Source: Kiritimatiellia bacterium | Lineage (GTDB): Bacteria > Verrucomicrobiota > Kiritimatiellia > JAAZAB01 | Length of the DNA: 64,000 bases | Direction: 5' to 3' | Assembly (NCBI GenBank): GCA_028715905.1 | Contig: JAQUQV010000002.1 | Location: forward strand, 15,979 to 79,978 | In this document: positions 1 to 64,000 of the stretch, one piece after another | How positions within the stretch are numbered: position 1 is the stretch's first letter | How the letters are laid out: every line of letters begins with the position of its first letter | The notes under the pieces: model-generated | Databases searched by the model: none | What the model was told of the DNA's origin: nothing | What the model saw: the letters and a program-made list of their open reading frames with translations, nothing else | Translations under genes and position numbers: made by a program

Positions 1-1
1 C

Positions 2-316
2 AAAAACGGCGTGATGGGCGCGCTGGAGCCGCGCCGGCGCGCGGCCGGCCACGAGCTGGGCATTGTCATGGAAGCGCTGGCCGGCACGCAGGAGGAAGCC
101 GACATGCTTTGCAGCGTAACGCGCTCAACGCTCCTCCATTACGGTTATCCCGGCCGGATTTCCACGGCCGGCAATCTCGCCCTGCTCTTTTCGCCCTCCG
201 ATATCCGCATGGGCGCAGTCTACGAGTTTGCGGTTTATCACCTTATGAAAATCAAGGACCCGGCCGCTTTCCCGCTGGAGGTGGAAAACATCCGGGACGG
301 AAAGGCGCGTTCATGA
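2..316 (+). CDS. C-terminal fragment of a hypothetical protein; the gene begins upstream of the window
   Basis: The open frame runs from the window edge to the stop at 316. There are no recognisable motifs. Its 3' end overlaps the next start by 4 nt (ATGA). Confidence 0.35.
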   Translation, partial: KNGVMGALEPRRRAAGHELGIVMEALAGTQEEADMLCSVTRSTLLHYGYPGRISTAGNLALLFSPSDIRMGAVYEFAVYHLMKIKDPAAFPLEVENIRDGKARS

Positions 317-630
317 AAAAGAACATCCTGCAGGCCGCGCGCGTCATTCGTTCAAAAAACGCCGGGCCGTTTGAATTGACGCTTGATATCATGTTCAAAA
401 ACAAACATTATTTTGATTTGTTCAGGCGCCGCAGGCTGATTACGGCGCGGAAAATAGCGGCGCTTTACAACGTGCGGCCGCGGGATATTCTCGGCATAAT
501 TTATTTTGAGCCGGCGCGCGCGGTCAAGATAACGCTGCGGCGTTACCTTCCCTCGGGCGCGCCCGGCGACGGTGATATTTACGGCGCCCAGCAGCACGCG
601 CCGCTGCTGGACTTGAATTTTTCACCGTGA
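313..630 (+). CDS. Small hypothetical protein of about 105 aa
   Basis: An internal ATG at 313 in the 109..630 frame; protein-like composition; probably translationally coupled to the upstream gene. Confidence 0.4.
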   Translation: MKKNILQAARVIRSKNAGPFELTLDIMFKNKHYFDLFRRRRLITARKIAALYNVRPRDILGIIYFEPARAVKITLRRYLPSGAPGDGDIYGAQQHAPLLDLNFSP

Positions 631-655
631 ACAGGCGCGGCAGACGCAAGGCGAC

Positions 656-1618
656 ATGCATCCGAAAGACGCAAACACCCAGTCAAGTTTCCGCGCGCAT
701 TACTCGGAAACGCTGATTTACGCCGCCTATTACGCGCCGCGCGGCCGCCAGCGCCTTTACATGGTCGGCGCGGAATTATCGCGGCGTTATCTCAACCCGG
801 CCGACCTTATCATCGGCATCATCGGCGCGGAAGGCTCCGGCAAGTCAACCCTGATCCGCGGCCTGTTCCCGGGGCTGGAACTGACCAACGACGACGACGG
901 CGTCAACATCCGGCCGGCCCGGCTTTACGATTTTACCCCGGATGATTTTTTCGCCCCGCATACCTTCCATATTGACGTGCGTTATGAGGCGGCGTTCAAG
1001 CAGAAATTTGAGATCGCGGAAGCGATCAACCGGGCCGTGGCGCGCGGGCGGCGGGTGATTATTGAACACTTTGACCTGATTTATAAAACGCTCGGCTACA
1101 ACGCCCAGATTATTTTCGGCATCGGTGAGGAGATTATCGTCGCGCGTCCCTCGGTTTTCGGGCCGTTCCCGGCCGGCATAAAAAGCGTGGTGGATAAAAC
1201 CATCAAGTACCGGCTGATGGCGCATTCGGCCGAGGACATCACCACTTATGTCCTGGAACGGGATTACAACTATAAAAACCCCGTCATGCATTCGGACGTC
1301 AAACACGGTTTCGTGATCAATTTCGCCGAGAAGCCGGAGATTGACCCGGCCGAACTGGAGGCCAGGGTGCAAGATATCATCCGCCGGGACGTGCCCATCC
1401 AGGCCTCCGGTGAAAATCATATCCGCATCGGCGAGCATGAAATGGTCTGCACCGGCACACGCACGCACGTCGCCTCGTCGGGCCGGATTGAAAATTTCCG
1501 GCTGCTGCATGAATATAAATATCACCCGATTTTCAAGGAGTATTTGCTGGTCGGCATGGTCGGCCGAAAGGAAACAATCAGCATTGAGGAAATCGCCAAT
1601 GTCGTTGATCAACAATAG
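656..1618 (+). CDS. P-loop NTPase-like hypothetical protein
   Basis: Walker A motif GAEGSGKST near the N-terminus; 320 aa; no further family assignment is possible by eye. Confidence 0.5.
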   Translation: MHPKDANTQSSFRAHYSETLIYAAYYAPRGRQRLYMVGAELSRRYLNPADLIIGIIGAEGSGKSTLIRGLFPGLELTNDDDGVNIRPARLYDFTPDDFFAPHTFHIDVRYEAAFKQKFEIAEAINRAVARGRRVIIEHFDLIYKTLGYNAQIIFGIGEEIIVARPSVFGPFPAGIKSVVDKTIKYRLMAHSAEDITTYVLERDYNYKNPVMHSDVKHGFVINFAEKPEIDPAELEARVQDIIRRDVPIQASGENHIRIGEHEMVCTGTRTHVASSGRIENFRLLHEYKYHPIFKEYLLVGMVGRKETISIEEIANVVDQQ

Positions 1619-3182
1619 TCATCCCGGAAATTACCCGCGTTACCGCCGGCTGGCCTCCGCGCCGGAGCCGCTCCGCGCGGTTGTTAACGAGCCGGTCATC
1701 ACGGTCGGCGCAGACCTGCTCGCCGCCATCACAACGGAGGCGTTCACCGACCTGGCGTATTACCTGAGCGCGGCGCACCTGGAAAAACTGGCCGCCATTC
1801 TCCGCGATCCGGAGTCTTCGCCGGAAGAGCGTTTCGTGGTTTCCTCCCTCATTAAAAACGCCGTGATCGCCGCCGAGGGCGTATTCCCGGTCTGCCAGGA
1901 CACCGGCACGGCCACCGTCGCAGCCTGGAAGGGCGAAGGAATCCGCACCGGCACGGACGACGCAGGCGTAATGAGCGCGGCCATCCGCTCGGTCTGGCAG
2001 AAACATTACCTGCGCCATTCCCAGGTCGCGCCCCTGGCCATGTTTGACGAGCAGAACACCGGCGACAATTTACCGGCGCAGATTGACATCCGCGCCGTGC
2101 CGGGGGAAGAATACAACTTTCTCTTTATTGCCAAGGGAGGCGGATCAGCCAATAAAACCGCCCTGATCCAGGGCTCCAAGGCGCTCCTCAACGAAGTTTC
2201 TTTTGAAAAACTGCTGGACGAAAACATCCGTTCCCTGGGCGTGGCGGCTTGCCCGCCCTATCATCTCGCGGCGGTGGTCGGGGGGACCTCGCCCGAGGAA
2301 AACCTGCGCATGCTCAAGCTGGCGACCGCCGGCTGGCTGGACAATCTGCCGGTCCAGGGGGCGCCGGACGGCAGACCGTTCCGCGTCCCGGCATGGGAAA
2401 AACGCATGATGGCGATAGCTGAAAAAACCGGTTTTGGCGCACAGTTCGGCGGCAAATACCTGGCCATGGAAGCGCGCGTCATCCGCCTGCCGCGCCATGC
2501 CGGATCGTGCCCGATTTCCATCGGCGTCTCCTGCTGCGCGCACCGCAATATCCGCGGGAAAATCACGAAGGACGGCGCATTCCTGGAAGAGCTTGAAAAA
2601 TCTCCGGCGCGTTTTCTGGCCGACTGCCGGGACATGCCGGGCGCGCCGCCCCGCATCAACCTTGACCAGCCCTTCGGGAAAATGCTGGCCGGGCTGAAAA
2701 AGCGCAAGGCGGGCGAACTGGTGCTCCTGGACGGCACGCTGATCGTGGCGCGCGACATGGCGCACGAGCGGTTTCTGCGCGCCCTGCGCGCGGGCCTAGA
2801 ATTGCCGGCTTATCTCAAGGAACACCCCGTCTTTTATGCGGGCCCCTCGCAATCCCCCCCGGGAAAAGTCATCGGCAGCATGGGCCCGACCACCGCCCAG
2901 CGCATGGACGCCTGCGCGCCGGAGCTGATGGCGCACGGGGCCTCCCTGGTCATGCTGGCCAAGGGCAACCGTTCGCCGGCGGTGGCCGCGGCCTGCAAAA
3001 AATTCGGCGGCTGTTACCTGGGAACCATCGGAGGCGCCGCGGCTTTGCTCGCGCAGGAACACGTTACGGAGGCGGAAATCATTGATTTTGCCGAACTCGG
3101 CATGGAGGCCGTGCGCCGCATCAAGGTAAAAAATCTGCCGGCATTTATGATCTTTGACTGCGCGGGCCGCCGCGCTTTTTGA
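1599..3182 (+). CDS. fumA: Class I (Fe-S dependent) fumarate hydratase, single chain with alpha-like and beta-like halves
   Basis: The CQDTGT motif and the overall FumA/FumB / tartrate-dehydratase-like sequence, about 527 aa. I chose the ATG at 1599 rather than the ORF-track start at 1341, which overlaps the upstream gene. Confidence 0.8.
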   Translation: MSLINNSHPGNYPRYRRLASAPEPLRAVVNEPVITVGADLLAAITTEAFTDLAYYLSAAHLEKLAAILRDPESSPEERFVVSSLIKNAVIAAEGVFPVCQDTGTATVAAWKGEGIRTGTDDAGVMSAAIRSVWQKHYLRHSQVAPLAMFDEQNTGDNLPAQIDIRAVPGEEYNFLFIAKGGGSANKTALIQGSKALLNEVSFEKLLDENIRSLGVAACPPYHLAAVVGGTSPEENLRMLKLATAGWLDNLPVQGAPDGRPFRVPAWEKRMMAIAEKTGFGAQFGGKYLAMEARVIRLPRHAGSCPISIGVSCCAHRNIRGKITKDGAFLEELEKSPARFLADCRDMPGAPPRINLDQPFGKMLAGLKKRKAGELVLLDGTLIVARDMAHERFLRALRAGLELPAYLKEHPVFYAGPSQSPPGKVIGSMGPTTAQRMDACAPELMAHGASLVMLAKGNRSPAVAAACKKFGGCYLGTIGGAAALLAQEHVTEAEIIDFAELGMEAVRRIKVKNLPAFMIFDCAGRRAF

Positions 3183-3192
3183 ACGCATAAAA

Positions 3193-3263
3193 CCCGAATA
3201 TTGCGCGAAAATCGTGCAACATTCGCTTTCGCGCAAACGGGGATTGCCCGGCTTGAGCGAAAG
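3193..3263 (+). repeat. About 70-bp conserved intergenic element, copy B; its inverted partner is at 27127..27193
   Basis: cccgaatattgcgcgaaaatcgtgcaacattcgctttcgcgcaaacggggattgcccggcttgagcgaaag is about 85 percent identical to the reverse complement of 27127..27193. It contains a cgctttcgc...gcgaaag stem. Confidence 0.55.
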
Positions 3264-3270
3264 TTTTTTC
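3222..3270 (+). terminator. Rho-independent terminator-like hairpin followed by a T-run, downstream of the fumarase gene; it is part of the repeat element
   Basis: The stem cgctttcgcgc...gcgaaag is followed immediately by ttttttc. Confidence 0.45.
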
Positions 3271-3350
3271 TTGAACATCTCCGCGGCCTGTTATTAAATG
3301 CCGTTTACGACAAATGGCGGCGCGGCCGCCGCAAGAGGAAACATTTTAAT

Positions 3351-4430
3351 ATGAACGCTGAAAACGACGCGACCAGGCCGAACGTCCTTCCGCCGCCCGA
3401 ATCCCGCGAGGAATTCATCTCTATCGGCGACATTGCCCGCATGATCCTGAAACACCGGCGGAAGATTGCCGTTTTTGTGGTCCTTGCCACGGCGATTTCG
3501 GCGGTGTTTTTCTTCCTGTCGCCGCGCCAATACAAGGCGGAAGGCTTCCTGCAGGTGATCCAGGCTTCCTCCGACATAGACGCGAAAATTGACCAGGCCG
3601 CTTTTGAAACAACCATTATTTCCCACCTGCAGACAATCCAGTCGGCTTTTATCGCGGAAGAAGTCGCCGCCGTAATCAGCAAGGGCGATGAGACGCTGAC
3701 CGCGGCCGACCTGAGCCGGATGGTCCGGATATTCCGGCCGGCGAAATCAAGCCTGATCGTGCTGACGGTCTCTTTTTCCTCTCCGGAAAAAGCCGTGGCC
3801 GTGGCAAAAACATGGATCAAACAATACCTGGCGCGCGCGCGGAAAAACAATATCAGCGTGGCGCTGAGCCAGGTGCGCTCCATGTTGAAAACGGCCCAGT
3901 TCAAACTGATGGAGATCCGGGCCAAGGCCGAACAGTTGAAAGCCAACGCCGAGCAGACCCGGCCTTTCGTTGAACTGGCGCGCGGAATTGAAGACAATCA
4001 GCTCTGGCGCGAGCTGAGCGAGAAAACATCCGCCGAAAAACTGGAAGACCTTTCCCGGATTCACATCAAAGGCCAGGAACAGAACTCGGAATACCTGACT
4101 GTGAAAACAATGCTTTACCATGCGGACCAGGCTCTGGCAGCCGCCGTGGCCAATCATGATTTCCTGCTGGACGTTGAAAAATACCTTGAATACAAGGCCC
4201 GCCAGCTTGAAAACCATGCAATTATCCAGGAGCCGCAGATTTCATCCAATGCCATGCAGTTTGCCGACACTATGCTGAAAACGACCGATGTGATTGAAGT
4301 CGGCGAGCCGGCGTTAAAAAGCTCCGAGCGGGGGGCCTTGCGCAAGACGGCCATTGCCTTCTGTATCAGCCTGGTCCTGGCCTCGTTAACCGCCTGTCTG
4401 GCCGAATGGTTCAAGACCTTGAAACTTTGA
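3351..4430 (+). CDS. Polysaccharide chain-length determinant (Wzz/GumC-like) protein
   Basis: N-terminal Wzz-type region (ARMILKHRRKIAVFVVLATAISAVFFFLSPRQYKAEG), a coiled-coil middle and a C-terminal TM helix. The ATG at 3351 is preceded by AAGAGGA. Confidence 0.6.
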   Translation: MNAENDATRPNVLPPPESREEFISIGDIARMILKHRRKIAVFVVLATAISAVFFFLSPRQYKAEGFLQVIQASSDIDAKIDQAAFETTIISHLQTIQSAFIAEEVAAVISKGDETLTAADLSRMVRIFRPAKSSLIVLTVSFSSPEKAVAVAKTWIKQYLARARKNNISVALSQVRSMLKTAQFKLMEIRAKAEQLKANAEQTRPFVELARGIEDNQLWRELSEKTSAEKLEDLSRIHIKGQEQNSEYLTVKTMLYHADQALAAAVANHDFLLDVEKYLEYKARQLENHAIIQEPQISSNAMQFADTMLKTTDVIEVGEPALKSSERGALRKTAIAFCISLVLASLTACLAEWFKTLKL

Positions 4431-4438
4431 TCCGCCGG

Positions 4439-5005
4439 TCAAGGCCTGATTATCCGGCTGATTTTTTTCGCCAGGGCGCGCATGGAAGCGGCGCGCTCAT
4501 CGGCCCGGGTGCCGCCGGCGCGGCCCGCCACCAGCACCGTCCTGCATCCGGCCCGCCGGCCGGCTTCCACGTCCGTTTCCGAGTCGCCGATCATCCATGA
4601 AGCGGCCAGGTCCAGATGATATTTTGCGGCCAAAGCCAGAAGCATGCCCGGCTGCGGCTTGCGGCAGGAACATTCATGAACGTTATGCGGGCAATACGCT
4701 ATCTCAAGCAGTTCCAATCCGTACCGGCTCATGAGCAGGCGGCGCAGGCGCCGGTGGATATCTTCCAGATCGTTTATGCTCATCAGCCCCCTGGCTACGG
4801 CTCTTTGATTGGTGACCAGCGCGGCCTGATAACCCAGTTGCAGAACGGTCCGCAGGCAAACCGGAAATTCGGGGATCAAGCGGAAATCCTTCCAACGCGT
4901 CACATAGCGGCCCGGTCCGGGAGACTTGTTGACAATACCGTCGCGGTCAAAAAAAACGCATTTCCGTCCGGAGGCGGCGGGCACGATCGTTTTTGGCGCA
5001 CTCAT
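4439..5005 (-). CDS. gmhB: D,D-heptose 1,7-bisphosphate phosphatase, HAD superfamily
   Basis: The FFDRDGI HAD motif I and the overall GmhB/histidinol-phosphatase-like sequence, 188 aa. Confidence 0.8.
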   Translation of the reverse strand: MSAPKTIVPAASGRKCVFFDRDGIVNKSPGPGRYVTRWKDFRLIPEFPVCLRTVLQLGYQAALVTNQRAVARGLMSINDLEDIHRRLRRLLMSRYGLELLEIAYCPHNVHECSCRKPQPGMLLALAAKYHLDLAASWMIGDSETDVEAGRRAGCRTVLVAGRAGGTRADERAASMRALAKKISRIIRP

Positions 5006-5108
5006 TGCATCTCTCCAACCCGCGGAACGATTCCATCAGACCGCGAAATTGCGGGAAATTATAACCGCCGGCGGGGAGACTTTCAAACAAGAAAAATTTA
5101 TATTTGAT

Positions 5109-5137
5109 TTGACGGCGGGCGAACAAATTGATATTTT
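5109..5137 (+). promoter_or_regulatory. Sigma70-like promoter for pyrH (TTGACG-N17-TATTTT)
   Basis: Hexamers with 17-bp spacing lie 60 nt upstream of the pyrH ATG. The 5' UTR contains a GCCGCTTCGGCGGC tetraloop hairpin. Confidence 0.4.
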
Positions 5138-5199
5138 GCCGATTAAATGAAGCATTCCGCCGCTTCGGCGGCGGCCATGGAACACCGACTGGCGGCAAT

Positions 5200-5934
5200 A
5201 TGGCTGTAAAAAAACACCGGAAGAGCAGATACAAACGGGTTCTTTTAAAACTGAGCGGCGAAACTATGCAAAACGCCCGGACCGGGCAGAGCATTGATCC
5301 GGGCGTTGTGCGGCGCGTGGCCCAAAGCATTAAAGCCGGCCGGCGCATGGGCGCCCAGATTGCCATTGTCATCGGCGGCGGCAACATTTTCCGGGGCGGC
5401 AACGGCCAGAACCACGGCATTGACCGCAACACCGGCGACTATATGGGCATGCTGTCAACCGTCATCAACGCCCTGGCCCTGCAGGACGCCCTTGAAAAAA
5501 TCGGCATAAACACCCGGGTGCAGACGGCGATTGAAATGAAACAGGTGGCCGAACCTTTCATCCGCCGGCGCGCCATCCGCCATTTGGAAAAAGGGCGGGT
5601 GGTCATTTTCGCGGGCGGCACGGGAAATCCTTATTTCACCACCGACAGCGCCGCCGCGCTGCGGGCCAATGAAATCAAGGCGGATATCCTTCTCAAGGCG
5701 ACCAAGGTTGACGGGGTCTACAACCGGGACCCACTGAAAGACGCATCGGCCCGAAAGTACATGCGGATATCTTTCCACAAAGCCCTGGTGGATACGCTTA
5801 AAATCATGGATTCGGCCGCGTTTTCGCTCTGCATGGAAAACAACATTCCGGTTATTGTGTTTGATTTTTTCAAGGATGAAAACATGCAGCGCGTCCTGGC
5901 CGGCGAACGGGTCGGCACGCTGATTTCCAACTGA
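5200..5934 (+). CDS. pyrH: UMP kinase
   Basis: VLLKLSGE and the GGGNIFRG amino-acid-kinase family motifs; 244 aa. Confidence 0.9.
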   Translation: MAVKKHRKSRYKRVLLKLSGETMQNARTGQSIDPGVVRRVAQSIKAGRRMGAQIAIVIGGGNIFRGGNGQNHGIDRNTGDYMGMLSTVINALALQDALEKIGINTRVQTAIEMKQVAEPFIRRRAIRHLEKGRVVIFAGGTGNPYFTTDSAAALRANEIKADILLKATKVDGVYNRDPLKDASARKYMRISFHKALVDTLKIMDSAAFSLCMENNIPVIVFDFFKDENMQRVLAGERVGTLISN

Positions 5935-5944
5935 GGAACTGGTC

Positions 5945-6508
5945 ATGGAGACTCTTGACGATATTCTTCTGAGCGCCGAAGAACAGATGGAAAAGGCCCT
6001 GGAATTTGTCTTGCAGCAGTTTGCCGGCCTGCGGACCGGCAAGGCTTCGGCCGGCATGGTTGAACATCTGCAGGTTGCTTACTACGGGTCTACGGTGCGT
6101 CTCCGCGAAATAGCCGGCATTGCCACGCCGGACGTGCGTTTGATTGTCATCAACGCCTACGATCCCACCGCTCTGCCCGCCATTGAAAAAGCGATCATCG
6201 CCGCCAACCTGGGGGTTACCCCTTTGAACGACGGCCGCGTGATCAGGGTCCCCATACCGGAATTAAGCGAGGAACGCCGCCGCGAACTCGGTAAAATCGC
6301 CCGGCAAATGACGGAAAAAGGCCGGGTCGCCGTCCGGAGCATCCGCCAGGACGCGAACGAAAAAATCAAGGCGCTCGCCAAGGAAAGCAAAATCACCGAA
6401 GACGAAAAGGACAACGGCTTGAAGGAAATCCAGAATCTGACCGACGGTTACATCAAAAAACTTGACGAAAACCTTGAACGCAAGGAAAAAGAAATGATGA
6501 CCATATAG
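5945..6508 (+). CDS. frr: Ribosome recycling factor
   Basis: Full-length RRF homology (187 aa) in the conserved pyrH-frr arrangement. Confidence 0.95.
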   Translation: METLDDILLSAEEQMEKALEFVLQQFAGLRTGKASAGMVEHLQVAYYGSTVRLREIAGIATPDVRLIVINAYDPTALPAIEKAIIAANLGVTPLNDGRVIRVPIPELSEERRRELGKIARQMTEKGRVAVRSIRQDANEKIKALAKESKITEDEKDNGLKEIQNLTDGYIKKLDENLERKEKEMMTI

Positions 6509-6540
6509 CCTGCGGGTCTTACGTTTATAAGGCGGCAACC

Positions 6541-7419
6541 ATGGATGACAACGCTTCAGACAAGAAAAGGGACGATTCGGAAATTGAATCCCTGAAAAAA
6601 ACGACGCGCATATTCCTTGACGACGCCCTGCTCGCCAAGGCTGCGCCTAAAAAGACAACCACCTCCATCGCCGGCCAGGCCGATGACAAACAATCCACCG
6701 GGCCGATCATGGGCATCCCCACTCACAAGGTGTCGCCGATTCCCCAGACCATCCGCCTGAAACGGCCTTCAACTTCGCCGATTGTCATCAGTCCGCCTGA
6801 TATTACCACCGCCCCGACCGTGGTTAAAACCGCCCGCTCCAAGCCCCCGACCGCGCCGGTCGGCGAAAACGCCACCGTCATCAGGCCGCCGTCCCCGCAA
6901 AGGCCGCTCAAGGAAACATCGCGGATAATACTGGAGCTCGGTCCGCAGGCGGCCGAAAGCCCTAAAAAAACAAGCCCCATTCCCGCCATATCGCCGCTGG
7001 AGCCGACTCCCGGCCCGAAAACCATCCGCCTCAAACGGCCGTCAACCATCATTGCCGAGGCGGCCGGCGAAATGCAGGCGGCCAAAAAGTCCGAAACGGC
7101 AAAAATTGACCTGCCGAAAGAGGCGGAATATCTGACGCCGGCCACCCAGCGTAAAACGATCAAAATAAAGCGGACCGACCGGAACATTATCGCGCGCACC
7201 GTGTCCGTAACCCGCCAGGCGGAGGCCAGGCCGCCAGCGAAAGCCGCCGCGCCCGAAAAAAAACCCGCCCCGGAAATATCCGCCCCCGAGGAACCTCTGC
7301 CGGTCTTTTCAATCCTGGCGGGCCTGACGGCGGTTTGTCTTGTCCTGCTGGCATACCTGCTGACCGCCCAGGCCTTCGGTCCGGAACTTATTTTGCCCGT
7401 TCCTTCGGGTCTGTTTTAA
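6541..7419 (+). CDS. Proline/threonine-rich low-complexity protein with internal TIRLKRPST repeats and a C-terminal TM anchor
   Basis: The repeated motif TIRLKRPST (twice) plus TIKIKRT, a P/T/A-rich composition, and a hydrophobic C-terminal helix FSILAGLTAVCLVLLAYLL. Confidence 0.55.
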   Translation: MDDNASDKKRDDSEIESLKKTTRIFLDDALLAKAAPKKTTTSIAGQADDKQSTGPIMGIPTHKVSPIPQTIRLKRPSTSPIVISPPDITTAPTVVKTARSKPPTAPVGENATVIRPPSPQRPLKETSRIILELGPQAAESPKKTSPIPAISPLEPTPGPKTIRLKRPSTIIAEAAGEMQAAKKSETAKIDLPKEAEYLTPATQRKTIKIKRTDRNIIARTVSVTRQAEARPPAKAAAPEKKPAPEISAPEEPLPVFSILAGLTAVCLVLLAYLLTAQAFGPELILPVPSGLF

Positions 7420-7447
7420 TGCCAACGAAATAATCAAGGGGGATGTC

Positions 7448-7777
7448 ATGAGCAGTGATAACATTATTCATCTGAATGAAAGCAACTGGGAAAGCGAAGT
7501 AACCAATTCCGACATTCCGGTCCTGGTGGATTTCTGGGCCGAATGGTGCGGCCCCTGCCGGATGATCGCGCCCGTGCTGGCGGAGCTGGCGGATGAACTT
7601 GCCGGAAAAATCAAAATCGGCAAGGTCAACGTTGATGAAAGCCAGGGCCTGGCTGAAAAATTTTATGTCCGCTCAATACCCACCCTGCTGGTCCTTAAAA
7701 AAGACGCCGTGCAGGAACAGATGGTGGGGGCCATGCGCAAGGAAGACCTGAAGGCAAAGCTGACCCCCTACCTTTGA
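7448..7777 (+). CDS. trxA: Thioredoxin
   Basis: WCGPC active site; 109 aa. Confidence 0.9.
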   Translation: MSSDNIIHLNESNWESEVTNSDIPVLVDFWAEWCGPCRMIAPVLAELADELAGKIKIGKVNVDESQGLAEKFYVRSIPTLLVLKKDAVQEQMVGAMRKEDLKAKLTPYL

Positions 7778-8811
7778 GCGGACGCGGGCTGCGCCGTGAA
7801 TTTCCGATTATAGACCTGCCGGTAGTAATTCTGGTAGTCCCCGTTGCGCACCCGCTCCCACCAAGTCCGGTTGGCCAGATACCAGTCAACCGTCAAACGC
7901 AGGGCCTGTTCAAAACTGAACGCCGGCCGCCAGCCGAGTTCCGTCTCTATTTTTGCCGTGTCCATCGCGTAACGCCGGTCGTGTCCCGGGCGGTCGTTGA
8001 CGTATTTGATGAGCGTCTCCGGTTTATTCAGCAGTTTCAACAGCAGCCGGATTACCTCCAAATTGGGGACATCGTGCCGGCCGCCGATGTTATAAACCTC
8101 GCCGGGCCGGCCTTTCCGCAGAACCAAGTCAACGCCGCGGCAGTGGTCGCGGACATAAATCCAGTCGCGCACCTGTAAACCGTCGCCATAGACCGGCAGG
8201 GGCTTGTCTTCCATGGCATTGGCGATCATCAGCGGGATCAGTTTTTCCGGAAATTGATACGGCCCGAAATTATTTGAACAGCGGGTGATCACGGCGTTGA
8301 GCCCGTGGGATTTAACCGCGGACCGCACCAGGCAATCCGAGGCGGCCTTGGTGGCCGCGTAGGGATTGTTCGGCTGGAGGGGCGTCTCTTCCGAAAAACG
8401 GCCGCCGTTCTCCAGGCTGCCGTAGACTTCATCGGTGGAAACATGCACAAAGCGCGGCACGGAATACCCGCGGCAGGCGTCCAACAGACGCTGCGTGCCG
8501 GAAACATTGGTTGTAATAAAGGGCTGAACGTCAAGATGTATGCTGCGGTCAACATGAGTTTCGGCGGCAAAATGCACGACCGCATCAAACGCCTGCGCCT
8601 TGAACGCGGCCTGGATATCCTCCGGCGAGGCGATATCGCCCTTGAAGAAACGGTAACGGGAGTCCTTCTCAACCGGCGCCAGATTTTCAAGATTGCCGGC
8701 GTAAGTGAGCGCGTCAAAATTAACGATCTGGATATCGGCATGCTCCTGCAGCATGTAATGAATAAAATTGCTTCCTATAAAACCGGCCCCGCCGGTGACC
8801 AAGATCCTCAT
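7768..8811 (-). CDS. rfbB: dTDP-glucose 4,6-dehydratase
   Basis: The N-terminal MRILVTGGAGFIGS Rossmann motif, the YxxxK short-chain-dehydratase catalytic pair and full-length RmlB homology. I chose the start at MRIL (8811). Confidence 0.85.
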   Translation of the reverse strand: MRILVTGGAGFIGSNFIHYMLQEHADIQIVNFDALTYAGNLENLAPVEKDSRYRFFKGDIASPEDIQAAFKAQAFDAVVHFAAETHVDRSIHLDVQPFITTNVSGTQRLLDACRGYSVPRFVHVSTDEVYGSLENGGRFSEETPLQPNNPYAATKAASDCLVRSAVKSHGLNAVITRCSNNFGPYQFPEKLIPLMIANAMEDKPLPVYGDGLQVRDWIYVRDHCRGVDLVLRKGRPGEVYNIGGRHDVPNLEVIRLLLKLLNKPETLIKYVNDRPGHDRRYAMDTAKIETELGWRPAFSFEQALRLTVDWYLANRTWWERVRNGDYQNYYRQVYNRKFTAQPASAQR

Positions 8812-9275
8812 GGGCATCCCTTTCGCTTGTGTTCGCGGCAAGCCACCCCGGCCTGCCGCAGCAACGCCTTCGCCTGCCGGTTATACTGATACGCTTTCTC
8901 GTAAATCACTTTTTTTATGCCCGCGCTGATAATCATTTTGGCGCATAATAAACAGGGACTTTCCGTGCAATACAATACGGCCCCCCTCAAACCCACGCCG
9001 TAATGGGCGGCCTGGATAATGGCGTTTTCCTCCGCGTGCGCGCAAACGCACTCACCGAGGTTTTCCCCGGACCCGACATTGCTGGCACAACGCGGACAAC
9101 CGCCCTCATAACAGTTGCGGATGCCGCTCGGCGTGCCGTTATATCCGGTTGAAATAATGCGGTGATCCTTGACAATCACCGCCGCCACCTGCCGGCGCAA
9201 ACAGTTGCCGCGGGTCTTGACAACCCGGGCGATGTTCATGAAATAAGTGTCCCAGTCCGGCCGTTCCATATCCAA
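8808..9275 (-). CDS. Deoxycytidylate (dCMP) deaminase, zinc-dependent
   Basis: CMP/dCMP deaminase motifs HAEENA and PCxxC; 155 aa; 4-nt overlap with rfbB. Confidence 0.8.
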   Translation of the reverse strand: MDMERPDWDTYFMNIARVVKTRGNCLRRQVAAVIVKDHRIISTGYNGTPSGIRNCYEGGCPRCASNVGSGENLGECVCAHAEENAIIQAAHYGVGLRGAVLYCTESPCLLCAKMIISAGIKKVIYEKAYQYNRQAKALLRQAGVACREHKRKGCP

Positions 9276-9327
9276 ATGTTTACTACATTCCGGCCCAAAA
9301 TCAACTGAAAACAGGGCAAAAACAATA

Positions 9328-9356
9328 TTGACATGATCCCAAAAATATCATAGTAT
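9328..9356 (+). promoter_or_regulatory. Near-consensus sigma70 promoter (TTGACA-N17-TAGTAT) driving the 9518/10216 cassette
   Basis: An exact TTGACA, a 17-bp spacer and TAGTAT sit in an AT-rich gap, about 160 nt upstream of the 9518 ATG. Confidence 0.55.
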
Positions 9357-9410
9357 TTTTTTATTGCCTGAATTTTGCGCAGAAGTTTAAATAAGACCGG
9401 CGGATCGCCA

Positions 9411-9446
9411 GCCGGGAAAGTTTTGGATGGCGGCGCTGCCGCCTTA
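9411..9446 (+). repeat. 36-bp conserved motif copy 1 (GCCGGGAAAnTTTyGGATGGCGGC-N2-3-GCCGCCTT)
   Basis: Near-identical copies at 19418..19455 and 38195..38228; all contain a GGCGGC/GCCGCC hairpin. Confidence 0.5.
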
Positions 9447-9517
9447 GGGTATTATCGGCAGGCGGCTTTCCGCCGCGCGGAAGCATACGAAAAACTCAAA
9501 CAAAGGAACAACCAGAC

Positions 9518-10186
9518 ATGAAAACAGGAAAAATATCAGTCGCATTAATGGCCGCGGTATTGATGCTCTCTGTCTATTGTTTTGCGGCGCCGGAGGCTCC
9601 CAAAGAAGTTACACTGGCCGCCGAGCAGGGGCTGCGGCCGTTTTTGAGTGAAATCGCGGATACGCCAGAGCAATTCGGCTTTACCGCCGGCGATGATTTG
9701 AACGCGGCCTCTCTCGGCGCCCCGTTCCAGCTCCATACCATCCCCCCTTCCGCCCTGGAAAAATATCAGGCCGGCATGACGGTGGCCTCCATGGTTACTC
9801 CGACCACGACCTGGTGGTTTCCCGTCCTGATCGCGGGCGAGCCCCGCGCCATGCTGCTCGTTGACCGGCTTGACGGCCGCTGGGAGGCGGTTTCGCTCGG
9901 CCACGCGGGCGTGGCGCAGGAATTGAGCGCATTCTGCCGGCAATGGAAAGCCGCGCAGGGATACCATCCGATGCTGATCGCCGTTTTCCAGGCAAAGCAA
10001 TTCCTGGTTTCCGTCCCGGAAAAGGACGCTTACAATCTTACGACTCTGACCATAAAGAACGCCCCGGAAATGGGCGCCAAACAGACGCCGGCCGTTGCCG
10101 ATTATGCCACGCTGGGAACGATTGATGACGCAATGAACCAGTTGAAACCGGTTGTGCGGGATGCCCTTAAAGGGTCTGACCAATAA
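9518..10186 (+). CDS. Secreted hypothetical protein with a signal peptide; first gene of the cassette
   Basis: N-terminal signal peptide MKTGKISVALMAAVLMLSVYCFA; an AAGGAA RBS; no recognisable domain. Confidence 0.6.
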   Translation: MKTGKISVALMAAVLMLSVYCFAAPEAPKEVTLAAEQGLRPFLSEIADTPEQFGFTAGDDLNAASLGAPFQLHTIPPSALEKYQAGMTVASMVTPTTTWWFPVLIAGEPRAMLLVDRLDGRWEAVSLGHAGVAQELSAFCRQWKAAQGYHPMLIAVFQAKQFLVSVPEKDAYNLTTLTIKNAPEMGAKQTPAVADYATLGTIDDAMNQLKPVVRDALKGSDQ

Positions 10187-10215
10187 TGCAATTCACAATA
10201 AGGAGGAAACGCATC

Positions 10216-11199
10216 ATGAATATTCGCCATTGCACGCCAAAGTTCATAGCCGTTGCCGTGATCAGCATCTTGACGGCAACGGGCGCCTGCCCGGGGGCCA
10301 AGCTGAACGTTCCCCAGTATAAACAGGAAAAGGACCAGTGGTGCTGGGACGCCGGCTCCCAGATGGTGCTGGCGTTCAAAGGGTATTCATATTCCCAGAC
10401 GGCCATCGCAAATTGGGCGGTCGGCGGCCGAAACATACCCAATTATCTTTACGGTTCCACTGATTCCAGCATGCACGGCTGCGACGAAATTCTCAAGCAT
10501 TTCGGCAATATCAGCAGTTCCGGCTCCGCGTCCCGGATGTCGCTGAACAATCTGAACACCGAAATAAACAACTCGCGCCCCGTCCTGATCCGCTATGGAT
10601 GGAACAGCGGCGGCGGACACATCGCCGTATTACGCGGGACTTCCGGCAGTTCGGTTTATGTGAATGACCCCTGGTACGGTCAGAGCCTGGTAAGCTATAA
10701 CTATGTGTGCCAGGCATACAACCAGGGTTCCTGGACGCATACCCTGAAACTCACCGGCGGCAGCAGCAGTTATTACCAATACGCCATGTATTATTACGGG
10801 CTTTACGGGCAATACTGGTCTGCCTATCAATCCACGGGCAGTTACTACTACCTGTCCTATGCCTATTACTATTACGCCTATGCCATCGGATATTATTACC
10901 TGTATTGCGGCGATTCTTCTTCCGCCAACTATTATTACAATTATTACATGCAGTACGCGCAGTATTATTACAACTTATATTACTACGCGTATTATTACTC
11001 GTATTATCACAATTATTACTCGTATTATTACAATTACTACCTCCGGACCGGCAGTTACGTGGCTCTGGCTTATGCCTATTATTATTACGCCTACGTTGAA
11101 TATTGTTACTACATGTATTACGGCAACAGTTCGTACGCCAATTACCTGTATAATTACTACATGTACTGGGCAAATTACGTCTACAACCACTATTGCTGA
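10216..11199 (+). CDS. Putative lipoprotein: a C39-like (papain-fold) cysteine peptidase domain fused to an extremely Tyr-rich tandem-repeat C-terminal region
   Basis: An AGGAGG RBS lies 9 nt before the ATG at 10216. The signal peptide ends in a lipobox-like TGAC. The QWCWDAGSQMVL...GGHIAVLRG...VNDPWYG arrangement resembles Peptidase_C39_2. Residues from about 175 to the end are roughly 45 percent Tyr, with two homologous units of about 47 aa (YAYYYYAY...G-SS-ANY-YNYYM). Confidence 0.65.
   Translation: MNIRHCTPKFIAVAVISILTATGACPGAKLNVPQYKQEKDQWCWDAGSQMVLAFKGYSYSQTAIANWAVGGRNIPNYLYGSTDSSMHGCDEILKHFGNISSSGSASRMSLNNLNTEINNSRPVLIRYGWNSGGGHIAVLRGTSGSSVYVNDPWYGQSLVSYNYVCQAYNQGSWTHTLKLTGGSSSYYQYAMYYYGLYGQYWSAYQSTGSYYYLSYAYYYYAYAIGYYYLYCGDSSSANYYYNYYMQYAQYYYNLYYYAYYYSYYHNYYSYYYNYYLRTGSYVALAYAYYYYAYVEYCYYMYYGNSSYANYLYNYYMYWANYVYNHYC
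10741..11190 (+). repeat. Coding low-complexity Tyr-codon (TAT/TAC) rich tandem repeat inside the 10216..11199 CDS
   Basis: Reiterated tattac/tattat codons with synonymous variation. The other two frames give I/T-rich and L-rich spurious ORFs. Confidence 0.6.
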
Positions 11200-11606
11200 A
11201 TAGTGCCGGCGAGAATGTAGGAGGCCGTGCCCATGGTGCCGCCAATCAGGACCGGCTGGCCCGTTGTCTGAAATTCCGGCAGCAGGGCCGGATTGCCCGG
11301 CCCGAGGGCGCGCGTGGCGCCTTTGCGGTGCACATAAAGCGTCTGTTTCCGGCCGCCGATTACATGCTCCTCAACGTGGCGGATATTGTGCGAAACATCA
11401 TAAAGGAGCGGCAGGTCCATTTTTCCGAAAATCATTTGAAATCCATCCCGGACCAGCTGGGTCAGAATCTGGCGGTTGGCAAGGGCGCAATTAACCGTCG
11501 CGCGCATTGCGCCCAGATAATTTTTTCCCTCCGCCGACTGCGCCGGCGCGCAGGCCAGTTCGCGGTCGGGCAGGCAAATGCCGTGCCGTCCCGCAGCTTT
11601 CAGCAT
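11190..11606 (-). pseudogene. rtcB: Truncated internal fragment of RNA-splicing ligase RtcB
   Basis: The segment LYDVSHNIRHVEEH...YVHRKGATRA...TGQPVLIGGTMGTASYILAG matches the RtcB core. The N-terminal 200-250 aa and the C-terminal His-nucleophile region are missing. The 3' end abuts or overlaps the Tyr-rich gene. Confidence 0.6.
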
Positions 11607-11657
11607 TGATTTTGAAAATTCGGCCGCGATCTGATGCTCATTTCCGCAGCCCGGCGC

Positions 11658-13004
11658 TCAACACGGCGCGCCGTATAATGTTTGCGCTTCGGCCCGGTTG
11701 ATTTTGATCCGGACAAGTCCACCCGGCCGGCATCCGTCCGTTTTTTCAAACACGGCCAGGACGTTCCCATCCGTGCGGCCCGACCAGCGGTCCGGATTCC
11801 GCCGGCTCCGGCCCTCAATCAGCGCCAGGCATTCCCGGCCGAGCAGTTTCCGGTTCAGCTCCAGGCTGCGCCGGTTCTGTTCCTCAAGGATGACATGGTT
11901 CCGGCGCAACTTTTCGGCAGAAGGAACGTCATCGTCCAATTCCGCCGCCTTCGTCCCGGGCCGGGGGTTGTATTTAAAGATAAAAGCGTTATTGAACCCT
12001 ATTTCTTCCATGAAGGCGCGGGTCAAGTCAAAATCCTCCCTCGTCTCGGCGGGAAATCCGACGATGATATCGGTGGTTACGGCGATATCCGGAACCCGCC
12101 GGCGCAGGCGGGCGACGGCGCCGCGATATTCCGCGGCGGTGTAGCCGCGGTTCATCATTTTTAAAATCCGGTCGGAGCCGGATTGCAGGGGCAGATGAAC
12201 ATGCGGGCAGACCGCGGGCAGTTCCCCGAAACAACGCGCGAGTTCATCGGTGCATCCGGAAGGATGGCTTGACATGAAACGCAGACGTTTCAATCCGTTG
12301 ACGGCGGCAAGGGCTTCCAGCAGGCGGGGGAAAGGCTCTGTAAATCCCAGGGGCGATTCCGGTTCGTTTTTCCAGACCGGGTTGAGGCGGCCGTAGGCCA
12401 GAATGCTCTGGCCCAGCAGAATGATTTCGCGGGCGCCGTTCCGGACCACTTCGGCCGCTTCCCGGATGATTTCAGCCGCCGGCCGGCTCCACTCGCGGCC
12501 GCGCACCGCGGGCACGATGCAATACGAGCAATGCCGGTTACAGCCGTACAAGACGTTGATAAACGCCGACACCTTGTTTTCAAAGTGGGTGTTTGTTTCG
12601 CCAGCGGGCCGGCCTTCAGAAAAATCAGCGGCCGGCCGCCGGCCGGCCAGAACTTTTTCAATAACATCTCCGGCGGCGGCAAAGGCAGAGGGCGAGAGCG
12701 CGAAATCAAGCCCCGGAACCTGGCGGAAAATATCCGCCTGCATTCTCTGCACCATGCAGCCGGCCGCGCCAATGATAAGGTTTTTCCGCCCCTTTTTTCT
12801 GCCGGCGGCAAGCAGCCTCATTTTCCCGATTGCCTTTTCCTCCGCCTTGGCGCGGACGCTGCAGGTATTGAGGATAATAATATCCGCCTGTTTTTCGCAA
12901 TCGGCGATGGTGAATCCGCGCCGCTGGAGAAGCACGGCCGCCATTTCGCTGTCGCGCTCGTTCATCTGGCAGCCGTAGGTTTTAATGAATATTTTCAGGC
13001 GCAT
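11658..13004 (-). CDS. miaB: tRNA-i6A37 methylthiotransferase (radical SAM MTTase)
   Basis: N-terminal MTTase domain (KTYGCQMN), the CNRHCSYC radical SAM motif, a TRAM-like C-terminus; 448 aa. Confidence 0.85.
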   Translation of the reverse strand: MRLKIFIKTYGCQMNERDSEMAAVLLQRRGFTIADCEKQADIIILNTCSVRAKAEEKAIGKMRLLAAGRKKGRKNLIIGAAGCMVQRMQADIFRQVPGLDFALSPSAFAAAGDVIEKVLAGRRPAADFSEGRPAGETNTHFENKVSAFINVLYGCNRHCSYCIVPAVRGREWSRPAAEIIREAAEVVRNGAREIILLGQSILAYGRLNPVWKNEPESPLGFTEPFPRLLEALAAVNGLKRLRFMSSHPSGCTDELARCFGELPAVCPHVHLPLQSGSDRILKMMNRGYTAAEYRGAVARLRRRVPDIAVTTDIIVGFPAETREDFDLTRAFMEEIGFNNAFIFKYNPRPGTKAAELDDDVPSAEKLRRNHVILEEQNRRSLELNRKLLGRECLALIEGRSRRNPDRWSGRTDGNVLAVFEKTDGCRPGGLVRIKINRAEAQTLYGAPC

Positions 13005-13047
13005 GAGGTTTATCGGGCAAAAAAAAATAAATTTGGATTGTGCCGGT

Positions 13048-13605
13048 TCAGCGCCCGGAGCGCAAAGTTTTTCCGTCCGTCGCCGCCGCCGGGTCGGAAA
13101 CCGCGGGCGGGCGGATGTAAAAGACGGACGAAAACGACGGCAGGGCTTCGGCGTTCAACTCGTGCCTGGTGAAGGTTAAAACATTTGTGCCGTCTTCAAT
13201 CTGCAGCGGCGCCGACTTCAGCCGGCAGAGGTTGTTGGTTGCCAGCAATTCCGCCAGGTGCTGCTCGTTTTCCGCGCGGCGGGTGGCGGAAAAAATGCGT
13301 TCGGTTTCAAAACGGAAAATCCGGAGGGCGCGGGATTTCTGCTCAATTTTAAGGACGTTGATCTGGGAACCGAGCGCTGCCGAAACGGCAATAGCCACGA
13401 TTACCAGAGCGACCAGGATTTCAAGCAGAGTAAAGCCCGAAGGGCTGAAAACTGAAGGCTGAAGGCCGGAATTTTTACATTCAGGAACACTTTTCTGCCT
13501 TCTGCTTTCCGCCTTCCGTCTTTCCCTACAGGTCCGAGCTGGAGATATCGGCGGCGGTTCCGTCGCCGCCGGGCTCGCCGTCGCTGCCATAGGTAATGAT
13601 TTCAT
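13048..13605 (-). CDS. Prepilin-type pseudopilin (type II secretion minor pseudopilin-like); the start is uncertain
   Basis: Contains a GFTLLEILVALVIVAIAVSA prepilin N-methylation motif. There is no canonical start within 30 codons upstream of the G. The nearest in-frame ATGs would give a leader of more than 50 aa overlapping gspG. Confidence 0.45.
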   Translation of the reverse strand: MKSLPMAATASPAATEPPPISPARTCRERRKAESRRQKSVPECKNSGLQPSVFSPSGFTLLEILVALVIVAIAVSAALGSQINVLKIEQKSRALRIFRFETERIFSATRRAENEQHLAELLATNNLCRLKSAPLQIEDGTNVLTFTRHELNAEALPSFSSVFYIRPPAVSDPAAATDGKTLRSGR

Positions 13606-13951
13606 ATGGCTCCTGATTCCTTCCGGGGGAAAGATAAATGAAGTCATGTTTCCAGGGATCTTTTGGGAGGTTGACGCTTTCAAGGTAACCTTCGGCCGGG
13701 TATTTTTCGGGCGCGGGCGGCGCGGTGGGTTTGACGCAGAGCGCCTTCAGACCCTGCTCCTGGGTCGGATAACGGTTGTGTTCCATCCGATAAAGCTGGA
13801 GGGCGCTTTTGAAGGTTTTGATCTGCATGACGGCAGCCGTCACTTTGGCCTCGCCGGGGTGGCGCAGAACGCTCAAGCCCACGATCCCGGCCAGAATGGA
13901 AATGATCAGCACCACGACCAGGATTTCTATCAGGGTAAAACCATCACGCAT
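13526..13951 (-). CDS. gspG: Type II secretion major pseudopilin GspG-like
   Basis: MRDGFTLIEILVVVLIISILAGI prepilin motif with a short leader and GspG-like length (141 aa). Confidence 0.8.
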   Translation of the reverse strand: MRDGFTLIEILVVVLIISILAGIVGLSVLRHPGEAKVTAAVMQIKTFKSALQLYRMEHNRYPTQEQGLKALCVKPTAPPAPEKYPAEGYLESVNLPKDPWKHDFIYLSPGRNQEPYEIITYGSDGEPGGDGTAADISSSDL

Positions 13952-13959
13952 GGCAAGAG

Positions 13960-13986
13960 AGTATAATCAACCCCTTTTTTTTACAA
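13960..13986 (-). promoter_or_regulatory. Possible sigma70-like promoter for gspG (TTGTAA-N15-TATACT on the minus strand)
   Basis: Hexamers upstream of the gspG start; the spacing is suboptimal. Confidence 0.3.
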
Positions 13987-14050
13987 GGAAATTACGCAGA
14001 ACTGCCTTGCGTCCGAAAAAAAACGCGGACCTGAAGAAAGCCGGCATGGC

Positions 14051-16282
14051 CTAACCATCCGCGTCTTTTTCGGAGGAAAGCCCCTGTCCGGACTGCAGCC
14101 GTTTATAGAGCGCCTCAAGTTTTGCCTGGTAATAAAGGAGGTTTTCATCGCGTTTTGCCGGGCTCCACTCCGCGACCAGGCGGGCGGCCGCGTGCATGGC
14201 CACATTTTTTTTCGTGCCGGCAATATAATAGGAAACGTGGTCGCCGGCTTCGTAAGCGCGGCCCGAACGCAGGGCCAGCTCGTAGGCGGCGTTTCTGCCC
14301 CGGCCGCCTTTCGCGATTTTGGCCGCGTAAGTGGCGGGCGCATCCTTTAAGGTCTCGGTTTTGGCGAGTTCGGCGATTGCAAAACCGCCCTTGTTTATTT
14401 TTTCCCCGTATTGCGTTTTCAGCCCCGGAATTTCGGCGTCCCTGGATTCAAGTTTCAGACGCAGATAATCGCGCAGGAAAGAACGCAGATAGGGCTCAAG
14501 GCCGCGCGACTTCAAGGCGGCGCCCTTGATGATGATCTCGCCCTGGCCGGTCAAAAGGGCGTAATTTTTTATTTTATAACTGAACATGGCCGGATATTCG
14601 CCGTCAAATTCCAAATCAATGCCCGCGGGCAGGGCCGCGCTCAATTTTCCGCGGAATTTTTCCGCGTCATTTTCGGATTTAAACTCCGGCGGGACAAAAT
14701 AAATGCCGTCGGTATCGGCCTCCACCGGATCCGCGCCGTTTTTTTTGAGCCAGTTGATGATGTCCTTGATTATGGCCCGCCCCTCGGCGGCAACCCGCTC
14801 GGCGGCGTTGAAATCATTGAAACGCGCCTGGGCGAAACCCAGGTAGCCGTAAAACGAGTTGATCAGTATTTTGAACGCGCTTTGCAGGGAATCAAAACGA
14901 TGCTTCTCGGCCGGGGATTTGCTCTGCCGCATTTTCCGTTTGACTTCAAGGCGGTATTCGCGGAAATAGGCAAGCATCTGCGGAAAAAGCCCGAGTTCAT
15001 CGCGGTCCGGCGCTATTTTGCTGACGAGCATGATGGATGGATACAGGGAGCTGACGTCGCAATGGTGGACGTTGCGGATGACGCCTTCCCGGAATATATC
15101 GGTGTAACCGCCCTCAAATTTCCGCGCTTTTCCCGGATACGGCAGGGCCGCTGTCCGGCGCAGATAAGCGCGCAGGAGAAGGGCGTCAATCTTGGCGGCG
15201 TTGCCGCGCAGGCAGATGTTCTGATAACTGAAGGGCAACACCCCGGCCTGGACAAAATAAGTGCGCGAGAGCAGATTGCTCAAGGCGGCGATTTCGCGGA
15301 CATCATCGCGCGCATAGCGGGCAACGCGCTCCGGATTGCGGTCAAATTCCCCGGAAATCCGGTCGCCCTCAATATAAACCCGTCCGCCGGATGCCAGCCC
15401 GAAATGGCGCGCCGCCGCCTTCAGGCTGAGGCTTTCCAGCGAGCGGCGCGCCAGATCATAGGCCTGCAGGAGGAAATAAGTGTCAACGACGTGCCGGCCG
15501 TATATTTCGGGCTTGGCGAAAGAAACCATTCTTTCGCCGAGCGCAAACCGGCTGGGGTGCGACCGCATTGTTTCCCCGCCGCGCCCCAGCTTTAAATCAA
15601 CCTTATGCCGCTCGGCGCGGGCGGAAATGTAAGGCAGGTCAAACTTGAAAATATTGTGGCCTTCTATTACGTCCGGGTCGCGTTCGCGCACGCGCGCGAC
15701 AAAATTTTTCAACAGCTCTTTTTCGCCGCCCGGCCCCTCCGCGAGGATTTCCTCCCAGCCGGCGCTGTCGCGCATGGCGATGATGATGATCCGGTCTTCG
15801 GCGCGGAAAGGATTGCTGAATTCAAAACCCGGCGCGGTATGGGTTTCAATGTCTATCTGCATCCGGCGCACATCCTCAAAGTCCATGCCCTTGAAAAAGG
15901 TGCGGCCCGAAGAAACCAGGTGCTGGTGCACGGGATCGTTAAGCATGATAAAAGGCGCGTCGGGCGCGCCGGCGGTTTTGCCCGTTTTCTGGACCAGCCG
16001 CTTTTTCGCCCGCTCCCATTCCGGCCAGGATTGGAAAGAGACGGCAATTTTAAGCGGGCCGCCGCCCGCCAGCTTTTGAATCGTGAACTTGCCGTCCAGA
16101 CCCTCCAGCAGATTTTCGTTTTCAACGATCATGAAAGGCCGGAAAGGCGCGCCGCGCTTGCTGACTCCGGTTTTTCCCCGGGAAAAAACCACAACCCGAC
16201 AAGGATCAGACCCGCAGTCCGCCTCAACCGCCACGATTTTTTCCTCGGGATTGTGCCCGAAAACCAATTCGCTGTTAATCAT
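14051..16282 (-). CDS. polB: Family B DNA polymerase (Pol II-like) with 3'-5' exonuclease
   Basis: Exo motifs DIET, FDLPY and YARDD. Pol motifs A DVSSLYPS, B KILINSFYG and C DTDG. 743 aa. Confidence 0.8.
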   Translation of the reverse strand: MINSELVFGHNPEEKIVAVEADCGSDPCRVVVFSRGKTGVSKRGAPFRPFMIVENENLLEGLDGKFTIQKLAGGGPLKIAVSFQSWPEWERAKKRLVQKTGKTAGAPDAPFIMLNDPVHQHLVSSGRTFFKGMDFEDVRRMQIDIETHTAPGFEFSNPFRAEDRIIIIAMRDSAGWEEILAEGPGGEKELLKNFVARVRERDPDVIEGHNIFKFDLPYISARAERHKVDLKLGRGGETMRSHPSRFALGERMVSFAKPEIYGRHVVDTYFLLQAYDLARRSLESLSLKAAARHFGLASGGRVYIEGDRISGEFDRNPERVARYARDDVREIAALSNLLSRTYFVQAGVLPFSYQNICLRGNAAKIDALLLRAYLRRTAALPYPGKARKFEGGYTDIFREGVIRNVHHCDVSSLYPSIMLVSKIAPDRDELGLFPQMLAYFREYRLEVKRKMRQSKSPAEKHRFDSLQSAFKILINSFYGYLGFAQARFNDFNAAERVAAEGRAIIKDIINWLKKNGADPVEADTDGIYFVPPEFKSENDAEKFRGKLSAALPAGIDLEFDGEYPAMFSYKIKNYALLTGQGEIIIKGAALKSRGLEPYLRSFLRDYLRLKLESRDAEIPGLKTQYGEKINKGGFAIAELAKTETLKDAPATYAAKIAKGGRGRNAAYELALRSGRAYEAGDHVSYYIAGTKKNVAMHAAARLVAEWSPAKRDENLLYYQAKLEALYKRLQSGQGLSSEKDADG

Positions 16283-16396
16283 TTTTTTTCCGGTGGTTCC
16301 TGATTTCCGCCCTGACCGCTGGGCTCACGGTCTTTTTTTGGGGCTCACGCTATAAACACATATTCAGGCCCGGCCAGACCCGGCGGACGGCTCCCG

Positions 16397-19300
16397 CTAC
16401 AACCCCACGTCCATCCGGACCTTTGGAAACTGGGTGAACCAGAACTGGAGCCAGACCGTGAAATCGTCGTCGGTTTGCTGTTCAACCCCGATTTTGGTGA
16501 CGATGCAATCCATGGTCTTCTGGACCGTGAAACCGTATGCTTCCATGTGCTGGTCGTGGAAATCATAGCGCAGATAAATGCTGTAGGCCCAGTTGGCGAA
16601 GGGCGAGAGTTTAAGCTCGTTGTTCAGCAGGCTGTTGCTGTCCTGAAGGTAACGGTGTTCAACCTCGTAACGCCAGGCCGGGTCATCAAAAACGGCCAGG
16701 CGCGTGTTAATGGTATGGAATTTTCTCTCATACTGGTCAAACTCGCCGTCCACGTACAGTTCCATGCCGTCAACCGGCGCGGAACGGATGTCATAGCTTA
16801 TATTCTTGAACAGGTTTTGATTTTTTTCCGGCGCGATCCGATAGGAGGTCCAGATATCGGCATTAATCAGGTCGGCGACCACATAACTGCGCGAAGAAGG
16901 GGAGAGTTTGCCGAAACGCTGGGTCTGGATTTTATTCCGCATCCCGAATTTAACCTCGTTCAGCTTGCCGCGCTCGTCAATGCTGTCAAACTGGTAGAGA
17001 TTGGAACTGAGGACGTTCGGCTCCGGCGTGAAAGAATAATCGGCGTAAGGCTCGGCGATATGCCGGATATGATTAATGACCGTGCCCGGGTACGTTTCCC
17101 AGACCTTGAACGCCTTGAAGGAGGTCTCCACGCCCAGCTTCGGCATGGAGCGGAACTGCGCGTCGCCGGCGCGGGTGAAGACATTGGTGGTTATTTTTGT
17201 TTTCGTTACGCCGTTGGTGTCCAAATAGGAAGTTGTGGTGATATTGGTGTAATAGTCGCAGCCGGCCGAATAAAAAGTGCCGTCCCATCCGGCGCGCGGG
17301 ATGATATTCAGGAAGCCGAACTGCTTGGTGGGATAATAAATTGTATTGGGGGTGTCAAACCGGAAAACGGAGTAATCCGTCCGGTTGGTATATTTTTTCT
17401 CCCACTCCTTTGAAAGATAACCGAGGGTGTGCTTGCCTTCATAGTAAAAGGGCGTGTCCCAGATCTGCTGGCGGGTGAAATCCAGGGTGGCTTCCGGCAG
17501 ACGGTTGACGGTCGTGTAAAAATCGTTCAGCCTCTGCCGGAACAGCAGACTGGCCGAATAATATCTGCCGCGCCGGCCGAGGACAAGGTAATTATCCGGT
17601 TCCGGGTCGGTTTTATACTGTTGGCGGAAGAAATGCTCAACCAGATAGGGGTCGCTGAGATAATCGGCCTGCAACATGAGATAATCGCGCTCGTCAAGAT
17701 TATGGTTGTGCGACAAGCGCACCCGGTAGCGGTCCTCGGGAACGGCATAGTCATACTCATTGCCTTCGTCCGGCCAGAGGTCGTGGGCATAGTAAGTGAT
17801 CAGGTCGCCGCTCCATTGATCATCTTCCTCCTCTTCGGGATGTTCCCAGCGGTTCATGGAGCGCATTCCGAAAGACCAGGGCTCGTCTTCCAGCTCGCCC
17901 ATGTATTTTTCGGTGGAAAGCCCCTTGGCGTTGCCGCTGGATGACCAGAGGATGTCCTGGCCGACGGCGACGCCGCGCCGGGCGCGCAGGTCAATATGCG
18001 ACTTGGCCTCTATATGGCGGCTGATCCGGTAATTAAAGGTCGTGAGCAGAAATGCCCACATGCGGCTGTTGTAACCGGGCACCATACTGATGAAATTCGG
18101 GTCGCCTATATTCTGGGCCCAGTAAGGACTGTACATGATCGGCACCCCACCCACGTAGAGGGTTACATGGCGGGCATAGACGTGCCGGCCGGGAATAATC
18201 CGGGCGCTTTTGACCCGGAAAAAAGCCCGCGGGTGTTCGCCTTCGCAGGTTGAGAGCACGGCATCCTTGAGCAAATATTCATTTTCGCTGATGCGCTTGG
18301 AAGACTCGGCGTGGACATAGAAAGGCTCCATGTAGGCCGAAAAAACGCCGAAATCGCCTTTTTTGGAGCGAAAGTTATAGCGCAGTTTTTTGCCGATCCA
18401 GACGTCGCTGCCGCTTTCAAACTGCACGTTGCCCTCGGCGAGGACATCGTATGAATCAAGATTCATGATCGCATGGTCGCCGCGCAACAGTTCGTCGCCT
18501 TTCTGCAGGCGGACATGGCCCGCGGCGATGATCAGATTGCTGGCGCTGTCAAATTCAAGACTGTCCGCGCGCATATCCAGCGGCACGGCTTCTATGGGGG
18601 TAATACAGCCGGGATACGCTTCCTCCAGCAGATAGCGGTTGAGCCTGACCAGCGCCAGTCCGGCCGCCTGTTGTTCAACAAGGCCCTTGGTGCGCGCCGA
18701 AAGTTTCACCGCCGCAAAGCGTTCTTCTTCATAAAACCGGTCGCTCTGCAGAATAATATTCAGTCCGTTCGCCAGATTTTCACGGAAATTGGAAGGGGGC
18801 GGAAGCGCGGGGTCATATTCGCGCAATTGCCGCCGCACAGTTTCGGAGAAATGGTCGCGCAGATAGGCCGAAACCGGGTCTTTTGCCTCGCGCAGTTTGA
18901 CCGCAAAATCCGGCAGGTTCAACAGGTCCGAAGGCCCCAGCATCCAGGCCCGTTCCGGCCGGCCGGCGATTTCATTGGAAAAAATCTCCTCCAGCACCAT
19001 CCGGTTCAGATGCATGCGCTCATAACCGCGCGGGTTCTGGCTGATCAGGCTCCGGGCGGTAACGGAGAGTTCGGCCCTTTGCAGAACCGGTTCCTGGCAC
19101 CATTCCGATTCCACGATAACGCGGTTTAAATCGGCGAGAAGGGACTGGCGCAGCTCATCGCCGGGCGGATTAACGCCGTCGTAATCGGCCAGCAGGCGCT
19201 CTGTTTTTTCCGAGAAAAAATCGCGGAGGCAGACGGAAACATCGTCGGCTTGCTCGTTCAGCCGGATCGCCAGGGCCCGGCCGTCAATCACATCGTTATC

Positions 19301-19471
19301 GCGCAACATCCAGATATTGTCCGCGACTGCCGCCGGGCCGGCGCCCTTCGCCGACGCAACGGCAAGACAGGCTGAAAACAGCAAAACGATAAATGCGCCC
19401 CGGGCGGAGAGGGCGCCGCCGGCGGCAAATTCTGGATGGCGGCGCAGCCGCCCTGTAAGTTGGGCATTCAC
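16397..19471 (-). CDS. lptD: LPS-assembly outer membrane protein LptD (OstA) with a long duplicated N-terminal extension
   Basis: OstA-N-like region (LIIAAGHVRLQKGDELLRGDHAIMNLDSYDVLAEGNVQFESG) followed by a large beta-barrel-like C-terminus. 1024 aa versus about 780 for typical LptD. Two homologous roughly 100-aa segments in the first 300 aa (VCLRDFFSEKTERLLADYD... and AYLRDHFSETVRRQLREYD...). Confidence 0.75.
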   Translation of the reverse strand: MNAQLTGRLRRHPEFAAGGALSARGAFIVLLFSACLAVASAKGAGPAAVADNIWMLRDNDVIDGRALAIRLNEQADDVSVCLRDFFSEKTERLLADYDGVNPPGDELRQSLLADLNRVIVESEWCQEPVLQRAELSVTARSLISQNPRGYERMHLNRMVLEEIFSNEIAGRPERAWMLGPSDLLNLPDFAVKLREAKDPVSAYLRDHFSETVRRQLREYDPALPPPSNFRENLANGLNIILQSDRFYEEERFAAVKLSARTKGLVEQQAAGLALVRLNRYLLEEAYPGCITPIEAVPLDMRADSLEFDSASNLIIAAGHVRLQKGDELLRGDHAIMNLDSYDVLAEGNVQFESGSDVWIGKKLRYNFRSKKGDFGVFSAYMEPFYVHAESSKRISENEYLLKDAVLSTCEGEHPRAFFRVKSARIIPGRHVYARHVTLYVGGVPIMYSPYWAQNIGDPNFISMVPGYNSRMWAFLLTTFNYRISRHIEAKSHIDLRARRGVAVGQDILWSSSGNAKGLSTEKYMGELEDEPWSFGMRSMNRWEHPEEEEDDQWSGDLITYYAHDLWPDEGNEYDYAVPEDRYRVRLSHNHNLDERDYLMLQADYLSDPYLVEHFFRQQYKTDPEPDNYLVLGRRGRYYSASLLFRQRLNDFYTTVNRLPEATLDFTRQQIWDTPFYYEGKHTLGYLSKEWEKKYTNRTDYSVFRFDTPNTIYYPTKQFGFLNIIPRAGWDGTFYSAGCDYYTNITTTSYLDTNGVTKTKITTNVFTRAGDAQFRSMPKLGVETSFKAFKVWETYPGTVINHIRHIAEPYADYSFTPEPNVLSSNLYQFDSIDERGKLNEVKFGMRNKIQTQRFGKLSPSSRSYVVADLINADIWTSYRIAPEKNQNLFKNISYDIRSAPVDGMELYVDGEFDQYERKFHTINTRLAVFDDPAWRYEVEHRYLQDSNSLLNNELKLSPFANWAYSIYLRYDFHDQHMEAYGFTVQKTMDCIVTKIGVEQQTDDDFTVWLQFWFTQFPKVRMDVGL
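19418..19455 (+). repeat. 36-bp conserved motif copy 2, overlapping the lptD start codon region
   Basis: gccggcggcaaattctggatggcggcgcagccgccctg; compare 9411..9446 and 38195..38228. Confidence 0.45.
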
Positions 19472-19665
19472 TCTCTTATGCTGTCAAAAAATGCGTTTAA
19501 GACTGCAGCCGGCCGTTTGCGGCCGATTGCCGATTTCAGCCGGCGCTTGTCTTTCTCCGTTTTTCACCCGACCGCGCGCGATTTCATTTCTTTTATCACC
19601 TCAACGCGGTTTGACCAAGCATATTCTCCGATCTTCCGGCAAACCGGAGGCGCGGCGGAAGAGCA

Positions 19666-21258
19666 TCAGCGGGTCCGGTTGTTAAACAACTCCTGGCCGG
19701 TTTCGGCGTTGACAATTGAGATTTCCTCCATGTGGCAGTTGGGGTCCGGCCGGAAAGAGAGCCGGCCGTGAAACTGTTCCTGCATTTTCAGGAGCAGTTC
19801 CTCGTCCTCCTCGCGCAGGCGGGTCAGGATCGTGGGGTTGACGGTGATCCGCAGGGCCAGGCTCTCCTTGTCACCGCGCTGAGACTGGCGCATGATGGCC
19901 AAAAGCCGGCGCTGGATTTCAACGCTCATATTAAACAATGATTTGACGCTTCCCCTTCCATTGCAATAGGGGCAGTTCATATACATGGTGGATTCTATGC
20001 TTTCATCCACGCGCTGGCGGGTCATTTCAAGCAAGCCCAACTGGGAAATCGGAAGAATATGAGTGCGCGCCTTGTCTTTCTTCAGCGCCTCCCGTAGGGC
20101 GTGATAAACCGCATTGCGGTGCCGTTTGTGCCGCATGTCAATCAAATCTATGACAATCAACCCGCCCATATTGCGCAGGCGTAAATGCCGCGCGATCTCA
20201 TGCACGGCCTCGGTATTGACCTGGAGAATCACTTCGTCCTGCGAAGAAGCGCCCTTATGCTGTCCGGTGTTGACGTCCACGGCGATCAGCGCCTCGGTTT
20301 CGTCAAAAATTATGTAACCGCCCGACTTGAGCACCACCTTGCGGCGGAACGCTTCTTCCAGATGCTGTTCAACTCCGTAATGCTCAAAAACGGGCCGGAC
20401 GCCGTCATAGTGTTTCAAAATACCCCGGGCGCGCCGCGAAACAGCCGCGAGAATATTCCTGATGCGTTCGTATTCCTCCGCCGAATCAACAATGATGCCG
20501 TCCAGGTCTTCCGTGACGGAATCGCGCACAACGCGCTCAATAAGGTCGGGCTCCTCGTATAAGCAGGCCGGAGCGGGCTTGCCGGCCGCGGCGGTCTGAA
20601 TGGCCTGCCAGGCCGCCAGCAACGAACGCATATCGCGCACAAAGCTTGACCCGGACGCGCCGACGCCGGCCGTCCGGATTATCAGGCCGCATCCCTCCGG
20701 CACAGGCAGGCGCCGGAGTATTTTTTTTAAACGTTTCCTTTCTTTCTCGTCTTCTATCTTACGCGATATGCCGCGCAGCGAACTGCCCGGCATGAGCACG
20801 AAAAACCTGCTCGGAATACTGAGATTCGCCGTTACGCGCGGGCCCTTCGTGCCGATCGGGCCCTTGTTAATCTGGATAATGATTTCGGAGCCGACCGGAT
20901 AATGTTTCGCGATTTCCTCCCGGGAATAATTGCGGCGGCGTGAATGAGAACGCGTTTCTCCGCCGCTGCCGCCGTCTATCGCCTCAATCCGCGCCACGTC
21001 CTCCGGGAACATGTCCCAATAATGGAGAAAAGCGTTCTTTTTCATGCCGATATCAATAAAAGCGGCCTGCAGACCATCCTCAAGATTCTGCACCTTTCCC
21101 TTGAAGATGCTGCCGACAATTCTTTCCTCGGTGGGGTGCTCAATTTTGAAATCCTCCAACACTCCGTTTTCCAGCACGGCGACTCTGATTTCAAGTTTTT
21201 CCACGCTGATAATAATTTCCTTGCGGTTTGTTTTTTTTCTTCTGCGAAAACCAAACAT
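19666..21258 (-). CDS. rng: Ribonuclease G/E family endoribonuclease
   Basis: S1 domain plus the RNase E/G catalytic domain (DVNTG, zinc-link CPxCxGxG), 531 aa. The start is placed at MFGFRRRKK. Confidence 0.8.
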   Translation of the reverse strand: MFGFRRRKKTNRKEIIISVEKLEIRVAVLENGVLEDFKIEHPTEERIVGSIFKGKVQNLEDGLQAAFIDIGMKKNAFLHYWDMFPEDVARIEAIDGGSGGETRSHSRRRNYSREEIAKHYPVGSEIIIQINKGPIGTKGPRVTANLSIPSRFFVLMPGSSLRGISRKIEDEKERKRLKKILRRLPVPEGCGLIIRTAGVGASGSSFVRDMRSLLAAWQAIQTAAAGKPAPACLYEEPDLIERVVRDSVTEDLDGIIVDSAEEYERIRNILAAVSRRARGILKHYDGVRPVFEHYGVEQHLEEAFRRKVVLKSGGYIIFDETEALIAVDVNTGQHKGASSQDEVILQVNTEAVHEIARHLRLRNMGGLIVIDLIDMRHKRHRNAVYHALREALKKDKARTHILPISQLGLLEMTRQRVDESIESTMYMNCPYCNGRGSVKSLFNMSVEIQRRLLAIMRQSQRGDKESLALRITVNPTILTRLREEDEELLLKMQEQFHGRLSFRPDPNCHMEEISIVNAETGQELFNNRTR

Positions 21259-21352
21259 GAATCCCTGCCTTTCTGTTATAAGACCAGCGTTTAGCGGACA
21301 ACATGGCGCGCATGTAAAGACCATTGCGACCGCTCTCCGCTCTACGTTGCTG

Positions 21353-22546
21353 TTAAGACTGCCAATCTCCTCTGATATGCACGCTTTGCACGATGCCCAA
21401 AGCCGACATGGTGCTTACGATAAATGTGCCGCCATAACTGATCAGCGGCAACGGAATGCCGGTAATCGGCGCCAAACCAACGGTCATGGCGATGTTGATG
21501 AAAATATGGCAGAAAATCATGGCCGCCAATCCGACGCATAACAACCTGCCCATTTTGTCGCGCGCCACCGCGGCTGACCGCAGGGCGCCGTAAATCAGCA
21601 CCGCAAAAACCGTCAGGGTAAAAAGGACCCCGGCAAAACCTTTTTCCTCGGCGATCACCGCAAAGACAAAATCAGTCGGCTTGACCGTCCGCGGCAAAAA
21701 TCCGAGTATATTCTGGGTGCCCCGCAGAAAACCTTTGCCGAACAAGCCGCCGGAGCCGACGGCGATCCGCGACTGGGCCTTGTTCCATCCCGAACCGAGC
21801 GGGTCGCGCCCGCTGTCAAAAAACACGAGAATCCGCTCCCGCTGGTACGGGGTGATGCCGGCGCGCATCAATAATTCCTTGTGCTCCTGCTCCGGCAATC
21901 CGAAGCGCGCCGGCAGAAAAACAACGGAGAGCGCCAGCAGCACGATCAAGCCGGCGGTAGCCAGGAAAAAGAATATTGTTTTTCCCGGCGCGCCGGCGGC
22001 GAACATCACGCCCAGCAGGACCGGGAAAAATACGATTGCCGTGCCCAGATCGGGCTGCTTGATAATCAGCGCGGCCGGCAAAAGGGTGACAAGCACGCCG
22101 ATAACGGCATACCTTAAGCGGCGCACCGGCCGGCCGGGCCAGCCGAACAAACGGGCGAGCACAATCGCCAGGGCGATTTTCATGAATTCCGCCGGTTGGA
22201 AAAGACGCGCCCCGCCCACCTGCAGCCAGCGTTTGGCCCCGTACATCTCCAGCCCGATATGCGGCACAAAAACCAGCGCCAGCAGGATCAGGCCGGCCGC
22301 GTAGATCCACCAGGCCAGACGGGTCAAATAATGATAATCCGTCAGGGCAAAACCAAGGAAACAGGCAAAACCCAGCGCCGCCCATCCGATCTGTTTCTCA
22401 TACAGCCGTATGCCCTCCCGATCGGCCATGTTGGCAGTGGCGCTGTAGATGAACACAATGCCCAGGCCGAGCAGAACAAACATGGCCGCCAGAATCGGAA
22501 AGTTCAAGCGGCGCAATTGCTGAATTATGTTCCTCATAGATGACAT
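21353..22546 (-). CDS. rodA: Rod shape-determining SEDS glycosyltransferase RodA
   Basis: FtsW/RodA family multi-TM sequence immediately downstream of mrdA. The start at MSSMRNII (22546) avoids an R/G-rich artefactual extension. Confidence 0.85.
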   Translation of the reverse strand: MSSMRNIIQQLRRLNFPILAAMFVLLGLGIVFIYSATANMADREGIRLYEKQIGWAALGFACFLGFALTDYHYLTRLAWWIYAAGLILLALVFVPHIGLEMYGAKRWLQVGGARLFQPAEFMKIALAIVLARLFGWPGRPVRRLRYAVIGVLVTLLPAALIIKQPDLGTAIVFFPVLLGVMFAAGAPGKTIFFFLATAGLIVLLALSVVFLPARFGLPEQEHKELLMRAGITPYQRERILVFFDSGRDPLGSGWNKAQSRIAVGSGGLFGKGFLRGTQNILGFLPRTVKPTDFVFAVIAEEKGFAGVLFTLTVFAVLIYGALRSAAVARDKMGRLLCVGLAAMIFCHIFINIAMTVGLAPITGIPLPLISYGGTFIVSTMSALGIVQSVHIRGDWQS

Positions 22547-22608
22547 TGAAAATCCGGATAAAAAAATTCCGTTTCCGCGCTGGTTTCTGTTTTCAAATTT
22601 TGCGGCAT

Positions 22609-24441
22609 TTATTCTGCGCTCCGCCTCTCGTCCGCAAAAATTTCCGCCATCATTTTTCCCAGCCGCGGTCCGACGTCGGCCCCGCCGCTGCCGGAAGCCG
22701 CATCCATGACCATGGCAACCGCGTACTGCGGACGGGCGAAAGGCGCAAAGAGAATCATCCAGCCGCGCTGCCGGCCGGAGCCCTTCCGGCCGAATTCGGC
22801 CGTGCCGGTCTTGCCCGCCATTGCGACCTGCGGCAGGCCGGCCAAATGGCCCGTGCCGGAAGGTTCGCAAACAACGCGGCGCATGCCTTCCCTGACCACC
22901 GCCAAATGATCGGCCGACCAGCGCAGGTCGCGTTCAAGAATCGGCGGGACAGGCTCAAACTCGCTCTGGTCGTGCCGTTTCCGGCCGATGACAAGCCGGG
23001 GACGGTATAAACGCCCCCCGTTTGCGATGGCGGCCGCAAACATCGCCATTTGCAGGGGCGTCACCAGCAGGTCGCCCTGGCCAATGGCGATATTGCAGGT
23101 GTCGCCGTCGCGCCAGAGCTCGCCTTTTGTCTGCCGTTTCCAGCTCTTGGAAGGAAGCAGACCGGCGGACTCGCCGTCAAGGTCAAGCCCGGTCTTTTCG
23201 CCGAACCCGGCGGCCAGGGCCATATGATAAATCGCGTCATAGCCGCACTGCAATCCCAGTTTGTAGAAAAACACGTTACAGGATACTTCCAGCGCGCGCG
23301 CGATATCAAGGTCGCCGTGCGCCACGCCCCCGTGGCAGGAAAAAACGCGGCCGCCGAGCGCAAGCGAACCGTCGCATTTCAGGACCGTGTCCGCGGTGGC
23401 CTTGCCCTGAATCAGGGCCGCGATGGCAATCAACGGTTTAAAAATGCTGCCGGGCGCATACGAACCGGATATGGCGCGGTTAAAAAGCGGCTTGCGTTTA
23501 TCCTCCACCAGGGCCTGCCAGGTGTGAACCGCGAGATGCGGATAAAACATACCGGGATCAAAACCCGGGGCGCTGGCCATGGCGAGAACATCGCCGTTTT
23601 CGGGATTCACGATTACCGCCGCGCCGCATTCGCCGGCGAGCGCCTCCTCCGCCAGACGCTGCAGGCGTAAATCCAGACTGAGGCGCAGGTCGCCGCCGGG
23701 AACAGGTTCGCGGATGCTTTCTTCGTCATGCTTGAATCCCGCCACGTCAATCCGGATCAAACTCCCGCCCGCGCTCCCGGCCAGCCATTTATTATAGACT
23801 TTCTCCAGCCCTCTTTTGCCTTCCATGTCGGGAAGATAATAGTGATAATCCCGCTCGGTATCCTCGCCGGCTTTGCCGGTTCCCACATATCCGATAATGT
23901 GGCCGGCCAAGGCGCCGCAGGGATAGATGCGCTTTGGATAGAGCGCGATATCCGCGGCGGGAAAATGCATGCTGATTTCCGCGAAACGCGCCATGGCCTT
24001 ATGGTCAAGATGGAGCCAGACCGGCATGGGCAGGGGCTTGCGCATGTAAATATGGTCGTTGATCCGCCTTAAGGTGGTCTGCGGCTCAACGCCGGTAATC
24101 CGGGCCAGTTCCTGAACCATGTCCCAGGCTTTCCGGGCGGTCGGACGTTTTTTGCCGGAACGCAGCAGTTCTTCAAGATAAATGCATATCCCGTAATCCG
24201 GCTGGTTGCCGGCCAGGCATATCCCATTCCGGTCAAAGATCCGTCCGCGCACGGTCGGCAGACGCACGCGGCGGATTGACTGCCGGTCCTGGCTGAGAAG
24301 ATAGTCATGTCCCTGCCCGATCTGAATAAACCAGATCGCGCCGGCCAGCAGGGCCAGGCTGCCGAACATTATCAACGCCAGGATCAACAATCGTTTTTTT
24401 TCCCGGTCAGTTAGTCGCATGAATGTCATCTGAAATATCAT
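22609..24441 (-). CDS. mrdA: Penicillin-binding protein 2 (elongasome transpeptidase)
   Basis: N-terminal TM helix, a dimerisation domain, and transpeptidase motifs SIFKP (SxxK), SxN and KTG; 610 aa. The start may be 4-7 codons downstream. Confidence 0.85.
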   Translation of the reverse strand: MIFQMTFMRLTDREKKRLLILALIMFGSLALLAGAIWFIQIGQGHDYLLSQDRQSIRRVRLPTVRGRIFDRNGICLAGNQPDYGICIYLEELLRSGKKRPTARKAWDMVQELARITGVEPQTTLRRINDHIYMRKPLPMPVWLHLDHKAMARFAEISMHFPAADIALYPKRIYPCGALAGHIIGYVGTGKAGEDTERDYHYYLPDMEGKRGLEKVYNKWLAGSAGGSLIRIDVAGFKHDEESIREPVPGGDLRLSLDLRLQRLAEEALAGECGAAVIVNPENGDVLAMASAPGFDPGMFYPHLAVHTWQALVEDKRKPLFNRAISGSYAPGSIFKPLIAIAALIQGKATADTVLKCDGSLALGGRVFSCHGGVAHGDLDIARALEVSCNVFFYKLGLQCGYDAIYHMALAAGFGEKTGLDLDGESAGLLPSKSWKRQTKGELWRDGDTCNIAIGQGDLLVTPLQMAMFAAAIANGGRLYRPRLVIGRKRHDQSEFEPVPPILERDLRWSADHLAVVREGMRRVVCEPSGTGHLAGLPQVAMAGKTGTAEFGRKGSGRQRGWMILFAPFARPQYAVAMVMDAASGSGGADVGPRLGKMMAEIFADERRSAE

Positions 24442-24940
24442 CCGAGGGGCAGACGCCGGTCATCAACTCCAGTTTCTTCAACAGGAAGTATATCGCCGGG
24501 AAAAAAAACGCGCCGTAAATCGTCGTGCCGATGAGTTTAAGAATAAACAGTCCGGGCTGAAAACAAAAAGGCGTGCGGCCGGAGAACAGGAGGAAGAAAA
24601 GGACAATTAACGGCACGCCGGCCCCGATCACGGCGCCCAGAAAAACATTTGTCATCGGCTTCCCGCTGAAAACGGCATGGCGATAATAATACAGAACGGT
24701 TCCGAACGCCGCAAACGCAAGCGTGCTCCCGCCCGGAGGCAAAGCGCCGATACTGTCGCTGATTATCCCCCCGAGCAACGCGGCCGAAAGCATCGCCGGC
24801 GCGGAATGGGTAAGGGCAAAATATGCCGCCACGCTCGCCAGAACCGGCGGCCGCGCAAATCCGATAAAAGCCGGCGCGGGGATGGTTTGCTCAATAACCA
24901 CGCCGAATCCTATCGCCATCATCATAATAACCGCGCTCAT
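24407..24940 (-). CDS. mreD: Rod shape-determining protein MreD
   Basis: A small polytopic membrane protein between mreC and mrdA in the conserved order. Confidence 0.7.
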   Translation of the reverse strand: MSAVIMMMAIGFGVVIEQTIPAPAFIGFARPPVLASVAAYFALTHSAPAMLSAALLGGIISDSIGALPPGGSTLAFAAFGTVLYYYRHAVFSGKPMTNVFLGAVIGAGVPLIVLFFLLFSGRTPFCFQPGLFILKLIGTTIYGAFFFPAIYFLLKKLELMTGVCPSDDISDDIHATN

Positions 24941-25779
24941 GGGGCTATTTGCTCCTGTTCCGTTTGTCCGGGCGCCGGCCCGTTCCTCTCAGGCAGAACG
25001 ATAAAAACCACGTCCAGCGATCTGAAGTCCGCCGCCGGCGTAACTTCGGCGTATTGAAAAAGGCCGGAAGCGTCAGCCTGCACGCTCTTGACATAGCCGA
25101 TAACCAGGCCCGCGGGATAAACCCCGCCCAGACCGGAAGATATCACTTCGTCCGCCGGATTGATCTCGGCATCCTTCGCGATATAATCCAAGCGGCAGAC
25201 GGCGGGGCCCTGCCACGACGCGCCCTGGCCGCGGACAATCCCGAAAACGTCCGAACGCGCAAGACGGGCGGCGATTCTTACCTTGGGACTGGTCAGGAAC
25301 AGCATGTCCGCCGTGGTGCGGGAAACGTCAACAATCTGACCCAACAGCCCATCCGGACCGATGACGGGAAGACCGGGCCGGATGCCGTCCTCCCCGCCCT
25401 TGTCAAGCCGGGCCGTCTGCCACCAGCCGTTGACGTCCCGCGCCAGCAGTTGGGAGGGCAGCAGGCGGTAGCCGGATGTTGATTTCAACTTAAGCAACGC
25501 GCGCAATTCCCGGTTTTCCCGCTCCAACGGCTCGCTTTGCCGGATTTTATCGCGCAAAGTTTCATTCTCCAGGCGCAACCGCCTGTTTTCATCCGCCAGT
25601 TCTCGCTTACTGCGGGTGAAATCACCTGCCCGGTCGCTTGCCCGCCGGAACCCCGCCTGCGGAACGGCGAAAATATCCCGGATAAATCCCGAGACGGCGT
25701 TCGTCTGTTCCGGCGGCAGACTGAACAAAACGCCCATCAGAATGAAAAAAAAGATAAAAATAAAAATATCGCGTTTCAT
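24937..25779 (-). CDS. mreC: Rod shape-determining protein MreC
   Basis: N-terminal TM helix, a coiled-coil (RRLRLENETLRDK) and a beta-rich C-terminal MreC domain. The start is placed at MKRDIFIF. Confidence 0.8.
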   Translation of the reverse strand: MKRDIFIFIFFFILMGVLFSLPPEQTNAVSGFIRDIFAVPQAGFRRASDRAGDFTRSKRELADENRRLRLENETLRDKIRQSEPLERENRELRALLKLKSTSGYRLLPSQLLARDVNGWWQTARLDKGGEDGIRPGLPVIGPDGLLGQIVDVSRTTADMLFLTSPKVRIAARLARSDVFGIVRGQGASWQGPAVCRLDYIAKDAEINPADEVISSGLGGVYPAGLVIGYVKSVQADASGLFQYAEVTPAADFRSLDVVFIVLPERNGPAPGQTEQEQIAP

Positions 25780-25950
25780 ATTGCGTGTCTTGCAAAGCGT
25801 ATCCGGCATTTCACGCGGCAAACGATGAAATACGCCTCACGGATTCAGACGGCGGAATAACGGCGGGAGAGACACCATTCCATGTGAGAGTGAAAACTTC
25901 CGGCGAGAAGAACGTTTGCGGGCGGGTTCAAACCGGACCGGCAGTCCTGG

Positions 25951-26979
25951 TCAAGCGCCGTAACTGGCCACTTTGCGCAAGAACTTGAGCTCGTGCAGAA
26001 CCATGCCCGTCCCTTCCGCCACGGCGCTGAGAGGGTCGTCAGCCATATGAACCGGCAACCCGGTTTGTTCGGCCACGAGTTTGTCTATGCCGTGCAGTAA
26101 AGCCCCCCCTCCGGCCATGACAATCCCCCGGTCAACCAGATCGGCCGAGAGTTCCGGCGGACAGCGCTCAAGCGTGAAACGCACCGCCTCCACGATGGCC
26201 ATGACCGGTTCGCGCAGCGCTTCCCGGACTTCTTCAGAAGTGAGGGTCAGCGTTTTCGGCAATCCCGCCACCAGGTCCCGGCCCTTGACCTCCATGCTGG
26301 TTTCCTCGGCCAGGGGATAGGCGGATCCGATGTTTATCTTGATCTGCTCGGCGCTGCGTTCGCCAATCATAAGGTTATACGCTCTCTTCATATACTGAAT
26401 AATGGCCTCATCCATTTCGTCGCCGCCCACGCGGACGCTGCGGCTGAACACAATGCCTGCCAATGAAATCAGGGCCACCTCGGTTGTCCCGCCGCCGATA
26501 TCAATAATCATATTGCCGGCCGGCTCCTGGACCGGAAGCCCCACGCCGATCGCCGCCGCCATGGGTTCTTCAATTAAATACACTTCTCGGGCGCCCGCGT
26601 GCGCAGCGGAGTCTTTTACCGCCCGTTTCTCCACCTCCGTTATTCCGCTGGGTACTGAAATAATGATTCTGGGGCGGACCATGATGCGGTTGCCCTGCAC
26701 CTTGCGGATAAAGTAGCGCAACATGGCCTCGGTAATTTCAAAGTCGGCAATAACGCCGTCCTTCATCGGCCTGATGGCCGTTATATTACCCGGCGTGCGG
26801 CCCAGCATCCGCTTGGCTTCCGCGCCGACCGCCAGAACGCGGTTGGTCCCGGTTTGAATGGCAACCACCGACGGTTCCCGCAGCACAATTCCCCGGTCTT
26901 TGACATAGACCAAGCTGTTCGCCGTGCCAAGGTCTATGCCAAGATCGTTTGAAAACAGATCAAAAATCCGCCCCAGCAT
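25951..26979 (-). CDS. mreB: Actin-like rod-shape protein MreB
   Basis: Full-length MreB with the phosphate-binding motifs DLGTANS and DIGGGTT. Confidence 0.95.
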
Positions 26980-27016
26980 ATTTCAGTCCTTTGAAAATTA
27001 TTACTGTTTGGAGTAA

Positions 27017-27044
27017 AAATTATGCAAAAACCAGTGATTGTCAA
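27017..27044 (-). promoter_or_regulatory. Sigma70-like promoter for mreB (TTGACA-N16-TAATTT, minus strand)
   Basis: An exact -35 hexamer lies about 60 nt upstream of the mreB ATG. Confidence 0.45.
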
Positions 27045-27074
27045 TAAATAAAATCAGAAAAAGCGGGCGCCCGC
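27045..27074 (-). terminator. Terminator-like GC hairpin (GCGGGCGCCCGC) followed by a T-run on the minus strand, just upstream of the mreB promoter
   Basis: A perfect 6-bp palindromic stem is followed on the minus strand by TTTTTCTGATTTTATTT. Confidence 0.35.
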
Positions 27075-27126
27075 ATAACGGGTGCAAACGGCGTGCAGCC
27101 GCGTTGCGGCCTACGTCGCTCACGTC

Positions 27127-27193
27127 TTTCGCTGGCGGGCAATGCCCGCCTGAGCGAAAGCGAATATTGCACGAAATTCGCGCAATATTCGGG
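27127..27193 (-). repeat. About 70-bp conserved intergenic element, copy A; inverted partner of 3193..3263
   Basis: Its reverse complement aligns with 3193..3263 at roughly 85 percent identity. It has a cgctttcgc...gcgaaag stem enclosing a ggcgggca/tgcccgcc hairpin. Confidence 0.55.
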
Positions 27194-27588
27194 TGATACA
27201 ACTTTGTGACAACAAGGAGGTTCATTATGCATTTCTTGAACGGCATACCGAGGACATTCTCGGCGCCTATTCGTGTTTTGACCGGATCATCATCCAAGGC
27301 GCCCTGCCCGACATTGCCCATGCGGACGCTATCACGCAGTGGTTCTTCTGGCATGATAAACTCACCCATCGCACCTTTTTCCGTTACGACACCGGCCGCT
27401 GTGTCCACTACTGTAACGGGCACAACTGGCTGGCCCGCCGTATGACCAGGGCCGGCATTTCCTTCACGCAAGTGAATTACTATGTTGAAGCAGATTTGCA
27501 ATATTATTCCGGGACATCTTGTGAACAAGCCAAGGCTGTGTTACCCCTGGGGGTAACACAGCCTTGGAACATTACCGAAAAAGAGTAA
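27193..27588 (+). CDS. Hypothetical small protein with a GTG start (low confidence)
   Basis: A 131-aa ORF of protein-like composition. However, an AAGGAGG RBS sits 6 nt upstream of an ATG (27228) in a different frame, encoding a 72-aa S/T/P-rich peptide. The coding status is unresolved. Confidence 0.25.
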   Translation: MIQLCDNKEVHYAFLERHTEDILGAYSCFDRIIIQGALPDIAHADAITQWFFWHDKLTHRTFFRYDTGRCVHYCNGHNWLARRMTRAGISFTQVNYYVEADLQYYSGTSCEQAKAVLPLGVTQPWNITEKE

Positions 27589-27665
27589 AAAAATCTTGCA
27601 ATTTATAAATTAAGTGATATTTTTAGTTTTAAAGAGCTATGGAGCACCATGGCGCATGAAATAAA

Positions 27666-28880
27666 ATGAATATACAAGAATCAATATTGGACGGTAATTC
27701 TAAAATTCCCAAGTATTTCCAATTAAAGAATATTTTATTGCAACAGATATTGGAAAAGAAAGCGGACGAAAGATTTTACTCGGAACGCGAGTTGGCAGCC
27801 TTATACAAGGTAAGCGTATTTACAGCGCGCCAGGCGCTGGCCGAACTGGTCAAGGGGGAAAAACTGGTCAGATTACATGGTAAAGGCACCTTTATTGCCA
27901 ATCATTCAAAAACAATAAAGCTGGAAGACGCCAGAATCGGCTTGGCATGGCAAGAGGACATAGAAGTGAATGGTGTTGTTTTTACATACGAGATATTGAA
28001 TCTAATGGCCGACTGCGACCGCCGGCATATACATTTGTCAACCTTTACCTATCCCAGGCAGGGATTGCGTAATTCTGCCTGCCTGTTGCGCAATATGTTG
28101 GATCAAAAGCGGTTGGATGCGCTGTTGATCTATTGTGTTCCCCTTGATATTGGCGATATAGCATGGCTTCAAGACAGACAGGTTCCGTTCATATTGGCAG
28201 GAACAGACCTTTTTGAGGACAATATATTTAGTGTCATGGGAGATGTTTTTGAGGGAATACGCATGGCAATGAATCATCTGGCCGAACTGAAACACACCCG
28301 GATTGGCCTAGTCAACACCGCGATGAATAATTATCTCAAGGCAACGGCCGTTTTGGGATATCGTTCGGCTCTGGACAAGCGTGATATTCCCTTTAAGCCG
28401 GAGTTGATTATAGATATGCCGTACGGCGAAGATATAGATCTTGGCCGATTTGACAAGTGGGTGGAGGCTGCGCGTCCGACCGGCATTCTAACGGTGGAAG
28501 AGGTAATGGCACTGGGAGTTATGAAAAGACTTTTGTGCACCGGTAAATCCGTGCCCGGAGATATCTCGGTGATCGGATACAGCGACCGGCTGCCTCCTTC
28601 GTGTTACCCGGTATCCCTGACCACGATAGACACCCGGATTCGCATTCAGAATCAAAAGACGCTGGATTTATTAAGCGATATGATCAGCGGCAAGCCTGTG
28701 CAACAACAGCATGTCAAGATTGCGCCGGAACTGGTTGTGCGCTCATCAACCGCCGTTTGTCCTTCCTTTTCATATGAACAACAAATTGATCATCCGGAAA
28801 AATATTCCGCAGCGGCCAAAGCCGTCACGGAACCAGGGTATAATCGGAGGCAAATATGCAAGACGCCGCAAGAATATTAA
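27666..28880 (+). CDS. Transcriptional regulator with a GntR-type HTH N-terminus and a LacI/periplasmic-binding-protein-like sugar-binding C-terminus (AraR-like architecture)
   Basis: GntR winged-helix signature ERELAALYKVSVFTARQALAELVKGEKLVRLHGKGTFIA, then a PBP-like domain of about 300 aa. Low-GC gene. Confidence 0.65.
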   Translation: MNIQESILDGNSKIPKYFQLKNILLQQILEKKADERFYSERELAALYKVSVFTARQALAELVKGEKLVRLHGKGTFIANHSKTIKLEDARIGLAWQEDIEVNGVVFTYEILNLMADCDRRHIHLSTFTYPRQGLRNSACLLRNMLDQKRLDALLIYCVPLDIGDIAWLQDRQVPFILAGTDLFEDNIFSVMGDVFEGIRMAMNHLAELKHTRIGLVNTAMNNYLKATAVLGYRSALDKRDIPFKPELIIDMPYGEDIDLGRFDKWVEAARPTGILTVEEVMALGVMKRLLCTGKSVPGDISVIGYSDRLPPSCYPVSLTTIDTRIRIQNQKTLDLLSDMISGKPVQQQHVKIAPELVVRSSTAVCPSFSYEQQIDHPEKYSAAAKAVTEPGYNRRQICKTPQEY

Positions 28881-29809
28881 AACGTCACCCGGCCAATCCG
28901 CTGCTGCATGTCAAGGATTATCCCGGAACAGCCCAGCTTTACAATCCCTCGCCGGTAATTTACAATGACGAAACCTTGCTGTTGGTTTCGGTGGTGGAAC
29001 ATGCGGCCAGACGCGGCTATGGCCGGGATGTTGGGCAGACAAGAATCGCTAGAAGCAGCGACGGTGTTCATTTCGCCCTTGGCATGGAAGACTTCATTGG
29101 CGTGCAGTCCGAAGAATTTCCCTGGTCCCTTTGTCATCATTTCATAGATAACCGCGTTACAAAAATAGACGATGTTTATTATATCGTGACGCCGGTTATG
29201 GTCCGTGATTTCGTCTCACCCGTGGGCATGCTTGGAAGGACCATGGATTTTATAACCTATGAACGCATGGGGATTATTACCCAGCCGCGCAACCGGGGAG
29301 CATCGCTTTTTCCGGAAAAAATCGGCGGAAAATACTGGAAGCTTGACCGGCCCGGCGGCGACACCCGCTGTAGCGGCGACCTCTGGATTTCATCGTCGCC
29401 CGATCTACTGCACTGGGGCGGATTTCGGCCGGTATTGGCGGCCAATTACCGGTTCTGGAACGAAAAAAAGATCGGGCCGACTCCGCCCATAAAAACGGAC
29501 AAAGGCTGGCTGGTGATAATTCACGGGGTTTCTGCTCCTGCCGGAGGAACCTATTATTACATTGGCGCCATGCTGCTGGATTTGAAAGAACCATGGAAAG
29601 TGATCGGGAAAACGAACAGTTATATTCTGGGGCCTGAAGAGGAATACGAGCGGCACGGCAACTGCGATAATACCGTTTTTCCATGCGGCGCCATAGCGGA
29701 TCAAGCCAAGGATGAACTGCGGCTCTATTACGGGGCTTGCGATCAATGTGTTTGCCTCGCCACCGGCAGCCTCAACAGCCTTATCCAAGCTTGCCTTGAT
29801 GAAATTTGA
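28856..29809 (+). CDS. Glycoside hydrolase family 130 (beta-mannoside phosphorylase/hydrolase, DUF377 fold)
   Basis: GH130-like blades (NPSPVIYNDETLLL..., GDTRCSGDLWISSSPDLLHWG, WLVIIHGV); 317 aa. A GGAGG RBS lies 6 nt upstream. Confidence 0.65.
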   Translation: MQDAARILKRHPANPLLHVKDYPGTAQLYNPSPVIYNDETLLLVSVVEHAARRGYGRDVGQTRIARSSDGVHFALGMEDFIGVQSEEFPWSLCHHFIDNRVTKIDDVYYIVTPVMVRDFVSPVGMLGRTMDFITYERMGIITQPRNRGASLFPEKIGGKYWKLDRPGGDTRCSGDLWISSSPDLLHWGGFRPVLAANYRFWNEKKIGPTPPIKTDKGWLVIIHGVSAPAGGTYYYIGAMLLDLKEPWKVIGKTNSYILGPEEEYERHGNCDNTVFPCGAIADQAKDELRLYYGACDQCVCLATGSLNSLIQACLDEI

Positions 29810-30016
29810 AATTGAGAAAAGAATGCCGGGGAAAGCCGGCAAAGAAACGTGCGTGATTGTGAACGCATAACGGCGGTGATTGCGGACGGTATTGCGGAAC
29901 AGGCTGAAAATCGCAAAAACAACCGGTTCGGCTTTCGCAAACTTTTGGGCGATGCCAACCCGTCATGCCATAGGCAGATATCCGCCTCTGGCGGAAAATT
30001 AATCATTCGGAAAAAC

Positions 30017-30046
30017 ATTCCTTGACGGCCAAAGCTGTCAAGGAAT
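30017..30046 (+). promoter_or_regulatory. Perfect 10-bp inverted repeat ATTCCTTGAC-N10-GTCAAGGAAT immediately upstream of the 30059 gene; candidate operator
   Basis: The palindrome ends 12 nt before the ATG and is followed by an AGGAG RBS. Confidence 0.4.
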
Positions 30047-30058
30047 CAGGAGCCTTGC

Positions 30059-33000
30059 ATGTCCACTCAATATAAAACACTCCTGTTGACATTTTTCGGG
30101 ATGTTAATGGTTGGCGCGAATACTTTTTGCGGCAATGTGAGGCAGCGCGTGTGGACAAAATATTTTCCCAATATCACTCCACATTATTCGGGATATGAGC
30201 CTGAATTCGAGGAGGTGTCTACGAATTACGTAACCCCACATACAGAATGGGCAAAACCTTGGAGTCTCGGACAGGTAAAAACATTGGCGCTTGCGCCGCG
30301 CGTGTGTCACCGCGATACCGTGGAATTGGCGCAATGTTTGGATATGGCCTTTGACACCTTCGGCTCTTTTGGACGCACTAGGCTCAGCGGAATAACCGGA
30401 CCAGAGTTCGACGGCACCCCGGTCTGCGCGTTTGCCGGTTTCAGCCAACAGGATCAGGTTCAACGCCTGAAGAATATTTTGACAAATAATTATGATGTTT
30501 TGATTATGGGGGGCATGTGCTGGGCGGCATTCCCCTCAGACATACAGGCAATCATTTTGGAGAAGGTTGAGAAAGGAACTGGATTAGTCATCGGTTTCAC
30601 CGGTTCCGGCATGAAAAACTATGTGCCTGGCGTCATTCAATCCGCGCCGACCGTTGGACAAACCGATTCATCGTGGGTTTGCTCGGGAATTCCTTTCACC
30701 GCCTTATATGGAAGCGAGGGATATAAATCCGACAGAGAAGCCGCCATGGCAATCGTGAGCCTTAAACAATTCGGCAAGGGGCGCGTGGCAATATTGTCCT
30801 TGGGTGGAAATTCTGAAAACACCTATTTTGTTCCGCCATTGCCGGCGCAACCTGCATGGAGAATATGGCAGGTGGATTATTATTTTTCACTTGCGGCAAA
30901 AGCAGTGCTCTGGGCATCCGGCAAAAATCCGGCAAAGAGCGTCGTATGGACCGTCAAGAATCAACGAATAGTGGTTGATGGCGATTACAACGCCAAAAGT
31001 GCCGTTCAATGCGTGAAAATACGCAACGATCTCGGGGAAATCGCGTGGGAAAAAGATATTTGGGAAAACGAGATCGCCCTTCCAAGCCTGGCGCCCGGCA
31101 AATACCTTGCCGATATCGTTTTAAAAAAGGAAGGCAAAAACCTCGATTGGGGAACTTGTGTTTTTGAAATAAAAGGAGACGCGCAAATAAGTTCGGTTGC
31201 CGTCACCCCGGCTATTGTGGAATCCGGCTCCAGTATGTCCCTCTCTACAATGTTAGAGGGAAATACCAGGAAGGAATTGTATTTAAATGTCCGATTATGG
31301 GACATGTATGAAAGACTTCTCGGCGAGATAACTCAGAAAGCTCCGCCGGGACAAAAGTTGATCCAAACGAAAATTGACGCGAGAAGCCCTTTGACTTGTT
31401 TGATGAAGGGACGCCTGGTTCTTAATGACGCTGCCGGCCACGAAGTAAGTCATAAGGAAATTTTCATTCCCGTGAAAATTCCATATATCGCGGATGATTT
31501 CGGGTTTCTAACGATGGAGGATGGATTCAATGAATACCCTTGGTATTATGCCCGCAAGGAAATGCGCGCGCTTGGCATGAATCTGGCGTACACAAAAGTA
31601 TTCGCGGATACTCATGCTTCCCTGAACAATCCGTGGATGTTGTGCTGGGTCAATGCTTTGGCGGGCATCCAGCCGGTGCCTTGGATCACGTCATATCGCG
31701 GGGATATGTACAGGGAGAATGCTGCGGACAAAACTCATTACGAACGGACGCCGTGTCTGAGCGATCCGGAATACATCACCATGGAAAAGGAAAGAATTCA
31801 TCGGCTTGTACGCGAGGCAGTCGTTTTTGGGCCGCCGGCTTATTGTCTGGGTGACGAAAATTTTTTATCGTTGAATGACGTGGAGATGTGTTTTTCCAAG
31901 CATTGCATGGAAGGATTCAGGAAATATCTTAAGGCGCTGTATCTTCGGCTTGAGGCTCTAAACTCCGAGTGGGGAAGCAGATATAAAACGTGGAATGAAA
32001 TAACGCCGCTTACGCTGGCGGAAGCACGCGCGCTCGATCAACCGGCACGGTGGGTTGATTTCAGACTCTTTATGGAGCGCGTATTTCTCGGCATTCATCA
32101 GGCTGGCGCCGCTGCGGCGAGAGAATATGCCCCTGATGCGCGGGTGGGTTTTGACGGGCTTTTTAACACAACCAGTTTTACCGGTTATGATTGGTGGCAA
32201 TTGTCGCAAAATTTAGATTTTCTGGGCGTCTATCCCGATCACCTTCAGACCGAAATATTAAGATCTTTCCATAAAAACAAATCCATTACCGGACGTTGGT
32301 GCGGCGGGTACCGGAATTTGACAAGCTTTAAAGAATACGGCCATTGGGAGCCGTGGCATACATTGTTTCACGAGATGAACACAGTATGGTGGTATAATAT
32401 GATTGAACGCGCCGCCAACGGTATTTTCTGCTCGGATACGATGAACCCGACTTCATTTCAGCCTTTCCCGGTCCTTCAGGCAACGTCCACGGAGGTTCTG
32501 GAGATCAAAGGCGGGATCGGGAAACTGCTCTTGAATGCCAAACGCGATACGGGCGGTATTGCGATCCTGTATTCCCAATCCAGTCTGCACGCGGCGACGT
32601 ATTATGCAAAGCATGGAAATTCCAATGACAGCGCGCTTGATTTCATCAGAATTCTGGAGGATCTCTGTCATCAATATCGGTTTATCTCCTATGAGCAACT
32701 GGCGCAAGGAATATTGACGCGAGAAAAATATAAACTGATAATTCTTCCGAGTTCAATAGCGTTGTCGGAAGCGGAACGAGACGCTCTTATGGCCTTTTCA
32801 AAATCTGGCGGCCATGTCGTTGCGGACACAATCCCCGGAATTTATGACGAACATGGGAAACCCCTGGTTCCTGATATGCAGTGGGCGGAATGGCAAAAGA
32901 ACAGCGTAGAAATAGTCGGAGATAAAGTCAGGGGCTATAAGAGGGGGAAATCCGGAGATATTGAACAGCGGCATCGGTTTTCAGGCAAACTGAGCGAAAA

Positions 33001-33598
33001 AGGCATTTCGCCGGAATTTTCTGTCAAAACCGACAAGGGCGATTTGTATGAGGGGGAACTGGTTGTATTTAGCGATCATGACACCCGGTATGTTGGGATG
33101 TTGAGAAGTCATTCGCCTGCGGTTAAGAATCAGGGCTTGGTGATAATCCTGCCCGAGAAAAGACATGTTTACAATGTCCGCGCAGGCCGCTATCTCGGAT
33201 ATCAGGACAGAATCAGCGATGAATTGAAACCCGGCATGGCCGGATTATGGGCATTGTTTCCCTCAGAACAGCCGAAAGATTTAATAATGTTGAATGTACA
33301 ACAGGAAGCCGACATTGGCGGAAATATTGAATATAGCGTCAGGTTAAAAACCGAATCACCCGGATGTCACGTGGTTCGGATAACGGTGAAAAATCCCGAC
33401 GGTATCGCGCAAAAACATTATAGCCGAAACCTGATTGTAAGGAACGGCGCCGCAACGGATATTGTGCCGCTGGCGTTGAGTGACAAGGCCGGCAGCTGGA
33501 GAATCCACGCAATGGATGTTGCCACCGGCTCTTCAATAAATAAACGATCTGCCGTCAAACGAAGGGGGAACATTGGATCAATAGATGAAAGGAAATGA
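30059..33598 (+). CDS. Large secreted protein (1179 aa), putative glycoside hydrolase with a GH42-like fold, including a domain-M/class-I-glutamine-amidotransferase-like module
   Basis: Signal peptide. An internal segment GIAILYSQ...YKLIILPSSIALSEAERDALMAFSKSGGHVVA resembles the GH42 trimerisation domain. Low GC. Confidence 0.45.
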   Translation: MSTQYKTLLLTFFGMLMVGANTFCGNVRQRVWTKYFPNITPHYSGYEPEFEEVSTNYVTPHTEWAKPWSLGQVKTLALAPRVCHRDTVELAQCLDMAFDTFGSFGRTRLSGITGPEFDGTPVCAFAGFSQQDQVQRLKNILTNNYDVLIMGGMCWAAFPSDIQAIILEKVEKGTGLVIGFTGSGMKNYVPGVIQSAPTVGQTDSSWVCSGIPFTALYGSEGYKSDREAAMAIVSLKQFGKGRVAILSLGGNSENTYFVPPLPAQPAWRIWQVDYYFSLAAKAVLWASGKNPAKSVVWTVKNQRIVVDGDYNAKSAVQCVKIRNDLGEIAWEKDIWENEIALPSLAPGKYLADIVLKKEGKNLDWGTCVFEIKGDAQISSVAVTPAIVESGSSMSLSTMLEGNTRKELYLNVRLWDMYERLLGEITQKAPPGQKLIQTKIDARSPLTCLMKGRLVLNDAAGHEVSHKEIFIPVKIPYIADDFGFLTMEDGFNEYPWYYARKEMRALGMNLAYTKVFADTHASLNNPWMLCWVNALAGIQPVPWITSYRGDMYRENAADKTHYERTPCLSDPEYITMEKERIHRLVREAVVFGPPAYCLGDENFLSLNDVEMCFSKHCMEGFRKYLKALYLRLEALNSEWGSRYKTWNEITPLTLAEARALDQPARWVDFRLFMERVFLGIHQAGAAAAREYAPDARVGFDGLFNTTSFTGYDWWQLSQNLDFLGVYPDHLQTEILRSFHKNKSITGRWCGGYRNLTSFKEYGHWEPWHTLFHEMNTVWWYNMIERAANGIFCSDTMNPTSFQPFPVLQATSTEVLEIKGGIGKLLLNAKRDTGGIAILYSQSSLHAATYYAKHGNSNDSALDFIRILEDLCHQYRFISYEQLAQGILTREKYKLIILPSSIALSEAERDALMAFSKSGGHVVADTIPGIYDEHGKPLVPDMQWAEWQKNSVEIVGDKVRGYKRGKSGDIEQRHRFSGKLSEKGISPEFSVKTDKGDLYEGELVVFSDHDTRYVGMLRSHSPAVKNQGLVIILPEKRHVYNVRAGRYLGYQDRISDELKPGMAGLWALFPSEQPKDLIMLNVQQEADIGGNIEYSVRLKTESPGCHVVRITVKNPDGIAQKHYSRNLIVRNGAATDIVPLALSDKAGSWRIHAMDVATGSSINKRSAVKRRGNIGSIDERK

Positions 33599-36500
33599 GG
33601 ATGAAAGTTATGAGCAAATCGTTTTTGGTGGCTTTATTTTTACCGCTTACGGTTATAACCGGTTTGACGAACGTAGAGACACTGATTGTGCCCAGAGCGA
33701 CAGCGCCTGAAATTGACGGGCAAATCAAAGGTGAAGAATGGCGCGGCAGCGCAAAGGCGGGCCTGTTTGTGCATTTAGGAGGTTCCAGTAATGCCGCGTC
33801 CGACCAGACGGAAGCATTCATTATGCGTGATTGCGAGAATATTTACGTTGCGTTACTCTGCCATGGTTACAATCCAACGCAGGATCCGGCCGACGATGAA
33901 ACGGAATTCCATTTTAACGAGAACATGGAGCTCCAATCTACCACACGCCAGTTTATTATGAACTCGCGAGGCGTCCGCGCCGCCAAGAAAGCAGCATCCG
34001 CAATCGGAAGTAATAACACATGGGCCGTGGAAATGGCCATTCCGCTTGCCGATTTGAAAATTAAGCCGGATGAGGGAACGATGTTTCGCGGGCATTTTTG
34101 CAGAAAAGTGTCGTCTAAGAAAGAATACAGCTCTTGGCCGCCGATCTTGTCCGACAGTTTTCACGATTTGTACAATTCGGCCCGTTTTATTTTCGGCTCA
34201 TATCAGGCAGTAATCCTGCAAAAGTTGGGAATATTAATCAGAGAAACCGAAAAGATATATGTCGCGGATGCCATGAATGCCGACAGGGACGCCATTTTGA
34301 ATGAGGCGCGCAGATTGGAGTCAAAATTCAAGGCAAAGGCTGATTTATCCCCGGAAGAATTTCATGAGGCAATAGATGAAGTGATTAAAGTTGAGGATCA
34401 AAAGGCGGCGATGGATCGTCGGATTTTCAGGGAACTCTCCTTGCGTCACCTGGAGAGTTTGATTGAAAGCACGGGCAATTTGTCGGCATCCGATGAAATA
34501 GCAAAAGAAAAATCCGGGCTTTTGGATGATATGCAAAAACTGGCGGCGGCGGTTAAAATAAAGGGAGGCCTGTCAATAAGTGAATTTTACGCGACAAACA
34601 CAAAGGTATCGGAATTGGAAGATCGCAAAGCGGCCTTAGATGTTAAACTCGTACGCCGGAGTTTTGGCCCCATGGCGGCTGCGCCCGGGGCGAAACAGCC
34701 TGATGGAAATATCTTTTTGACGTCTGACGCGGCGCGGGGCGGCTATGACTTGCCTGAAGTCTGGACAAATCGTCAGATTCTGGGAAAGGATTTCTGGTTT
34801 GACATATGTTATTATCCGTCATTTTGGCAGAAGGTCGGCTTGGAAGATGAGCCCTTTATAAAGGATTCGTTGATGCGGATCGGGAGCTCTCCGATCATCA
34901 GAGAATATCCTTATAAGATTACTAATTTTGAATACGATTTTTTTGACCCACAGTCCGTGATATATCGTGCCCTGCATGAAACAGACAGGCCGTTCGCCGT
35001 GTACGGAGAGATTGGGCCTCTGGATATCGCTCCGTCGGTTTGCCGTCGTTTTTTAAAGGAGTACGGCGACAGGTTTGCCGGTTTCATGGCCGATGAATGT
35101 TTCGGCAACAAAGCTCGCGAAAGATGCTGGATGGCAATGGGGTTGCCATATCCGCGCACCCGGCAGGAAGCATTTTTGGGATTTACGGCCGCCTATTTCA
35201 ATTCAACCATTAATACCAATATTAATATGTTTTATTTCAGGAGTTGGGCGCTTACCCATCTGGTATTCCGCCCCTGGACATCCTGCGGGACGGCAACCTA
35301 TCTGGATCACTGGATATTGGAGCTTGGGGCCCCGTACAGCGGCGAGGAACTCGGCGCTTCAGGAATTGTATGCACGCCCATGCAGCTCGCGTTCTCGCGC
35401 GGGGCGGCGCGGCAATACAGAAAGCCGTGGCGGACATATCTGGCGCTATATGCCGCCGGAGTCGCGGGCGATTCGGCAATGAGCTATTCGGGGTGCCTTT
35501 CTCCGGAATGCCGGAGGGGAACAAAATTCGGGCCATACAGCGGAACATCTCTCTCGCTGCAACGGCGGCAATTGTTCGCCGCGTACATGTCGGGCGTCAA
35601 TATGATCAGAGATGAACACGATCTCGAACCATATCCTGGTAAAAACGAACGTCTCTCAACTTATGTGGCGCTTTATGATTGGCGCCATATCGATAAAACC
35701 GATCCATTGGTGAAAGTTATGAGAGATAAACACTATTATCTGTCGCCGGCCGGCGAAATCCGTAAAGAATTATATGATAATATTGTCAAAAAACATGACC
35801 GCGGCATGGCTTATACGCCTGTGGGTTTGATCTTTGATCGATATCATGGATTCATACTGAATTACGCAAGGAATAGAATCTTGGGGATTTTGCCCTACAC
35901 GGAAGGCGATTATATGATGCGAGCCGTTAATAACTCCTTGTTTCCCTGGGAGGACAATGTCAGAAGTGAAGGACATACGATGGTGACTTCTCCTTATGGC
36001 GATATGTTTGATGTGCTTACGAACAATGCCAGACTGGAGACTTTGAAGACGTATAGAACTCTGTTATTGGTAGGTAATGTTGATTTGGACAAATTGTTTG
36101 CGCAGCGCCTGCTGGACTACGTCAGCGAGGGCGGCACATTGTTGATAAATGCCGCACAGATCAGCGACGGAACATTGCCCGAGGCATTTCTTGGATGCAA
36201 AATATTGAACGAGCGCGGCGAAGGTCGAATATGGTACAGCCTGTTGGATGGAGAGGCGGCAGCCGAGCGGAAATCGTTCGGATATCGGCGACTGAAACCG
36301 ATAAGCGCAACCCCTTTGATCATTCGCGCGGACGGCGATAACAAAAAAGACGCGTTGGCGACTATGAACGAATACGGCAAGGGCCGCGTGATCCTGACCG
36401 CGCCTGATTACTTGTATGAAGTTGGAAGTCGCAATCGGATGTTGAATATGTTCGGCTACCTGATGGGACATCTGCGGGATGAATTGTTGCCGGTCCGGTG

Positions 36501-36792
36501 GGAAGGAAATGTGGAAGTTTTGGTGAACAGGAGCAGCAGGGGTTGGGTGGTAACGCTGATCAACAATGAGGGGGTGCTCAAAAAGGGTGGACAAAAGGAA
36601 ATGATTGATGATACAAAAAAGGCCGATGTGCGGGTAACATTGAACAAGGCGGCCGGCGGCCCGGAGGTGAAGAAAATCGCGGAATGGGTCAAGGGAGAAA
36701 AGCTGGAGATGCGGAAAACGGGTAATGAGGCCGAGGTCAAAATAACGGTTCCGCCGGGCGATGTTCGTATCCTGGAGTTCCGGATGAATTGA
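33595..36792 (+). CDS. Large secreted protein (1065 aa) with an N-terminal CBM9/DOMON-like carbohydrate-binding module and a GH42-domain-M-like segment
   Basis: Signal peptide. ATAPEIDGQIKGEEWRGS matches the CBM9-like motif. LLLVGNVDLDKLFAQRLLDYVSEGGTLLINA is amidotransferase-like. 4-nt overlap with the upstream gene. Confidence 0.45.
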   Translation: MRMKVMSKSFLVALFLPLTVITGLTNVETLIVPRATAPEIDGQIKGEEWRGSAKAGLFVHLGGSSNAASDQTEAFIMRDCENIYVALLCHGYNPTQDPADDETEFHFNENMELQSTTRQFIMNSRGVRAAKKAASAIGSNNTWAVEMAIPLADLKIKPDEGTMFRGHFCRKVSSKKEYSSWPPILSDSFHDLYNSARFIFGSYQAVILQKLGILIRETEKIYVADAMNADRDAILNEARRLESKFKAKADLSPEEFHEAIDEVIKVEDQKAAMDRRIFRELSLRHLESLIESTGNLSASDEIAKEKSGLLDDMQKLAAAVKIKGGLSISEFYATNTKVSELEDRKAALDVKLVRRSFGPMAAAPGAKQPDGNIFLTSDAARGGYDLPEVWTNRQILGKDFWFDICYYPSFWQKVGLEDEPFIKDSLMRIGSSPIIREYPYKITNFEYDFFDPQSVIYRALHETDRPFAVYGEIGPLDIAPSVCRRFLKEYGDRFAGFMADECFGNKARERCWMAMGLPYPRTRQEAFLGFTAAYFNSTINTNINMFYFRSWALTHLVFRPWTSCGTATYLDHWILELGAPYSGEELGASGIVCTPMQLAFSRGAARQYRKPWRTYLALYAAGVAGDSAMSYSGCLSPECRRGTKFGPYSGTSLSLQRRQLFAAYMSGVNMIRDEHDLEPYPGKNERLSTYVALYDWRHIDKTDPLVKVMRDKHYYLSPAGEIRKELYDNIVKKHDRGMAYTPVGLIFDRYHGFILNYARNRILGILPYTEGDYMMRAVNNSLFPWEDNVRSEGHTMVTSPYGDMFDVLTNNARLETLKTYRTLLLVGNVDLDKLFAQRLLDYVSEGGTLLINAAQISDGTLPEAFLGCKILNERGEGRIWYSLLDGEAAAERKSFGYRRLKPISATPLIIRADGDNKKDALATMNEYGKGRVILTAPDYLYEVGSRNRMLNMFGYLMGHLRDELLPVRWEGNVEVLVNRSSRGWVVTLINNEGVLKKGGQKEMIDDTKKADVRVTLNKAAGGPEVKKIAEWVKGEKLEMRKTGNEAEVKITVPPGDVRILEFRMN

Positions 36793-36806
36793 CATAAAGA
36801 TGGAGG

Positions 36807-38111
36807 TTGACGATGAAAAGATTATTACTGGTTGCGATGGGACTTTTGGTTGCGGCGGCCTGTCCGGGGGCCATGCATTACGTGGTGACGAACGGGACGC
36901 CGGGATGGACCGGCGCTGTTGATCCCTACACCAACTGGGCCACGGCCGGAACAAATATTATTGACGTGGTCAATGCCGCCATGACCAACGACGAACCAAG
37001 ACTGGTGCTAGTCTCCAACGGCACGTATTATCTGACCAACCAGGTGCTGATAACCAACGCCCTGACAATCCGCGGGGTCAAAGGCCGGGAGGCAACGATT
37101 GTGGATGGAGGATACGGGATGCCGACGAACACCTATGGGGGATGTTTTTATCTCTTATCGGGTGGCGGTGCGAAGACGTTGGATGGGTTTACGATTACTA
37201 ACGGATGTGCAACTTCAGGCGGTGGTGTTTATATGGCCAACGATGTCAGTAATACTGTTAAAAATTGTCGGATAACAGGGTGCGTGGCTACCAATACGTT
37301 TGGCAGTCTGGCCAGCGGGGGTGGGGCTTATGTCTGGCGTGGAGTTATGACCAATTGTGAAGTTATTGGGAACATTAACTATAACTGCTATGGCGGAGGA
37401 ATTCTTCTGCGACGCGGTATAGTTGCGAGCTGTGTCGTTGCTCAAAACACGGTATACCAGGGAAAAACAGGGAATGAAGTTACGGGCGGCGGAATACATA
37501 CTTTTGAATCTACTAGTTCCATTAATAATTGTGAAATTTATAGTAATGAAGTTGTCGGCACCTATCTAATAGGCAGCGGCGTGGCCTTGAAGGACAATGC
37601 GGTTTTGCGTAATTCGCTAATCTATGGCAACATGGGCCAGCATGCAGTGTCTATCTATAATACAGGGGGAAAAGTTCAGAATTGCACAATAGTAGGTAAT
37701 AAGGCTGGAGGAATTTATCTTTATGCTGCTTCTACATATACCGGTTGTATTGAAAATGTCGTCAGTTATTTCAATGTGGGATCGTCTGATAGTAATGTTT
37801 ATTTTAATTCCAACGGCAAAGGTTCTTACCAAATAATCAACAGCTGCATTGCGCCCACTAACACCTTTCCGACCAGTGGAATCGAGGGATATTATTACGC
37901 CGGTAATATTGAGTCCGATCCACAGCTCGCGGATAAGGACAATAATAATTTTCGACTGGCGCAGGATTCTCCCTGCGTCAATGCCGGCACGAACCAGGAA
38001 TGGATGACGAACGCGGTTGATCTGGACGGCGCCGCGCGCATCCGCTACGGCCGGGTGGACATGGGCGCCTATGAACGCATCTATCACGGCGTCGTCTACG
38101 GCGTGCGATAA
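36807..38111 (+). CDS. Secreted right-handed parallel beta-helix repeat protein with a choice-of-anchor-Q-type C-terminus
   Basis: Signal peptide. G/N/T-rich beta-helix rungs (NCxIxGN repeats). C-terminal DLDGAARIRYGRVDMGAYE motif. Confidence 0.6.
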   Translation: MTMKRLLLVAMGLLVAAACPGAMHYVVTNGTPGWTGAVDPYTNWATAGTNIIDVVNAAMTNDEPRLVLVSNGTYYLTNQVLITNALTIRGVKGREATIVDGGYGMPTNTYGGCFYLLSGGGAKTLDGFTITNGCATSGGGVYMANDVSNTVKNCRITGCVATNTFGSLASGGGAYVWRGVMTNCEVIGNINYNCYGGGILLRRGIVASCVVAQNTVYQGKTGNEVTGGGIHTFESTSSINNCEIYSNEVVGTYLIGSGVALKDNAVLRNSLIYGNMGQHAVSIYNTGGKVQNCTIVGNKAGGIYLYAASTYTGCIENVVSYFNVGSSDSNVYFNSNGKGSYQIINSCIAPTNTFPTSGIEGYYYAGNIESDPQLADKDNNNFRLAQDSPCVNAGTNQEWMTNAVDLDGAARIRYGRVDMGAYERIYHGVVYGVR

Positions 38112-38194
38112 AACCTGATGGCAAGCCTAAAGGGCGTGTTGCCCAAACGATGAAAAAGAGAATAACGCCGGCGAACGGGACGCGGGGAATATTT

Positions 38195-38228
38195 GCCGGG
38201 AAATTTTCGGATGGCGGCCTGCCGCCTT
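38195..38228 (+). repeat. 36-bp conserved motif copy 3
   Basis: gccgggaaattttcggatggcggcctgccgccttgg; compare 9411..9446. Confidence 0.5.
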
Positions 38229-38319
38229 GGATCATTCCGTTTAAAACCTGGCCACGCACAGCGCGTGGTTGGCCTGCAGCTGGGCAGGCATATGACAGTT
38301 TTGCGAAGATGATGAACCT

Positions 38320-38367
38320 GTAGGGGCGCCACCCCGCTGGCGCGATAATTCGCCTCAGCGGGGCTCC
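38320..38367 (+). repeat. REP-like GC-rich hairpin element beginning GTAGGGGCG
   Basis: GTAGG head plus a ccccgctg...cagcgggg stem; similar heads at 47101 and 47255. Confidence 0.3.
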
Positions 38368-38407
38368 TCCAGCGGTCTAATAAAGCGCGAAGCGCGGGGG
38401 ATTTGTG

Positions 38408-39505
38408 ATGAACACGCCGTATTATCTGATAGACGAAAGCAAACTGCTCGGGAATCTTAAAATCATCCGGCGGGTGCGCGCCTATTCGGGCGCAAAGTCC
38501 GTGCTGGCGCTTAAATGTTTTTCAACCTGGAGCGTGTTTCCCCTGATGCGCAGATACATGGACGGCACCACGAGCAGTTCGCTCTTTGAGGCCCGCCTGG
38601 GGTATGAAAAATTCGGGGGGGAAACGCACGCCTACAGCGTCGGGTTTTCCAGGGAGGACGTCAAGGCCGCCGCTGAATTCGCCGATAAAATCATCTTTAA
38701 TTCGGTTTCCCAGCTTGAAGCCCATGGAGCCGAAGCGCGCGGTCCGCAGATCGGTCTGAGGATCAATCCGGGAATCAGTTATTCGCATTACGATCTGGCC
38801 GACCCGGCCCGTAAATATTCGCGTTTGGGCGTCAGGGACCGGCGCGAATTGATGCGGGTATCCCGCCTTGTCAGCGGCGCGATGTTTCATTTTAACTGCG
38901 AGAACGGCGACTTTAAAAATTTTGCGGCGGCCCTGGATTTCATCGGGCGCAATTATGCCGGTTTCCTTGAGAAACTGGAATGGGTCAGCCTGGGCGGCGG
39001 GGTAACCTTTACCGGACGGAAATACCCGCTTGAAAAATTCTGCCGCCTGTTGAAAAAATTCAGCGAGCGGTTCGGCGTGCAGGTTTATCTGGAGCCGGGC
39101 GAGGCGGTTATTGCCGGCTGCGCCGAGCTGGTAACGACGGTGCTGGATGTTGTGCGCAATAAAATTGACATCGCCGTCGTGGATGCTTCCACCGAGGCGC
39201 ACATGCTGGACCACCTGGTTTATCGGACCAGCGCGCGGATTGCCGCCCCGGGGCGGGGACGCTTCCAGTGCATGATTGCCGGCCGTTCCTGCCTGGCGGG
39301 AGACGTGTTCGGCCAATACCGCCTTGCGAGAAGGCTGAAGTCCGGCGATATTGTCCGCATCGCGGACGCGGCCGGATACACAATGGTCAAAAAGAACTGG
39401 TTCAACGGCCTGCCCATGCCGGCCATTTGCGTGAGAAGGCTGGATGGAACATTTACTACGGTCAGAAGTTTTGGATACAAGGATTATGTTGCCAGTCTGT
39501 CATAA
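38408..39505 (+). CDS. nspC: Carboxynorspermidine/carboxyspermidine decarboxylase (PLP, fold III)
   Basis: The N-terminal TPYYLIDE and the overall NspC homology; 365 aa. Confidence 0.8.
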   Translation: MNTPYYLIDESKLLGNLKIIRRVRAYSGAKSVLALKCFSTWSVFPLMRRYMDGTTSSSLFEARLGYEKFGGETHAYSVGFSREDVKAAAEFADKIIFNSVSQLEAHGAEARGPQIGLRINPGISYSHYDLADPARKYSRLGVRDRRELMRVSRLVSGAMFHFNCENGDFKNFAAALDFIGRNYAGFLEKLEWVSLGGGVTFTGRKYPLEKFCRLLKKFSERFGVQVYLEPGEAVIAGCAELVTTVLDVVRNKIDIAVVDASTEAHMLDHLVYRTSARIAAPGRGRFQCMIAGRSCLAGDVFGQYRLARRLKSGDIVRIADAAGYTMVKKNWFNGLPMPAICVRRLDGTFTTVRSFGYKDYVASLS

Positions 39506-39694
39506 AAAGGAATTTGAAATTTCTCTCGGCTTCGGTACGCAGGAGGAAATCAACGAATCAATTCAGTTAATCGAGAAGCACTTCTGAGTTTCGGCATAAA
39601 GAAACACACAAAACAGATGTTTTGCCAGACTGTCTCCAGCGCGCTGGGCGCGCTTCCAGTAGTGGGTGATCTTTAACGTTTGGAGAAGGAAATA

Positions 39695-40699
39695 ATGCAG
39701 ACGAACATGCAGAATGGGGAGACGAGAGGAGAAATCGTTATTTACCGGGCGAAGGATGGGCGGACCAGCCTGGAAGTCAACCTGCATCAAGAGACCGTCT
39801 GGCTGACACAGTCCCAAATGATTGATCTGTTCCAGAGGGATCAATCGGTCATTTCGCGTCATATTCATAACGTGTTCAAAGGAGGAGAGTTGCATCCGCA
39901 AAGCAATATGCAAAAAATGCATATTGCCGGGTCAGATAAACCCGTGGTGATGTACAGTTTGGACATGATCATCTCAGTCGGTTACCGGGTTAACTCCCGG
40001 CGTGGCACGGAGTTCCGCATATGGGCAACGCAAGTCCTCAAAGACCATATTCTTAAAGGATATACGGTCAACGAAAAGAGACTGCGTGAACAGGCAACGC
40101 GATTCAAAGAACTACAAGAAGCCGTTGACCTGATGGGCCGGATCATGCAAGACCGGCAATTGGCAGGTAACGAAGCAGAAGGTCTGCTCAAGATCATTGC
40201 CAACTACTCGTTGGCTCTGTCGCTTCTTGATCAGTATGACCATCGGCAATTGGCGTTTCGTGACACCACCTTGACAACGTCTTTTGTTATGACATACGAG
40301 TTGGCCAAGAAAGCCATTGCAAAGTTGGCGGAACAGTCGCCGTTTGGTGGCGGGCTTTTCGGTCAGGAGAAAGACGCGTCCTTTAAAGGTTCGCTTGGCG
40401 CCATTTATCAAACTTTCGGCGGGCACGAGCTTTACCCAAGTATTGAGGAAAAAGCGGCTCATCTTTTATATTTCGTGATCAAGAACCATTCTTTTGCCGA
40501 CGGCAATAAACGGATTGCCGCCTTCTTGTTCGTCTGGTTCATGGACGCTAACCGGATTCTGTACCGGAAAGACGGGACCAAACGCATCGCAGATAATGCG
40601 CTCGTCGCGCTTACACTCCTGATCGCGGAAAGCAAGCCGAAGGACAAGGATATCATCGTCAAAGTGTTGGTGAATCTGATTAATAGAGGAAATGTTTGA
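39695..40699 (+). CDS. RhuM-family protein with a C-terminal Fic/Doc domain (Doc-type HxFxDGNKR motif)
   Basis: RhuM-like N-terminus (GEIVIYRAKDGRTSLEVNLHQETVWLTQSQMIDLFQRDQSVISRHIHNVFKGGEL). The Fic/Doc active-site motif HSFADGNKRIAA. A GGAG RBS lies before the ATG at 39695. Confidence 0.7.
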   Translation: MQTNMQNGETRGEIVIYRAKDGRTSLEVNLHQETVWLTQSQMIDLFQRDQSVISRHIHNVFKGGELHPQSNMQKMHIAGSDKPVVMYSLDMIISVGYRVNSRRGTEFRIWATQVLKDHILKGYTVNEKRLREQATRFKELQEAVDLMGRIMQDRQLAGNEAEGLLKIIANYSLALSLLDQYDHRQLAFRDTTLTTSFVMTYELAKKAIAKLAEQSPFGGGLFGQEKDASFKGSLGAIYQTFGGHELYPSIEEKAAHLLYFVIKNHSFADGNKRIAAFLFVWFMDANRILYRKDGTKRIADNALVALTLLIAESKPKDKDIIVKVLVNLINRGNV

Positions 40700-40709
40700 A
40701 AAGGAAATT

Positions 40710-42092
40710 ATGAAAAAAAACATACTTATCATAGGCGCCGGCGGGGTGGCGCATGTTGCGGCCCACAAGGCAGCCATGCATAACGATTTGCTCGGCGATA
40801 TCTGCATCGCGTCGCGCACGCAATCCAAATGCGATGCGATCATCCAGAGCGTTAAGAGGAAAAATCATGTCAAGGACAAGTCAAAAAAGCTTTATTCCCG
40901 CCGGCTTGACGCGCTTGACGTTTCCGCGACCATGCGGTTGATCAAGGCCGCCCGGGCCGGGATTGTCATCAACCTTGGCAATGCGTTTGTCAATATGTCG
41001 GTTCTGGAGGCATGCCTGGGAACCGGCGCGGTTTACCTGGATACCGCCATTCACGAGGAACCTGACAAAGTCTGCGAAAACCCGCCCTGGTACGCCAATT
41101 ACGAATGGAAGCGCAAAGCCCGCTGCCGGAAAAATGGTCTGACCGCCATTCTCGGCGTCGGTTTTGATCCGGGCGTGGTCAACGCCTATTGTGCCCTGGC
41201 GGCGAAACATTATTTTGACAAAATTGACACAATTGACATCATGGATGTCAATGCCGGCCGCCACGGCAAATATTTTGCCACCAATTTTGACCCGGAGATT
41301 AATTTCCGCGAGTTTATCAAAGTCTGGACATGGATTGACCGGCGCTGGAAACAATATCCCACGCACTCCGTCAAGCGCGTTTACGATTTCCCGGTCGTCG
41401 GTCCCCAGCCGATTTACCTGAACGGGCACGACGAACTGCATTCGCTTTCCAGAAACATTGACGCCAACAGCATCCGGTTCTGGATGGGATTCGGCGACCA
41501 CTACATCAATGTTTTTACCGTGCTCCGCACGCTCGGCTTGCTTTCACATCTGCCGGTAACGCTCGGCGCGGGGCAAAAAGTCGTGCCGTTGAAAGTTGTC
41601 AAGGCGCTTTTGCCGGACCCGAAGACGCTCGCGCCCAGCTACACCGGCAAAACCTGTATTGGCAATTTTGTCAGGGGATGGAAAAACGGGAAGAAACGGG
41701 AGGTTTTCATTTACCAGGTTTCGGACCATAAGAAATGCTATCGCGAGGTAGAATCCCAGGGCATCAGTTACACGGCCGGCGTGCCGCCGGTGGCCGCGGC
41801 CATGCTCGTGGCCAGGGGCGTCTGGGACCCGAAAACCATGGTGAACGTGGAAGAACTGAATCCCGATCCCTTCATTGCGATACTTGACAAGATCGGCCTG
41901 CCCACGGACGTCAGGGAAATCAAGCCCGGAAGCAGGGATTCGTTTAACGGCACAGTCGGCAAGATAGAAAATGAACTTGAGAAATCTACCGCAACGGTTA
42001 CCGTCTCTGCCGCCAACCCGATGATTGCCGTGGGGCCTGTTTCCGGAACCGCGCAACAAAAGAAGAAAAAAATATACGGATTCGGCAGATAA
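40710..42092 (+). CDS. Carboxynorspermidine synthase/dehydrogenase (saccharopine dehydrogenase family)
   Basis: N-terminal Rossmann motif MKKNILIIGAGGVAHV and full-length similarity to CANSDH-type saccharopine-dehydrogenase-like enzymes; the usual partner of nspC. Confidence 0.75.
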   Translation: MKKNILIIGAGGVAHVAAHKAAMHNDLLGDICIASRTQSKCDAIIQSVKRKNHVKDKSKKLYSRRLDALDVSATMRLIKAARAGIVINLGNAFVNMSVLEACLGTGAVYLDTAIHEEPDKVCENPPWYANYEWKRKARCRKNGLTAILGVGFDPGVVNAYCALAAKHYFDKIDTIDIMDVNAGRHGKYFATNFDPEINFREFIKVWTWIDRRWKQYPTHSVKRVYDFPVVGPQPIYLNGHDELHSLSRNIDANSIRFWMGFGDHYINVFTVLRTLGLLSHLPVTLGAGQKVVPLKVVKALLPDPKTLAPSYTGKTCIGNFVRGWKNGKKREVFIYQVSDHKKCYREVESQGISYTAGVPPVAAAMLVARGVWDPKTMVNVEELNPDPFIAILDKIGLPTDVREIKPGSRDSFNGTVGKIENELEKSTATVTVSAANPMIAVGPVSGTAQQKKKKIYGFGR

Positions 42093-42209
42093 AAACCGCG
42101 CGATATTCTAACGTGATGGAATATAAAGAGCGCCTTAATCAACTTTGGGGTTGTCAAAGTTGAGGTGAAAAGAAAAGTCAGGCAGTTGACCAACTGAGGA
42201 ATAGTGGAT

Positions 42210-42235
42210 TTACAGGATAAAAAAGTATCCTGTAA
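42210..42235 (+). repeat. Perfect 10-bp inverted repeat TTACAGGATA-N6-TATCCTGTAA
   Basis: Seen directly in the sequence. It lies between the CANSDH gene and a degraded ORF. Confidence 0.35.
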
Positions 42236-42594
42236 TCCTGTCGATTCTTTTCTGCGGATTGCTAAATAGCCGCGCTGATGTATCCGCGCCGCCGGCGTTC
42301 ATACGGGATTACCGGTTCTGGAAAATGTTCAAGCGCTTTGACAAAATCACCGGTCTCAAATCCCGGAATGCGATGCTTGATTTTGACGCGCAGGATTTCC
42401 TGGAAAATCGCCAGCATGGCCGGTTTTAAGCAGGTCAACGGTCTGTTCAAACTGGCGCTGGAGCCGTTCCGGATGCAGGGCGCTGTATAGGAAGAATATT
42501 CATGACTATGGACGCATGACGTTAAATCTAATTCCCCCTTGTCAAATAATTATTCCCTGCGGATTTGCGGGGGGATAAAATTATAAAAATATTA

Positions 42595-42622
42595 TTTACA
42601 ACAATATACAATAATGTATATT
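42595..42622 (+). promoter_or_regulatory. Promoter (TTTACA-N16-TATATT) with an embedded operator palindrome ATATACA-ATAA-TGTATAT for the abiE operon
   Basis: A perfect 7-bp inverted repeat (42604..42621) overlaps the -10 element. It ends 2 nt before the first ATG, which suggests autoregulation and a possibly leaderless mRNA. Confidence 0.4.
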
Positions 42623-42623
42623 A

Positions 42624-43271
42624 ATGATTATGAGATTTGGAGAGCTTATTAAGGCTGTCAGGGAGATGCCGCATTTTGACCTGGCAGCGATTGTGCAACT
42701 CGCGGGAGAGCCGAGGCAATCCTTGCGCATGCAGTTGTCCCGCCTGATCAGACAGCGAAAAATTATTTCCCTTCGGCGCGGCATGTATGTGTTGGGCGAG
42801 CTGTACCGGAAGGTGAATCCGAATCCGGCAGTAATGGCGAACCGGATTTACACACCATCGTACCTGAGTTTTCACTGGGCGCTGGGATATTACGGAGTGA
42901 TTCCGGAGAAGGTTGTTTTGTTCACAAGCGCAACCGCGCGTGTGCCACGGTTATTTAAGAATGAGTTCGGAAGTTTTCAATACAAACATATCAAACCGGA
43001 TTGTTTTACCGGTTACCAAACCGTAGACATAGATGGCCAAAAGGTTCTGATCGCCGTTCCCGAGAAAGCCCTGCTGGATCTCTGGCATATTGAAAACAGG
43101 GAGTGGACAACAGAACGTATGGCCAGCATGCGATTCCAGAACTTTGAAATCGTGTCACGGAAGAAGTTGGAAAAATATGCGGAATTGTATCAATCGTCCC
43201 GTCTTCTCCGGGCTGTCAAGAATTGGCGGGTATATGTTAAAGCGGAGATGGAAGGGGCAAAGGAATTATGA
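42624..43271 (+). CDS. abiEi: AbiEi-type antitoxin/transcriptional regulator (type IV TA / abortive infection)
   Basis: An N-terminal winged-helix-like region upstream of, and overlapping by 4 nt, an AbiEii-family gene; size 215 aa. Confidence 0.65.
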   Translation: MIMRFGELIKAVREMPHFDLAAIVQLAGEPRQSLRMQLSRLIRQRKIISLRRGMYVLGELYRKVNPNPAVMANRIYTPSYLSFHWALGYYGVIPEKVVLFTSATARVPRLFKNEFGSFQYKHIKPDCFTGYQTVDIDGQKVLIAVPEKALLDLWHIENREWTTERMASMRFQNFEIVSRKKLEKYAELYQSSRLLRAVKNWRVYVKAEMEGAKEL

Positions 43272-44074
43272 AAGACGAGGTTATCAGTCTGACCAGAAAT
43301 ATCGCAGATCCCGCCCAGCGCCTTAATGTGCTTCGGGAATATCTGCAGGTGCTGGTAATGCGTTCGTTTCATGAAAGCGAAGCTTTCCAATGCATCGCTT
43401 TTGTCGGCGGCACGGCGTTGAGATTTTTATACGGATTGCCGAGATTTTCTGAGGATTTGGATTTCTCGCTTGATTCCAAAGATAACTATTTCCCCGAGAA
43501 ATGGTTGAGCAAAACAAAGCGGGATCTTCAGCTTGCCAGCCTCGACGCCACGGTTACTTTGAATGACCGCAAGACAGTCCACGTAGCTTGGATCAAGATT
43601 GGCGAAGTTCTCAAAGATGTTGGACTGGCCGCAATGGTCCAACAGAAACTATCAATCAAACTGGAGATTGATACGCGCCCCCCGGGCGGGGCGCAGACCC
43701 GGAATCAGGTTATTGAACGTCATCGGATGTTTGTGGTCAGATGTTATGACCTGCCGTCGCTTATGGCCGGCAAACTGCACGCGTTGATTACGCGCCAGCA
43801 TTGCAAGGGCAGGGACTGGTATGACTTTCTCTGGTACCGGGCGCAACGGCCGCAGCCTGAGCCAAATCTTTTGTTGTTGCAGAATGCGCTGGATCAGACT
43901 GAGGGCAAAAGCGCATTTAAAAGCGGCCAGTGGAAAGATCTCGTGCGCGACAAGATCGGCAAATTGAATATCAACCAGGTGAGGCAAGATATTCGTCCGT
44001 TCCTGGAAGAGCAGAGAGACGTGGATTTGATTACAAAAGAAAATCTGGAATCCCTGCTGAAACCCATCGGCTGA
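43268..44074 (+). CDS. abiEii: AbiEii/AbiGii-family nucleotidyltransferase toxin (DUF1814)
   Basis: Motif FVGGTALRFLYGLPRFSEDLDF typical of DUF1814 nucleotidyltransferases; 268 aa; ATGA overlap with abiEi. Confidence 0.75.
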   Translation: MKDEVISLTRNIADPAQRLNVLREYLQVLVMRSFHESEAFQCIAFVGGTALRFLYGLPRFSEDLDFSLDSKDNYFPEKWLSKTKRDLQLASLDATVTLNDRKTVHVAWIKIGEVLKDVGLAAMVQQKLSIKLEIDTRPPGGAQTRNQVIERHRMFVVRCYDLPSLMAGKLHALITRQHCKGRDWYDFLWYRAQRPQPEPNLLLLQNALDQTEGKSAFKSGQWKDLVRDKIGKLNINQVRQDIRPFLEEQRDVDLITKENLESLLKPIG

Positions 44075-44103
44075 TATGGAATATTTTGGCGGGCGGCCGG
44101 CCG

Positions 44104-45186
44104 TCATTTTGCCGGCGGAATATGGCGCAGGGCGGCGTCGGCCAGGACCAGGGCGGTCATTGCTTCAACAATCGGCACGGCCCGCGGAACAACACAGGGA
44201 TCGTGCCGGCCCTTGCCCTCCAGCAGGGCCGGGCGGCCGTTAAAATCAGCCGTGCGCTGTTTTCGGGCGATGGTTGCCGCGGGCTTGAAGGCCACCCGGA
44301 AGAAAACCGGCTCGCCGTTGCTGATGCCGCCCTGGATGCCGCCGCTGTTGTTGGTCAGCGTTCCCAGGCGTTTCCCCTTTTTGACAAAGAGGTCGTTATG
44401 TTCTGAACCGCGCATTTGTGCCGCGGCGAACCCCGACCCGATTTCAAAGCCCTTTGCGGCCGGTATGGATAACATGGCGTGCGCCAGCAGGGCCGGCAGT
44501 TTGTCAAACACCGGCTCGCCCCAGCCGGCCGGGACCGGCCGGCAGAGGCAGGTGATTATTCCGCCGATGGAATCGCCGGCGGCGCGGACTTTTTCTATTT
44601 CAGCTTCCATTTCTTCCGCGGTTTTTGCGTCAGGACAACGGACCGCGTGTTTATCCACGGCGGCGCGGGCGGGCGGCGCGGCGCTTAAATCCGGCGCCGC
44701 GATTCGGCCGACCGAACTTACCCAGGCCGTGATTCGCACGCCGTGTCTGACGGCGAGCAATTTTTCCGCCACCGTTCCGGCGGCGACGCGCGCCGCGGTT
44801 TCGCGCGCGCTGGCCCGTCCTCCGCCGCTGGCCGCCAAAATGCCGTATTTTAAAAGGTAAGTCAGGTCGGCGTGCGCCGGCCGGGGAACGTTTGAGAAAC
44901 GTTTGTAATCAGAAGAGCGCGCGTCGGTATTGCCTACTAAAAGCGCGATCGGCGCGCCGGTCGTCATCCCTTTTTCTATTCCGGAAAGAATGCTTACCCG
45001 GTCCGCTTCCTGCCTTTGGCTGGTCAGCTTGCTTTGCCCCGGACGCCGCCGGTCAAGCTGGTTTTGCAGTTCCTTTTCTGAAATTGGAATCCTTGAGGGA
45101 CATCCGTCAATGACCGCGCCCAGGGCCGGGCCGTGGGATTCACCGAAGGTTGTTACCCGGAAAACTTTTCCAAAAGTGTTTGACAT
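44104..45186 (-). CDS. aroC: Chorismate synthase
   Basis: [16 protein letters not shown] and full-length AroC homology. Confidence 0.9.
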
Positions 45187-45317
45187 GATTTTACCTTTCT
45201 GCGGGCAAGAATAATACAAACATTTTTTTTATTCAACTGCAAAAACCGGCTATTGACGATGACTTTTAATACGCTATTCTAAATCGGCGGTAAAAACGCA
45301 ATTTTGAAAGTGGAATT

Positions 45318-46037
45318 ATGAACCATGATGCGCCGGGCGAAGGGATAGTTGCTGCCGGAAAAGGCGGGGAAGATATAGAAACGATTGATTTTATCAGCCT
45401 TGGCAGGGGATTTTCGCGCATGTTCTGGGGGCTGGCGCTGGCCGCGGTTTTGTTTTTGAGCCAGGCGAAGTTTGAGTTTTTTGCCAACATCCGCCTGCCG
45501 GCCTGTTTTCTGGGAATTGCGTTTTATTGCTGGGGGCTGCTGACTTTACTGCGTGCCGGAAAAATAAGCTCCGGCTGGAATTTTCATGTGGGGCTGGCGC
45601 TATTGCTGGCGCTGCTGGAAATATATTTTTTTCCGTTTGTGCGCTGGTGGCGCGCCATGCCGTATGTTTCCTTTTTCACGTTTAACGTCGGCGCGCTGGC
45701 CGCGGCGGTTATTGTTTCTCTTTATTTGAGCAATATCATCGCCGCCGATTTTTTCAATCGCCTGTCTTTGAAGAAAGAGCGCCTGGAATCCCGGATTTAT
45801 GCCGGCACGGTCGCGGTTTTTATGGCTCTTCCGCTTCTGGCGGCGGTCGTTTTGGCAAATTTTTCCGCCCGGCGCTACCAGACCATGTTTCTGGACGAGC
45901 TGGCCGGCTTGGCGCATGATGTGCCGATATGGCTTTATATTATCGTTACCGTGCCCTATTCATTAACCCTGGCGGTTTTGTGGAAGGCGCGCGACCGCAG
46001 TTATCAGAAATTTTATCAGGCAGGAACGACAAGCTGA
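45318..46037 (+). CDS. Hypothetical polytopic membrane protein
   Basis: Five to six predicted TM helices; no family recognised. Confidence 0.5.
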   Translation: MNHDAPGEGIVAAGKGGEDIETIDFISLGRGFSRMFWGLALAAVLFLSQAKFEFFANIRLPACFLGIAFYCWGLLTLLRAGKISSGWNFHVGLALLLALLEIYFFPFVRWWRAMPYVSFFTFNVGALAAAVIVSLYLSNIIAADFFNRLSLKKERLESRIYAGTVAVFMALPLLAAVVLANFSARRYQTMFLDELAGLAHDVPIWLYIIVTVPYSLTLAVLWKARDRSYQKFYQAGTTS

Positions 46038-46051
46038 TCCGGTCGTTTTTT

Positions 46052-46999
46052 ATGCGCATATTTTTTTCATTAACCTTGAACACGGCCCGCGACATCATGC
46101 GCCAGCCGGTGATTATTATTCTGCTGACGGTCTGTATCGCCACGATCGGCATGCTGCCGGTGATCGCGGTTTTTACGCTCGGCCAGGAAGAACGCATTGT
46201 CCGCGACGGCGCGCTGGCTTCCTGCTTTCTCTATGGTCTTTTCCTGGTGGTTGCCTCATCCATCGCGTCTCTTTCCAGGCAGGTCCGCGACGGGACGGCG
46301 GGGATGGTGCTGGCCAAGCCGGTCAGCCGTGAATTGTTTTTCGCGGCCACATACTGCGGCATTGCGCTTGTTTGCTTTCTGTTCACGGCCGCCGGCGGCA
46401 TGGCGGCTCTGCTTGCCGTGCGCATGGCCCTGGCGGGCATTCATACGGACTGGCTGGTCGGCGGCATGTTGGCCGCGGCATTTTTACTGGCTTTCGCGGC
46501 GGCCGGCGCGGCGAATTACCGCGGGTACAATTTCTGCTCGGCGCTGTTTAAGACGCTTTTGCTTTGTCTGCTGGCGGCATTGATAATTGCCTCGTTTTTC
46601 GGATTGGACGGGCAACTTGTCGCTTTCGGGACGCTCATGCGCTGGCGGCTGGTTCCGTCCGCGTTCCTTGTCTTCGGGGCTCTGGCCGCGCTTTCCGCGA
46701 TTGCGCTGGCATTTTCCGCGCGCCTTGTGCCGGCGGTTGTTTTTTTCTGTTGCTGTCTGGTTTTTATCCTGGGGATGATTTCCGAATACCTGCTGGTCAA
46801 CCTCGCCGGGGGCGGTCCGCTTGCCGGGATTTGCGCGGCGGCGTTGCCGGACTGGCAATGTTTCTGGGTTGATGAAGCGTTTGAGAAGAGCGGCGCGCTG
46901 GGGCCGGGATATTTTCTGAGAGCAGGCGGCTATGCGGTTCTTTATATTTCCGGGGCGCTCACTCTCGGAATGCTGCTGTTTCGCAACGCGGATGCCTGA
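46052..46999 (+). CDS. Hypothetical polytopic membrane protein (ABC-2-like permease topology)
   Basis: A start at MRIFFSL after the upstream stop; multiple TM helices. Confidence 0.5.
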   Translation: MRIFFSLTLNTARDIMRQPVIIILLTVCIATIGMLPVIAVFTLGQEERIVRDGALASCFLYGLFLVVASSIASLSRQVRDGTAGMVLAKPVSRELFFAATYCGIALVCFLFTAAGGMAALLAVRMALAGIHTDWLVGGMLAAAFLLAFAAAGAANYRGYNFCSALFKTLLLCLLAALIIASFFGLDGQLVAFGTLMRWRLVPSAFLVFGALAALSAIALAFSARLVPAVVFFCCCLVFILGMISEYLLVNLAGGGPLAGICAAALPDWQCFWVDEAFEKSGALGPGYFLRAGGYAVLYISGALTLGMLLFRNADA

Positions 47000-47100
47000 A
47001 TCAATTCTGCCGGCCGGCGGGATGGCCGTTCGGATTGGCTTTCTTCATAACTTGAGGCATGGAAATCTCAAACTTGCCGCAAAAGAGCGCAAAATCGTGG

Positions 47101-47170
47101 GTAGGAGCCGAACCCCTGTTCGGCGATGTATCTGGTGTTTGGAATCGCTGCATGGGGATGCGGCTCCTAC
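47101..47170 (+). repeat. REP-like element: GTAGGAGCC...GGCTCCTAC outer stem enclosing a ccgaac/gttcgg hairpin
   Basis: Seen directly in the sequence, in a convergent intergenic region. Confidence 0.4.
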
Positions 47171-47253
47171 ATCTATCAAATACAGTTGCCGCTTTTGGCG
47201 GGCTAATTGAAGGCATAGGAATTTCAAAGACATATGTTTGTCCGAAAATCCCG

Positions 47254-47310
47254 TAGGGGCGTCGCTTGACGACGCCCGCCGGAAGGGCTTCGCAAGCGAA
47301 GCCCCTACGT
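47254..47310 (+). repeat. REP-like element: CGTAGGGG...CCCCTACG outer stem enclosing two GC hairpins (gggcgtcg/cgacgccc and gggcttcg/cgaagccc)
   Basis: Seen directly in the sequence. It may also act as a bidirectional terminator between convergent genes. Confidence 0.4.
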
Positions 47311-47355
47311 CGAACGGGATAATAGTTGCCCCCGATGCGCTTCGCGATCGGGGAC

Positions 47356-48486
47356 CTAATTGATTTGCAGGCTTTTCTCAAATAACTCAAGATAAATCCC
47401 GGCCGTCCTTTCCCAGTCCCATTGCGCGCGGGCGTATTTTGCAAGCCCGAAACGCTGTTCATCCGGCAGGGGCGTTCCGGCGGCGAATTGCAAAACCGCT
47501 TTTTTCAGGGCGGCCGCATCGCGGCGGCAAATTATAAACCGTTCCCGGTCTTTTCCGTAACCCAGAAAAGTCTCCTCTGAAATCAGGCAGGGCAGACCGC
47601 AGGCCATGGCCTGCGGAATCACGGCCGGCCAACCTTCGCCGATGGAAGGCATAATGAAAAGATCATGCGCTCCGTATAATTCCCTTAATTCCGCGCTGGA
47701 AACATAAGCAATTAAACGAAGGTTGGGCAGCCCCCAGGATGCCGGTGAAATCGGCCCCTGTCCGACCAGGGTGAAGCGAATTTCCTGAGATGTTTCCGCC
47801 ATTTGCCGGATCAGCGGCAGTCCTTTTTTTTCGTAAAACCGCCCCACGAACAGCACGTTAAGCGCTTTGTCATCCAGGCGCCATTTGGCGCGGAACCGCC
47901 GCCGTTCCTCGTCGGCCGCGAAGAAAAAGACATTGTGGTCAATGCCGGCCGGGGTCATAACGGTTTGTTCCGGCCTGATCCCGGCGTTATCCAGGAACCA
48001 CTGCCGGACAGCTTCGCCCACAAAAGTCAGCTTCATTCCTTTCCCGGTTCCCCATTTCGCGGTTGCACAGAGAAACGATTTTTGAAAAATATCCAGCATT
48101 TTGTTTGCCAGCGGGATTACGCCGACGTGCTGGGTGGCGACCGCGGGTTTGCGCCGGCGCAGGGCCAGGAACATGACAAAACTTGCCAGGCCGGGGGCGA
48201 GGCTGTGAACATTGACCACGTCGCAGGCGTTAAGCGCGCGGTTGATAAGCGGCAGGCAGAAAGGATTGATGAGGGGCGTATTTATCTGCCACTTGCGTTC
48301 CGGGAAATTGGCGGCCGGCACGCGAACGTTGTTCTTTGAGCGGGGGAAAGCGCCGGGCGGGATATCGGTTGTCAGCCAGACGACCTCATGGCCGAGTTTC
48401 AGCCAGCATTCCTTGAGGGCGGCGGCGGCGTATTCAATCCCGCCCATGTGCGGCGGTTGGTAATTGGTGACAAGCAGGATGCGCAC
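47356..48486 (-). CDS. Family 4 (GT-B) glycosyltransferase
   Basis: N-terminal MRILLVTNY; a C-terminal EGWPAV...GLPCL motif typical of the GT4 E-x7-E region. Confidence 0.8.
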   Translation of the reverse strand: MRILLVTNYQPPHMGGIEYAAAALKECWLKLGHEVVWLTTDIPPGAFPRSKNNVRVPAANFPERKWQINTPLINPFCLPLINRALNACDVVNVHSLAPGLASFVMFLALRRRKPAVATQHVGVIPLANKMLDIFQKSFLCATAKWGTGKGMKLTFVGEAVRQWFLDNAGIRPEQTVMTPAGIDHNVFFFAADEERRRFRAKWRLDDKALNVLFVGRFYEKKGLPLIRQMAETSQEIRFTLVGQGPISPASWGLPNLRLIAYVSSAELRELYGAHDLFIMPSIGEGWPAVIPQAMACGLPCLISEETFLGYGKDRERFIICRRDAAALKKAVLQFAAGTPLPDEQRFGLAKYARAQWDWERTAGIYLELFEKSLQIN

Positions 48487-48524
48487 GGAAAGTTTGAATT
48501 CTTAAAATATGGGAAACACTTTGA

Positions 48525-49589
48525 TCAGTCGTAATAAACCGCGCGATTAACAAGCTCGTGCTGCATGGCAACGACCTGAATGCCTTCTTCGGCGCTCATG
48601 CCCTGAAGTGAATCATTTCCCCGGATGGCTTGCAGAAAGCGGTTTTGGACTTCCAGATTGCCGTAGAGATGCCGGCCGCGGAAATACTGGATGCCGCCGG
48701 TTAAAACTCCCTGCCAGTGCCGGACGGTTGCCAGCAGGCTTGTGCGCACAATGTCCCTGGCCGCGTGAACGCCGTCATTGGGCAGATAGACGTAAATATC
48801 CCGCCAGACGTCAATATCCGCCGTGCCGTTTTCACCTACCACGGTTACGTGCCATTCCGTCAAGCTGGACTCAAAGTTGATATGGAGATAAACGGGGAAA
48901 TCATCCCCGGCTTGTTCTGAAGCATTGGAACAAGCCCGGTATTCGGCGGTTACCAGGCGGGGTGTGTTGCGATGCTCCCGGCTCTTCCATACTGTCGCGT
49001 TTAAAAACGAGCATTGCCCGCCGCTCAACCACCGGAACAGGTAATAAAAATGGGGCGATTCGTCAAAAAACAATCCCAAGGGAAGTTTGTCGCACCAGGC
49101 AGGAATATTTCTGCGGTGGTTGCACAATTGTACGCCATAGGCGGCCTGGATTTTGCCGATGCGTCCTCGGGCGAGGTCATGCTGATATTTTTTTGCCGCC
49201 CCACTGAACTGAAAATTGTGGACGACAGCCATGACAAGTTTTTTTTCTTTGGCGAGGGCTGCCAGTTCCTGCCCCTGTTCCACGGTCAGGGTCATTGGCT
49301 TTTCGGTCAGAACATGCTTGCCCGCCAGGAGCGACTGCTTCGCGATTTCATAATGCGCGTGCGGAATGGTCCCGATGATGACCGCGTCGGCCGAGGCCTG
49401 CCAGTCAGCCGAAAAATCAATATTGGCCGCAAAATGCGGAACGCCAAAACGCCGGGCGGTTTCCCGGGTGCGTTGCTCATTGTCGGAAACAATCCCGGCC
49501 AGCTCAAACCCGGGATTCAATTTCAACGCCGGCAAATGCCGGTGGTTCACGACCCAGCCCCCGCCGATGCTTAATATTTTTACGGCCAT
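48525..49589 (-). CDS. Gfo/Idh/MocA-family NAD(P)-dependent oxidoreductase
   Basis: N-terminal Rossmann region and the EKP motif (VLTEKPM). Confidence 0.8.
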   Translation of the reverse strand: MAVKILSIGGGWVVNHRHLPALKLNPGFELAGIVSDNEQRTRETARRFGVPHFAANIDFSADWQASADAVIIGTIPHAHYEIAKQSLLAGKHVLTEKPMTLTVEQGQELAALAKEKKLVMAVVHNFQFSGAAKKYQHDLARGRIGKIQAAYGVQLCNHRRNIPAWCDKLPLGLFFDESPHFYYLFRWLSGGQCSFLNATVWKSREHRNTPRLVTAEYRACSNASEQAGDDFPVYLHINFESSLTEWHVTVVGENGTADIDVWRDIYVYLPNDGVHAARDIVRTSLLATVRHWQGVLTGGIQYFRGRHLYGNLEVQNRFLQAIRGNDSLQGMSAEEGIQVVAMQHELVNRAVYYD

Positions 49590-49731
49590 CCGTATTTACC
49601 TGTTTTTTAAACGCATTGCCATTTATGCAAAGATATATTATAAAAGATTACGATACAACATTATTGTGCGCAACATCCCTGCAAGATGCCCCGGAATGAG
49701 GTATGTTGTGCATTCGTGCCTTGGGGTGGCA

Positions 49732-51129
49732 ATGAAATTATTATTCATTGATTTATTGAAATATATCTCCGACCAGCAAGGTGTTTATTCGCTTATTTCA
49801 TGTTTAAAACATGGCGGCATGGATGTGAATTTTTTTGCCGGCACCAATGTTGAAAAATTAATTGCAAGGGTTGTCAAATACCAGCCGGATGTCTTGTTGT
49901 ATTCCTCTTTCACCAGCTCGTTGCCGCGTTATATTGAATTTGACAGACAGGTGAAACGGCGCTGGCGCGGTTTTTCAATCATTGGAGGTCCCGGGCCGAC
50001 TTTTGACTGGCAGTGCATTCAAAATTCAACCATTGATGCGGCCTGTGTTGGCGAAGGCGAGTATGCTTTGCTGGCGTTTCTGCGTAACAATTTTCAGCCG
50101 TCTGGCAATATCTTTCTGTGTGGAGAATCCGGCCCGCGGTCTTTCGCGGAATTTGCGGATTTGGATGCTCTGCCTTTGCCGGATCGGACACAGGTTTATG
50201 CCGAGAATGGACTCTTGAAGGAGATGCCCTCCAAGCAGTTTATTTCCGGGCGCGGTTGTCCTTTTAACTGCACCTATTGTTTCAACCACCAGTACAGAGC
50301 CATGTTCAAGGGGTGCGGTCAATATGTCCGAAAAAAAAGCGTGGACTATCTGTTTGCAGAGCTTGCTCAGGTGAAGCAACGTTACGGATTGCAAAATGTG
50401 GCTTTCAGCGACGACACTTTCATTATTGACAAAAAATGGTTTGCCGAGTTCTGCGCGCGATTTCCAAAAGAGGTCGGATTGACTTATAACTGTTCGGTGC
50501 GCGCCAATTTAGTGGATGAAGATGTTGCCCGGATGCTCTCCGAGAGCGGTTGTGCCGGCGTAATGTGGAGTATAGAAACTGCCGATATAAAATTACGCAA
50601 TGAAGTTCTGCGGCGTGCCATCAGCGACGAGCAGATTGAGCTGACCGCTTATTGGTTGAGCCGGTACAAAGTCCCTTTCCGCATAGGCAATATGATTGGT
50701 TTGCCGGGGGAGTCTATTGATCAGATGCTGCAAACAATCCGCGCCAATATTAACGCCAGGCCGGCCTTGGCGTATGCTACGGTTTTTGTGCCGTTCCCGG
50801 GATTGAGCCTCTCGCAATATGCGGTTGAACACGGGTACTATAACCCTGACACTCCATTGCCGAAAAATTGTTTCACGGAAAGTCCATTAAATTACGATCC
50901 AGCAGAAAAAGACATGATTCGGCGCTTAATGTGCTGTTTCCCGTTTTTTGTGCGTTTTCCGGTGCTCTTCAATTGCAAATATCTGCGCCGGGTCTGCCTG
51001 GGAATTCCTTATTGGCTGATAAAAATTATTTTTGGTGTTTATTTTCCTTATGCCCTTTCGCGTGCTTACATGCTTAAAGTCGGCCTGTGGTTCAAAATGC
51101 GAATGGCTGTTCGTTTTTTGCGCGGTTGA
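49732..51129 (+). CDS. B12-binding-domain radical SAM protein
   Basis: An N-terminal cobalamin-binding-like domain followed by the CPFNCTYC radical SAM cluster motif. Confidence 0.75.
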   Translation: MKLLFIDLLKYISDQQGVYSLISCLKHGGMDVNFFAGTNVEKLIARVVKYQPDVLLYSSFTSSLPRYIEFDRQVKRRWRGFSIIGGPGPTFDWQCIQNSTIDAACVGEGEYALLAFLRNNFQPSGNIFLCGESGPRSFAEFADLDALPLPDRTQVYAENGLLKEMPSKQFISGRGCPFNCTYCFNHQYRAMFKGCGQYVRKKSVDYLFAELAQVKQRYGLQNVAFSDDTFIIDKKWFAEFCARFPKEVGLTYNCSVRANLVDEDVARMLSESGCAGVMWSIETADIKLRNEVLRRAISDEQIELTAYWLSRYKVPFRIGNMIGLPGESIDQMLQTIRANINARPALAYATVFVPFPGLSLSQYAVEHGYYNPDTPLPKNCFTESPLNYDPAEKDMIRRLMCCFPFFVRFPVLFNCKYLRRVCLGIPYWLIKIIFGVYFPYALSRAYMLKVGLWFKMRMAVRFLRG

Positions 51130-53281
51130 AGTTGCCCGGCCGCTGGTCAGAGATCTGCGGATAAACGGCGCCAGAGCTTTTTCTTAAGGTGTCTGTCTTC
51201 TCCTTTGGCAAGTTTTGGCGGGCGGGGGTGATTTGAGCGTCGCTTGTCAATAGTGGGATTTTGGAGATTGACCAGAGTGGATCGGAAAAAACTATTTGAT
51301 TCAACCCCGGACGCAGGGCAATGTCTTTTAACTCCCATTCCTCCATTTGCAAGTGGCGGAAATCATGATATTGACTATCGCTCGCGACCCGTTTGGACCC
51401 GTTGAGCGCCATGCCGCGCAGCTTGAGCGTTACCCTGTTGGTTGAAGAAGTCAGGTTGTAGATTTCCAGGGACGCCCGGTTTTCAAGAACGCGCCAGTCG
51501 CGGAAATCACGCAGTTGTTGCCAGAGTTTCACGTAACCCCATTCCGGGCCGTATAAAACAAGATATTGTTTTCCGGCGTTCCGGGCATTTGCAAGAACAT
51601 CTTCCCGGGTATTATAAAAAATGGTGTTAATCAACCGGTTATTATCGGGAGTAAAAAATTCCTCGCGGTGCGCCAGGCCCAGCCGCGCCAGGCGGATGGC
51701 CGCCTCATTTGTGAAAGAAACGCTTCTGGCAAAAGGCCAGTTAGTTGCAATGGCCTTGACCGGCCGTTCCAGGCGGGAAAACTCCAGGTAGGCCGCATCC
51801 GGATATTTTTCCATGAATTGGCGGGCGGCGGCGGGCCAGTTCATCCGCTCAAACACGTCCTGCGGTTCGGAAGGAACCGGGAAAGTAAAATAAACGTTGG
51901 TGGAATTATGAACCCTCAGTTCGTTCCAGGGGTCCAGCCAGCGCTCAACGAGCACAAGCGTATGCGGCGGCAGATTCTTGTCGCACCAACGCGCAATGTC
52001 CCAGTAGGGGATCGGTTTACCGGTGAGTCGGGTGGCGAGATAGGCGGGCCAGAGGTTCAAGCCGAGTGCCACCGCCATGAGTCCGCAGAGAACCGCAATG
52101 TAAACTTTTTTGCCGATTTTTCCGGATGCGCGTAATATGCCGGGAACAAGCCACAATCCGAGCGCGAGCCATATCAGATGCAGGGGCAGGAAAGCCAGCA
52201 AATATCTAGAGCTGACTTCAGCCGCCAGAAAAAAACGGGTGATGACAAACAAAACAATGCCGCCGGCTGTCAATATAACAAAAATCTTGATAATAAACGC
52301 ATGCTGCCATAAATAAATCATTGTTGCCAGGGCAGATAGCAATACCGCAACCGTGAACATCGCTCGCGGCCATGTGGTGCCCCAGCTAAAGGCAAGCGCT
52401 GTTTTTTGCAGCAACGACCAAATTGATTCGCGGTGGGAACCGATTACGCGGTTGACATATTCCTTGTGGGCTGGCGATGATATACTGAACATTTCTGAAA
52501 GCGACCAGTCGGCAAACAACAATGGCGTTCCGATGATGGTCAGAATAACGAAAATCCAGAACAAACCTTTCAGCATTGCCCGGTTCCGGAAACCGCCTTT
52601 AACCTGTAACGCAACGATGGCCAAGGCGGCGATAAGGGCGAAACTCCAGGATGAAGGCTGGGCATAGGTTGTCAGGAAAAAACCCGAGGCGAGCAGAACA
52701 TAAAACGAAACAGGCAGCGCCGTTTTATCCCGGCCAGACCGAATCTGCAGGAAAATCGCCCAAAGCATCAGGGCGCTGCCGCAAACCAGCGGCGGATAAA
52801 AGTAAGCCTCGCGGCTGATCCCGATATGAAAGGGGTTCAGCGCAAACAGCGCCGCCAGAAACAAGGCAAAAGCATTCTCGGCCAGGACACGGCCGCATCC
52901 ATATATGGCCAGCACGGACAAAATGCCCCAGACGGCCGAAGGCAGCCGTACCATGAAAGCGGTTGGTTGAGCGCCCGTGATGTTCAAGACCAGCTTCATC
53001 AATGCCATAGGAAAGGGAAATTGTCCCGATTTATGCATCCCAAGGTCGGTTGTCCATTTTGTAAACATCTCCACAGGCCCTGCCGGCTGGCTTGCAAAAT
53101 CCATGAAAATCATCGTGTCCGCCCGGAAGGCGGATTCGCCCAGGTGATACAATCTGAAAAAGGCGGCGATGCAAATCACAAGCGCCAGAAGAACCATCTC
53201 AAATCGCAACGGAATGATCAGGGATGGAAACAACGCGCGGGATGAATTCTGATGGGATGGAAAGTCAAAAAATTTAATCAC
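51092..53281 (-). CDS. Large polytopic membrane protein, GT-C-fold glycosyltransferase-like (ArnT/PMT-like)
   Basis: Ten or more TM helices in the N-terminal half and a soluble C-terminal domain. It sits in a glycan-biosynthesis cluster. Confidence 0.5.
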   Translation of the reverse strand: MIKFFDFPSHQNSSRALFPSLIIPLRFEMVLLALVICIAAFFRLYHLGESAFRADTMIFMDFASQPAGPVEMFTKWTTDLGMHKSGQFPFPMALMKLVLNITGAQPTAFMVRLPSAVWGILSVLAIYGCGRVLAENAFALFLAALFALNPFHIGISREAYFYPPLVCGSALMLWAIFLQIRSGRDKTALPVSFYVLLASGFFLTTYAQPSSWSFALIAALAIVALQVKGGFRNRAMLKGLFWIFVILTIIGTPLLFADWSLSEMFSISSPAHKEYVNRVIGSHRESIWSLLQKTALAFSWGTTWPRAMFTVAVLLSALATMIYLWQHAFIIKIFVILTAGGIVLFVITRFFLAAEVSSRYLLAFLPLHLIWLALGLWLVPGILRASGKIGKKVYIAVLCGLMAVALGLNLWPAYLATRLTGKPIPYWDIARWCDKNLPPHTLVLVERWLDPWNELRVHNSTNVYFTFPVPSEPQDVFERMNWPAAARQFMEKYPDAAYLEFSRLERPVKAIATNWPFARSVSFTNEAAIRLARLGLAHREEFFTPDNNRLINTIFYNTREDVLANARNAGKQYLVLYGPEWGYVKLWQQLRDFRDWRVLENRASLEIYNLTSSTNRVTLKLRGMALNGSKRVASDSQYHDFRHLQMEEWELKDIALRPGLNQIVFSDPLWSISKIPLLTSDAQITPARQNLPKEKTDTLRKSSGAVYPQISDQRPGNFNRAKNEQPFAF

Positions 53282-53438
53282 GCAATTTTGGTTTTTACGG
53301 TTTTAGCGTTCAATGCGTTCGACAATTATTTTTACACATTCATTCTGCTTGTTACAAGCGGATTTATAATGTAATAATGAATTCAGTTTTAAACAGAGAT
53401 GCCGCGTGCATTCAGCGCGGACAAGGAAGGCGAAAAAC

Positions 53439-54653
53439 ATGCGCATCAATCCGTTCCGCGCTTTGCGTCCGTGCCAGGACCTGGTTGACCGGGTGGCCAG
53501 CGTGCCGTACGACGTTGTCAGCCGCACTGAGGCCTGTGCCCTGGCGCGCGATAATCCCATGAGCTTTCTGCATGTTTCCCGCGCCGAAATTGATCTGCCC
53601 GAAAACATTGCTCCCTATGCCCCGGAAGTTTATGCAAAAGCCGCGGCCAATTTCGCCGCCCTTCAGGAGCGCGGGGTTTTAATCCGCGCGTCCCGGCCGT
53701 GCGTTTATGTTTACCGTCTCAGGCGGAACGGTCGTTACCAGCACGGCATCGCGGCCTGCTGTCATGTCGGCGATTACGCAAACAGCGTCATCAAAAAACA
53801 CGAGAGGACGCGGATTGAAAAGGAAGAAGACCGTAAAAAGCATACCATTGCCTTGCGCGCCCACAGCGGACCGGTATTTTTGACTTACCGCGATAGGCCG
53901 GAAATTGACAGCCTGATCCGCGCAACGGAAGAACAGCCGCCGCTCTATGATTTCACCGCGCCGGACGGGGTGGAACATGCCGTCTGGCCGGCAAAAGAAA
54001 CCGCTGCTTTTATTGAGGCTTTTAAGCAGGTGCCGGCGGCCTATATTGCCGACGGCCATCACCGCGCCGCGGCCGCCGCGGCCGTCGCCCGCGAGCTTGG
54101 GCAAGCCAATGCTGATGAAAACGCCGAGTTTAACTGGTTCCTGGCGGTGCTGTTCCCGGCCGGACAGCTTGAAATTCTTGCTTATAACCGCTGTGTGCGC
54201 GATCTGGCCGGCATGGACAGCGGCCGTTTTCTTGAGGAAGTCCGAAAATATTTCATTATTGAACAAAACGTCCCGCGGGCCCCGGCCGAAGCCGGCCGGA
54301 TAAACATGTATCTGGACAAAAGCTGGTTCGGCCTGCATTTGAAAAAAATGCCGCCGTCTGATGATCCCGCGGCGGCGCTTGACGTCAGTCTTCTGCAAAA
54401 CCAGCTTTTTGATAAAATCCTGGGGATTAAAGACCCGCGGACGGACAGCCGGCTGGAATTCATCGGCGGCATTCACGGGCCGCAGGAGCTTGAGAACAGG
54501 GTGAATTCCGGCAACGCGGCGGCGGCTTTTTCAATGTATCCGACCGGCATCAATCAACTGCTGGCGATTTCCGACGCGGGCCGGACCATGCCGCCTAAAA
54601 GCACCTGGTTTGAGCCCAAACTGCGCGACGCCCTTCTCATTCACACATTTTAG
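53439..54653 (+). CDS. DUF1015 family protein
   Basis: The N-terminal MRINPFRALRP...VPYDVVS pattern is characteristic of DUF1015. Confidence 0.55.
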   Translation: MRINPFRALRPCQDLVDRVASVPYDVVSRTEACALARDNPMSFLHVSRAEIDLPENIAPYAPEVYAKAAANFAALQERGVLIRASRPCVYVYRLRRNGRYQHGIAACCHVGDYANSVIKKHERTRIEKEEDRKKHTIALRAHSGPVFLTYRDRPEIDSLIRATEEQPPLYDFTAPDGVEHAVWPAKETAAFIEAFKQVPAAYIADGHHRAAAAAAVARELGQANADENAEFNWFLAVLFPAGQLEILAYNRCVRDLAGMDSGRFLEEVRKYFIIEQNVPRAPAEAGRINMYLDKSWFGLHLKKMPPSDDPAAALDVSLLQNQLFDKILGIKDPRTDSRLEFIGGIHGPQELENRVNSGNAAAAFSMYPTGINQLLAISDAGRTMPPKSTWFEPKLRDALLIHTF

Positions 54654-55228
54654 ACGGAAGTATCCTGCCAGTCGGCGCGGTTGTCGGTTTCGGGCAGGGG
54701 CTTTTCGCCCGGGATGATTTCGTTCACATTGACCTTGATGGAAGTAATTTCGGCGATGCCGAGCCCGTCGCGCATGCTTTCGCGCACGCGCTGCTGCAGA
54801 ACCTGGGAAAGCTGTTGGATTTTCGTCCCGCTCTTGACGTCGATATCCAGTTGCACTTCTATGCGGCCGTCGCGCGAGGCGGCGATGTCCGCCCGCAGAT
54901 TGAGGATGTCGGCGAATTCGTCGGCAAGGCGCTTCAGGAATTCATTGACCGCCTTGACGCGGATATTCACGCTGCCGCCTTCGGTTGTAAAAGACAGAAA
55001 CTGCTCCTTTGCATCGCCGCCCATGGCGGTCAGCCAGTAGAGAATGACGATCAGGATCAGGACGGTGCCAGCGACAAATTTGCCGATGGCGTCACTGAAC
55101 AGAAAGTAACCGATGCCGCTCGGCACCCCGAAAACTTCGGCTAAAAAGAGAAGCCCCAGTCCGAGGAGCGAAATTGAGATTATAAATTTCATCAGGCCGT
55201 GCAGGAATTTCACTTTTTTTACCTCCAT
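54650..55228 (-). CDS. Asp23-associated membrane anchor (AmaP-like)
   Basis: An N-terminal TM region and a C-terminal Asp23-like domain, adjacent to an Asp23 gene. Confidence 0.55.
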   Translation of the reverse strand: MEVKKVKFLHGLMKFIISISLLGLGLLFLAEVFGVPSGIGYFLFSDAIGKFVAGTVLILIVILYWLTAMGGDAKEQFLSFTTEGGSVNIRVKAVNEFLKRLADEFADILNLRADIAASRDGRIEVQLDIDVKSGTKIQQLSQVLQQRVRESMRDGLGIAEITSIKVNVNEIIPGEKPLPETDNRADWQDTSV

Positions 55229-55232
55229 GTTT

Positions 55233-55760
55233 TTAGCCGCCGCCGGCCAGGCCGGTTCCAGCCGGTCTGGCCGCGCTTTCCAGCTCTGGGCGGCGGGCCG
55301 GCGATTCGCCGGCGGCGGATTTGGTTTCTAACGGCAGCCTGACGCCCTGAACCACTACGTCAATGGCGCCGACTTGTTTGCCGGTCATCTCTTCAACGGC
55401 CTGGCGGACCTCGTTCTGGACGGCCCAGGCCACGGCGGGGATTTTAGCCCCGTATTCAATGATCAGATTGATTTCAACGTTTACTTTCTGTCCCTGCATT
55501 TTGACGCTCACGCCGCGCTCGCCGGTGTTTCGGCCGATCATGCTGGCGATATTGGCGATGCCGTCCGCAAACGAACTGCTCGTTTCAACCACGCCCGGCA
55601 CTTTTAACGCGGCCGTTCTGGCGATGACCGCGATCACGCCGTGGTGCACCATGATGGCGCCCAGATCGCTGCCTTCGTCTGTCCGGTTTTCAGTGTAATA
55701 AGGGTCGGCGAAATTTTTCTTTTCCGGATGCTCCATGCGGGCGCTGTTTTTTGTCTGCAT
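55233..55760 (-). CDS. Asp23/Gls24-family envelope stress protein
   Basis: The IAVIARTAALKVPGVVE and VNVEINLIIEYGAKIP signature. Confidence 0.75.
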   Translation of the reverse strand: MQTKNSARMEHPEKKNFADPYYTENRTDEGSDLGAIMVHHGVIAVIARTAALKVPGVVETSSSFADGIANIASMIGRNTGERGVSVKMQGQKVNVEINLIIEYGAKIPAVAWAVQNEVRQAVEEMTGKQVGAIDVVVQGVRLPLETKSAAGESPARRPELESAARPAGTGLAGGG

Positions 55761-55780
55761 TTTCTGTCTCCTATGGCGGA

Positions 55781-57151
55781 TTACCGGGGATTCTTCAGCA
55801 GTTCAAGGCCTTCCTTGACAAAATTGTCCAGGAAGGCGGTGTTATACTTGCCGCGCCTGAATGAAGCGTCGTTCATAAGGGCTTGCCCGAGCGGCACGGT
55901 GGTTTTCGGGCCTTCTATCATGAATTCGCCGAGCGCGCCGTACATGCGGTTGATCGCCTCCGCGCGGGTCGCGCCCTGCACGATGATTTTGCCGATCAGG
56001 CTGTCATAATACGGCAGGATTTCATAGCTTGGATAAACGTGCGAGTCCACCCTGATCCCGGGACCGCCCGGAAAATGAATCCATTCCACCTTGCCGGGCG
56101 AGGGCGCGAAATTATGAAAAGGGTCTTCGGCGTTCACCCGCCATTCAATCACATGTCCGACAGGATTGATATCCTTCTGGCTGAAGGAGAGCTTTTCGCC
56201 GGCGGCGATCCTGATCTGTTCTTTGACCAGGTCCAGATCGGTTGCCATTTCAGTCACGGGGTGTTCAACCTGGATGCGCGTGTTCATCTCCATGAAATAA
56301 AAGCGGCCGGAGCGGTCAAGGAGGAACTCAATAGTGCCGGCGTTGCGGTAATTTATGGCCTCGGCCGCGCGGACGGCGAGTTTGCCCATTTTCCGGCGCT
56401 GGTCGGAAGTAAGCGCCGGACAGGGGGTTTCCTCCAGCAGTTTCTGGTGGCGCCGCTGGATGCTGCAATCCCTTTCGCCGAGCTGGACAACGTTGCCGTG
56501 ATGATCGGCAATGATTTGGATTTCAACGTGCCGGGCGTCGTCAAGGTATTTTTCAACATAAACCGCCCCGTTGCCGAAAGCGCGCTCCGCCTCGGAGCTG
56601 GCCATGATAAAAGCCTGGGCCAGGCTGACGTCGTTATGGGCGATGCGCATGCCTTTTCCCCCGCCGCCGGCCGCGGCTTTAATCAAGACCGGATAGCCGG
56701 CTTTCCGGGCCGCTTCCAGGGCTTCTTCCTGCGTTTTCAAAACCGTGTCGCTGCCCGGGATCGGCAGAATGCCGTACTTGCGCATTGTTTCCCGCGCCAC
56801 GGATTTATCGCCCATGCGCTGGATATTTTCGGACGAGGGCCCGATAAAGGCGATGTTGCAGCTTGTGCAAATCTGGGCAAAGTGCGCGTTTTCCGCGAGG
56901 AAGCCGTATCCCGGATGAATGGCGTCAACATCCGTCACTTCGGCCGCGCTGATGATATTGGAAATTTTCAGGTAGCTCTCATTGGCCGGGGCCGGACCAA
57001 TGCAGATTGCCTCGTCGGCCAGTTGGACATGCAGCGATTTCTCGTCCGCTTCCGAATAAACGGCAACGGTCTTGATGCCCATCTCGCGGCAGGCCCGGAT
57101 GATTCGCAGCGCTATCTCGCCGCGGTTGGCAATTAAAATTCGGTTGAACAT
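55781..57151 (-). CDS. accC: Acetyl-CoA carboxylase biotin carboxylase subunit
   Basis: Full-length ATP-grasp biotin carboxylase homology. Confidence 0.95.
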
Positions 57152-57161
57152 ATGTTAAATC

Positions 57162-57267
57162 AGGCACAAAGTAACAAAGGCACAGAGGCACAAAGTTTGT
57201 TCAGCAAACATCTTCTTAAATGTTCTTATCACTTTGTGCCTTTGTCCCTTCTGCCTGTGTGCCTTTC
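57162..57267. repeat. Structured accB-accC spacer: a large imperfect inverted repeat built from reiterated GGCACAnAG units
   Basis: Left arm caggcacaaagtaacaaaggcacagaggcacaaagt; right arm cactttgtgcctttgtcccttctgcctgtgtgcctttc. A 33-nt loop. It fills the entire 117-bp intergenic gap. Confidence 0.4.
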
Positions 57268-57268
57268 T

Positions 57269-57715
57269 TTAGATTTTTTCAATCCTGAACAAGGGCTGGC
57301 CATACTGGACCGGGTGGGCGTTTTCCACAAGAATCGCGCGCACAATGCCGCGGATTTCCGCCTTGATTTCGTTCATAACCTTCATGGCCTCCACGATGCA
57401 CAAAACCGTGTCCGCATTCACCTCCTGGCCTTCGGCCACATAGGGATCGGCGTCCGGCGAGGGCGCCCGGTAAAAGGTGCCGACAAACGGGGCCTTAATT
57501 TCCACGCAATTATTTTGCGCGGCGTCCGGAGCGGGCGGGGCGGTTTCCGCCGGCTTGGTCGCCGGCGGCGGAGCAGCCGCCTGCACCGTATGGATGACCT
57601 GGCCGGACGGGCCTTTCTTGATCAGCAGCCGCACGCCGTTTTTTTCAAGTTCAAACTCGTTCAAGCCGTTTTCATTCATCAAATCAATGATCTGCCTTAT
57701 CTCTTCCAGTTCCAT
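57269..57715 (-). CDS. accB: Biotin carboxyl carrier protein
   Basis: The EAMKVMN biotinyl-lysine motif and a Pro/Ala-rich linker. Confidence 0.9.
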   Translation of the reverse strand: MELEEIRQIIDLMNENGLNEFELEKNGVRLLIKKGPSGQVIHTVQAAAPPPATKPAETAPPAPDAAQNNCVEIKAPFVGTFYRAPSPDADPYVAEGQEVNADTVLCIVEAMKVMNEIKAEIRGIVRAILVENAHPVQYGQPLFRIEKI

Positions 57716-57717
57716 AT

Positions 57718-58179
57718 TTACCTCTTTTGTCTTTTCTTTTTGCGCTTTCCGGAAAGATAATCAATCAGGGCGATGAGCGCCAGTTCATAACTTAAAACCC
57801 CGAACCCCATGATCTGTCCCAGACAGACCGCCGCCGTCAGGCTGAAGCGCCGGAACTCCTCGCGGCCGGCGGTGTTGGAAAGATGCACCTCAACGCAGGG
57901 AACCTGCACGGATTGAAGGGCGTCCCGCAAGGCGATGCTTGTATGCGTGTAGGCGCCCGGATTGAAAATAATGCCGTCATAGACTCCTTCGCTGGCGCCG
58001 ATTTTGGCAACGAGCGCCCCTTCAATATCACTCTGGAAAGAGCATATTTTTGCCCCGCTTGCCCCGGCCCGCGCCTGGAGAACGCGTTCTATGTCGGCCA
58101 GAGTCGCCGTTCCATAAATGCCCGGCTCGCGTTTGCCGAGCCGTCCCAGATTCGGGCCGTTCAATAAAAGAATTTTTAA
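57718..58179 (-). CDS. aroQ: Type II 3-dehydroquinate dehydratase
   Basis: LLLNGPNLGRLG and the conserved HLSN motif. Confidence 0.85.
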   Translation of the reverse strand, partial: LKILLLNGPNLGRLGKREPGIYGTATLADIERVLQARAGASGAKICSFQSDIEGALVAKIGASEGVYDGIIFNPGAYTHTSIALRDALQSVQVPCVEVHLSNTAGREEFRRFSLTAAVCLGQIMGFGVLSYELALIALIDYLSGKRKKKRQKR

Positions 58180-58390
58180 CATGCCCCCCATTATCCCTAT
58201 TTACCGCTCCAGGCCAAGCATTTTTTTTGCCCTGGAAGACGAAAAAAATCCGGCGCGGTTTTTGTCCGCAGACAATTTTCGGCAAACCCATGCCCGTCCG
58301 CAGGGTCTTTGCGTCGGCCGCCGCCGGGCAATGTGCGGAAATTAACGCCGTTATGGCATGACGGTTCGCATGTTTTTCTTTTTCCCGGCG

Positions 58391-59092
58391 TTAAAGGCGC
58401 TGCTCTTCGCCCTCCAATGCCGCCGGATGCGCGGCCGGGGGACTGTTTATCTTTTTATACGCGCTGAAATATTCAAAACGCAGGCAGCATTTCAGCCGCC
58501 CGCACATGCCGTTGATTGATGTCTGGCGCATGGGCAGGCCCTGGTTCTTTGCCAGGCTCATGTGCACGTTTTCAAACTTCTGCAGCCAGCTCTTGCAGCA
58601 CATGACCCGCCCGCAGGAAGCCATGCCGCCGCGCAGGGCGGCCGCGTCGCGCGCGCCGATCTGATTCATCTCCACCCGGGCATGGAGTTCGTCGGCCAGC
58701 GCCTGTACCAGTTGGCGGTAGTCAATTCTTTCCTCGGCGGTGAACATAACCATCAGGCGGGAACGGTCAAACGTGTAGTGGACCCGGATCAGCCGCAGGG
58801 GGAGATTGCCGGCGGCGACTTTTTCCTGGCAGATTCGCCATGCGTTTTTGGATAAGAGGATGTTTTCATGCGCCACGGCCTGGTCCTGCAGGGTTGCCCG
58901 TCTCATCACCATGGGGGCGGCGCCGCTTGTCTCCGCGGCGCCGTTGCGGGTCTCCATGATCACGCGTCCGAATTCCAGGTGATTTTCCTTTTGAACGATG
59001 CATTCGTCGCCCTTGTTAATGGCGAGGACCGGGGAGACGTTGCATTGCCACAAATGAATGTCTCCGCAGTCAACGTGAAGCAGACGAAACAT
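58391..59092 (-). CDS. PSP1 C-terminal domain protein (RicT/YaaT-like)
   Basis: A PSP1 domain with a CGRVMCC cysteine motif, immediately downstream of holB as in many bacteria. Confidence 0.7.
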   Translation of the reverse strand: MFRLLHVDCGDIHLWQCNVSPVLAINKGDECIVQKENHLEFGRVIMETRNGAAETSGAAPMVMRRATLQDQAVAHENILLSKNAWRICQEKVAAGNLPLRLIRVHYTFDRSRLMVMFTAEERIDYRQLVQALADELHARVEMNQIGARDAAALRGGMASCGRVMCCKSWLQKFENVHMSLAKNQGLPMRQTSINGMCGRLKCCLRFEYFSAYKKINSPPAAHPAALEGEEQRL

Positions 59093-60113
59093 TTTCCCTT
59101 TCCCCGCAGGGGCGGCATGCGGCATTGGTGTTGGCAGCCAGTTGCAGAAACGCCCTTTCTATAACCATGTTTTCGGGCAGATATTGGTCAAGGCATGCCT
59201 GCGCTTTCTCAACCGCGGCTATGTTATTCATTGCCTGCGGATATGTCAATCCGGATGCCGCCGCCCGGAGCCGGTCGGCATCGGAACGGTAAAACAGCAG
59301 GCTGTCATCATGCAGGCCGCTGGCGCAAATGAGCAAATCCCTCTGCCACATAATCAACAGGTGCAATACGTGGCGGCGGCGCTCGCGATAAACGGCGGCT
59401 GTTCTTCCCAGGCCTATTTCTTCCAGGTCTTCGTTCTGTTCGCCGCTTACCTGGGCCAGGCGCAGCCATTCGGCCGTCTCGTGCTCGGCCTGTTCCCGTA
59501 TTTCTTTAAGCAGGGCGAGCATTTCTTTCGCCTGGAGCAGTCCGGCCGCAGTCCCGCCGCTTGCCGCGCCGGCCGCGATCTTGGCCACGACCGGCCGCAA
59601 TTCGTCATTAGAATCAATGGCGCAATCGCTCATTGCGACCCGCTGGCAGCGGGAAGCGATGGTGGGCAGAAGGGCTTCCGGCTGATTGGAAAGCAAAAGA
59701 AAAATACTGCGCGGGGGCGGCTCTTCCAGCGTTTTCAGCAGTTTGTTCGCCGCCTCGTTGTTCATCCGTTCGGCGTCGCTGAACACAACGGCCTTCCAGC
59801 CGCCTTCAAAGGTTGTTTGAAAAGTCTGCCTGATCACTTCCTCAATCTGTTCCACCAGGATGCCGCGTGATTTTTTGATCGGCTCAATCCGGATAATATC
59901 AGGATGAATGCGTTTTGAAACCCGCCGGCAATTGTTGCAGTTTCCGCAGGGGCGTTCTGTTTTCCCGGCGCAAAAAAGCATCTGCAGGATGCTTTCCGCC
60001 AGTTGTCCGGCATTGCCGCGCGGGTCGCCGACGATCAGGTAGGCATGCCCCATCCGGCCGCCGGCAAAACTATCCTGAAATTGTTTCAGTTTATTAACGA
60101 CTTCACCGCTCAT
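59070..60113 (-). CDS. holB: DNA polymerase III delta-prime subunit
   Basis: AAA+ clamp-loader fold with the zinc module CGNCNNC and an SRC-like region. Confidence 0.8.
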   Translation of the reverse strand: MSGEVVNKLKQFQDSFAGGRMGHAYLIVGDPRGNAGQLAESILQMLFCAGKTERPCGNCNNCRRVSKRIHPDIIRIEPIKKSRGILVEQIEEVIRQTFQTTFEGGWKAVVFSDAERMNNEAANKLLKTLEEPPPRSIFLLLSNQPEALLPTIASRCQRVAMSDCAIDSNDELRPVVAKIAAGAASGGTAAGLLQAKEMLALLKEIREQAEHETAEWLRLAQVSGEQNEDLEEIGLGRTAAVYRERRRHVLHLLIMWQRDLLICASGLHDDSLLFYRSDADRLRAAASGLTYPQAMNNIAAVEKAQACLDQYLPENMVIERAFLQLAANTNAACRPCGERENVSSASR

Positions 60114-60460
60114 CCTGAATTCTTCCGCTCGTTTTGCTTTTTATATTCCCTGAAGCTATCAACCAACTGCCTGAATGAGACAGGCTTGAATTTCTCAAAG
60201 CTTTCCCGGTCCACATAAACAAAGTCGTATTTCACATCCGATTGCACATGGTTGATACGGCCCCAAGGACAGAGAGGATCCCCTTCTTCTCTTTGACTTT
60301 GGCGGACAGTCGCTTGACTACAGCATCGGCGACACGGCTGATGATCGTTTGCACGAATATGATGACACATGCAAGGCAGAGGTAGAACAGCCATTTTTCG
60401 GGTTCCGTGACCAACTTCTTGAATAGCTCGCCATCCATGATGTTTTTTCCTCATCCCCAA
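60110..60460 (-). pseudogene. Possible frameshifted small membrane-protein gene, split across two frames
   Basis: The 60232..60438 frame encodes a TM-containing N-terminus. The 60110..60460 frame encodes a hydrophilic C-terminus (VKYDFVYVDRESFEKFKP...). The frames switch around 60255..60290. Confidence 0.3.
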
Positions 60461-60467
60461 CCATTGC

Positions 60468-60545
60468 TTAACAGAATCTTTTGATCTGACAATTTGCGAT
60501 TGAGCCTTTGATCGGTCAAATTGACCGATGTCATTATCAAATTAT
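60468..60545 (+). repeat. 78-bp direct repeat R1; partner R2 at 61275..61352
   Basis: Identical 19-bp and 23-bp ends (ttaacagaatcttttgatc ... attgaccgatgtcattatcaaat) with a divergent palindromic centre. Confidence 0.55.
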
Positions 60546-60661
60546 TTGAGGATATAGTAGGCATTCGTCATGCAGAGTCAACGGCAAACTACATCCTGAC
60601 GGCGTGTGGTAATACACCCAGAAGGGCATGTGGGGAACGAAGCCGCCGCCATCTGTGGCCT

Positions 60662-60937
60662 TTAGCTGGGTTTCATTTGTCCCGTTAAATATTTGTGAAT
60701 TATACTTGAAACTAATGTTTGATAAGGTAAGCCTTCTTGAATAGCCCGTAGCTTTATATTGTTATAGTCCCAATCGGACATGCGGATGTTGATTTTTTTG
60801 ATCTTATTCAAAGCATTCCGGGCATGGGTTTGATATTTTTTTATTTCTTCCGCCATATCGGGAACAGCAACCCATTCGCCATTTTCAATTTCATTTTCCA
60901 GCGCCGCTTCTTCTTTAGTGAGCAGTAATTTTTTCAT
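60662..60937 (-). CDS. brnA: BrnA-type (CopG-like) antitoxin
   Basis: C-terminal NIRMSDWDYNNIKLRAIQEGLPYQTLVSSIIHKYL matches the BrnA family; 4-nt overlap with brnT. Confidence 0.7.
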   Translation of the reverse strand: MKKLLLTKEEAALENEIENGEWVAVPDMAEEIKKYQTHARNALNKIKKINIRMSDWDYNNIKLRAIQEGLPYQTLVSSIIHKYLTGQMKPS

Positions 60938-61221
60938 TTTTTGTCTCCAATATATTTTTTAGTTGACGCGCGGCTGGGATATATTGTTTTTAAAAAACAT
61001 GTTCCATCATGTTCTTTCACAAAGGGCACATTAAATGCATATCCTTCGCGTTCAACCACCAATATTTCTTGATTTGGTTTCTTCGGGTGCTTTAAAATTG
61101 CCCGCAAATAGCCTTCGTCTATAAGATAAATTATTTCCTCAAATGTAATGTTGCGGTTTTCTGCGAGCCATTTATTTTTCTCGGGACTCCAATTGAATTT
61201 CATGTGCTGAATATAGGACAA
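60934..61221 (-). CDS. brnT: BrnT-type (DUF497) ribonuclease toxin
   Basis: N-terminal MKFNWSPEKNKWLAENRNITFEE matches the BrnT MKFxWDxxKNxxNxxKHGVSFEE pattern. Confidence 0.75.
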   Translation of the reverse strand: MSYIQHMKFNWSPEKNKWLAENRNITFEEIIYLIDEGYLRAILKHPKKPNQEILVVEREGYAFNVPFVKEHDGTCFLKTIYPSRASTKKYIGDKK

Positions 61222-61274
61222 TGCCTATCTTTTGTCAATATCATTGTTTATCTGGTCTGGTCCGCACAGATTGA

Positions 61275-61352
61275 TTAACAGAATCTTTTGATCCGGCAAC
61301 TTGCTATTGAACCTCCGCCACGGGCGGATTGACCGATGTCATTATCAAATCA
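61275..61352 (+). repeat. 78-bp direct repeat R2
   Basis: See R1 above. It lies 54 nt upstream of the brnT start. Confidence 0.55.
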
Positions 61353-61362
61353 TTTATTTCTT

Positions 61363-61680
61363 TCACTCTTCCAATTCCAGGGCAAACCGGATAGCTGCCT
61401 GGACTTCCATCATCTTTGATTGAACAAGCGTTGTGATGACGTTCCCGAGTTTGTTTTTTGAAACAGTTTGAAAATGGTCGCAATTTACAGCACATTCTCT
61501 GGGCATTCCATCTTCCCGGGAGAGATGAACTTCGCTTGGGATGTCCCGTACGGTTGACGTGATGGGCGCTACGGTGACTTCATTCAGATATTCCATGACC
61601 GAATTCCGCGTCAAAATTAACACGGGACGGTTCTTGTCGGGGTGTTGGAATCTGTACCATCGGGCCTCGCCTCTTTTCAC
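61363..61680 (-). CDS. MazF/PemK-family endoribonuclease toxin
   Basis: RPVLILT...VTVAPITST...AVNCDHFQTVSK matches the PemK/MazF fold signature; 105 aa. Confidence 0.7.
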   Translation of the reverse strand: MKRGEARWYRFQHPDKNRPVLILTRNSVMEYLNEVTVAPITSTVRDIPSEVHLSREDGMPRECAVNCDHFQTVSKNKLGNVITTLVQSKMMEVQAAIRFALELEE

Positions 61681-61910
61681 TTTTCACCCCAGGCCTGCTC
61701 TTTTGTCCAAACATCGAATTCTCCCTTTGCAACCGGTTTGCCGGCATATCCCAGCCGGTGTTTTTGTTCCAATTGCCGCGCCTGCAACCGGCGAATTGCC
61801 AGACGAAGGGCTTCGCGAGTAAAGGCTGATCGGGTGGTCTTTGTTTCTCTGGCAACGCGATCAACTGTTTTGACGAGATTATCGTCCAGGGTCATTTGTA
61901 TGGTTCTCAT
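61677..61910 (-). CDS. Ribbon-helix-helix (CopG/MazE-like) antitoxin
   Basis: N-terminal MRTIQMTLDDNLVKTVDRVARETKTTRSAFTREALRLAI RHH motif; 4-nt overlap with the toxin gene. Confidence 0.65.
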   Translation of the reverse strand: MRTIQMTLDDNLVKTVDRVARETKTTRSAFTREALRLAIRRLQARQLEQKHRLGYAGKPVAKGEFDVWTKEQAWGEK

Positions 61911-61981
61911 GACTATATACCTTTATGTTGAGACTTATAGCTATAATACCCATTATTGATTTATTGTCCATGGCATGAGTC

Positions 61982-62005
61982 GCTTGCAAAAGTCTACTTT
62001 TGCAA
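61982..62005. promoter_or_regulatory. Perfect palindrome CTTGCAAAAG-TCTA-CTTTTGCAAG upstream of the RHH-MazF operon; candidate operator
   Basis: A 10-bp perfect inverted repeat about 70 nt upstream of the antitoxin start. Confidence 0.4.
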
Positions 62006-62008
62006 GCA

Positions 62009-62113
62009 GAATCCAGAAGTCAGAAGACAGTAGTCAGAACGACAGCACATGCCAAGATGCTTAATATCAGCGACTTGCGCTTATTCTGAATTCTGACTCC
62101 TGACTGAATTCCA
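62009..62113. repeat. Imperfect inverted repeat built from GTCAGAA/CTGAC units (arms of about 32 bp, spacer of about 45 bp)
   Basis: Left arm gaatccagaagtcagaagacagtagtcagaa; right arm ttctgaattctgactcctgactgaattc. Confidence 0.4.
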
Positions 62114-62245
62114 GCAAAACAGGAGTTTTGCAATTAACTCGCATATTTTCAATTTTTTTGAGCCAACGCCTCCTTCACCGTTTGCAAACCAGCTGCGGGA
62201 CGGCGATAATTCGACAGGTATCCGGACAGAACGGACGATTCTAAC

Positions 62246-62896
62246 TCACCGCTCAATGACATTTTTCGCCGCCTTCCAGATATCCGTTTGAACTTTTGTC
62301 ACCGGCCGCCCGGCGTTCACAATGCAAAACCGCTCCGGATTTTTTTTCGCCAGATCAAGATAACCTTCGCGGACGCGCTGATGGAAGGCCATGTTCTCGC
62401 TTTCAATCCGGTCTTTTTCGGTTCCCTGCCGCCGGTTGCGTTGGTGCAGTCTTTTGAATCCGGCGCGCAGGTCCAGATCAAGGAGAATGGTGAGGTCGGG
62501 CGCGAGTTTCTGGACCGCGAAGGCGTTGATGGCGGCGATTAATTTCAGGCTGCATCCGCGGGCGTATCCCTGATAGGCTGCCGTTGAATCCGAAAACCGG
62601 TCGCAAACGACGTGTTTTCCGAGCCGTAGAGCCGGCAAAATGACGGTTTGCACAAGCTGGGCGCGGCTGGCCATGAAAAGCAGGAGTTCCGTCCGGGGAC
62701 ACATTTTCTCGCTTCCGGCCTTGCTGCTCAGCAGGCGGCGGATAACTTCGCCGATGGACGTGCCGCCAGGTTCGCGGACTTCCGCAACTTCATGGCCGGC
62801 CGTGCGCAGTTTTTCCGCCAGGAGCCGCGCATGGGTGGATTTGCCGCTGCCTTCAATGCCTTCAAACGTTATCAATCTGCCGCGTTTGGATTTCAT
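62246..62896 (-). CDS. tmk: Thymidylate kinase
   Basis: P-loop FEGIEGSGKST and LID-region homology; 216 aa. Confidence 0.9.
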   Translation of the reverse strand: MKSKRGRLITFEGIEGSGKSTHARLLAEKLRTAGHEVAEVREPGGTSIGEVIRRLLSSKAGSEKMCPRTELLLFMASRAQLVQTVILPALRLGKHVVCDRFSDSTAAYQGYARGCSLKLIAAINAFAVQKLAPDLTILLDLDLRAGFKRLHQRNRRQGTEKDRIESENMAFHQRVREGYLDLAKKNPERFCIVNAGRPVTKVQTDIWKAAKNVIER

Positions 62897-62910
62897 GTTC
62901 TGTCTGCTGA

Positions 62911-64000
62911 CTACTGACTTCTTTTTTTAAGCTTAAACCCGTCCGCCGCGTCCTGGATAATCCAGCCTTTTGTTTCAATCTCCCGGCGCAGCCGGTCGGC
63001 TTCCGCCCAGTCTTTTGCCTTTCTGGCGTTCTGTCTTGACCGGGCGAGCTCCATGATGGCGCGGTCGGGTTTGTCCATGCCCCGTTTTAATACGCCCAGA
63101 ACGGCGTCCATGCCGTCCAGCGCATTGAGCGCGGCCTGGGCTTCGGCGGCGGAAAGAGCTTCGGCATTCATTTTACGGTTGCCTTCGTGAATCATGTCAA
63201 ACAAGGCCGCCAGGGCGGCGGGGAGGTTCAGATCCTCGTCCATTGCGGCGCGGAATTTCCGGAAATAATTTTCAATCCAGGCCGGATTTCCGCCAGGGCT
63301 GGTTCCGGTCTTTCCGGCGGCATCCTGCAGGCGCGCGTTAAATTCATCCAGCCGGTGCAGGGATGAACGGGCCGCCTCCAGCGCCGGAAAGGTGAAATTG
63401 AGGGATTGGCGGTAATGGGCGGAAAGGAGGACGTAGCGGATTTCGCGGCCCGAAAATCCTTTTTGGGTTAAATCGCGCAGGGTATAAAAATTTCCGAGCG
63501 ATTTTGACATCTTGCGCCCGTCCACTACGAGGTGGGCGCAATGCATCCAGTATTTGACGAAGGGTTTTCCGGTGGCCGCCTCGCTCTGGGCGATTTCGTC
63601 CTCGTGATGCGGGAATATGTTGTCAATTCCGCCGGTATGCAGGTCAAACGATTCGCCGAGATATTTCATGCTCATCGCCGAGCATTCAATGTGCCAGCCC
63701 GGGCGCCCCCTGCCCCAGGGCGAATCCCAGGCAACATCGCCGTCTTCCTCCTGATACGCTTTCCAGAGCGCAAAATCGGAGGCATTTTCCTTTTCATATT
63801 CATCCTGAGCGATCCTTGCGCCCGGCTTGAGTCCCTGCATGTCAAGATGGGCCAATTGCCCGTATTTCTTGAATCTGGCTATGCTGAAATAGACCGAGCC
63901 GTCCGCTGCGGGATAAGCGTACCTCTTGTCAATGAGCGTTTGAATGAGGGCGATCATTTCCGGAATATGTCCGGTCGCCTCCGGGTAATGCTCGGCCGGC
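62911..64000 (-). CDS. cysS: Cysteinyl-tRNA synthetase, N-terminally truncated by the window edge
   Basis: The KMSKS motif and the zinc-binding WHIECSAM region. The ORF continues past position 64000. Confidence 0.9.

Follow-up and report, generated by a model that had tools for sequence, protein, structure and literature searches.

A secreted Peptidase_C70 protein with a tyrosine-rich, predicted helical tail and its co-encoded partner: a possible split zymogen in a Kiritimatiellia bacterium

We analysed a two-gene locus in a 64,000-nt stretch of DNA from an environmental, uncultured Kiritimatiellia bacterium (the window). The locus consists of a gene for a secreted protein (hereafter the partner), a gene for a papain-fold protease and an rtcB remnant that meets the protease gene at its 3' end:

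9328..9356, + strand: candidate sigma-70-like promoter, TTGACA-N17-TAGTAT, 161 nt upstream of the first gene, with 10 of 12 matches
9518..10186, + strand: partner gene, encoding a 222-aa secreted protein (MDD5482184.1)
9518..9589, + strand: putative signal peptide of the partner, about aa 1-24, MKTGKISVALMAAVLMLSVYCFAA, read from the sequence as a hydrophobic N-terminus
10200..10207, + strand: strong Shine-Dalgarno sequence of the protease gene, AAGGAGGA, 8 nt upstream of the ATG at 10216
10216..11199, + strand: protease gene, encoding 327 aa (MDD5482185.1) with a signal peptide, a Peptidase_C70 domain and a Tyr-rich, predicted helical repeat tail
11190..11657, - strand: rtcB remnant lacking both of its ends; it converges on the 3' end of the protease gene, with a 10-bp overlap

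Both open reading frames stand as they were first described (9518..10186, 222 aa; 10216..11199, 327 aa), and the protease start at 10216 is matched by homologues that likewise begin with MNIRH. Because only 29 nt separate the two genes, they are probably co-transcribed; no terminator-like site was found on the + strand between them. The preliminary description had also proposed a near-consensus sigma70 promoter. The site is there, but such sites are not in excess in this region (four, against 3.1 expected in shuffled sequence), and we regard a functional promoter at 9328..9356 as plausible. Sigma-70-like hexamers also lie upstream of 13 homologous loci, but at distances that vary, so that a conserved promoter could not be argued from them. 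A riboswitch or leader RNA in the 160-nt 5' UTR was likewise dropped as a candidate, as Rfam gave no meaningful match (best E 0.23).

The decayed rtcB gene that had been proposed beside the pair is confirmed by a Pfam RtcB match covering profile positions 206-337 of 426 (E 6.8e-44). Between the miaB stop codon and 11190 its reading frame is uninterrupted, and no further rtcB pieces occur within the 64,000-nt window. The nearest homologues of the fragment are partial proteins from unrelated taxa, 60-68% identical to it, and the junction between rtcB and the protease gene is the same in three other assemblies. A MiaB-based scan of metagenome contigs returned only relatives of at most 46% identity, with neither rtcB nor the cassette nearby. 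The acquired cassette to which the preliminary description pointed is accordingly a candidate origin and no more.

The protease divides into three parts, the first two of which are as follows:

10216..10290, + strand: signal peptide, aa 1-25, with a PROSITE-like lipobox match (ATGAC) at Cys25; the pattern is not conserved in the family
10300..10755, + strand: papain-fold catalytic domain, aa 29-180, without a cis pro-peptide
10324-10326, 10342-10344, 10618-10620 and 10666-10668, + strand: catalytic residues Q37, C43, H135 and D151, invariant in homologues

The protein had been called a lipoprotein. Its own sequence does fit a lipobox, but the pattern recurs in only 20 of the 44 family members, some of which have no Cys at that position. 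Cleavage by signal peptidase I directly before a conserved VLxVPQ motif is equally possible, and lipoprotein status is thus ambiguous. The catalytic domain had been assigned to a C39-like peptidase on the strength of its Cys and His motifs. These motifs hold (QWCWDAG, GGGHIAVLRG and DPWYG are all present), and C43 and H135, together with Q37 and D151, are invariant across 44 homologues, in papain order and with an oxyanion-hole Gln. It is the family that changes: the sole Pfam match is PF12385 (Peptidase_C70), at 43.2 bits against a gathering cut-off of 19 (E 4.6e-11), spanning aa 29-161 and profile positions 4-136 of 141, whereas PF03412 (C39) gave no profile match. The domain's fold is nearest to staphopain (C47) and C39 domains, and a published classification (PMC10318531) places C47, C70 and C39 together in one close sub-cluster. 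We take the protein to be an active clan-CA peptidase with a Gln/Cys/His/Asp catalytic set. A literature search on C70 proteins other than effectors yielded nothing relevant.

The third part of the protease is a tail of extreme composition, built from two homologous units:

10756..11196, + strand: Tyr-rich tail, aa 181-327 (147 aa), 45.6% Tyr and 2% charged residues, five long predicted helices
10789..10980, + strand: repeat unit 1, aa 192-255, from internal alignment and family consensus
11002..11193, + strand: repeat unit 2, aa 263-326, from internal alignment, repeating the three-helix pattern of unit 1

The high Tyr content first noticed in this protein is thus real, and it is shared by all 44 protease family members (28-46% Tyr). 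We considered whether the stretch might be an artefact, that is, a frameshifted or misassembled non-coding region or a decaying gene. The protease gene abuts a truncated rtcB, and further frames of the TAT/TAC-rich DNA are open too. Yet three independent Logan assemblies agree at 99.9% identity without gaps across both tail and junction, the same in-frame architecture, length and motifs recur in more than 40 homologues of 40-65% identity from other assemblies, and synonymous sites in the tail homologues are saturated while the Tyr residues are conserved. The assemblies and the in-frame homologues exclude the frameshift or sequencing error that the preliminary description had named as a risk, and we give an artefactual tail virtually no credence.

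Further data bear on the level at which the tail is maintained. The last 162 aa of the protease contain 68 Tyr residues, encoded by 32 TAT and 36 TAC codons, and Tandem Repeats Finder detects only short arrays in the tail DNA, with periods of 9-21 nt. When the tail is compared with homologous loci, the codon differs in 28-60% of aligned Tyr-Tyr columns. Tyrosine is therefore kept at the protein level, in agreement with the earlier suggestion of protein-level selection as opposed to a simple DNA repeat. The earlier description also recognised two homologous units but took them to be 47 aa long. The number of units stands and the length does not, because residues 192-255 align with 263-326 (score 209; shuffled sequences, 115 +/- 8), which gives a unit of about 64-70 aa with three predicted helices. 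In unit 1 these are helix A, an STGS turn, helix B (AYAYYYYAYA...), a GDSSS turn and helix C (ANYYYNYYMQYAQYYY); the prediction runs helix C of unit 1 into helix A of unit 2 without a break.

AF2 places helices at residues 185-207, 210-230, 234-278, 281-301 and 305-326, with a mean pLDDT per 10 residues of 71 for 181-190 and of 81-97 from residue 191 onward. Analysis of periodicity gave two further observations. First, in segments A and C, the alternation of aromatic and non-aromatic residues peaks near 92-104 degrees in three of four segments, and all four have an alpha index of 1.5-3.6, which supports helices independently of AF2. Second, helix B has a periodicity near 140-155 degrees, which beta structure would fit as well. 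The helical fold is best taken as a prediction, made from 44 sequences of biased composition. Structural neighbours of the modelled tail were limited to generic helical repeats. A TPR origin, suggested by eye from a WYNLA...GDxxxA...YY pattern, was rejected (hhalign probability 0.3%; no Pfam match).

The preliminary description saw in the tail a prion-like or adhesive low-complexity region that might assemble into a surface matrix, possibly through oxidative dityrosine cross-links. The extreme Tyr content and near absence of charge would suit such a role, as would the occurrence of stand-alone Tyr-rich repeats in a tandem gene array, an arrangement often found for structural proteins; Tyr-rich cross-linked walls exist among eukaryotic parasites. 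Several properties of the tail nonetheless run counter to a prion-like character: it is predicted by AF2, with high confidence, to form folded helices and not a disordered chain, its turn motifs and Ala positions are conserved in the family consensus, and Asn and Gln together make up only 10% of it. As for cross-linking, no peroxidase, laccase or tyrosinase is conserved beside the module in five genomes, and several source MAGs come, by their record titles, from anaerobic reactors, which would make oxidative chemistry less likely. We thus consider a self-assembling, cross-linked matrix improbable.

Alternatively, the tail might hold the protease at a membrane interface, its Tyr-rich amphipathic helices replacing or supplementing a lipid anchor at the inner or outer membrane. 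Every predicted tail helix has a strongly favourable Wimley-White interfacial free energy (-8.5 to -18.4 kcal/mol), charged residues are scarce, and the lipobox is dispensable in the family. A GRAVY of -0.63 indicates, however, that the helices are not transmembrane, stand-alone versions of the tail are simply secreted proteins, and the composition would equally suit binding to glycans or aromatic compounds. A membrane-interface anchor is, in our judgement, rather unlikely.

The distribution of the tail offers a broader view of its role. Among 1.84 billion representative proteins, a profile search recovered 10 matches, some of them stand-alone secreted proteins, and the repeat is also fused to NHL repeats in other proteins. 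Its presence in both contexts points to an autonomous extracytoplasmic module, and the free secreted form suggests a function of its own. A stand-alone Tyr-rich protein gave only chance-level matches to PDB sequences, and a literature search on bacterial Tyr-rich proteins found nothing relevant. The earlier statement that no characterised bacterial protein is known to have a peptidase fused to such a tail holds. In relatives from other phyla that have the same partner, the tail position is occupied by lectin, BACON, PKD, fn3, VWA, FG-GAP or T9SS sorting domains. Our best guess is that the tail is a binding or anchoring module.

We then turned to the partner, which had been described as unrelated to the protease. 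A partner homologue accompanies the C70 gene at 54 of 80 loci, in many phyla: directly upstream on the same strand at 51, downstream at one, and fused to the protease in a single open reading frame, in the order of a pro-domain, in two Candidatus Uabimicrobium genomes. The partner sequence matched nothing in Pfam or NCBIfam, the family is unnamed in both, and none of 36 family members had a relevant Pfam match at E <= 10; at the sequence level the partner thus resembles no pro-region or inhibitor family known to these databases. Similarity appears at the level of structure. The AlphaFold model, of low confidence at the N-terminus, finds its best match in prostaphopain B, and this match was assigned to the proregion by exclusion; proteins with a cystatin fold, some of them inhibitors of cysteine proteases, rank next. 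The 36 homologues share a hydrophobic N-terminus, and none shows a lipobox pattern. Linkage, fusion and the proregion-like model together contradict the description as unrelated, and we infer a pro-domain-like inhibitor or folding chaperone that would act in trans.

A toxin-immunity pair would be another way to account for two adjacent secreted proteins. The protease would then be an exported antibacterial toxin with, for example, a target in the envelope, its variable C-terminal domains would bind receptors, and the partner would be a periplasmic immunity protein that shields the producer. The partner's signal peptide is as expected for such a protein, and the surroundings of the module differ from genome to genome in the five genomes compared, where no accessory gene beyond the pair is shared and no hint of function is given. 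Fusion to the protease in pro-domain order, as in Uabimicrobium, is unexpected for an immunity protein, however, and the best structural match of the partner is to the pro-region of a protease. No T6SS, CDI or bacteriocin-export genes were found nearby in the window or in the five genomes. Moreover, it is the catalytic domain that is conserved here, whereas polymorphic toxins vary at the toxin end. We judge a toxin-immunity function unlikely.

We therefore lean, with modest confidence, towards the locus being a two-gene operon in which a cysteine-protease zymogen is split into two secreted polypeptides and the tail serves as a targeting module. In this split zymogen, the partner, with a fold like that of cystatins and the prostaphopain B proregion, would be exported by Sec, bind the protease in the periplasm, aid its folding and/or block the active-site cleft, and afterwards be released or degraded. 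It would thereby fill the role of the covalently attached pro-domain in prostaphopain, the protease being a Pfam C70 enzyme without a cis pro-peptide. The tail would be a targeting module peculiar to this lineage; it would keep the protease attached to a surface or polymer, with the cell envelope, a glycan or aromatic matter as candidate targets, or promote self-association. Co-transcribed inhibitors of secreted papain-like proteases have precedents in Spi-SpeB, the staphostatins and staphopains, and Bfi and Bti in Bacteroides (PMC3462683).

If the split zymogen is correct, extracytoplasmic control of a protease would here be achieved in an unusual way, by a separate, co-transcribed and secreted pro-domain, and the staphopain pro-region architecture, until now a staphylococcal one, would be found in many environmental bacteria as well. 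The tail matters in its own right: a near-uncharged, conserved domain of about 150 aa with 40-46% Tyr tests which compositions can fold and, if folded as predicted, could serve as a binding or materials module. More speculatively, and with doubts that outweigh our confidence, the Tyr-rich three-helix repeat of about 70 aa might be an undescribed folded domain, a near-uncharged, sticky extracellular module (for glycans, aromatic or humic matter, membranes or self-assembly) that occurs fused to proteases or free in tandem arrays, and the gene pair might be a widespread, unrecognised staphopain-like system with a separate pro-domain, spanning more than 10 phyla.

Among known systems, prostaphopain B (the SspB zymogen, MEROPS C47; PDB 1x9y) comes closest. 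It, too, is a secreted papain-fold cysteine protease in which a pro-region precedes the protease, and the window pair shares the fold of the mature domain and a same-fold pro-region domain ahead of the protease. Here, however, the pro-region usually has a gene and a signal peptide to itself and is covalently attached only in Uabimicrobium, and there is no sequence-level similarity (the Pfam C47 peptidase and staphopain proregion families are unmatched). The staphopain-staphostatin operons of Staphylococcus likewise co-transcribe a regulator with the protease; the loci described here differ in having no cytoplasmic inhibitor of the staphostatin type, in the extra C-terminal domain of the protease and in their hosts, which are Gram-negative environmental anaerobes.

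Spi-SpeB of Streptococcus and the Bfi/Bti-C10 pairs of Bacteroides offer a second parallel, in that a small protein controls the activity of a papain-like protease, secreted or a lipoprotein, with which it is co-transcribed. Spi resembles the SpeB pro-segment. Those proteases belong to C10 and retain their own cis pro-peptide, and their inhibitors are smaller (about 116-138 aa) with a staphostatin-like beta structure, unlike the partner. Some Bacteroides C10 inhibitors are periplasmic and encoded upstream (PMC3462683).

In AvrRpt2, a C70 peptidase that Pseudomonas syringae and Erwinia amylovora use as a type III effector, Cys, His and Asp are arranged in the same way, and effectors of this type are activated by host cyclophilin. 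The window protease differs from it in having a Sec signal peptide, a partner gene and a Tyr-rich tail, and structurally it lies nearer to C47 and C39 than to AvrRpt2. Effector biology is unlikely, since the signal peptide is of the Sec type, the source is an environmental Kiritimatiellia MAG and no T3SS genes were seen near the pair in the window. With the C39 domains of PCAT1, ComA and LahT the protease shares a catalytic Gln six residues ahead of the Cys, and many of its homologues also match C39_2 (PF13529); unlike C39 domains, it has no ABC transporter fused to it and no PF03412 match. High Tyr content recurs in apicomplexan oocyst wall proteins and diatom adhesive proteins, both extracellular, and in designed Tyr-rich peptides. 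These known Tyr-rich structural proteins are eukaryotic, mostly disordered or cross-linked, and of far lower local Tyr density. The window tail, unlike those, is bacterial, has a predicted fold as a helical repeat and shows conserved Ala and turn positions.

The two genes and the features that flank them lie as follows in the window:

9328-9356, promoter-like site (10/12 match) within a divergent intergenic region
9518..10186, + strand, partner ORF encoding 222 aa
10216..11199, + strand, protease ORF encoding 327 aa, co-oriented with the partner ORF after a gap of 29 nt
11190..11657, - strand, rtcB remnant downstream of the protease gene, covering only positions 206-337 of a 426-position profile

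A strong Shine-Dalgarno element, AAGGAGGA, precedes the ATG of the protease gene by 8 nt. A longer protease ORF starting at 10186 was discarded because homologues begin MNIRH. The products are recorded at NCBI as MDD5482184.1 (partner; hypothetical protein) and MDD5482185.1 (protease; papain-like cysteine protease family protein), from a 126,939-bp contig of a Kiritimatiellae MAG.

The site at 9328-9356, put forward in the preliminary description as a near-consensus sigma70 promoter, does exist but is neither statistically distinctive nor conserved in position in other loci, and an Rfam scan of the 5' UTR found nothing. The decayed rtcB gene described beside the pair was borne out. It starts immediately behind the stop codon of miaB and reaches 10 bp into the protease gene, with an open frame of 155 codons and no internal stop; because this frame is intact despite the loss of ~200 N-terminal and ~100 C-terminal residues, the truncation may be recent. 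A search across the window found no second rtcB piece. The remnant junction recurs in three other assemblies, the neighbourhood of the pair differs in each of five other genomes, and no close relative was found in which insertion into rtcB could be checked. Nearby, 6541-7419 (+) encodes a 292-aa Pro/Thr/Ala-rich protein with repeated motifs of the TIRLKRPST type and a hydrophobic C-terminal segment. Just past miaB, at 13048-13951 (-), are two genes resembling type II secretion pseudopilins, whose N-terminal methylation motifs read FTLIEILVV and FTLLEILVAL.

The second product had been called a C39-like papain-fold peptidase. Its Cys/His arrangement holds, but its family does not: the single Pfam match was Peptidase_C70 (aa 29-161; E 4.6e-11; 43.2 bits, cut-off 19 bits), with no C39 match in the same scan. 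Many of its homologues also match C39_2. Aligning 44 family members shows no variation at Q37, C43, H135, or D151; Q37, six residues ahead of the Cys, is the oxyanion-hole Gln, and the other three form the Cys/His/Asp set. The catalytic Cys lies ~16 residues past the signal peptide, and a pro-peptide in cis is therefore absent.

The partner has a signal peptide without a lipobox, and gave zero Pfam or NCBIfam matches even when all 36 family members were scanned at E <= 10. Every Tyr-tail locus of sufficient extent has a partner homologue 26-62 nt upstream. Some genomes hold two copies of the Tyr-tail protease (L007 and L011 in MAG binchicken_co47_169; L019 and L020 in a Lentisphaerae MAG); a partner homologue was undetected upstream of L019, and L020 has one. 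Taking one genome per species gave 80 non-duplicate loci encoding a C70 relative, from Verrucomicrobiota/Kiritimatiellia, Lentisphaerae, Desulfobacterales, Planctomycetota, Cloacimonadota, Elusimicrobiota, Fibrobacterota, Bacteroidota, Myxococcota, KSB1, Proteobacteria, and others. A recognisable partner is present in 54 of them: 51 directly upstream on the same strand, 1 downstream, and 2 fused to the protease:

L029:3242-4456, partner-C70 fusion ORF, Ca. Uabimicrobium amorphum
L037:3311-4456, partner-C70 fusion ORF, Uabimicrobium sp. HlEnr_7

These ORFs are natural gene fusions that join the partner and C70 products in the order signal peptide, partner domain, ~20-aa linker, and protease domain, and stop right after the protease. 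The locus counts and the fusions together indicate that the partner tracks the catalytic domain, not the tail, and occupies the position of a pro-domain. Across many phyla (loci L021-L083), the same unnamed family stands ahead of C70/C39_2 genes whose C-terminal domains differ widely.

The last 147 residues of the window protease are 46% Tyr and 2% charged. Across all 44 family members the tail spans 119-172 aa, Tyr makes up 28-46% of it and charged residues 2-12%, which places the window tail at the extreme. Misassembly or a frameshift in this stretch was ruled out: over both genes and the junction downstream, the sequence agrees at 99.9% identity and without gaps with three other assemblies (Logan, three runs). 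Internally, the tail is duplicated (score 209; shuffles 115 +/- 8); two homologous units were correctly noted, but they align as aa 192-255 and 263-326 rather than at 47 aa each. The family consensus for one unit is YYxxYxxYYNLAxQYYNxY - STGS - YxxLAYAYYYYAYAxYYYYMY - GDSSS - ANxYYNYYMxYAxYYYxLY. Tandem Repeats Finder gave short local arrays only, in agreement with the view that this is no simple DNA repeat. The last 162 residues use 32 TAT and 36 TAC codons for Tyr, and in comparisons with 13 homologous loci the codons disagree in 28-60% of Tyr-Tyr columns; with synonymous differences thus near saturation, Tyr is maintained by selection at the protein level, as had been proposed.

AlphaFold models the tail as five long helices (185-207, 210-230, 234-278, 281-301, and 305-326); from residue 191 onwards, mean pLDDT per 10 residues is 81-97. 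The helices would form two three-helix units sharing the long central helix. The spacing of aromatic and non-aromatic residues in segments A and C offers a sequence-based check independent of AlphaFold and suggests alpha-helical periodicity (peak at 92-104 degrees in 3/4; alpha index 1.5-3.6 in 4/4). Segment B carries two Ala stripes (i, i+2, i+7, i+9) consistent with a central helix, though beta structure would fit them too; the helical fold thus stays a prediction.

Only 10 matches to the tail profile were found among 1.84 billion representative proteins, a count from which composition filters may hide some. They include stand-alone secreted proteins (P0061, P0117, and P0119-P0122) built from two or three units plus a signal peptide and linker. 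On one metagenome contig, such genes lie in tandem without a protease domain:

L086:2-277, partial stand-alone Tyr-repeat gene
L086:492-1157, stand-alone Tyr-repeat gene (P0117)
L086:1337-2128, stand-alone Tyr-repeat gene (P0061)

Hence the repeat exists on its own, in tandem arrays. A third architecture is that of P0123, a 204-aa metagenome protein with an NHL repeat followed by Tyr-rich units. The stand-alone and NHL-fused occurrences mark the repeat as an autonomous extracytoplasmic module. At the tail position, partner-keeping relatives without it carry RCC1, BACON, PKD, fn3, VWA, ricin-lectin, FG-GAP, or T9SS sorting domains, and we accordingly interpret the tail as a module for targeting or binding; a binding role is a tentative proposal, somewhat less probable than not. 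Interfacial partition energies are strongly favourable for every predicted helix, so the tail may associate with a membrane or hydrophobic surface; alternatively, it may bind glycans or aromatic polymers, or self-associate.

The preliminary description was thus sound in what it observed and right only in part in its interpretation. Our best reading of the tail is a lineage-specific, very rare, Tyr-saturated repeat domain, predicted to be helical; neither this domain nor the partner family has been described before. We suggest that the pair is probably a two-gene split zymogen, with a secreted cysteine protease of the staphopain/C39/C70 type and its detached pro-domain. C47, C70, C39, and C39_2 form one close sub-cluster in a published classification (PMC10318531), and inhibitors co-transcribed with a secreted papain-like protease have established examples in Spi/SpeB, the staphostatins, and Bfi and Bti of Bacteroides (PMC3462683).

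Follow-up and report, generated by a model that had tools for sequence, protein, structure and literature searches.

A short, probably REP-like hairpin repeat in an uncultured Kiritimatiellia bacterium, with one copy inserted in frame in an LptD-like gene

A hairpin motif of 34-38 nt occurs in three full copies, each on the plus strand, in the window analysed here (the whole 64-kb stretch of DNA) from an uncultured Kiritimatiellia bacterium. We consider it probable that this motif forms the conserved core of a REP-type repeat, which is short, dispersed and lineage-specific. Underlying this reading are the non-random repetition of the motif, for which zero copies are expected, a structural pattern of constraint, its restriction to one Kiritimatiellia lineage with absence from relatives, one insertion event at a site that is filled here and empty elsewhere, a preference for non-coding or tolerant DNA, and the occurrence of other palindromic repeats in the clade.

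Copy 1 (GCCGGGAAAGTTTTGGATGGCGGC-GCT-GCCGCCTTA) lies at 9411-9446, copy 2 (GCCGGCGGCAAATTCTGGATGGCGGC-GCA-GCCGCCCTG) at 19418-19455 and copy 3 (GCCGGGAAATTTTCGGATGGCGGC-CT-GCCGCCTT) at 38195-38228, confirming the positions given in a preliminary description of this DNA and placing all three on the plus strand. The core, GGATGGCGGC-N1-5-GCCGCC, matched three times in the window and not once in 100 dinucleotide-preserving shuffles, in agreement with the earlier view that chance GC-rich sequence does not account for it. The 24-nt 5' arm was found as an exact match to a degenerate pattern at sites 1 and 3, with no occurrence expected by shuffling. To score the copies we built a covariance model from all three and searched the whole window with filters off. 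Note that the score in this search is dominated by sequence conservation. Copies 1, 2 and 3 scored 61.8, 54.9 and 59.5 bits, respectively, and the next-best match in the window reached 16.4 bits. This gap of ~40 bits (55-62 versus 16 bits) indicates a discrete family without a cloud of degenerate copies, rather than an oligomer bias. The 16.4-bit match is local and may be a partial or degenerate copy, AATGGCGGCGCGGCCGCC (AATGGCGGC-GCG-GCCGCC; 3312-3330, plus strand). It shares 16 of 18 bases with the hairpin half of copy 1, is without the 5' arm and is located 21 nt 5' of the ATG of a Wzz-like gene. The three full copies differ by 10-20%, indicating that any spread was not very recent.

In ungapped register the motif reads GG[A/C]AA-N-TT-YY-GGATGGCGGC-N2-3-GCCGCC-YT (also written as the pattern GGMAANTTYYGGATGGCGGC-N2-3-GCCGCC). 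GGAT and both 6-nt stem arms (GGCGGC/GCCGCC, forming a perfect 6-bp stem) are identical across the copies; thus, none of these 16 columns varies, compared to ~8 of 22 elsewhere. The loop is GCT, GCA or CT (3, 3 and 2 nt, respectively), and this variable spacing of the half-sites is more in line with a hairpin loop than with a duplex operator bound by a dimer. The constraint pattern across the copies is structural, and the asymmetric flank and hairpin form a real constrained unit, as had been proposed from the first reading: stems and GGAT are invariant, while the loop varies in length and sequence. The 5' arm could form a second, weaker and imperfect hairpin (CCGGGA/UYYYGG) that includes G-T/G-U pairs. 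Only two of its paired positions vary, both as U/C opposite G, and in the plus-strand register 97% of cells pair. The preliminary description had suggested a test of covariation within the stem; no compensatory change was present at any pair among the three copies, too few sequences to show covariation convincingly. The fold energies of the copies were not better than those of shuffles. The window had no Rfam match at the gathering threshold, with the three regions giving only chance-level hits (E of at least 0.3).

A second module is found upstream of every copy on the plus strand: CCGGCGGA at 9397-9404, 6 nt 5' of the motif, CGGGCGGA at 19401-19408, at the left edge of a 57-nt insertion (see below), and CCGGCGAA at 38168-38175, 19 nt 5' of the motif. 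The 8-mer CCGGCGRA is thus common to the three upstream flanks with at most one mismatch, 6-19 nt before the motif; a shared 8-mer of this kind arises in ~1% of GC-matched random triples. Because CCGGCGRA is present in all flanks and the module of site 2 is located at the edge of the insertion, the full element probably measures ~50-61 nt, with the upstream module as its left part and a variable internal spacer. On the plus strand, the order of the unit is CCGGCGRA, a spacer of 6-19 nt, GCCGG-GAAANTTYY, GGAT, GGCGGC, the loop of 2-3 nt, GCCGCC and YT. No conservation among the three sites was detected beyond ~60 nt.

Site 2 provides the insertion event. Copy 2 had been described as lying over the lptD start region on the opposite strand. 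The strand assignment is correct, but the copy is actually inside the coding sequence, antisense to a minus-strand gene for a 1024-aa protein and spanning codons 5-23, and the LptD identity is weak. The 1024-aa protein matched the NCBIfam chlamydial CT351 outer-membrane barrel model (9e-9) and LptA (0.009), with no Pfam match, and its gene is located downstream of the RNase G gene (rng). From these matches, the LptD-like identity appears plausible. A search anchored on RNase G recovered 80 related loci, about a dozen of them at 79-87% RNase G identity, and in these relatives the order rng, ~1000-aa gene, family-B polymerase is kept. In the window, the family-B DNA polymerase gene is found at 14051-16282.

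DNA alignment combined with N-terminal protein alignment against six relatives located a net in-frame insertion of 57 nt (19 codons; LTGRLRRHPEFAAGGALSA) at 19403-19459 on the minus strand, with boundaries of +/- a few nt, which contains copy 2. The protein encoded in the window begins MNAQ-LTGRLRRHPEFAAGGALSA-RGAFIVLLF. In the relatives, M-x-x-x leads directly into R/K-x-x and the hydrophobic core, for example MDIQRPNVFILSF and MDFQRLKYFLIF. Site 2 is thus filled in the window lineage and empty in six relatives. The start context common to the relatives is GTG-(G/A)AT-nnn-CAR. If the alignment were anchored on the RBS-like ATAAGRR instead, the start codon itself would be new and the motif-bearing insertion would still hold. 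The position of the insertion corresponds to the signal-peptide n-region of the conserved LptD-like protein. The GC-rich 57-nt segment has no stop codon in any of the three reading frames, so an insert could be accommodated whenever its length is divisible by three. Five relatives share with the window a promoter-like block, GCTTGGTCAAAC..GTGATAAAAG (also GCTTGGTCAAAC...GTGATACAAA), located 5' of the LptD-like gene (19590-19620 in the window, minus strand), suggesting that copy 2 is inside the mRNA. This block, which contains TTGGTC-N17-TAAAAG, is a candidate native promoter motif of the clade.

The other two copies are in intergenic DNA, which makes up 8.7% of the window, and copy 2 is at the extreme 5' end of its coding sequence. 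Site 1 lies in a 242-nt divergent gap between a dCMP-deaminase/ComEB-like gene (8808-9269, minus strand) and an ORF on the plus strand (9518-10186; 222 aa, unknown), with copy 1 ending 72 nt before the ATG of the latter. This ORF is followed by a Peptidase_C70 ORF (10186-11199), the C-terminal half of which (10770-11110) is Tyr-rich and carries TTATTAC-type repeats. A 5' UTR location had been assigned to copy 1. This is plausible, as judged from a sigma-70-like promoter match upstream (TTGACA-17-TAGTAT; 9328-9356, plus strand), which is a match to consensus alone. Site 3 starts 84 nt past the stop codon of a beta-helix gene (ending at 38111), and 179 nt separate the end of copy 3 from the nspC ATG (38408), against ~175 bp estimated earlier. 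The nspC call is based on TIGR01047 at 402 bits, slightly below the 409-bit cutoff; the closest non-self relative of the window NspC shares 79% protein identity. The placement of the organism in the Kiritimatiellia was taken from the source organisms given for nspC homologues. A Fic/RhuM gene (39680-40699) is located between nspC and the gene for carboxynorspermidine dehydrogenase, as it is in L214-216, and is absent from that position in L125, L217 and L220. In the window and in L217, an AbiEii toxin gene follows the norspermidine pathway.

We next consider the distribution of the motif. Elsewhere the same species is represented only by short contigs, from Logan (SRR16642462/68/69 and SRR22315506) and from JGI sample 3300037067. 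Wherever such a contig spans a site, the motif copy is identical: copy 1 in JGI contig L223, copy 2 in Logan contig L129 and copy 3 in L124 and L121-123. Across 945 kb of loci from related Kiritimatiellia, the best match to the covariance model reached 18.5 bits, and the model found no motif in a further ~150 kb around the nspC genes of three other distinct relatives. The motif is absent from the 270-400 nt upstream of nspC in three distinct relatives, a fourth having no upstream spacer at all, and it is absent at or inside the orthologous LptD-like gene region, including the rng junction, in six relatives. A pattern fitting all three copies had no match in 241 M metagenome records, a collection that does not contain this species (L124 is absent from it) and therefore speaks for relatives only. 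A scan of viral contigs for the full motif returned no match. The loose pattern GGCGGCN{1,5}GCCGCCATCCRRAA, applied to a genome collection, gave at least 120 matches in GC-rich genomes that are attributable to chance. Most of these had a coding-like context, and among the matches listed none carried the 5' arm. One sequence from Nonomuraea jabiensis (L072, 505-545; GCCGGCGAAtcctcGAAATTTTTCGGATGGCGGCCCGCCGCC) resembles site 3 together with an upstream module (GCCGGCGAA). It was unsupported by the model and was set aside as a coincidence.

The short-read assemblies behave unusually at two of the sites. Independent Logan assemblies (contigs L224, L225, L127, L128 and L121-123) break at identical bases, in or just before copies 1 and 3. 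Two of the assemblies stop at 9410 and resume at 9419, leaving GCCGGGAA unassembled, and three, represented by L121-123, begin at 38166, which is 2 nt 5' of the module that precedes copy 3. JGI contigs L223 and L124 span the breaks at 9410/9419 and 38166 with identical sequence. This suggests that the breaks reflect branching of the assembly graph, due to further copies or to differences between alleles within the element.

Other short palindromic repeats came to light in the relatives through within-locus BLAST and an nhmmer profile. One further REP-type repeat, GCCATAGGCAGATATCCGCC-TCT-GGCGGAAAATT, is present in the window at 29966-30000 (plus strand; nhmmer E=5e-5). It is the one window copy of a GTAG-tagged family, (G)TAGGCGGATCCGCC-NNN-GGCGGAAAATTTC, also rendered as (G)TAG-GCGGATCCGCC-NNN-GGCGGAAAATTTC or GGCGGATCCGCC-NNN-GGCGGAAAATTTC, which occupies non-orthologous intergenic sites in four relatives (L220, L144, L133 and L138). 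Copies are found in L220 at 9857-9890, 14473-14506 and 18262-18295, in L144 at 18101-18131 and in L133 at 8691-8745, and classic units of GTAG plus hairpin also occur in L144 and L220. In L220, two of the three copies precede polyamine decarboxylase genes, namely nspC and a gene for a second PLP decarboxylase. Intergenic DNA of L144 at 17996-18262 is dense in GTAG-plus-hairpin units and includes one REPIN-like inverted doublet (GTAGAGCCGG..CCGGCT / AGCCGAC..GTCGGCTCTAC). More generally, the window contains 20 GGCGG/CCGCC hairpins compared to ~1.5 in shuffles; 30% of them are intergenic, a three-fold enrichment.

The GTAG family and the motif share an architecture, with a GRAAATTT(T)C box, a linker of 4-7 nt, GGCGG, 2-3 nt, CCGCC and T, collinear and in one orientation. 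In contrast to the motif, the family forms part of a longer composite repeat, is marked by a genuine GTAG tag and contains three GGCGG/CCGCC arms. Profile searches in both directions did not connect the two. Judging from the shared layout, a common origin is possible.

The window also contains longer repeats. Two direct copies of a 55-nt repeat (82% identity; 28783-28837 and 29996-30050) contain the palindrome CGGAAAAATATTCCG and are located just 5' of GH130 and GH42-like genes, near a GntR/Peripla_BP_3 regulator (27666-28880), making them a candidate operator pair. A 59-nt repeat (88% identity) is inverted, with one copy at 3192-3250 (plus strand) upstream of the Wzz-like gene and the other at 27136-27194 (minus strand) upstream of mreB. 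A 175-aa ORF over the second of these copies (27001-27528) has no Pfam match and may be spurious. Repeats of ~95 nt (81-89% identity) at 60454-60547 and 61261-61355 lie 5' of small gene pairs, RHH/PemK toxin-antitoxin among them, and the second adjoins a TCCGCC-ACG-GGCGGA hairpin (61314-61328).

How does the motif compare to known repeats? REPs are stem-loops of 20-40 bp that usually carry a GTAG or CGTC tag and are often species-specific (Di Nocera et al. 2013, PMC3733652). They are known in PVC bacteria (Opitutus), some copies are intragenic, N-termini of genes included, and untagged REP-like families are recognised as well (PMC3733652). The motif resembles a REP in being a GC-rich stem-loop of this size (34-38 nt against 20-40 nt) with conserved unpaired flanks and a variable loop. 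It is likewise dispersed, mostly extragenic (two of three copies), species-specific and occasionally intragenic and in frame. In contrast to REPs, it has no GTAG or CGTC tag, the bases adjacent to the stem being GGAT on the plus strand and TAAG, CAAG or CAGG on the complement, and it possesses an additional A/T-containing arm (GAAANTTYY) and the upstream module. REPs number tens to thousands per genome; the count for the motif, three full copies and one partial, refers to 64 kb alone. The proposed replicative unit of REPs is a RAYT-mobilised doublet, the REPIN (Bertels & Rainey 2011, PMC3116915). Whereas a REPIN is an inverted pair of REPs forming a long hairpin, the three copies here are same-strand singletons with no inverted partner nearby. 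A further comparison is offered by the Rickettsia palindromic elements, which are about 100-150 bp long. They belong to an unrelated lineage and are unrelated in sequence, and only one of the three copies here is intragenic. Nevertheless, copy 2 is like them in being a palindromic insert that is in frame and spares the gene (PMC3733652).

In the REP-like reading, the copies would have arisen by copy-and-paste inside this lineage. The likely agent would be a trans-acting enzyme that recognises the hairpin and its invariant flanking bases on single-stranded DNA, in the manner of the RAYT and IS200-IS605-type tyrosine transposases that act on REPs. In a REPIN-RAYT system, the repeats flank the gene of their cognate RAYT, a Y1 HUH transposase. 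No transposase or RAYT was present among the ~40 larger ORFs of the window scanned with Pfam. Copies would persist at places where a hairpin is nearly harmless, either between genes or, at site 2, as 57 stop-free nucleotides in frame in a tolerant n-region. Effects on the host are probably incidental: one operon would have gained a stable GC hairpin in its 5' UTR, the inter-operon spacer before nspC would have gained another, and a third would be in the LptD-like gene at codons 5-23, 19 nt into the coding sequence. A repeat of this sort may nonetheless bind a protein, for example its transposase, or fold in RNA.

The main rival to this reading is a species-specific cis-regulatory site, an operator or a 5'-leader RNA, serving the operon of ORF222 and the C70 peptidase, the LptD-like gene and nspC. 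All copies are within ~200 nt of a gene start (72 nt, codons 5-23 and 179 nt), copies 1 and 2 are probably both transcribed given the sigma-70-like match before the one and the conserved block before the other, and the absence of variation in the 16-nt core implies that its sequence or structure is under selection. The two polyamine decarboxylase genes of L220, one of them nspC, are moreover preceded by similar-looking elements. However, neither the LptD-like and nspC sites of the relatives nor ~1.1 Mb of related DNA contain the motif, it is sense to the gene at sites 1 and 3 and antisense within the coding sequence at site 2, and one copy had to insert in coding sequence. A half-site spacing that varies between 2 and 3 nt is suited to a hairpin loop but not to an operator bound by a dimer. 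The genes next to the three copies have no functional relationship to one another, and there is no Rfam match, no compensatory covariation and no fold energy beyond that of shuffles. We therefore regard a regulatory site as unlikely, and the proposal of the preliminary description, a protein-binding site or structured RNA, is not supported in the sense of one tied to the neighbouring genes, in view of the absence at orthologous sites, the inconsistent orientation and the lack of an Rfam family. Several more specific functions were rejected. A sigma-54 promoter (GG-N10-GC) fits site 3 only, sites 1 and 2 having N11 through the loop indel, and for an ECF promoter spacing and register are inconsistent across this indel. 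Leader peptides starting from the ATG in GGATGG would differ in frame and length (6 codons for copy 1, 111 aa for copy 2 and 33 codons for copy 3). An intrinsic terminator would lack a U-tract 3' on the plus strand; the minus strand of sites 1 and 2 carries terminator-like hairpins, where site 1 has no upstream minus-strand gene to terminate and site 2 is in signal-peptide codons. An origin-proximal parS-like site was considered in view of a switch in both GC skew and gene orientation near 27.6 kb; no dnaA, dnaN or parAB is near this position, and the half-site spacing is variable. Judged by reading the sequence, the motif had no consensus features of attC, a CRISPR repeat or dif.

Alternatively, the copies might be decayed fragments of a larger mobile element, such as the solo ends of a MITE or of an IS200/IS605-type PATE, or hairpins from the interior of one, with the 36-nt unit itself not mobile. 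The conserved module upstream with its variable spacer would fit this, as would the additional GGCGG-type hairpins beside copy 1 (9461-9474), the composites of ~100 nt or more in the relatives (GTAG hairpin, CAAAG, hairpin, CTAACT.., GGAAATTTCC, GGCGGATCCGCC) and the breaks of the Logan assemblies at or within copies 1 and 3. But conservation between sites stops at ~60 nt, the whole insertion at site 2 is 57 nt, and no terminal inverted repeats or target-site duplications are recognisable. A MITE, with TIRs, a TSD and a length of about 100-400 bp, differs from the motif in these respects, the extent here being at most ~60 nt and the site 2 junctions being free of TIR and TSD. Fragments of a larger element are thus an improbable source. 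As for a mere compositional coincidence of GC-rich oligomers, for instance through GGCGGC/GCCGCC codon bias, GGCGG/CCGCC hairpins are indeed common in the window, coding DNA included, and unrelated GC-rich genomes yield many matches to the loose core pattern, most of them in sequence that looks coding. Taken together with its A/T-containing arm, however, the motif did not occur in shuffles, the model separates the copies from all else by ~40 bits, and the arm is in none of the loose-pattern matches listed. The probability of coincidence is accordingly close to nil.

A more far-reaching interpretation is that the motif represents an undescribed class of GGAT-flanked double stem-loops of Kiritimatiellota, spread by a non-RAYT enzyme and possibly co-opted by the host. 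We consider this quite improbable. If true, one protein- or RNA-recognised module would be placed in the leader of an envelope or secreted-protease operon, in the first codons of an LptD-like gene and before the norspermidine pathway, coupling envelope and polyamine genes and remodelling a signal peptide.

For practical purposes, annotation as a regulatory site or RNA gene should be avoided for this motif. It marks break points of short-read assemblies for this species and could serve as a strain or species marker. If the REP-like reading is correct, the Kiritimatiellia, a poorly studied class of PVC bacteria, would join the carriers of REP-like repeats, and site 2 would be a clean filled-versus-empty case of such a repeat residing in frame in the signal-peptide sequence of a gene for an outer-membrane protein of an essential type.

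Follow-up and report, generated by a model that had tools for sequence, protein, structure and literature searches.

A low-GC carbohydrate-active gene cluster of likely horizontal origin between mreB and nspC in an uncultured Kiritimatiellae genome

Glycan degraders are well known to broaden their diet through lateral acquisition of CAZyme clusters and polysaccharide utilization loci (PULs), such as those of Bacteroidota. The locus described here, a five-gene, plus-strand island flanked by mreB and nspC in the genome of an uncultured member of Kiritimatiellae, resembles such clusters in combining a regulator with several predicted secreted carbohydrate-active proteins, a cytoplasmic finishing enzyme and an atypical base composition. 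It differs from Bacteroidota PULs in its PVC-group host and in its lack of SusC/SusD, transporter or integrative-element genes. As a genomic feature the island is routine. What makes it worth describing is that it points to three linked, uncharacterized secreted families and that its GH130 belongs with the one predicted-phosphorylase group (UC6) whose specificity has resisted prediction or testing.

Enzymes of family GH130 include phosphorylases and hydrolases. The phosphorylase type is marked by the proton-donor Asp D104, phosphate-binding R168 and H231, equivalents of R150 and D304, and the absence of both a signal peptide and a catalytic-base Glu (PMC4599007, PMC7660257). A Tyr/Arg pair at Y103/R150 marks all characterized β-1,4 GH130 enzymes (PMC4599007, PMC7660257), and an Ile/Arg pair occurs in meta-node UC6, for which specificity has been declared unpredictable, possibly β-1,6 (Li et al. 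2020, PMC7660257).

The window that we analyzed, a stretch of 64 kb (64,000 nucleotides), contains the island and its flanks in the following arrangement.

25951..26979, minus strand: mreB, which opens the mreBCD-PBP2-rodA-RNase G operon and forms the left backbone flank (GC3 0.70)
26980..27665: spacer between mreB and the regulator gene, 686 nt, GC 0.47
27666..28880, plus strand: AraR-type chimeric regulator (Pfam PF00392 and PF13377; PDB matches)
28783..28837, plus strand: 55-nt repeat/hairpin, copy 1, within the 3'-terminal part of the regulator ORF
28856..29809, plus strand: GH130 of the phosphorylase type, without a signal peptide
29996..30050, plus strand: 55-nt repeat/hairpin, copy 2, 82% identical to copy 1
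30059..33598, plus strand: Prot3, predicted secreted GH42-like protein of 1179 aa
33595..36792, plus strand: Prot4, predicted secreted CBM9-linked protein of 1065 aa with a core of an uncharacterized family
36807..38111, plus strand: predicted secreted right-handed β-helix protein, choice-of-anchor Q
38405..39505, plus strand: nspC, encoding carboxynorspermidine decarboxylase; backbone flank on the right (GC3 0.68)

The last three genes of the island are tightly packed, with a 4-nt overlap between those for Prot3 and Prot4 and a gap of 14 nt before the β-helix gene. Domain searches bore out a preliminary description of this DNA as to the regulator (a GntR-type HTH joined to a Peripla_BP_3 domain), the GH130, the β-helix/choice-of-anchor Q protein and the two flanking genes. 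Its term "PUL-like" is apt if taken broadly to mean a CAZyme gene cluster, since GH130, GH42-like, CBM9-linked and β-helix proteins are encoded on one strand together with an AraR-type regulator. The stricter sense does not apply: the five genes encode no SusC-like TonB-dependent transporter or SusD-like lipoprotein domains, and transporter genes of any type are absent from the cluster.

Base composition sets this segment apart. GC content is 0.488 over positions 27600–38111, compared to 0.574 on the left (17000–26999) and 0.567 on the right (38112–39505), and all 10.5-kb windows outside the island have a GC content of at least 0.527. A two-change-point maximum-likelihood fit places the low-GC tract at 26941..37960 (∼0.49 versus 0.57 in the flanks). 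The drop reported earlier at 27.6–38.1 kb is hence real and in the right place, although the flanks had been put too high (about 62%) and the step is ∼8.5 points. Of the "sharp AT-rich boundaries", the left one is indeed sharp, with GC of 0.37 at 27550–27849, but the right one lies within the last ∼150–200 nt of the β-helix gene, not at its stop codon. GC3 of the five island genes is 0.50–0.57 (0.53), which is ∼4 standard deviations under the backbone (0.677 ± 0.036, n = 37; Mann-Whitney p = 2.4e-6). Codon log-likelihoods, calculated with leave-one-out, are shifted for all five genes, and the island model is preferred for four of them. Codon usage of the GH130 gene is intermediate (log-likelihood ratio 0.000), and for this reason the cluster itself may be mosaic. 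The dinucleotide distance δ* is 92.6 for the island versus 17–36 for backbone windows, about three times further than any of these, and the most deviant island gene is that of the regulator, a cytoplasmic protein. Thus, neither GC nor codon signature is uniform, and the island stands out beyond bulk GC. The remaining low-GC patches in the window are all accessory (RhuM/Fic, AbiEi/AbiEii, MazF/CopG-like and a radical-SAM/PMT_2-like pair).

The spacer on the left contains a terminator-like hairpin on the minus strand (27068–27090), a perfect 18-nt hairpin (27530–27567) and an ORF of 131 codons (27193–27588) that is possibly a gene remnant. This ORF has no Pfam or NCBIfam match, its PDB matches are to designed repeats only, and a single weak match is to a plasmid "ArsR family" protein; the idea that it is a transposase remnant was dropped as unsupported, there being no family match. 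Domain searches identified no mobility genes (integrase, transposase, conjugation) among the five island genes, the 64-kb window has no tRNA or tmRNA genes and no Rfam families, and no direct repeats were found that span both island borders. Copies 1 and 2 of the 55-nt repeat end 19 nt ahead of the GH130 ATG and 9 nt ahead of the Prot3 ATG, respectively. No further copies occur elsewhere in the window or in the 102 loci fetched, and a scan for consensus promoters and terminators gave no enrichment over shuffled sequence. This 55-nt hairpin probably sets relative mRNA levels or regulation of the two transcription segments.

The families of Prot3, Prot4 and the β-helix protein adjoin one another in variable order on five or more independent contigs, with β-helix homologs coming after Prot3 or Prot4 homologs in four loci (L002, L084, L085, L104). 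The closest homologs are only 42–60% identical (the nearest named one, from Victivallaceae, 42%), and the contigs that carry them have GC contents of 0.42–0.52 (L001, L002, L084, L085, L103–L106). In two homolog contigs, rve or ISAzo13-type transposase genes adjoin the cassette. In other genomes, GH42, GH106, GH123-like and CBM32-like genes accompany the partner families. A contig search with NspC retrieved 80 nspC loci (best NspC relative 75% identical), none of which has mreB next to nspC or secreted-protein genes upstream of it. One locus of the 80, from Acidimicrobiales (L063), has an unrelated GH130 (35% identity). Neither an empty site nor a close relative was found, and a metagenome scan with MreC gave only relatives of 28% identity.

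We consider it most likely (probability roughly 0.6) that this five-gene carbohydrate-active cluster of foreign composition was transferred from a lower-GC (∼40–50%) glycan degrader into Kiritimatiellae. A horizontal origin is likely because the secreted families recur together on contigs of 42–52% GC, twice beside transposases, and because all other patches of low GC in the window are accessory; the transfer itself we infer. Lateral acquisition, as proposed in the preliminary description, is the best reading of a coherent cluster with foreign composition and its own regulator, even though integrase, tRNA and direct repeats are lacking. That same lack of mobility genes, tRNA and repeats is what one might expect of a native, vertically inherited cluster whose low GC stems from low expression, from relaxation of codon selection or from the amino-acid composition of large secreted proteins. 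The failure to find an empty site fits this alternative as well, as does the placement of the contig in a Kiritimatiellae MAG, and CAZyme families of this kind are common in PVC bacteria. We nonetheless regard vertical inheritance as improbable. The GC3 deficit of ∼4 standard deviations and the threefold excess in dinucleotide distance, a signature less dependent on expression, both speak against it, and secreted-protein composition fails to explain the pattern because the gene that deviates most encodes the regulator, a cytoplasmic protein. Moreover, toxin-antitoxin and Fic modules make up the other patches of low GC, and the nearest homolog cassettes lie on contigs of ∼50% GC beside transposases.

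An assembly or binning artefact, in which sequence of another organism was joined into the MAG contig, would account for the abrupt step in composition, and the source is indeed a metagenome-assembled genome. However, host-like sequence carries on to the left and right of the segment in a single contig, the junctions lie in or near intergenic DNA with the flanking genes intact, and the several other small low-GC accessory insertions in the window fit a genuinely mosaic genome. We regard an artefact as very improbable.

The regulator consists of a GntR-family winged HTH (residues ∼10–80; PF00392, 33.7 bits) fused to a LacI/PurR-type sugar-binding domain (∼140–365; PF13377, 81.2 bits), the architecture of an AraR-type chimera. 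PDB matches are to DasR/YvoA for the N-terminus and to PurR, LacI, CcpA and AraR (3tb6, E = 2e-8) for the C-terminus. Like AraR of Bacillus subtilis, the protein has a chimeric two-domain architecture, and its gene heads a glycan-catabolic cluster. It is no ortholog of AraR, however, as PurR and LacI outscore AraR, and its extra C-terminal tail, ∼40 aa long, overlaps with the repeat element.

The island GH130 is homologous over its full length to the former GH130_2 group (TM1225, 1vkd; RaMP2, 5ayd; UhgbMP, 4udg), with E values of 1e-55 to 2e-39. Alignment with UhgbMP, TM1225 and RaMP2 shows that D98, R147, R165, H223 and D296 are kept, corresponding to the proton-donor Asp, the two phosphate-binding residues (Arg and His) and the R150/D304 equivalents. 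The protein starts with MQDAARILKRH and lacks a hydrophobic leader and a signal peptide. These are the features of a phosphorylase rather than a hydrolase. At the +1 subsite, on the other hand, I97 replaces Y103 and S45 replaces R59 (V in an alternative alignment), so that only R150 of the Y103/R150 plus R59 set remains. The resulting I/R pair departs from the β-1,4 signature and is shared with UC6. The protein scores far under NCBIfam equivalog cut-offs (201 versus 550 bits).

It had been suggested from the sequence that the locus degrades β-1,4-mannan or N-glycans and that the GH130 acts on Man-β-1,4-Man, -Glc or -GlcNAc. The closest solved relatives, TM1225, RaMP2 (a β-1,4-mannooligosaccharide phosphorylase) and UhgbMP, agree with this suggestion, as do the retained catalytic Asp and phosphate-binding Arg and His. 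The GH130 is, however, the sole basis for the substrate, and the guess is weak because this enzyme carries the I/R pair of UC6 in place of the Y103 and R59 equivalents. Neither mannanases nor N-glycan enzymes are among its genomic partners: a domain search of the cluster found no GH26, GH5 or GH113 mannanase, no GH2 mannosidase, no GH18 or GH85 enzyme and no endo-N-acetylglucosaminidase, and the partner loci carry GH42, GH106, GH123-like and F5/8C genes. On these grounds, we think a β-mannan or N-glycan substrate rather unlikely.

Prot3 comprises a signal peptide, an α/β domain, two Ig-like domains, a TIM barrel (482–830), a GH42-domain-B-like module and two β-sandwiches. It matches Pfam Glyco_hydro_42 (PF02449) at 43.6 bits (cut-off 21), over only 120 of 376 profile positions, and its family profile matches GH42 at E = 5e-16. 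The helical segment with the Cys motif, located after strand 4, is retained. For the predicted model (pLDDT 80.9), the best fold matches are GH42, GH42-like and GH35 enzymes, with GH42 or GH42-like structures at the top of the Foldseek list (E = 3e-20 to 4e-15, TM-score on target ∼0.6). GH42-like comparators were GH164 Bs164 (6t5o), the exo-carrageenase 6ptm, GH35 GlmA (5gsm) and IaSGT (7vkw). Prot3 thus shares the three-domain arrangement of TIM barrel, glutamine-amidotransferase-like domain and β-sandwich with GH42 β-galactosidases/α-L-arabinopyranosidases and GH42-like enzymes, at an identity to solved structures of only 10–14%. It differs from GH42 in having ∼480 additional N-terminal residues (the α/β and Ig-like domains) and a second C-terminal β-sandwich.

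Differences extend to the catalytic motifs. After strand 4, Prot3 has a conserved GDEN in place of the DNE acid/base motif, and alignment with 1kwg sets E141 opposite F602. Strand 7 (743–748, ITGRWC) is followed by GGY (GRWYGGY in homologs), and the LLME motif of GH42 aligns to GRWY of the Prot3 family, such that GRW[C/Y]GGY contains no acidic residue. The GH42 catalytic Glu pair therefore appears to be missing from Prot3, as judged from the predicted model and alignments rather than a superposition. The canonical strand-7 nucleophile is absent from the model, and Prot3 may not be a hydrolase. These data correct the public "beta-galactosidase" label.

Prot4 begins with a signal peptide and a degenerate CBM9-like domain, followed by a coiled coil and a ∼680-aa core of an uncharacterized family, which ends in a GH42M/GlmA-second-domain-like module and a β-sandwich. 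The family profile of the N-terminal domain matches CBM9-2 of Thermotoga maritima xylanase 10A (1i82) at E = 3e-9, and homologs pass Pfam PF06452 (CBM9_1). Prot4 of the window has no Pfam match by itself, its CBM9-like region showing two internal deletions in the alignment, and it has an extra coiled-coil segment of ∼75 aa after this domain. As to the CBM9-like modules described earlier, homology to CBM9 is supported for Prot4 alone, and there at the family level only. In public data, the core family counts ∼1,170 representatives of clusters formed at 50% identity. It has no Pfam model and is fused elsewhere to CBM9, CBM4_9, LamG, F5/8C, PA14 and FG-GAP propeller domains. An AF2 model of Prot4 was unusable (pLDDT 42, 7-sequence alignment). 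The two large proteins had also been called paralogs, a relationship that could not be demonstrated: BLASTP gave only scattered, non-colinear matches, and profile-profile comparison gave one match of 33–42 columns at 3–8% probability. Prot3 and Prot4 share only the GH42-domain-B-like (glutamine-amidotransferase-like) module. For both proteins, the deposited gene models omit the signal peptides and N-terminal domains.

The β-helix protein matches Pfam PF13229 and, over residues 372–423 of 434, the choice-of-anchor Q model NF041518 (NCBIfam, 35.8 bits, cut-off 25). This domain normally precedes a sorting signal, but here no sorting signal or anchor follows, because the protein ends 11 residues past it, and no sequence relative is present in the PDB.

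These features suggest how the cluster might work. The AraR-type regulator would repress it until a sugar effector binds. Prot3, Prot4 and the β-helix protein would be exported via Sec and work on a single complex heteroglycan outside the cytoplasm. A β-mannoside-containing fragment would then enter via a transporter encoded elsewhere, and the GH130 would cleave it in the cytoplasm with phosphate to yield mannose-1-phosphate. We tentatively offer a broader reading, possible but on the whole doubtful, in which Prot3, Prot4 and the β-helix protein make up a mobile, recurring enzyme module for a heteroglycan. Prot3 and Prot4 would found two new GH-like families on a GH42/GH35 scaffold, Prot3 working without the strand-7 nucleophile, for example by a substrate-assisted or inverting mechanism via the invariant D599-E600 plus D711, and the I/R GH130 would be a phosphorylase of undescribed linkage or acceptor specificity. 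Characterization of the secreted families and the GH130 could extend CAZy with additional families or reveal a new reaction of phosphorylases.

On the right flank, nspC is followed by the carboxynorspermidine synthase gene in all 80 nspC loci, directly so in 79. In the window, one small low-GC accessory insertion sits cleanly between nspC and its partner gene.

Composition profiles (1-kb and 300-nt) show a sustained trough of GC content at ~27–38 kb. GC content is 0.488 at 27600–38111, compared to 0.574 at 17000–26999 and 0.567 at 38112–39505, and every 10.5-kb window outside the island has a value of at least 0.527. The drop recorded in a preliminary description is borne out, although the flank figure given there (about 62%) is too high in light of the computed values, the true step being ~8.5 points. 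When two change points are fitted by likelihood, the borders fall at ~26941 and ~37960. Sharp AT-rich boundaries had been described on both sides; the left border is indeed abrupt and AT-rich (GC 0.37 at 27550–27849), but the right one falls inside the final ~150–200 nt of the fifth gene, whose GC content is 0.475 in the first 1110 nt and 0.59 in the last 195 nt. The anomaly extends beyond bulk GC. GC3 is 0.50–0.57 in the five island genes versus 0.677 ± 0.036 in 37 backbone genes (Mann-Whitney P = 2.4e-6). Leave-one-out codon-usage log-likelihoods are clearly negative for four of the five (0.000 for the GH130 gene), and this score sets the island genes apart from all backbone genes bar a partial ORF at 109–630. 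The dinucleotide signature distance is 92.6 for the island, versus 17–36 for backbone windows of equal size.

Features of the island and its flanks
Left flank, − strand: mreB, mreC, a 177-aa ORF, a PBP2-type transpeptidase gene, rodA and an RNase E/G gene
27666–28880, + strand: regulator, GntR-family HTH and Peripla_BP_3 domain
28783–28837: copy 1 of a 55-nt repeat, within the 3′ tail of the regulator gene, ending 19 nt before the GH130 start
28856–29809, + strand: GH130 protein (PF04041, 1.8e-45)
29996–30050: copy 2 of the repeat, ending 9 nt before the prot3 start
30059–33598, + strand: prot3, partial Pfam GH42 match and sub-threshold GH42M match
33595–36792, + strand: prot4, family-profile and homolog matches
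36807–38111, + strand: right-handed β-helix protein with a choice-of-anchor Q domain right at its C-terminal end
Right flank: nspC, downstream of the island

Domain matches of the flanking genes confirm the placement between the mre operon and nspC; the 177-aa ORF, in the mreD position, has no Pfam match. Prot3 and prot4 each have a fully identical (100%) NCBI entry, both encoded on a single 126,939-bp contig from a MAG labelled 'Kiritimatiellae bacterium' (prot4 locus tag, PHP98_00920). The NCBI models, of 1104 and 839 aa, start 75 and 226 codons past the ORF starts and lack 30059–30283 and 33595–34272, respectively, thereby dropping both signal peptides and the CBM9-like domain of prot4. These N-terminal regions are conserved in homolog alignments, which support the predicted signal-peptide-bearing products of 1179 and 1065 aa over the 5′-truncated public models.

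Homologs of the three secreted proteins are repeatedly found side by side in other contigs. CBM9 proteins adjoin prot3 homologs in L001 and L002, and in L002 a β-helix homolog (36% identity) follows. In L084 and L085, prot4 homologs are followed by β-helix homologs (60% and 47%), and in L103 the closest prot3 homolog (47%) is preceded by a prot4-family gene. Homologs of prot4 (58%) and prot3 (41%) lie either side of a canonical GH42 gene, an unassigned 360-aa ORF and a CBM9 gene in L105. In L104, rve-type transposase genes come after a run of prot4 homolog, GH42 gene and β-helix homolog, and in L106 an ISAzo13-type transposase fragment lies directly beside a prot4 homolog. Further neighbours include GH106, GH123_N/GHL6, F5/8C, CBM4_9, URO-D-like and GFO/IDH genes. 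Because the regulator and GH130 are absent from these clusters, the island looks like a mosaic of a regulator/phosphorylase pair and a three-gene secreted module.

We put the probability that the island was horizontally transferred at roughly 0.75–0.8. GC content of the homolog contigs is 0.37–0.52, and that of the contigs with the closest prot4 homologs (0.49–0.52) equals the island's. Together with the compositional anomaly and the transposases adjoining the nearest cassettes, this agrees with the lateral acquisition proposed earlier; the usual signs of mobility are missing, neither an integrase or transposase gene nor a tRNA gene or flanking repeat being found in or at the island. Their absence would suit an island that is native but compositionally atypical, as would the lack of an empty site among the fetched nspC loci or by metagenome scan. 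The latter reflects a neighbourhood that is not conserved in available relatives and a scan that returned no close relative. In favour of transfer, island proteins are only 42–60% identical to their nearest known relatives, whereas NspC and carboxynorspermidine synthase, encoded in the flank, reach 75–84% identity with Kiritimatiellota relatives, and all other low-GC patches of the window are accessory. Taken with the composition, the GC-matched contigs and the transposases, these data make a native island unlikely. That the source genome is a MAG leaves some room for an assembly chimera, which we consider very improbable. We regard the locus as a genuine compositional island with a coherent CAZyme cluster, probably lateral. 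Features of this sort are ordinary; what deserves specialist attention is the uncharacterised prot3/prot4/β-helix module and the UC6-like GH130 protein.

Other low-GC patches of the window
39680–40699, + strand: RhuM/Fic-domain gene (GC 0.487, GC3 0.59), separating nspC from the carboxynorspermidine synthase gene
42624–44074, + strand: AbiEi-like antitoxin and AbiEii nucleotidyltransferase toxin genes (GC3 0.57–0.59)
49366–53281, opposite strands: B12-binding radical-SAM protein (587 aa) and 729-aa membrane protein, low GC3
60110–62000: lowest-GC patch of the window (GC 0.44)
60662–60937, − strand: weak CopG-antitoxin-like ORF, overlapping by 4 nt an unassigned 95-aa ORF
61363–61680, − strand: MazF/PemK-type toxin, in the lowest-GC patch

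The nspC gene is followed by the carboxynorspermidine synthase gene in 80/80 other loci from many phyla, directly in 79. The RhuM/Fic gene cleanly interrupts this conserved polyamine pair as an insertion of one gene, and its 3′ end shares 8 nt with the start of the synthase gene. AbiEi/AbiEii constitutes a type IV toxin-antitoxin/abortive-infection module. The 729-aa membrane protein has a weak PMT_2 (glycosyltransferase 39-like) match, and it and its radical-SAM partner may be another accessory insertion. In an unrelated genome, an Acidimicrobiales MAG (L063, CAVZAF010000005.1), a GH130 gene (8027–8935, 35% identical) lies directly upstream of nspC, probably by coincidence. In four Omnitrophota and unclassified MAGs (L050, L051, L054, L062), the nspC/synthase pair lies ~4–9 kb from an opposite-strand rodA-PBP2-mreB block; the mre/polyamine neighbourhood thus recurs in distant lineages, and it is absent from the closest Kiritimatiellota relatives.

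The regulator matches DasR and YvoA at its N-terminus and PurR, LacI, CcpA and AraR (3tb6) at its C-terminus. As described earlier, its predicted architecture is that of an AraR-type GntR/LacI chimera, which does not imply AraR orthology. The 55-nt direct repeat has exactly two copies in the window, 82% identical (0 matches expected by chance), and no further copy was found there or in 102 related loci. Both copies can form a common hairpin, UUCC(G/U)..(G/A)CGGC-CAAA-GC(C/U)GU..(C/A)GGAA, in which a G-C to U-A double substitution and two wobble substitutions preserve the pairing (folding z = −1.8 and −2.5). Neither is followed by a U-tract, so the element is not a classical terminator. On the basis of these two copies, the element may be a palindromic operator, or else a hairpin that serves stability or processing in a 5′ leader or between cistrons.

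The GH130 protein has no signal peptide and scores under every NCBIfam equivalog cut-off; its nearest solved relatives are TM1225, RaMP2 and UhgbMP. Counterparts of UhgbMP residues D104 (proton donor), R150, R168, H231 and D304 (PMC7660257) are D98, R147, R165, H223 and D296, while I97 takes the place of Y103 and S45 that of R59 (V in an alternative alignment). Of the phosphorylase and hydrolase activities previously left side by side, residue rules (PMC4599007, PMC7660257) predict the former. All characterised β-1,4 GH130 enzymes have a Y/R pair (PMC7660257). The island protein instead shares the I/R pair of meta-node UC6 (11 metagenomic sequences), whose representative was insoluble and whose linkage specificity the authors deemed unpredictable, possibly β-1,6 (PMC7660257).

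A profile of 11 prot3-family sequences matches GH42 enzymes (5e-16), GH164 Bs164 (5e-10), 6ptm and a GH167 entry. The AF2 model (pLDDT 80.9, pTM 0.84) predicts, after the signal peptide, an α/β domain (~60–290), two Ig-like domains (296–475), an eight-stranded barrel (482–830), a GH42-domain-B-like module (834–960) and two β-sandwiches. In a Foldseek search of the PDB, the B. ovatus GH42-like exo-carrageenase 6ptm and an Ignavibacterium β-1,2-glucosyltransferase rank first, ahead of a GH42 arabinopyranosidase, a GH42 galactosidase and GlmA (E 3e-20 to 4e-15 overall). The conserved motif after strand 4 is GDEN (D599 invariant, E600 in 10/11 sequences), and the GH42 acid/base E141 falls opposite F602 in the 1kwg alignment. 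Strand 7 (743–748, ITGRWC) is followed by GGY and lacks an acidic residue, the family's GRWY aligning to the GH42 LLME motif; D711 is another invariant acid. The catalytic machinery is thus non-canonical for GH42, making the public name 'beta-galactosidase' unsafe.

As a single query, prot4 has no Pfam or PDB match, and its AF2 model is poor (pLDDT 42). Homologs of 56–60% identity contain CBM9_1, to which its N-terminal domain aligns with two deletions and an extra ~75-aa coiled-coil insert, and a 27-sequence profile matches CBM9 1i82 (3e-9). At E ≤ 1e-3, an exhaustive search matched 1,172 cluster representatives, of which 152 reached ≤ 1e-30; the matches fall mainly within residues ~380–1065. 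This core has no Pfam model and is fused elsewhere to CBM9, CBM4_9, Laminin_G_3, F5/8 type C, PA14, FG-GAP propellers or a Por secretion tail. Weak matches of family members to GLMA_2nd (16/27) and Glyco_hydro_42M (11/27) identify ~810–950 as a GH42-domain-B-like module; the preceding ~430 residues are unassigned but, if built as in GH42 and GlmA, would form a divergent catalytic barrel. Hence, of the modules ascribed to both large proteins, the GH42-type one is predicted in both, and a CBM9-like one in prot4 only, at the level of the family profile. Their proposed paralogy fares worse. BLASTP gives short non-colinear matches only (lowest E value 7e-4, computed for one pairwise comparison), and profile-profile comparison one 33–42-column match in the domain-B-like module at 3–8% probability. 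The two have a module type in common, with full-length common descent not demonstrable. The β-helix protein has the expected domains and an N-terminal hydrophobic leader; a PDB search found no solved sequence relative.

β-Mannan or N-glycan had been suggested as a possible substrate. The partner genes in other genomes point to a heteropolysaccharide with galactose, rhamnose or mannose as a candidate, in preference to plain β-mannan, and the +1 subsite of the GH130 protein is atypical (I97, S45). No transporter lies within the cluster, which must therefore rely on genes elsewhere.

The 686-nt spacer between mreB and the regulator gene contains a 131-codon ORF (27193–27588, + strand) of protein-like sequence that matches no family. 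The ORF may be a remnant carrying a frameshift, since a good Shine-Dalgarno site with an ATG (27228) is found in another frame. Close to the 3′ end of this ORF is a perfect 18-nt inverted repeat (27530–27567).

Follow-up and report, generated by a model that had tools for sequence, protein, structure and literature searches.

A RhuM–Doc fusion gene between the two genes of a norspermidine operon: a putative single-gene toxin exchanged between lineages by recombination

Why should a toxin-like gene stand between the two genes of norspermidine synthesis? The question is raised by a locus in the 64,000-nt stretch of Kiritimatiellia DNA analysed here (hereafter the window), for which a sequence-only reading had proposed that nspC and the carboxynorspermidine dehydrogenase gene (CANSDH), normally adjacent, are split by a lower-GC gene encoding a RhuM-like N-terminal domain and a Doc-type motif, which together with an AbiE pair downstream would form a small defence/addiction islet on the polyamine operon. 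Profile searches confirm the identity of both flanking genes (Table 1), whose best matches are in Kiritimatiellota, Verrucomicrobiota and Victivallales MAGs, and their usual adjacency is borne out by synteny: of 80 species-representative loci, 74 have the two genes side by side on one strand, nspC first, with a gap of at most 60 nt in 59 of these 74 and a maximum of 532 nt, against 1204 nt in the window, and none of the 74 contiguous loci has a RhuM/Fic gene between the two. The RhuM/Doc gene has been inserted into a pair that otherwise runs uninterrupted. It is indeed lower in GC, if modestly so (0.490, against 0.563 and 0.539 in the flanks and 0.541 in the window), and also in GC3 (0.588, against 0.678 and 0.675 in the flanks).

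The short spacer that separates the insert from the CANSDH start codon places it inside the operon. Because the gene is co-oriented with its neighbours, stops 10 nt before CANSDH and has no terminator of its own (promoter- and terminator-like sites were at chance level in our scan), it is most likely co-transcribed with the polyamine genes. There is no tRNA at the locus, and the sole Rfam match between positions 37500 and 45500, isrK, is at chance level (20.3 bits against a gathering score of 50, E 0.57).

Table 1. Features of the nspC–CANSDH locus and its surroundings, in window coordinates.
Feature	Position	Strand	Evidence or remark
nspC, carboxynorspermidine decarboxylase, upstream flank	38408..39505	+	TIGR01047, E 1.3e-120
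orf255 3' remnant, last 22 codons and stop	39519..39587	+	DNA alignment; tblastn
Spacer 5' of the toxin gene	39588..39694	+	common to L003; Shine-Dalgarno-like GGAGAAGGAAATA just before the ATG
RhuM/Doc fusion gene	39695..40699	+	ATG start, 334 aa, intact ORF; Pfam RhuM and Fic; PADLOC PDC-S23
N-terminal RhuM domain, aa 1-121	39695..40057	+	AF2 model; Foldseek against BFVD
Mosaic patch, aa 36-95, including the helix-turn-helix-like helices	39800..39980	+	sharp difference from the L003 allele
C-terminal Doc-type Fic domain, aa ~200-330	40292..40684	+	Pfam Fic; PHROG 577; Foldseek against PDB
Catalytic motif HSFADGNKR, H265-R273	40487..40513	+	read directly from the sequence
10-nt spacer AAAGGAAATT, toxin stop to CANSDH ATG	40700..40709	+	identical 10-nt junction in L003
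CANSDH, carboxynorspermidine dehydrogenase/synthase, downstream flank	40710..42092	+	NF043000, E 1.5e-141; Pfam Sacchrp_dh_NADP and Sacchrp_dh_C
AbiEi	42624..43271	+	PADLOC, E 6.9e-49
AbiEii	43268..44074	+	PADLOC, E 1.1e-71; Pfam AbiEii, 96.7 bits

Gene callers gave the identical 334-aa protein on two other assemblies, and a TTG at 39680 offers an alternative start (339-aa translation). Both of the domains first read by eye exceed their Pfam gathering scores, Virulence_RhuM (PF13310) with 75.2 bits against 33.7 over aa 81-142 (86-147 in TTG-start numbering) and Fic/DOC (PF02661) with 45.5 bits against 24 over aa 226-283 (231-288). In PADLOC, the protein matches profile PDLC04965 of PDC-S23, a family of single-gene phage-defence candidates, from end to end (E 1.7e-134, protein residues 16-336 on profile positions 4-325 of 327), which supports reading it as a member of a defence-type family, while its N-terminal half (130-200 residues) matches many PDC-S05 models (E 1e-20 to 8e-69). 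This is a large family, named and described in 2013, of which the window gene is a further member: NCBI calls the homologues "virulence protein RhuM/Fic/DOC family protein", there are more than 8000 of them (the best 120 listed being 60-100% identical), 1091 representatives of 50%-identity clusters match at E<=1e-30, and 60-75% identity is retained across phyla. RhuM-DOC fusions within R-M/PrrC loci have been proposed to be defence toxins (PMC3710099), and our literature search returned no papers on PDC-S23. As the family is very large, bears a name and has been predicted before to act as a defence toxin, the protein per se adds little; the gene is ordinary, and slightly unusual only in its position and route of arrival.

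Doc-type proteins carry the motif HxFx[D/N][A/G]NKR, and in P1 Doc, which phosphorylates EF-Tu, the NKR element accompanies kinase activity. The corresponding motif of the window protein holds up on alignment, its H, F, D, G, N, K and R each being retained in 90-96 of 96 diverse family members. The AMPylator motif GNGRxxR is absent, the protein having GNKRIAA, with lysine for glycine and without the final arginine, a pattern found in 95 of the 96. Judged by these residues, the motif is specifically of the Doc, putatively kinase, type, so that of the earlier proposal of a phosphotransferase or an AMPylation toxin the motif favours the former part over the latter. We further obtained a PHROG 577 "Doc-like toxin" match (E 8.7e-16), a sequence match of the Doc domain to PDB 9vzc, a "Death-on-curing family protein", and Foldseek matches of the C-terminal domain to the P1 Doc structures 3dd7_A (target-normalised TM 0.70, rmsd 3.4, probability 1.00) and 3kh2_C (target-normalised TM 0.74, probability 1.00), by which it is predicted to fold like P1 Doc. 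The score against the Doc subfamily model TIGR01550 is below cut-off (27.5 bits against 38.65), which makes the protein a distant Doc relative whose target could differ from EF-Tu. An internal inhibitory helix, raised earlier as a possible means of restraint, finds no counterpart, as the motif [ST]xxxE[GN] has zero matches throughout the protein.

For the N-terminal domain we relied on an AF2 model built from a diverse alignment (pLDDT 84.1), a shallow alignment having given an unusable one (pLDDT 55.7). It shows, in this order, beta strands, a helix-turn-helix-like pair of helices, a beta wing and two more helices, with pLDDT above 90 over aa 40-110, and its Foldseek matches in BFVD are "Repressor domain", BRO, KilA and antirepressor proteins (E 2e-4 to 1e-2, probability ~1). 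At the sequence level, neither Bro-N nor KilA-N of Pfam is matched, PF13310 being the only family found even at E<=10. The domain is thus predicted, from the model, to have a Bro-N/KilA-N-like DNA-binding fold, and on its own it occurs in streptococcal satellite phages, annotated as "putative DNA-binding protein". Long helices link it to the Doc domain, and the packing of the two domains is uncertain (pTM 0.56, linker pLDDT 56-66), so that autoinhibition in cis is without structural support from the model.

Homologues 74-80% identical to the window protein sit in unrelated contexts. In some 20 loci examined the neighbours differ, and across these contexts, including three type I-C cas operons, there is no conserved partner gene. 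We found homologues on plasmids, also as Tn3 cargo, embedded in type I-C cas operons, and next to HipA/patatin genes, to an integrase with an HD-CE/GHKL ATPase, or to an HNH gene; others adjoin ordinary genes such as rpoD, a flavoprotein gene or SPFH genes, and a defence-island context is therefore not universal. Upstream regions show no conservation among the homologues in other contexts. From this distribution, the gene appears to be a stand-alone single-gene module, and the lack of a partner points to regulation in cis.

The insert originally consisted of two genes. In a related lineage with the same gene at the same position (L003-L006 and L097; L003 was used for comparison), an intact 255-aa reading frame, orf255, precedes the RhuM/Doc gene. 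DNA alignment with L003 reveals a clean deletion of ~700 nt in the window, with its junction near 39517, and residues 234-255 of orf255 match the remnant left in the window at 82% identity (tblastn), which indicates that the window lineage later lost orf255. The sequence-only reading had seen no obvious antitoxin, and a small upstream gene is indeed missing: the 189 nt upstream hold only the remnant, which had been overlooked, and the spacer, and no Phd-type antitoxin gene. Nor was orf255 retained as a candidate antitoxin or partner, as searches of Pfam, NCBIfam, PHROG and PADLOC gave it no match and its homologues, 70-75% identical across phyla, were never found beside RhuM-Doc or nspC in the loci read.

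How the same insert came to occupy the same spacer in only one or two of ~80 lineages is suggested by its divergence. Between the window and L003, dS is 2.1-2.3 over nspC codons 100-305, no lower than against other species, drops to 0.40 over codons 305-365, where the nucleotide identity profile steps likewise, and stays at 0.2-0.4 from codon 305 onwards and across the toxin gene; synteny does not extend beyond the shared block. The contrast between a cassette dS of 0.2-0.4 and one of about 2 in the body of nspC implies that the cassette was exchanged laterally, through homologous recombination in the polyamine genes beside it, and the 3' end of nspC, from ~39320, belongs to the exchanged tract. 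Within the toxin gene, a mosaic patch falls to a nucleotide identity of 0.59-0.70, against 0.9-0.97 on either side. We considered positive selection on the N-terminal domain here and rejected it, as dS is saturated at 2.8 and dN/dS is 0.11, values that mark the patch as an older, recombinant allele segment. The gene is under strong purifying selection: its dN/dS is 0.19 over the whole length and only 0.03-0.05 within the Doc domain. It is not a conserved housekeeping component, since the gene is missing from the operon in 74 other species, its 74-80% identical homologues live in unrelated contexts, and the cassette has diverged far less at synonymous sites than the body of nspC.

Repeats at the locus were rejected as evidence of transposition. 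A 29-nt direct repeat (22 of 29 positions matching), with which both the toxin gene and CANSDH begin, and the 10-mer AAAGGAAWTT, which occurs exactly twice in the window, directly 3' of the nspC stop and of the toxin stop, could be taken for a target-site duplication; AAAGGAA-N3-4-ATG also precedes unrelated genes, however (33588, 43259), and the 10-mer with one mismatch occurs 18 times against 17 expected by chance, so that these elements reflect the local ribosome-binding context. Nothing common that could represent mobile-element ends was found up- or downstream of homologues in 14 contexts. A systematic link between polyamine operons and Bro-N/RhuM proteins was likewise discarded: only two cases came to light, the window lineage and locus L007, which carries a PDC-S13 Bro-N candidate, the 80 species loci contain neither PDC-S13 nor RhuM genes, and our search found no paper linking these pathways to defence.

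The AbiE pair downstream is real and intact. PADLOC recognises both genes, which overlap by 4 nt, form a pair of the type IV toxin-antitoxin/abortive-infection type with a GC content of 0.455-0.48, and lie between CANSDH and a convergent chorismate synthase gene. Both elements of the proposed islet are therefore present, but not as a single islet: L003 lacks the pair downstream of its CANSDH gene, and the pair is an insertion independent of the RhuM/Doc insert, which makes of the "islet" two separate events flanking CANSDH.

On balance, we think that the RhuM/Doc protein is probably a self-contained two-domain toxin, with a putative role in abortive infection and not in polyamine metabolism, encoded on a two-gene insert spread by recombination. 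Orf255 and RhuM-Doc would have landed together in the short nspC–CANSDH spacer. Homologous recombination, breaking within the conserved polyamine genes on either side, would have carried the insert between lineages that are only distantly related, and the window lineage would then have dropped orf255 by clean deletion. The protein would be held inactive in cis, as no partner gene is conserved, until the RhuM domain sensed a phage-derived cue; the Doc domain would then phosphorylate a translation factor, possibly EF-Tu as P1 Doc does, and the resulting stop in protein synthesis would lead to abortive infection or growth arrest. Toxicity, trigger, target and anti-phage role are things that we infer. 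A RhuM-domain PDC-S05 gene expressed in E. coli reduced the plating of T7 and T5 ~1000-fold and that of T4 ~10-fold (bioRxiv 10.1101/2024.09.26.614923). The C-terminal domain of this validated protein may be a different one, which counts against the defence reading.

P1 Doc is a post-segregational killer, and the insert could be a purely selfish addiction element of no anti-phage benefit, which persists by having wedged itself 10 nt upstream of CANSDH, where any imprecise loss would harm an operon that selection maintains, and/or by killing the cells that lose it. Its tight embedding in the operon in both lineages, the similar embedding of relatives within type I-C cas operons, and high mobility with 60-75% identity across phyla all fit this reading; yet classical addiction requires a labile antitoxin and none is conserved beside the family, orf255 was deleted cleanly with the operon unharmed, so that precise loss is possible, and a RhuM-domain relative is protective against phages in experiment. 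We hold it to be unlikely. Lower still is the probability we give to a different mechanism, in which the Fic domain AMPylates, like SoFic, FicT and VopS, or modifies some target that is not EF-Tu, for instance a protein bound to DNA. The domain does belong to the Fic superfamily and scores under the Doc subfamily cut-off, SoFic provides a Fic-domain defence by AMPylation (PMC12249575), and BifA of S. equi subsp. zooepidemicus, the only studied RhuM+Fic protein, promotes phosphorylation of moesin, not EF-Tu (PMC6529018); against it speak the HxFxDGNKR motif, with its lysine in place of the AMPylators' glycine and no final arginine in 95/96 members, P1 Doc as the best solved-structure match at the domain level, and the absence of a [ST]xxxE[GN] inhibitory motif.

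That the gene is a domesticated regulator of the polyamine operon, with a DNA-binding domain that controls nspC–CANSDH and a Doc domain that couples translation to polyamine status, would agree with its same position in two lineages, the strong purifying selection and the predicted DNA binding of the N-terminal domain, but is largely refuted by the distribution (74/74 other species with the gene pair lack it in the operon, and members 74-80% identical occur in unrelated contexts), as well as by a cassette dS far under the value for the body of nspC, a sign of lateral arrival, and by a GC content below that of the flanks; we deem it highly improbable. Just as far-fetched is a secreted virulence effector acting on eukaryotic cells: BifA, reported to be a host-cell virulence factor, has the same RhuM+Fic domain order and an activity dependent on the Fic histidine (PMC6529018), but the host is an environmental PVC-type bacterium, as judged from the flanking-gene matches, there are no secretion-system genes nearby, and the family spans free-living phyla and is embedded in cas operons and R-M loci.

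If the protein is a self-contained toxin, as we favour, the locus offers a clean natural example of a single-gene toxin/defence module in a metabolic operon, moved via recombination in conserved flanks; it strengthens the case for RhuM-Doc proteins acting without a partner gene, and provides a compact, intact 334-aa candidate for asking whether PDC-S23 is anti-phage and its Doc domain an EF-Tu kinase. More speculatively, and with considerable doubt on our part, nspC and CANSDH, both highly conserved and often transferred, might act as portable homology arms: a defence or toxin cassette lodged in their spacer of 10-20 nt would be copied by homologous recombination into the operons of distant relatives and would then resist loss, CANSDH having come to rely on transcription and translation signals that pass through it. 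There would be parallels in the type I-C cas operons that harbour this family and in the other polyamine operon, with its PDC-S13 gene; were the idea to hold generally, single-gene immune modules would have in essential-operon spacers a route of spread, and a means of being retained, that has been overlooked. In a stronger form of the idea, the toxin may guard polyamine synthesis against phage takeover.

Among known systems, the window protein is closest to PDC-S23, with which it agrees in domains, their order, length (~330 aa), Doc motif and the single gene without partner, differing only by location, in a polyamine operon instead of R-M/CRISPR loci, plasmids and islands. With P1 Doc of the Phd/Doc type II toxin-antitoxin system it has in common the motif, the fold (TM 0.70-0.74) and the PHROG "Doc-like toxin" match, but it differs by a 200-aa N-terminal extension (RhuM and helical linker), the absence of a Phd gene and the sub-cut-off TIGR01550 score. 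In PDC-S05, the C-terminal domains of members are various or absent, and the tested member is reported only with Virulence_RhuM, so that its effector may differ. BifA (SeseC_01334), compared here by description only, is likewise described as combining an N-terminal RhuM with a C-terminal Fic domain and as horizontally acquired, and it needs its Fic histidine, but its reported action, that of a virulence factor on host moesin, is unlike the putative role here. SoFic is likewise a toxin of the Fic superfamily used for abortive infection; it AMPylates, has another architecture and is accompanied by a small downstream antitoxin, AS1, whereas the window motif is of the kinase type and no small gene follows, CANSDH starting 10 nt past the stop. 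Finally, in the core defence hotspots of Pseudomonas aeruginosa, variable defence cargo lies between conserved genes usable as recombination anchors (PMC10250203); the "hotspot" of the window is, by comparison, a spacer of 10-20 nt in a two-gene metabolic operon, occupied in one or two of ~80 lineages.

Genes for carboxynorspermidine decarboxylase (nspC) and carboxynorspermidine dehydrogenase/synthase (CANSDH) are, as the sequence-only reading held, normally adjacent: across 80 species-representative loci around CANSDH homologues, nspC lies directly upstream of CANSDH on the same strand in 74, with a gap of ≤60 nt in 59 loci and of 532 nt at most, compared with 1204 nt in the window. As none of the 74 loci with the pair has a RhuM/Fic gene between its members, we take the tight pair as ancestral and the RhuM-Doc toxin gene of the window as an insertion. 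The gene is indeed of lower GC (0.49 vs 0.56 and 0.54 in the flanks; GC3 0.59 vs 0.68), has an alternative TTG start at 39680, and encodes a protein found identical and in the same place in two further assemblies (L001, L002).

Coordinates of the toxin gene, its flanks and orf255 (window positions unless the comparison locus L003 is named)
Feature	Position	Strand	Remarks
nspC	38408..39505		upstream flank; TIGR01047, E 1.3e-120
orf255 remnant	39519..39587		last 22 codons and stop of orf255
RhuM-Doc ORF	39695..40699	+	intact, 334 aa
Motif HSFADGNKR	40487..40513		aa 265-273
CANSDH	40710..42092		downstream flank; NF043000, E 1.5e-141
orf255, intact	L003:2853-3620		255 aa

An apparent repeat at the insert, considered as a target-site duplication, is local ribosome-binding context; no conserved element ends were found around the homologues compared and no tRNA in a scan of the region, and the sole Rfam match (isrK, E 0.57) falls far under the gathering score, at chance level. 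The widest nspC-CANSDH spacer elsewhere, in a Victivallales MAG (L019:5468-6000), holds an unrelated small mobile gene, which encodes a 121-aa 23S rRNA intervening-sequence protein (PF05635) and is flanked by inverted repeats ∼28 nt long by visual estimate. CANSDH itself is 70-85% identical between the window and loci L009-L088 from Kiritimatiellota, Gammaproteobacteria, Actinomycetota, Omnitrophota and other very distant phyla; either constraint on it is extreme or it has been transferred widely, and it cannot serve to place the window in a taxon. The window copy extends ∼50 aa past the 405-position NF043000 profile at its C-terminus.

A second lineage (contigs L003-L006 and L097) carries a homologue, P0003, 87% identical to the window protein, at the same position, together with an extra 255-aa ORF, orf255, between nspC and the toxin gene. 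In DNA alignment the window has the structure of L003 minus ∼700 nt, a clean deletion. Homology runs from the nspC start to the CANSDH stop, and synteny between the two genomes is lacking outside this block. Over whole genes, synonymous divergence (dS) comes to 1.14 in nspC, 1.12 in CANSDH (0.8-1.2 by segment) and only 0.43 in the toxin gene; within nspC, dS is 2.1-2.3 over codons 100-305, no lower than against other species (L009, L011), and drops to 0.40 over codons 305-365, compared with 1.1-2.0 against those species. Since dS is low from the nspC 3' end through the toxin gene (0.2-0.33 outside one patch) and high in the nspC body, the simplest reading of these alignments is that a segment was exchanged laterally from one lineage to another through homologous recombination, the breakpoints falling within the conserved polyamine genes; the exchanged segment would comprise the nspC 3' end, orf255 and RhuM-Doc, and perhaps the CANSDH 5' end. 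Together with the 74 loci lacking the gene, this pattern leads us to read its presence in the L003 lineage as lateral spread, not as the mark of the conserved housekeeping component that would have told against the sequence-only reading. The exceptional patch (aa 36-95, 39800..39980), with dS 2.8 and dN/dS 0.11, makes the gene a mosaic; it is a segment of an older allele and does not owe its divergence to positive selection.

The islet proposed to unite the toxin gene with AbiE stands only in part: an intact AbiEi/AbiEii pair lies downstream of CANSDH (PADLOC E 6.9e-49 and 1.1e-71), but it is a separate insertion, absent from the L003 lineage. With its preceding 531-nt spacer (42093-44103) it has the region's lowest GC (0.455-0.48) and fills the interval that separates CANSDH from the chorismate synthase gene, which is convergent with it.

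Both predicted domains exceed their Pfam cut-offs (Virulence_RhuM, 75.2 bits vs 33.7; Fic/DOC, 45.5 vs 24), bearing out the proposed architecture. The protein matches the PADLOC candidate defence profile PDC-S23 end to end (E 1.7e-134), and its N-terminal half many PDC-S05 models. More than 8000 homologues occur in a 5.8-billion-protein set (the best 120 listed being 60-100% identical), frequently named 'virulence protein RhuM/Fic/DOC family protein' or 'prophage maintenance system killer protein', and 1091 clusters of a 50%-identity representative library match at E≤1e-30. An AF2 model from a diverse alignment (pLDDT 84.1) comprises an N-domain (aa ∼13-121) and a C-domain (aa ∼200-330), joined by long helices of lower confidence (aa 123-182); the C-domain matches P1 Doc structures (3dd7_A, TM 0.70; 3kh2_C, TM 0.74; probability 1.00), the PHROG 'Doc-like toxin' and PDB 9vzc, 'Death-on-curing family protein'. 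Numerous viral proteins annotated as BRO, KilA, antirepressor or repressor domain come up as matches to the N-domain; given their moderate E-values and the lack of a Pfam Bro-N match, we grade a relationship to Bro-N/KilA-N as probable. On its own, the RhuM domain is common in streptococcal satellite phages ('putative DNA-binding protein') and occurs in Wolbachia phage WO.

Each fixed residue of H-x-F-x-D-G-N-K-R recurs in 90-96 of the 96 family members compared, the most distant of them 35% identical, and dN/dS in the Doc domain is 0.03-0.05; the predicted enzyme is thus intact and under selection. The NKR form goes with kinase activity, as in P1 Doc. Of the two activities initially envisaged, phosphotransfer is thus the one predicted, the AMPylator form GNGRxxR being absent. 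That no antitoxin adjoins the gene holds as well: the neighbours of the homologues examined include no conserved partner, and between nspC and the gene lies only the orf255 remnant. The inhibitory motif (S/T)xxxE(G/N) is absent from the protein. We rejected orf255 as an antitoxin because searches of Pfam, NCBIfam, PHROG and PADLOC gave no match for it and, in the loci inspected, none of its homologues adjoins RhuM-Doc or nspC. Its family, of constant 255-aa length and with variable neighbours, keeps 70-75% identity among members from Planctomycetota, Sumerlaeota, Victivallales, Gemmatimonadota and others; the gene is highly conserved, uncharacterised and apparently mobile.

Neighbours of other homologues include plasmid accessory genes, HipA and patatin genes, an integrase with an HD-CE/GHKL ATPase, an HNH gene, and ordinary genes such as rpoD and a HI0933-like flavoprotein gene. 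In three metagenome loci, ∼50% identical homologues sit in type I-C cas operons with cas7 on one side and cas4 on the other, separating interference from adaptation genes (L105:2581-6993, L107:3252-6993, L108:3075-7666). On a Legionella pneumophila plasmid (NZ_CP016875.1; L095:3097-7002) the gene starts one base past the stop of an adjoining Tn3-family transposase, giving it the appearance of transposon cargo. An 80% identical homologue (L124:3-1628) directly follows a histone-deacetylase-family gene (PF00850), a family that includes acetylpolyamine amidohydrolases, making a polyamine connection possible. Two candidate families meet in L103:4568-6960, where a PDC-S13 Bro-N gene lies two genes upstream of RhuM-Doc (PDC-S23). 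A second polyamine operon interrupted by a candidate defence gene occurs in L007 (GCA_005795945.1; L007:8450-11578): a Bro-N gene, matching PDC-S13 end to end (E 1.4e-109), lies between the arginine decarboxylase gene speA and a CANSDH-like gene, which it overlaps by 4 nt, and 5 kb from a RhuM-Doc homologue.

The toxin gene shares the operon's orientation and ends 10 nt short of the CANSDH start codon, and terminator-like sites do not exceed chance level; from this we infer co-transcription with the polyamine operon. The account that we favour, with some confidence, is that the protein would be autoinhibited in cis, with RhuM as sensor, and that the Doc domain, once released, would phosphorylate EF-Tu or another target, arresting translation and causing abortive infection; EF-Tu phosphorylation specifically is a more tentative step. 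That the gene is an addiction element of a purely selfish kind is an unlikely reading, and a different chemistry or target of the Fic domain is less likely still. Beyond the L007 case we found no systematic link between polyamine genes and defence, and we consider a domesticated polyamine regulator, like a secreted effector, highly improbable.

The gene is a further member of a well-known, named family with a predicted defence or toxin role; what it adds is the reconstruction of how an insert of two genes lost one of them by deletion and was exchanged laterally via recombination in the flanking polyamine genes, and its position inside an operon is also noteworthy. Our literature search found no mention of PDC-S23. 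For the RhuM-DOC fusion, a toxin role in multilevel defence was proposed by Anantharaman et al. (PMC3710099), and a cold-seep PDC-S05 gene with a Virulence_RhuM domain lowered plating on E. coli B ∼1000-fold for T7 and T5 and ∼10-fold for T4 (bioRxiv 10.1101/2024.09.26.614923). RhuM and Fic are likewise combined in BifA of S. equi subsp. zooepidemicus, a protein investigated for its part in virulence (PMC6529018).
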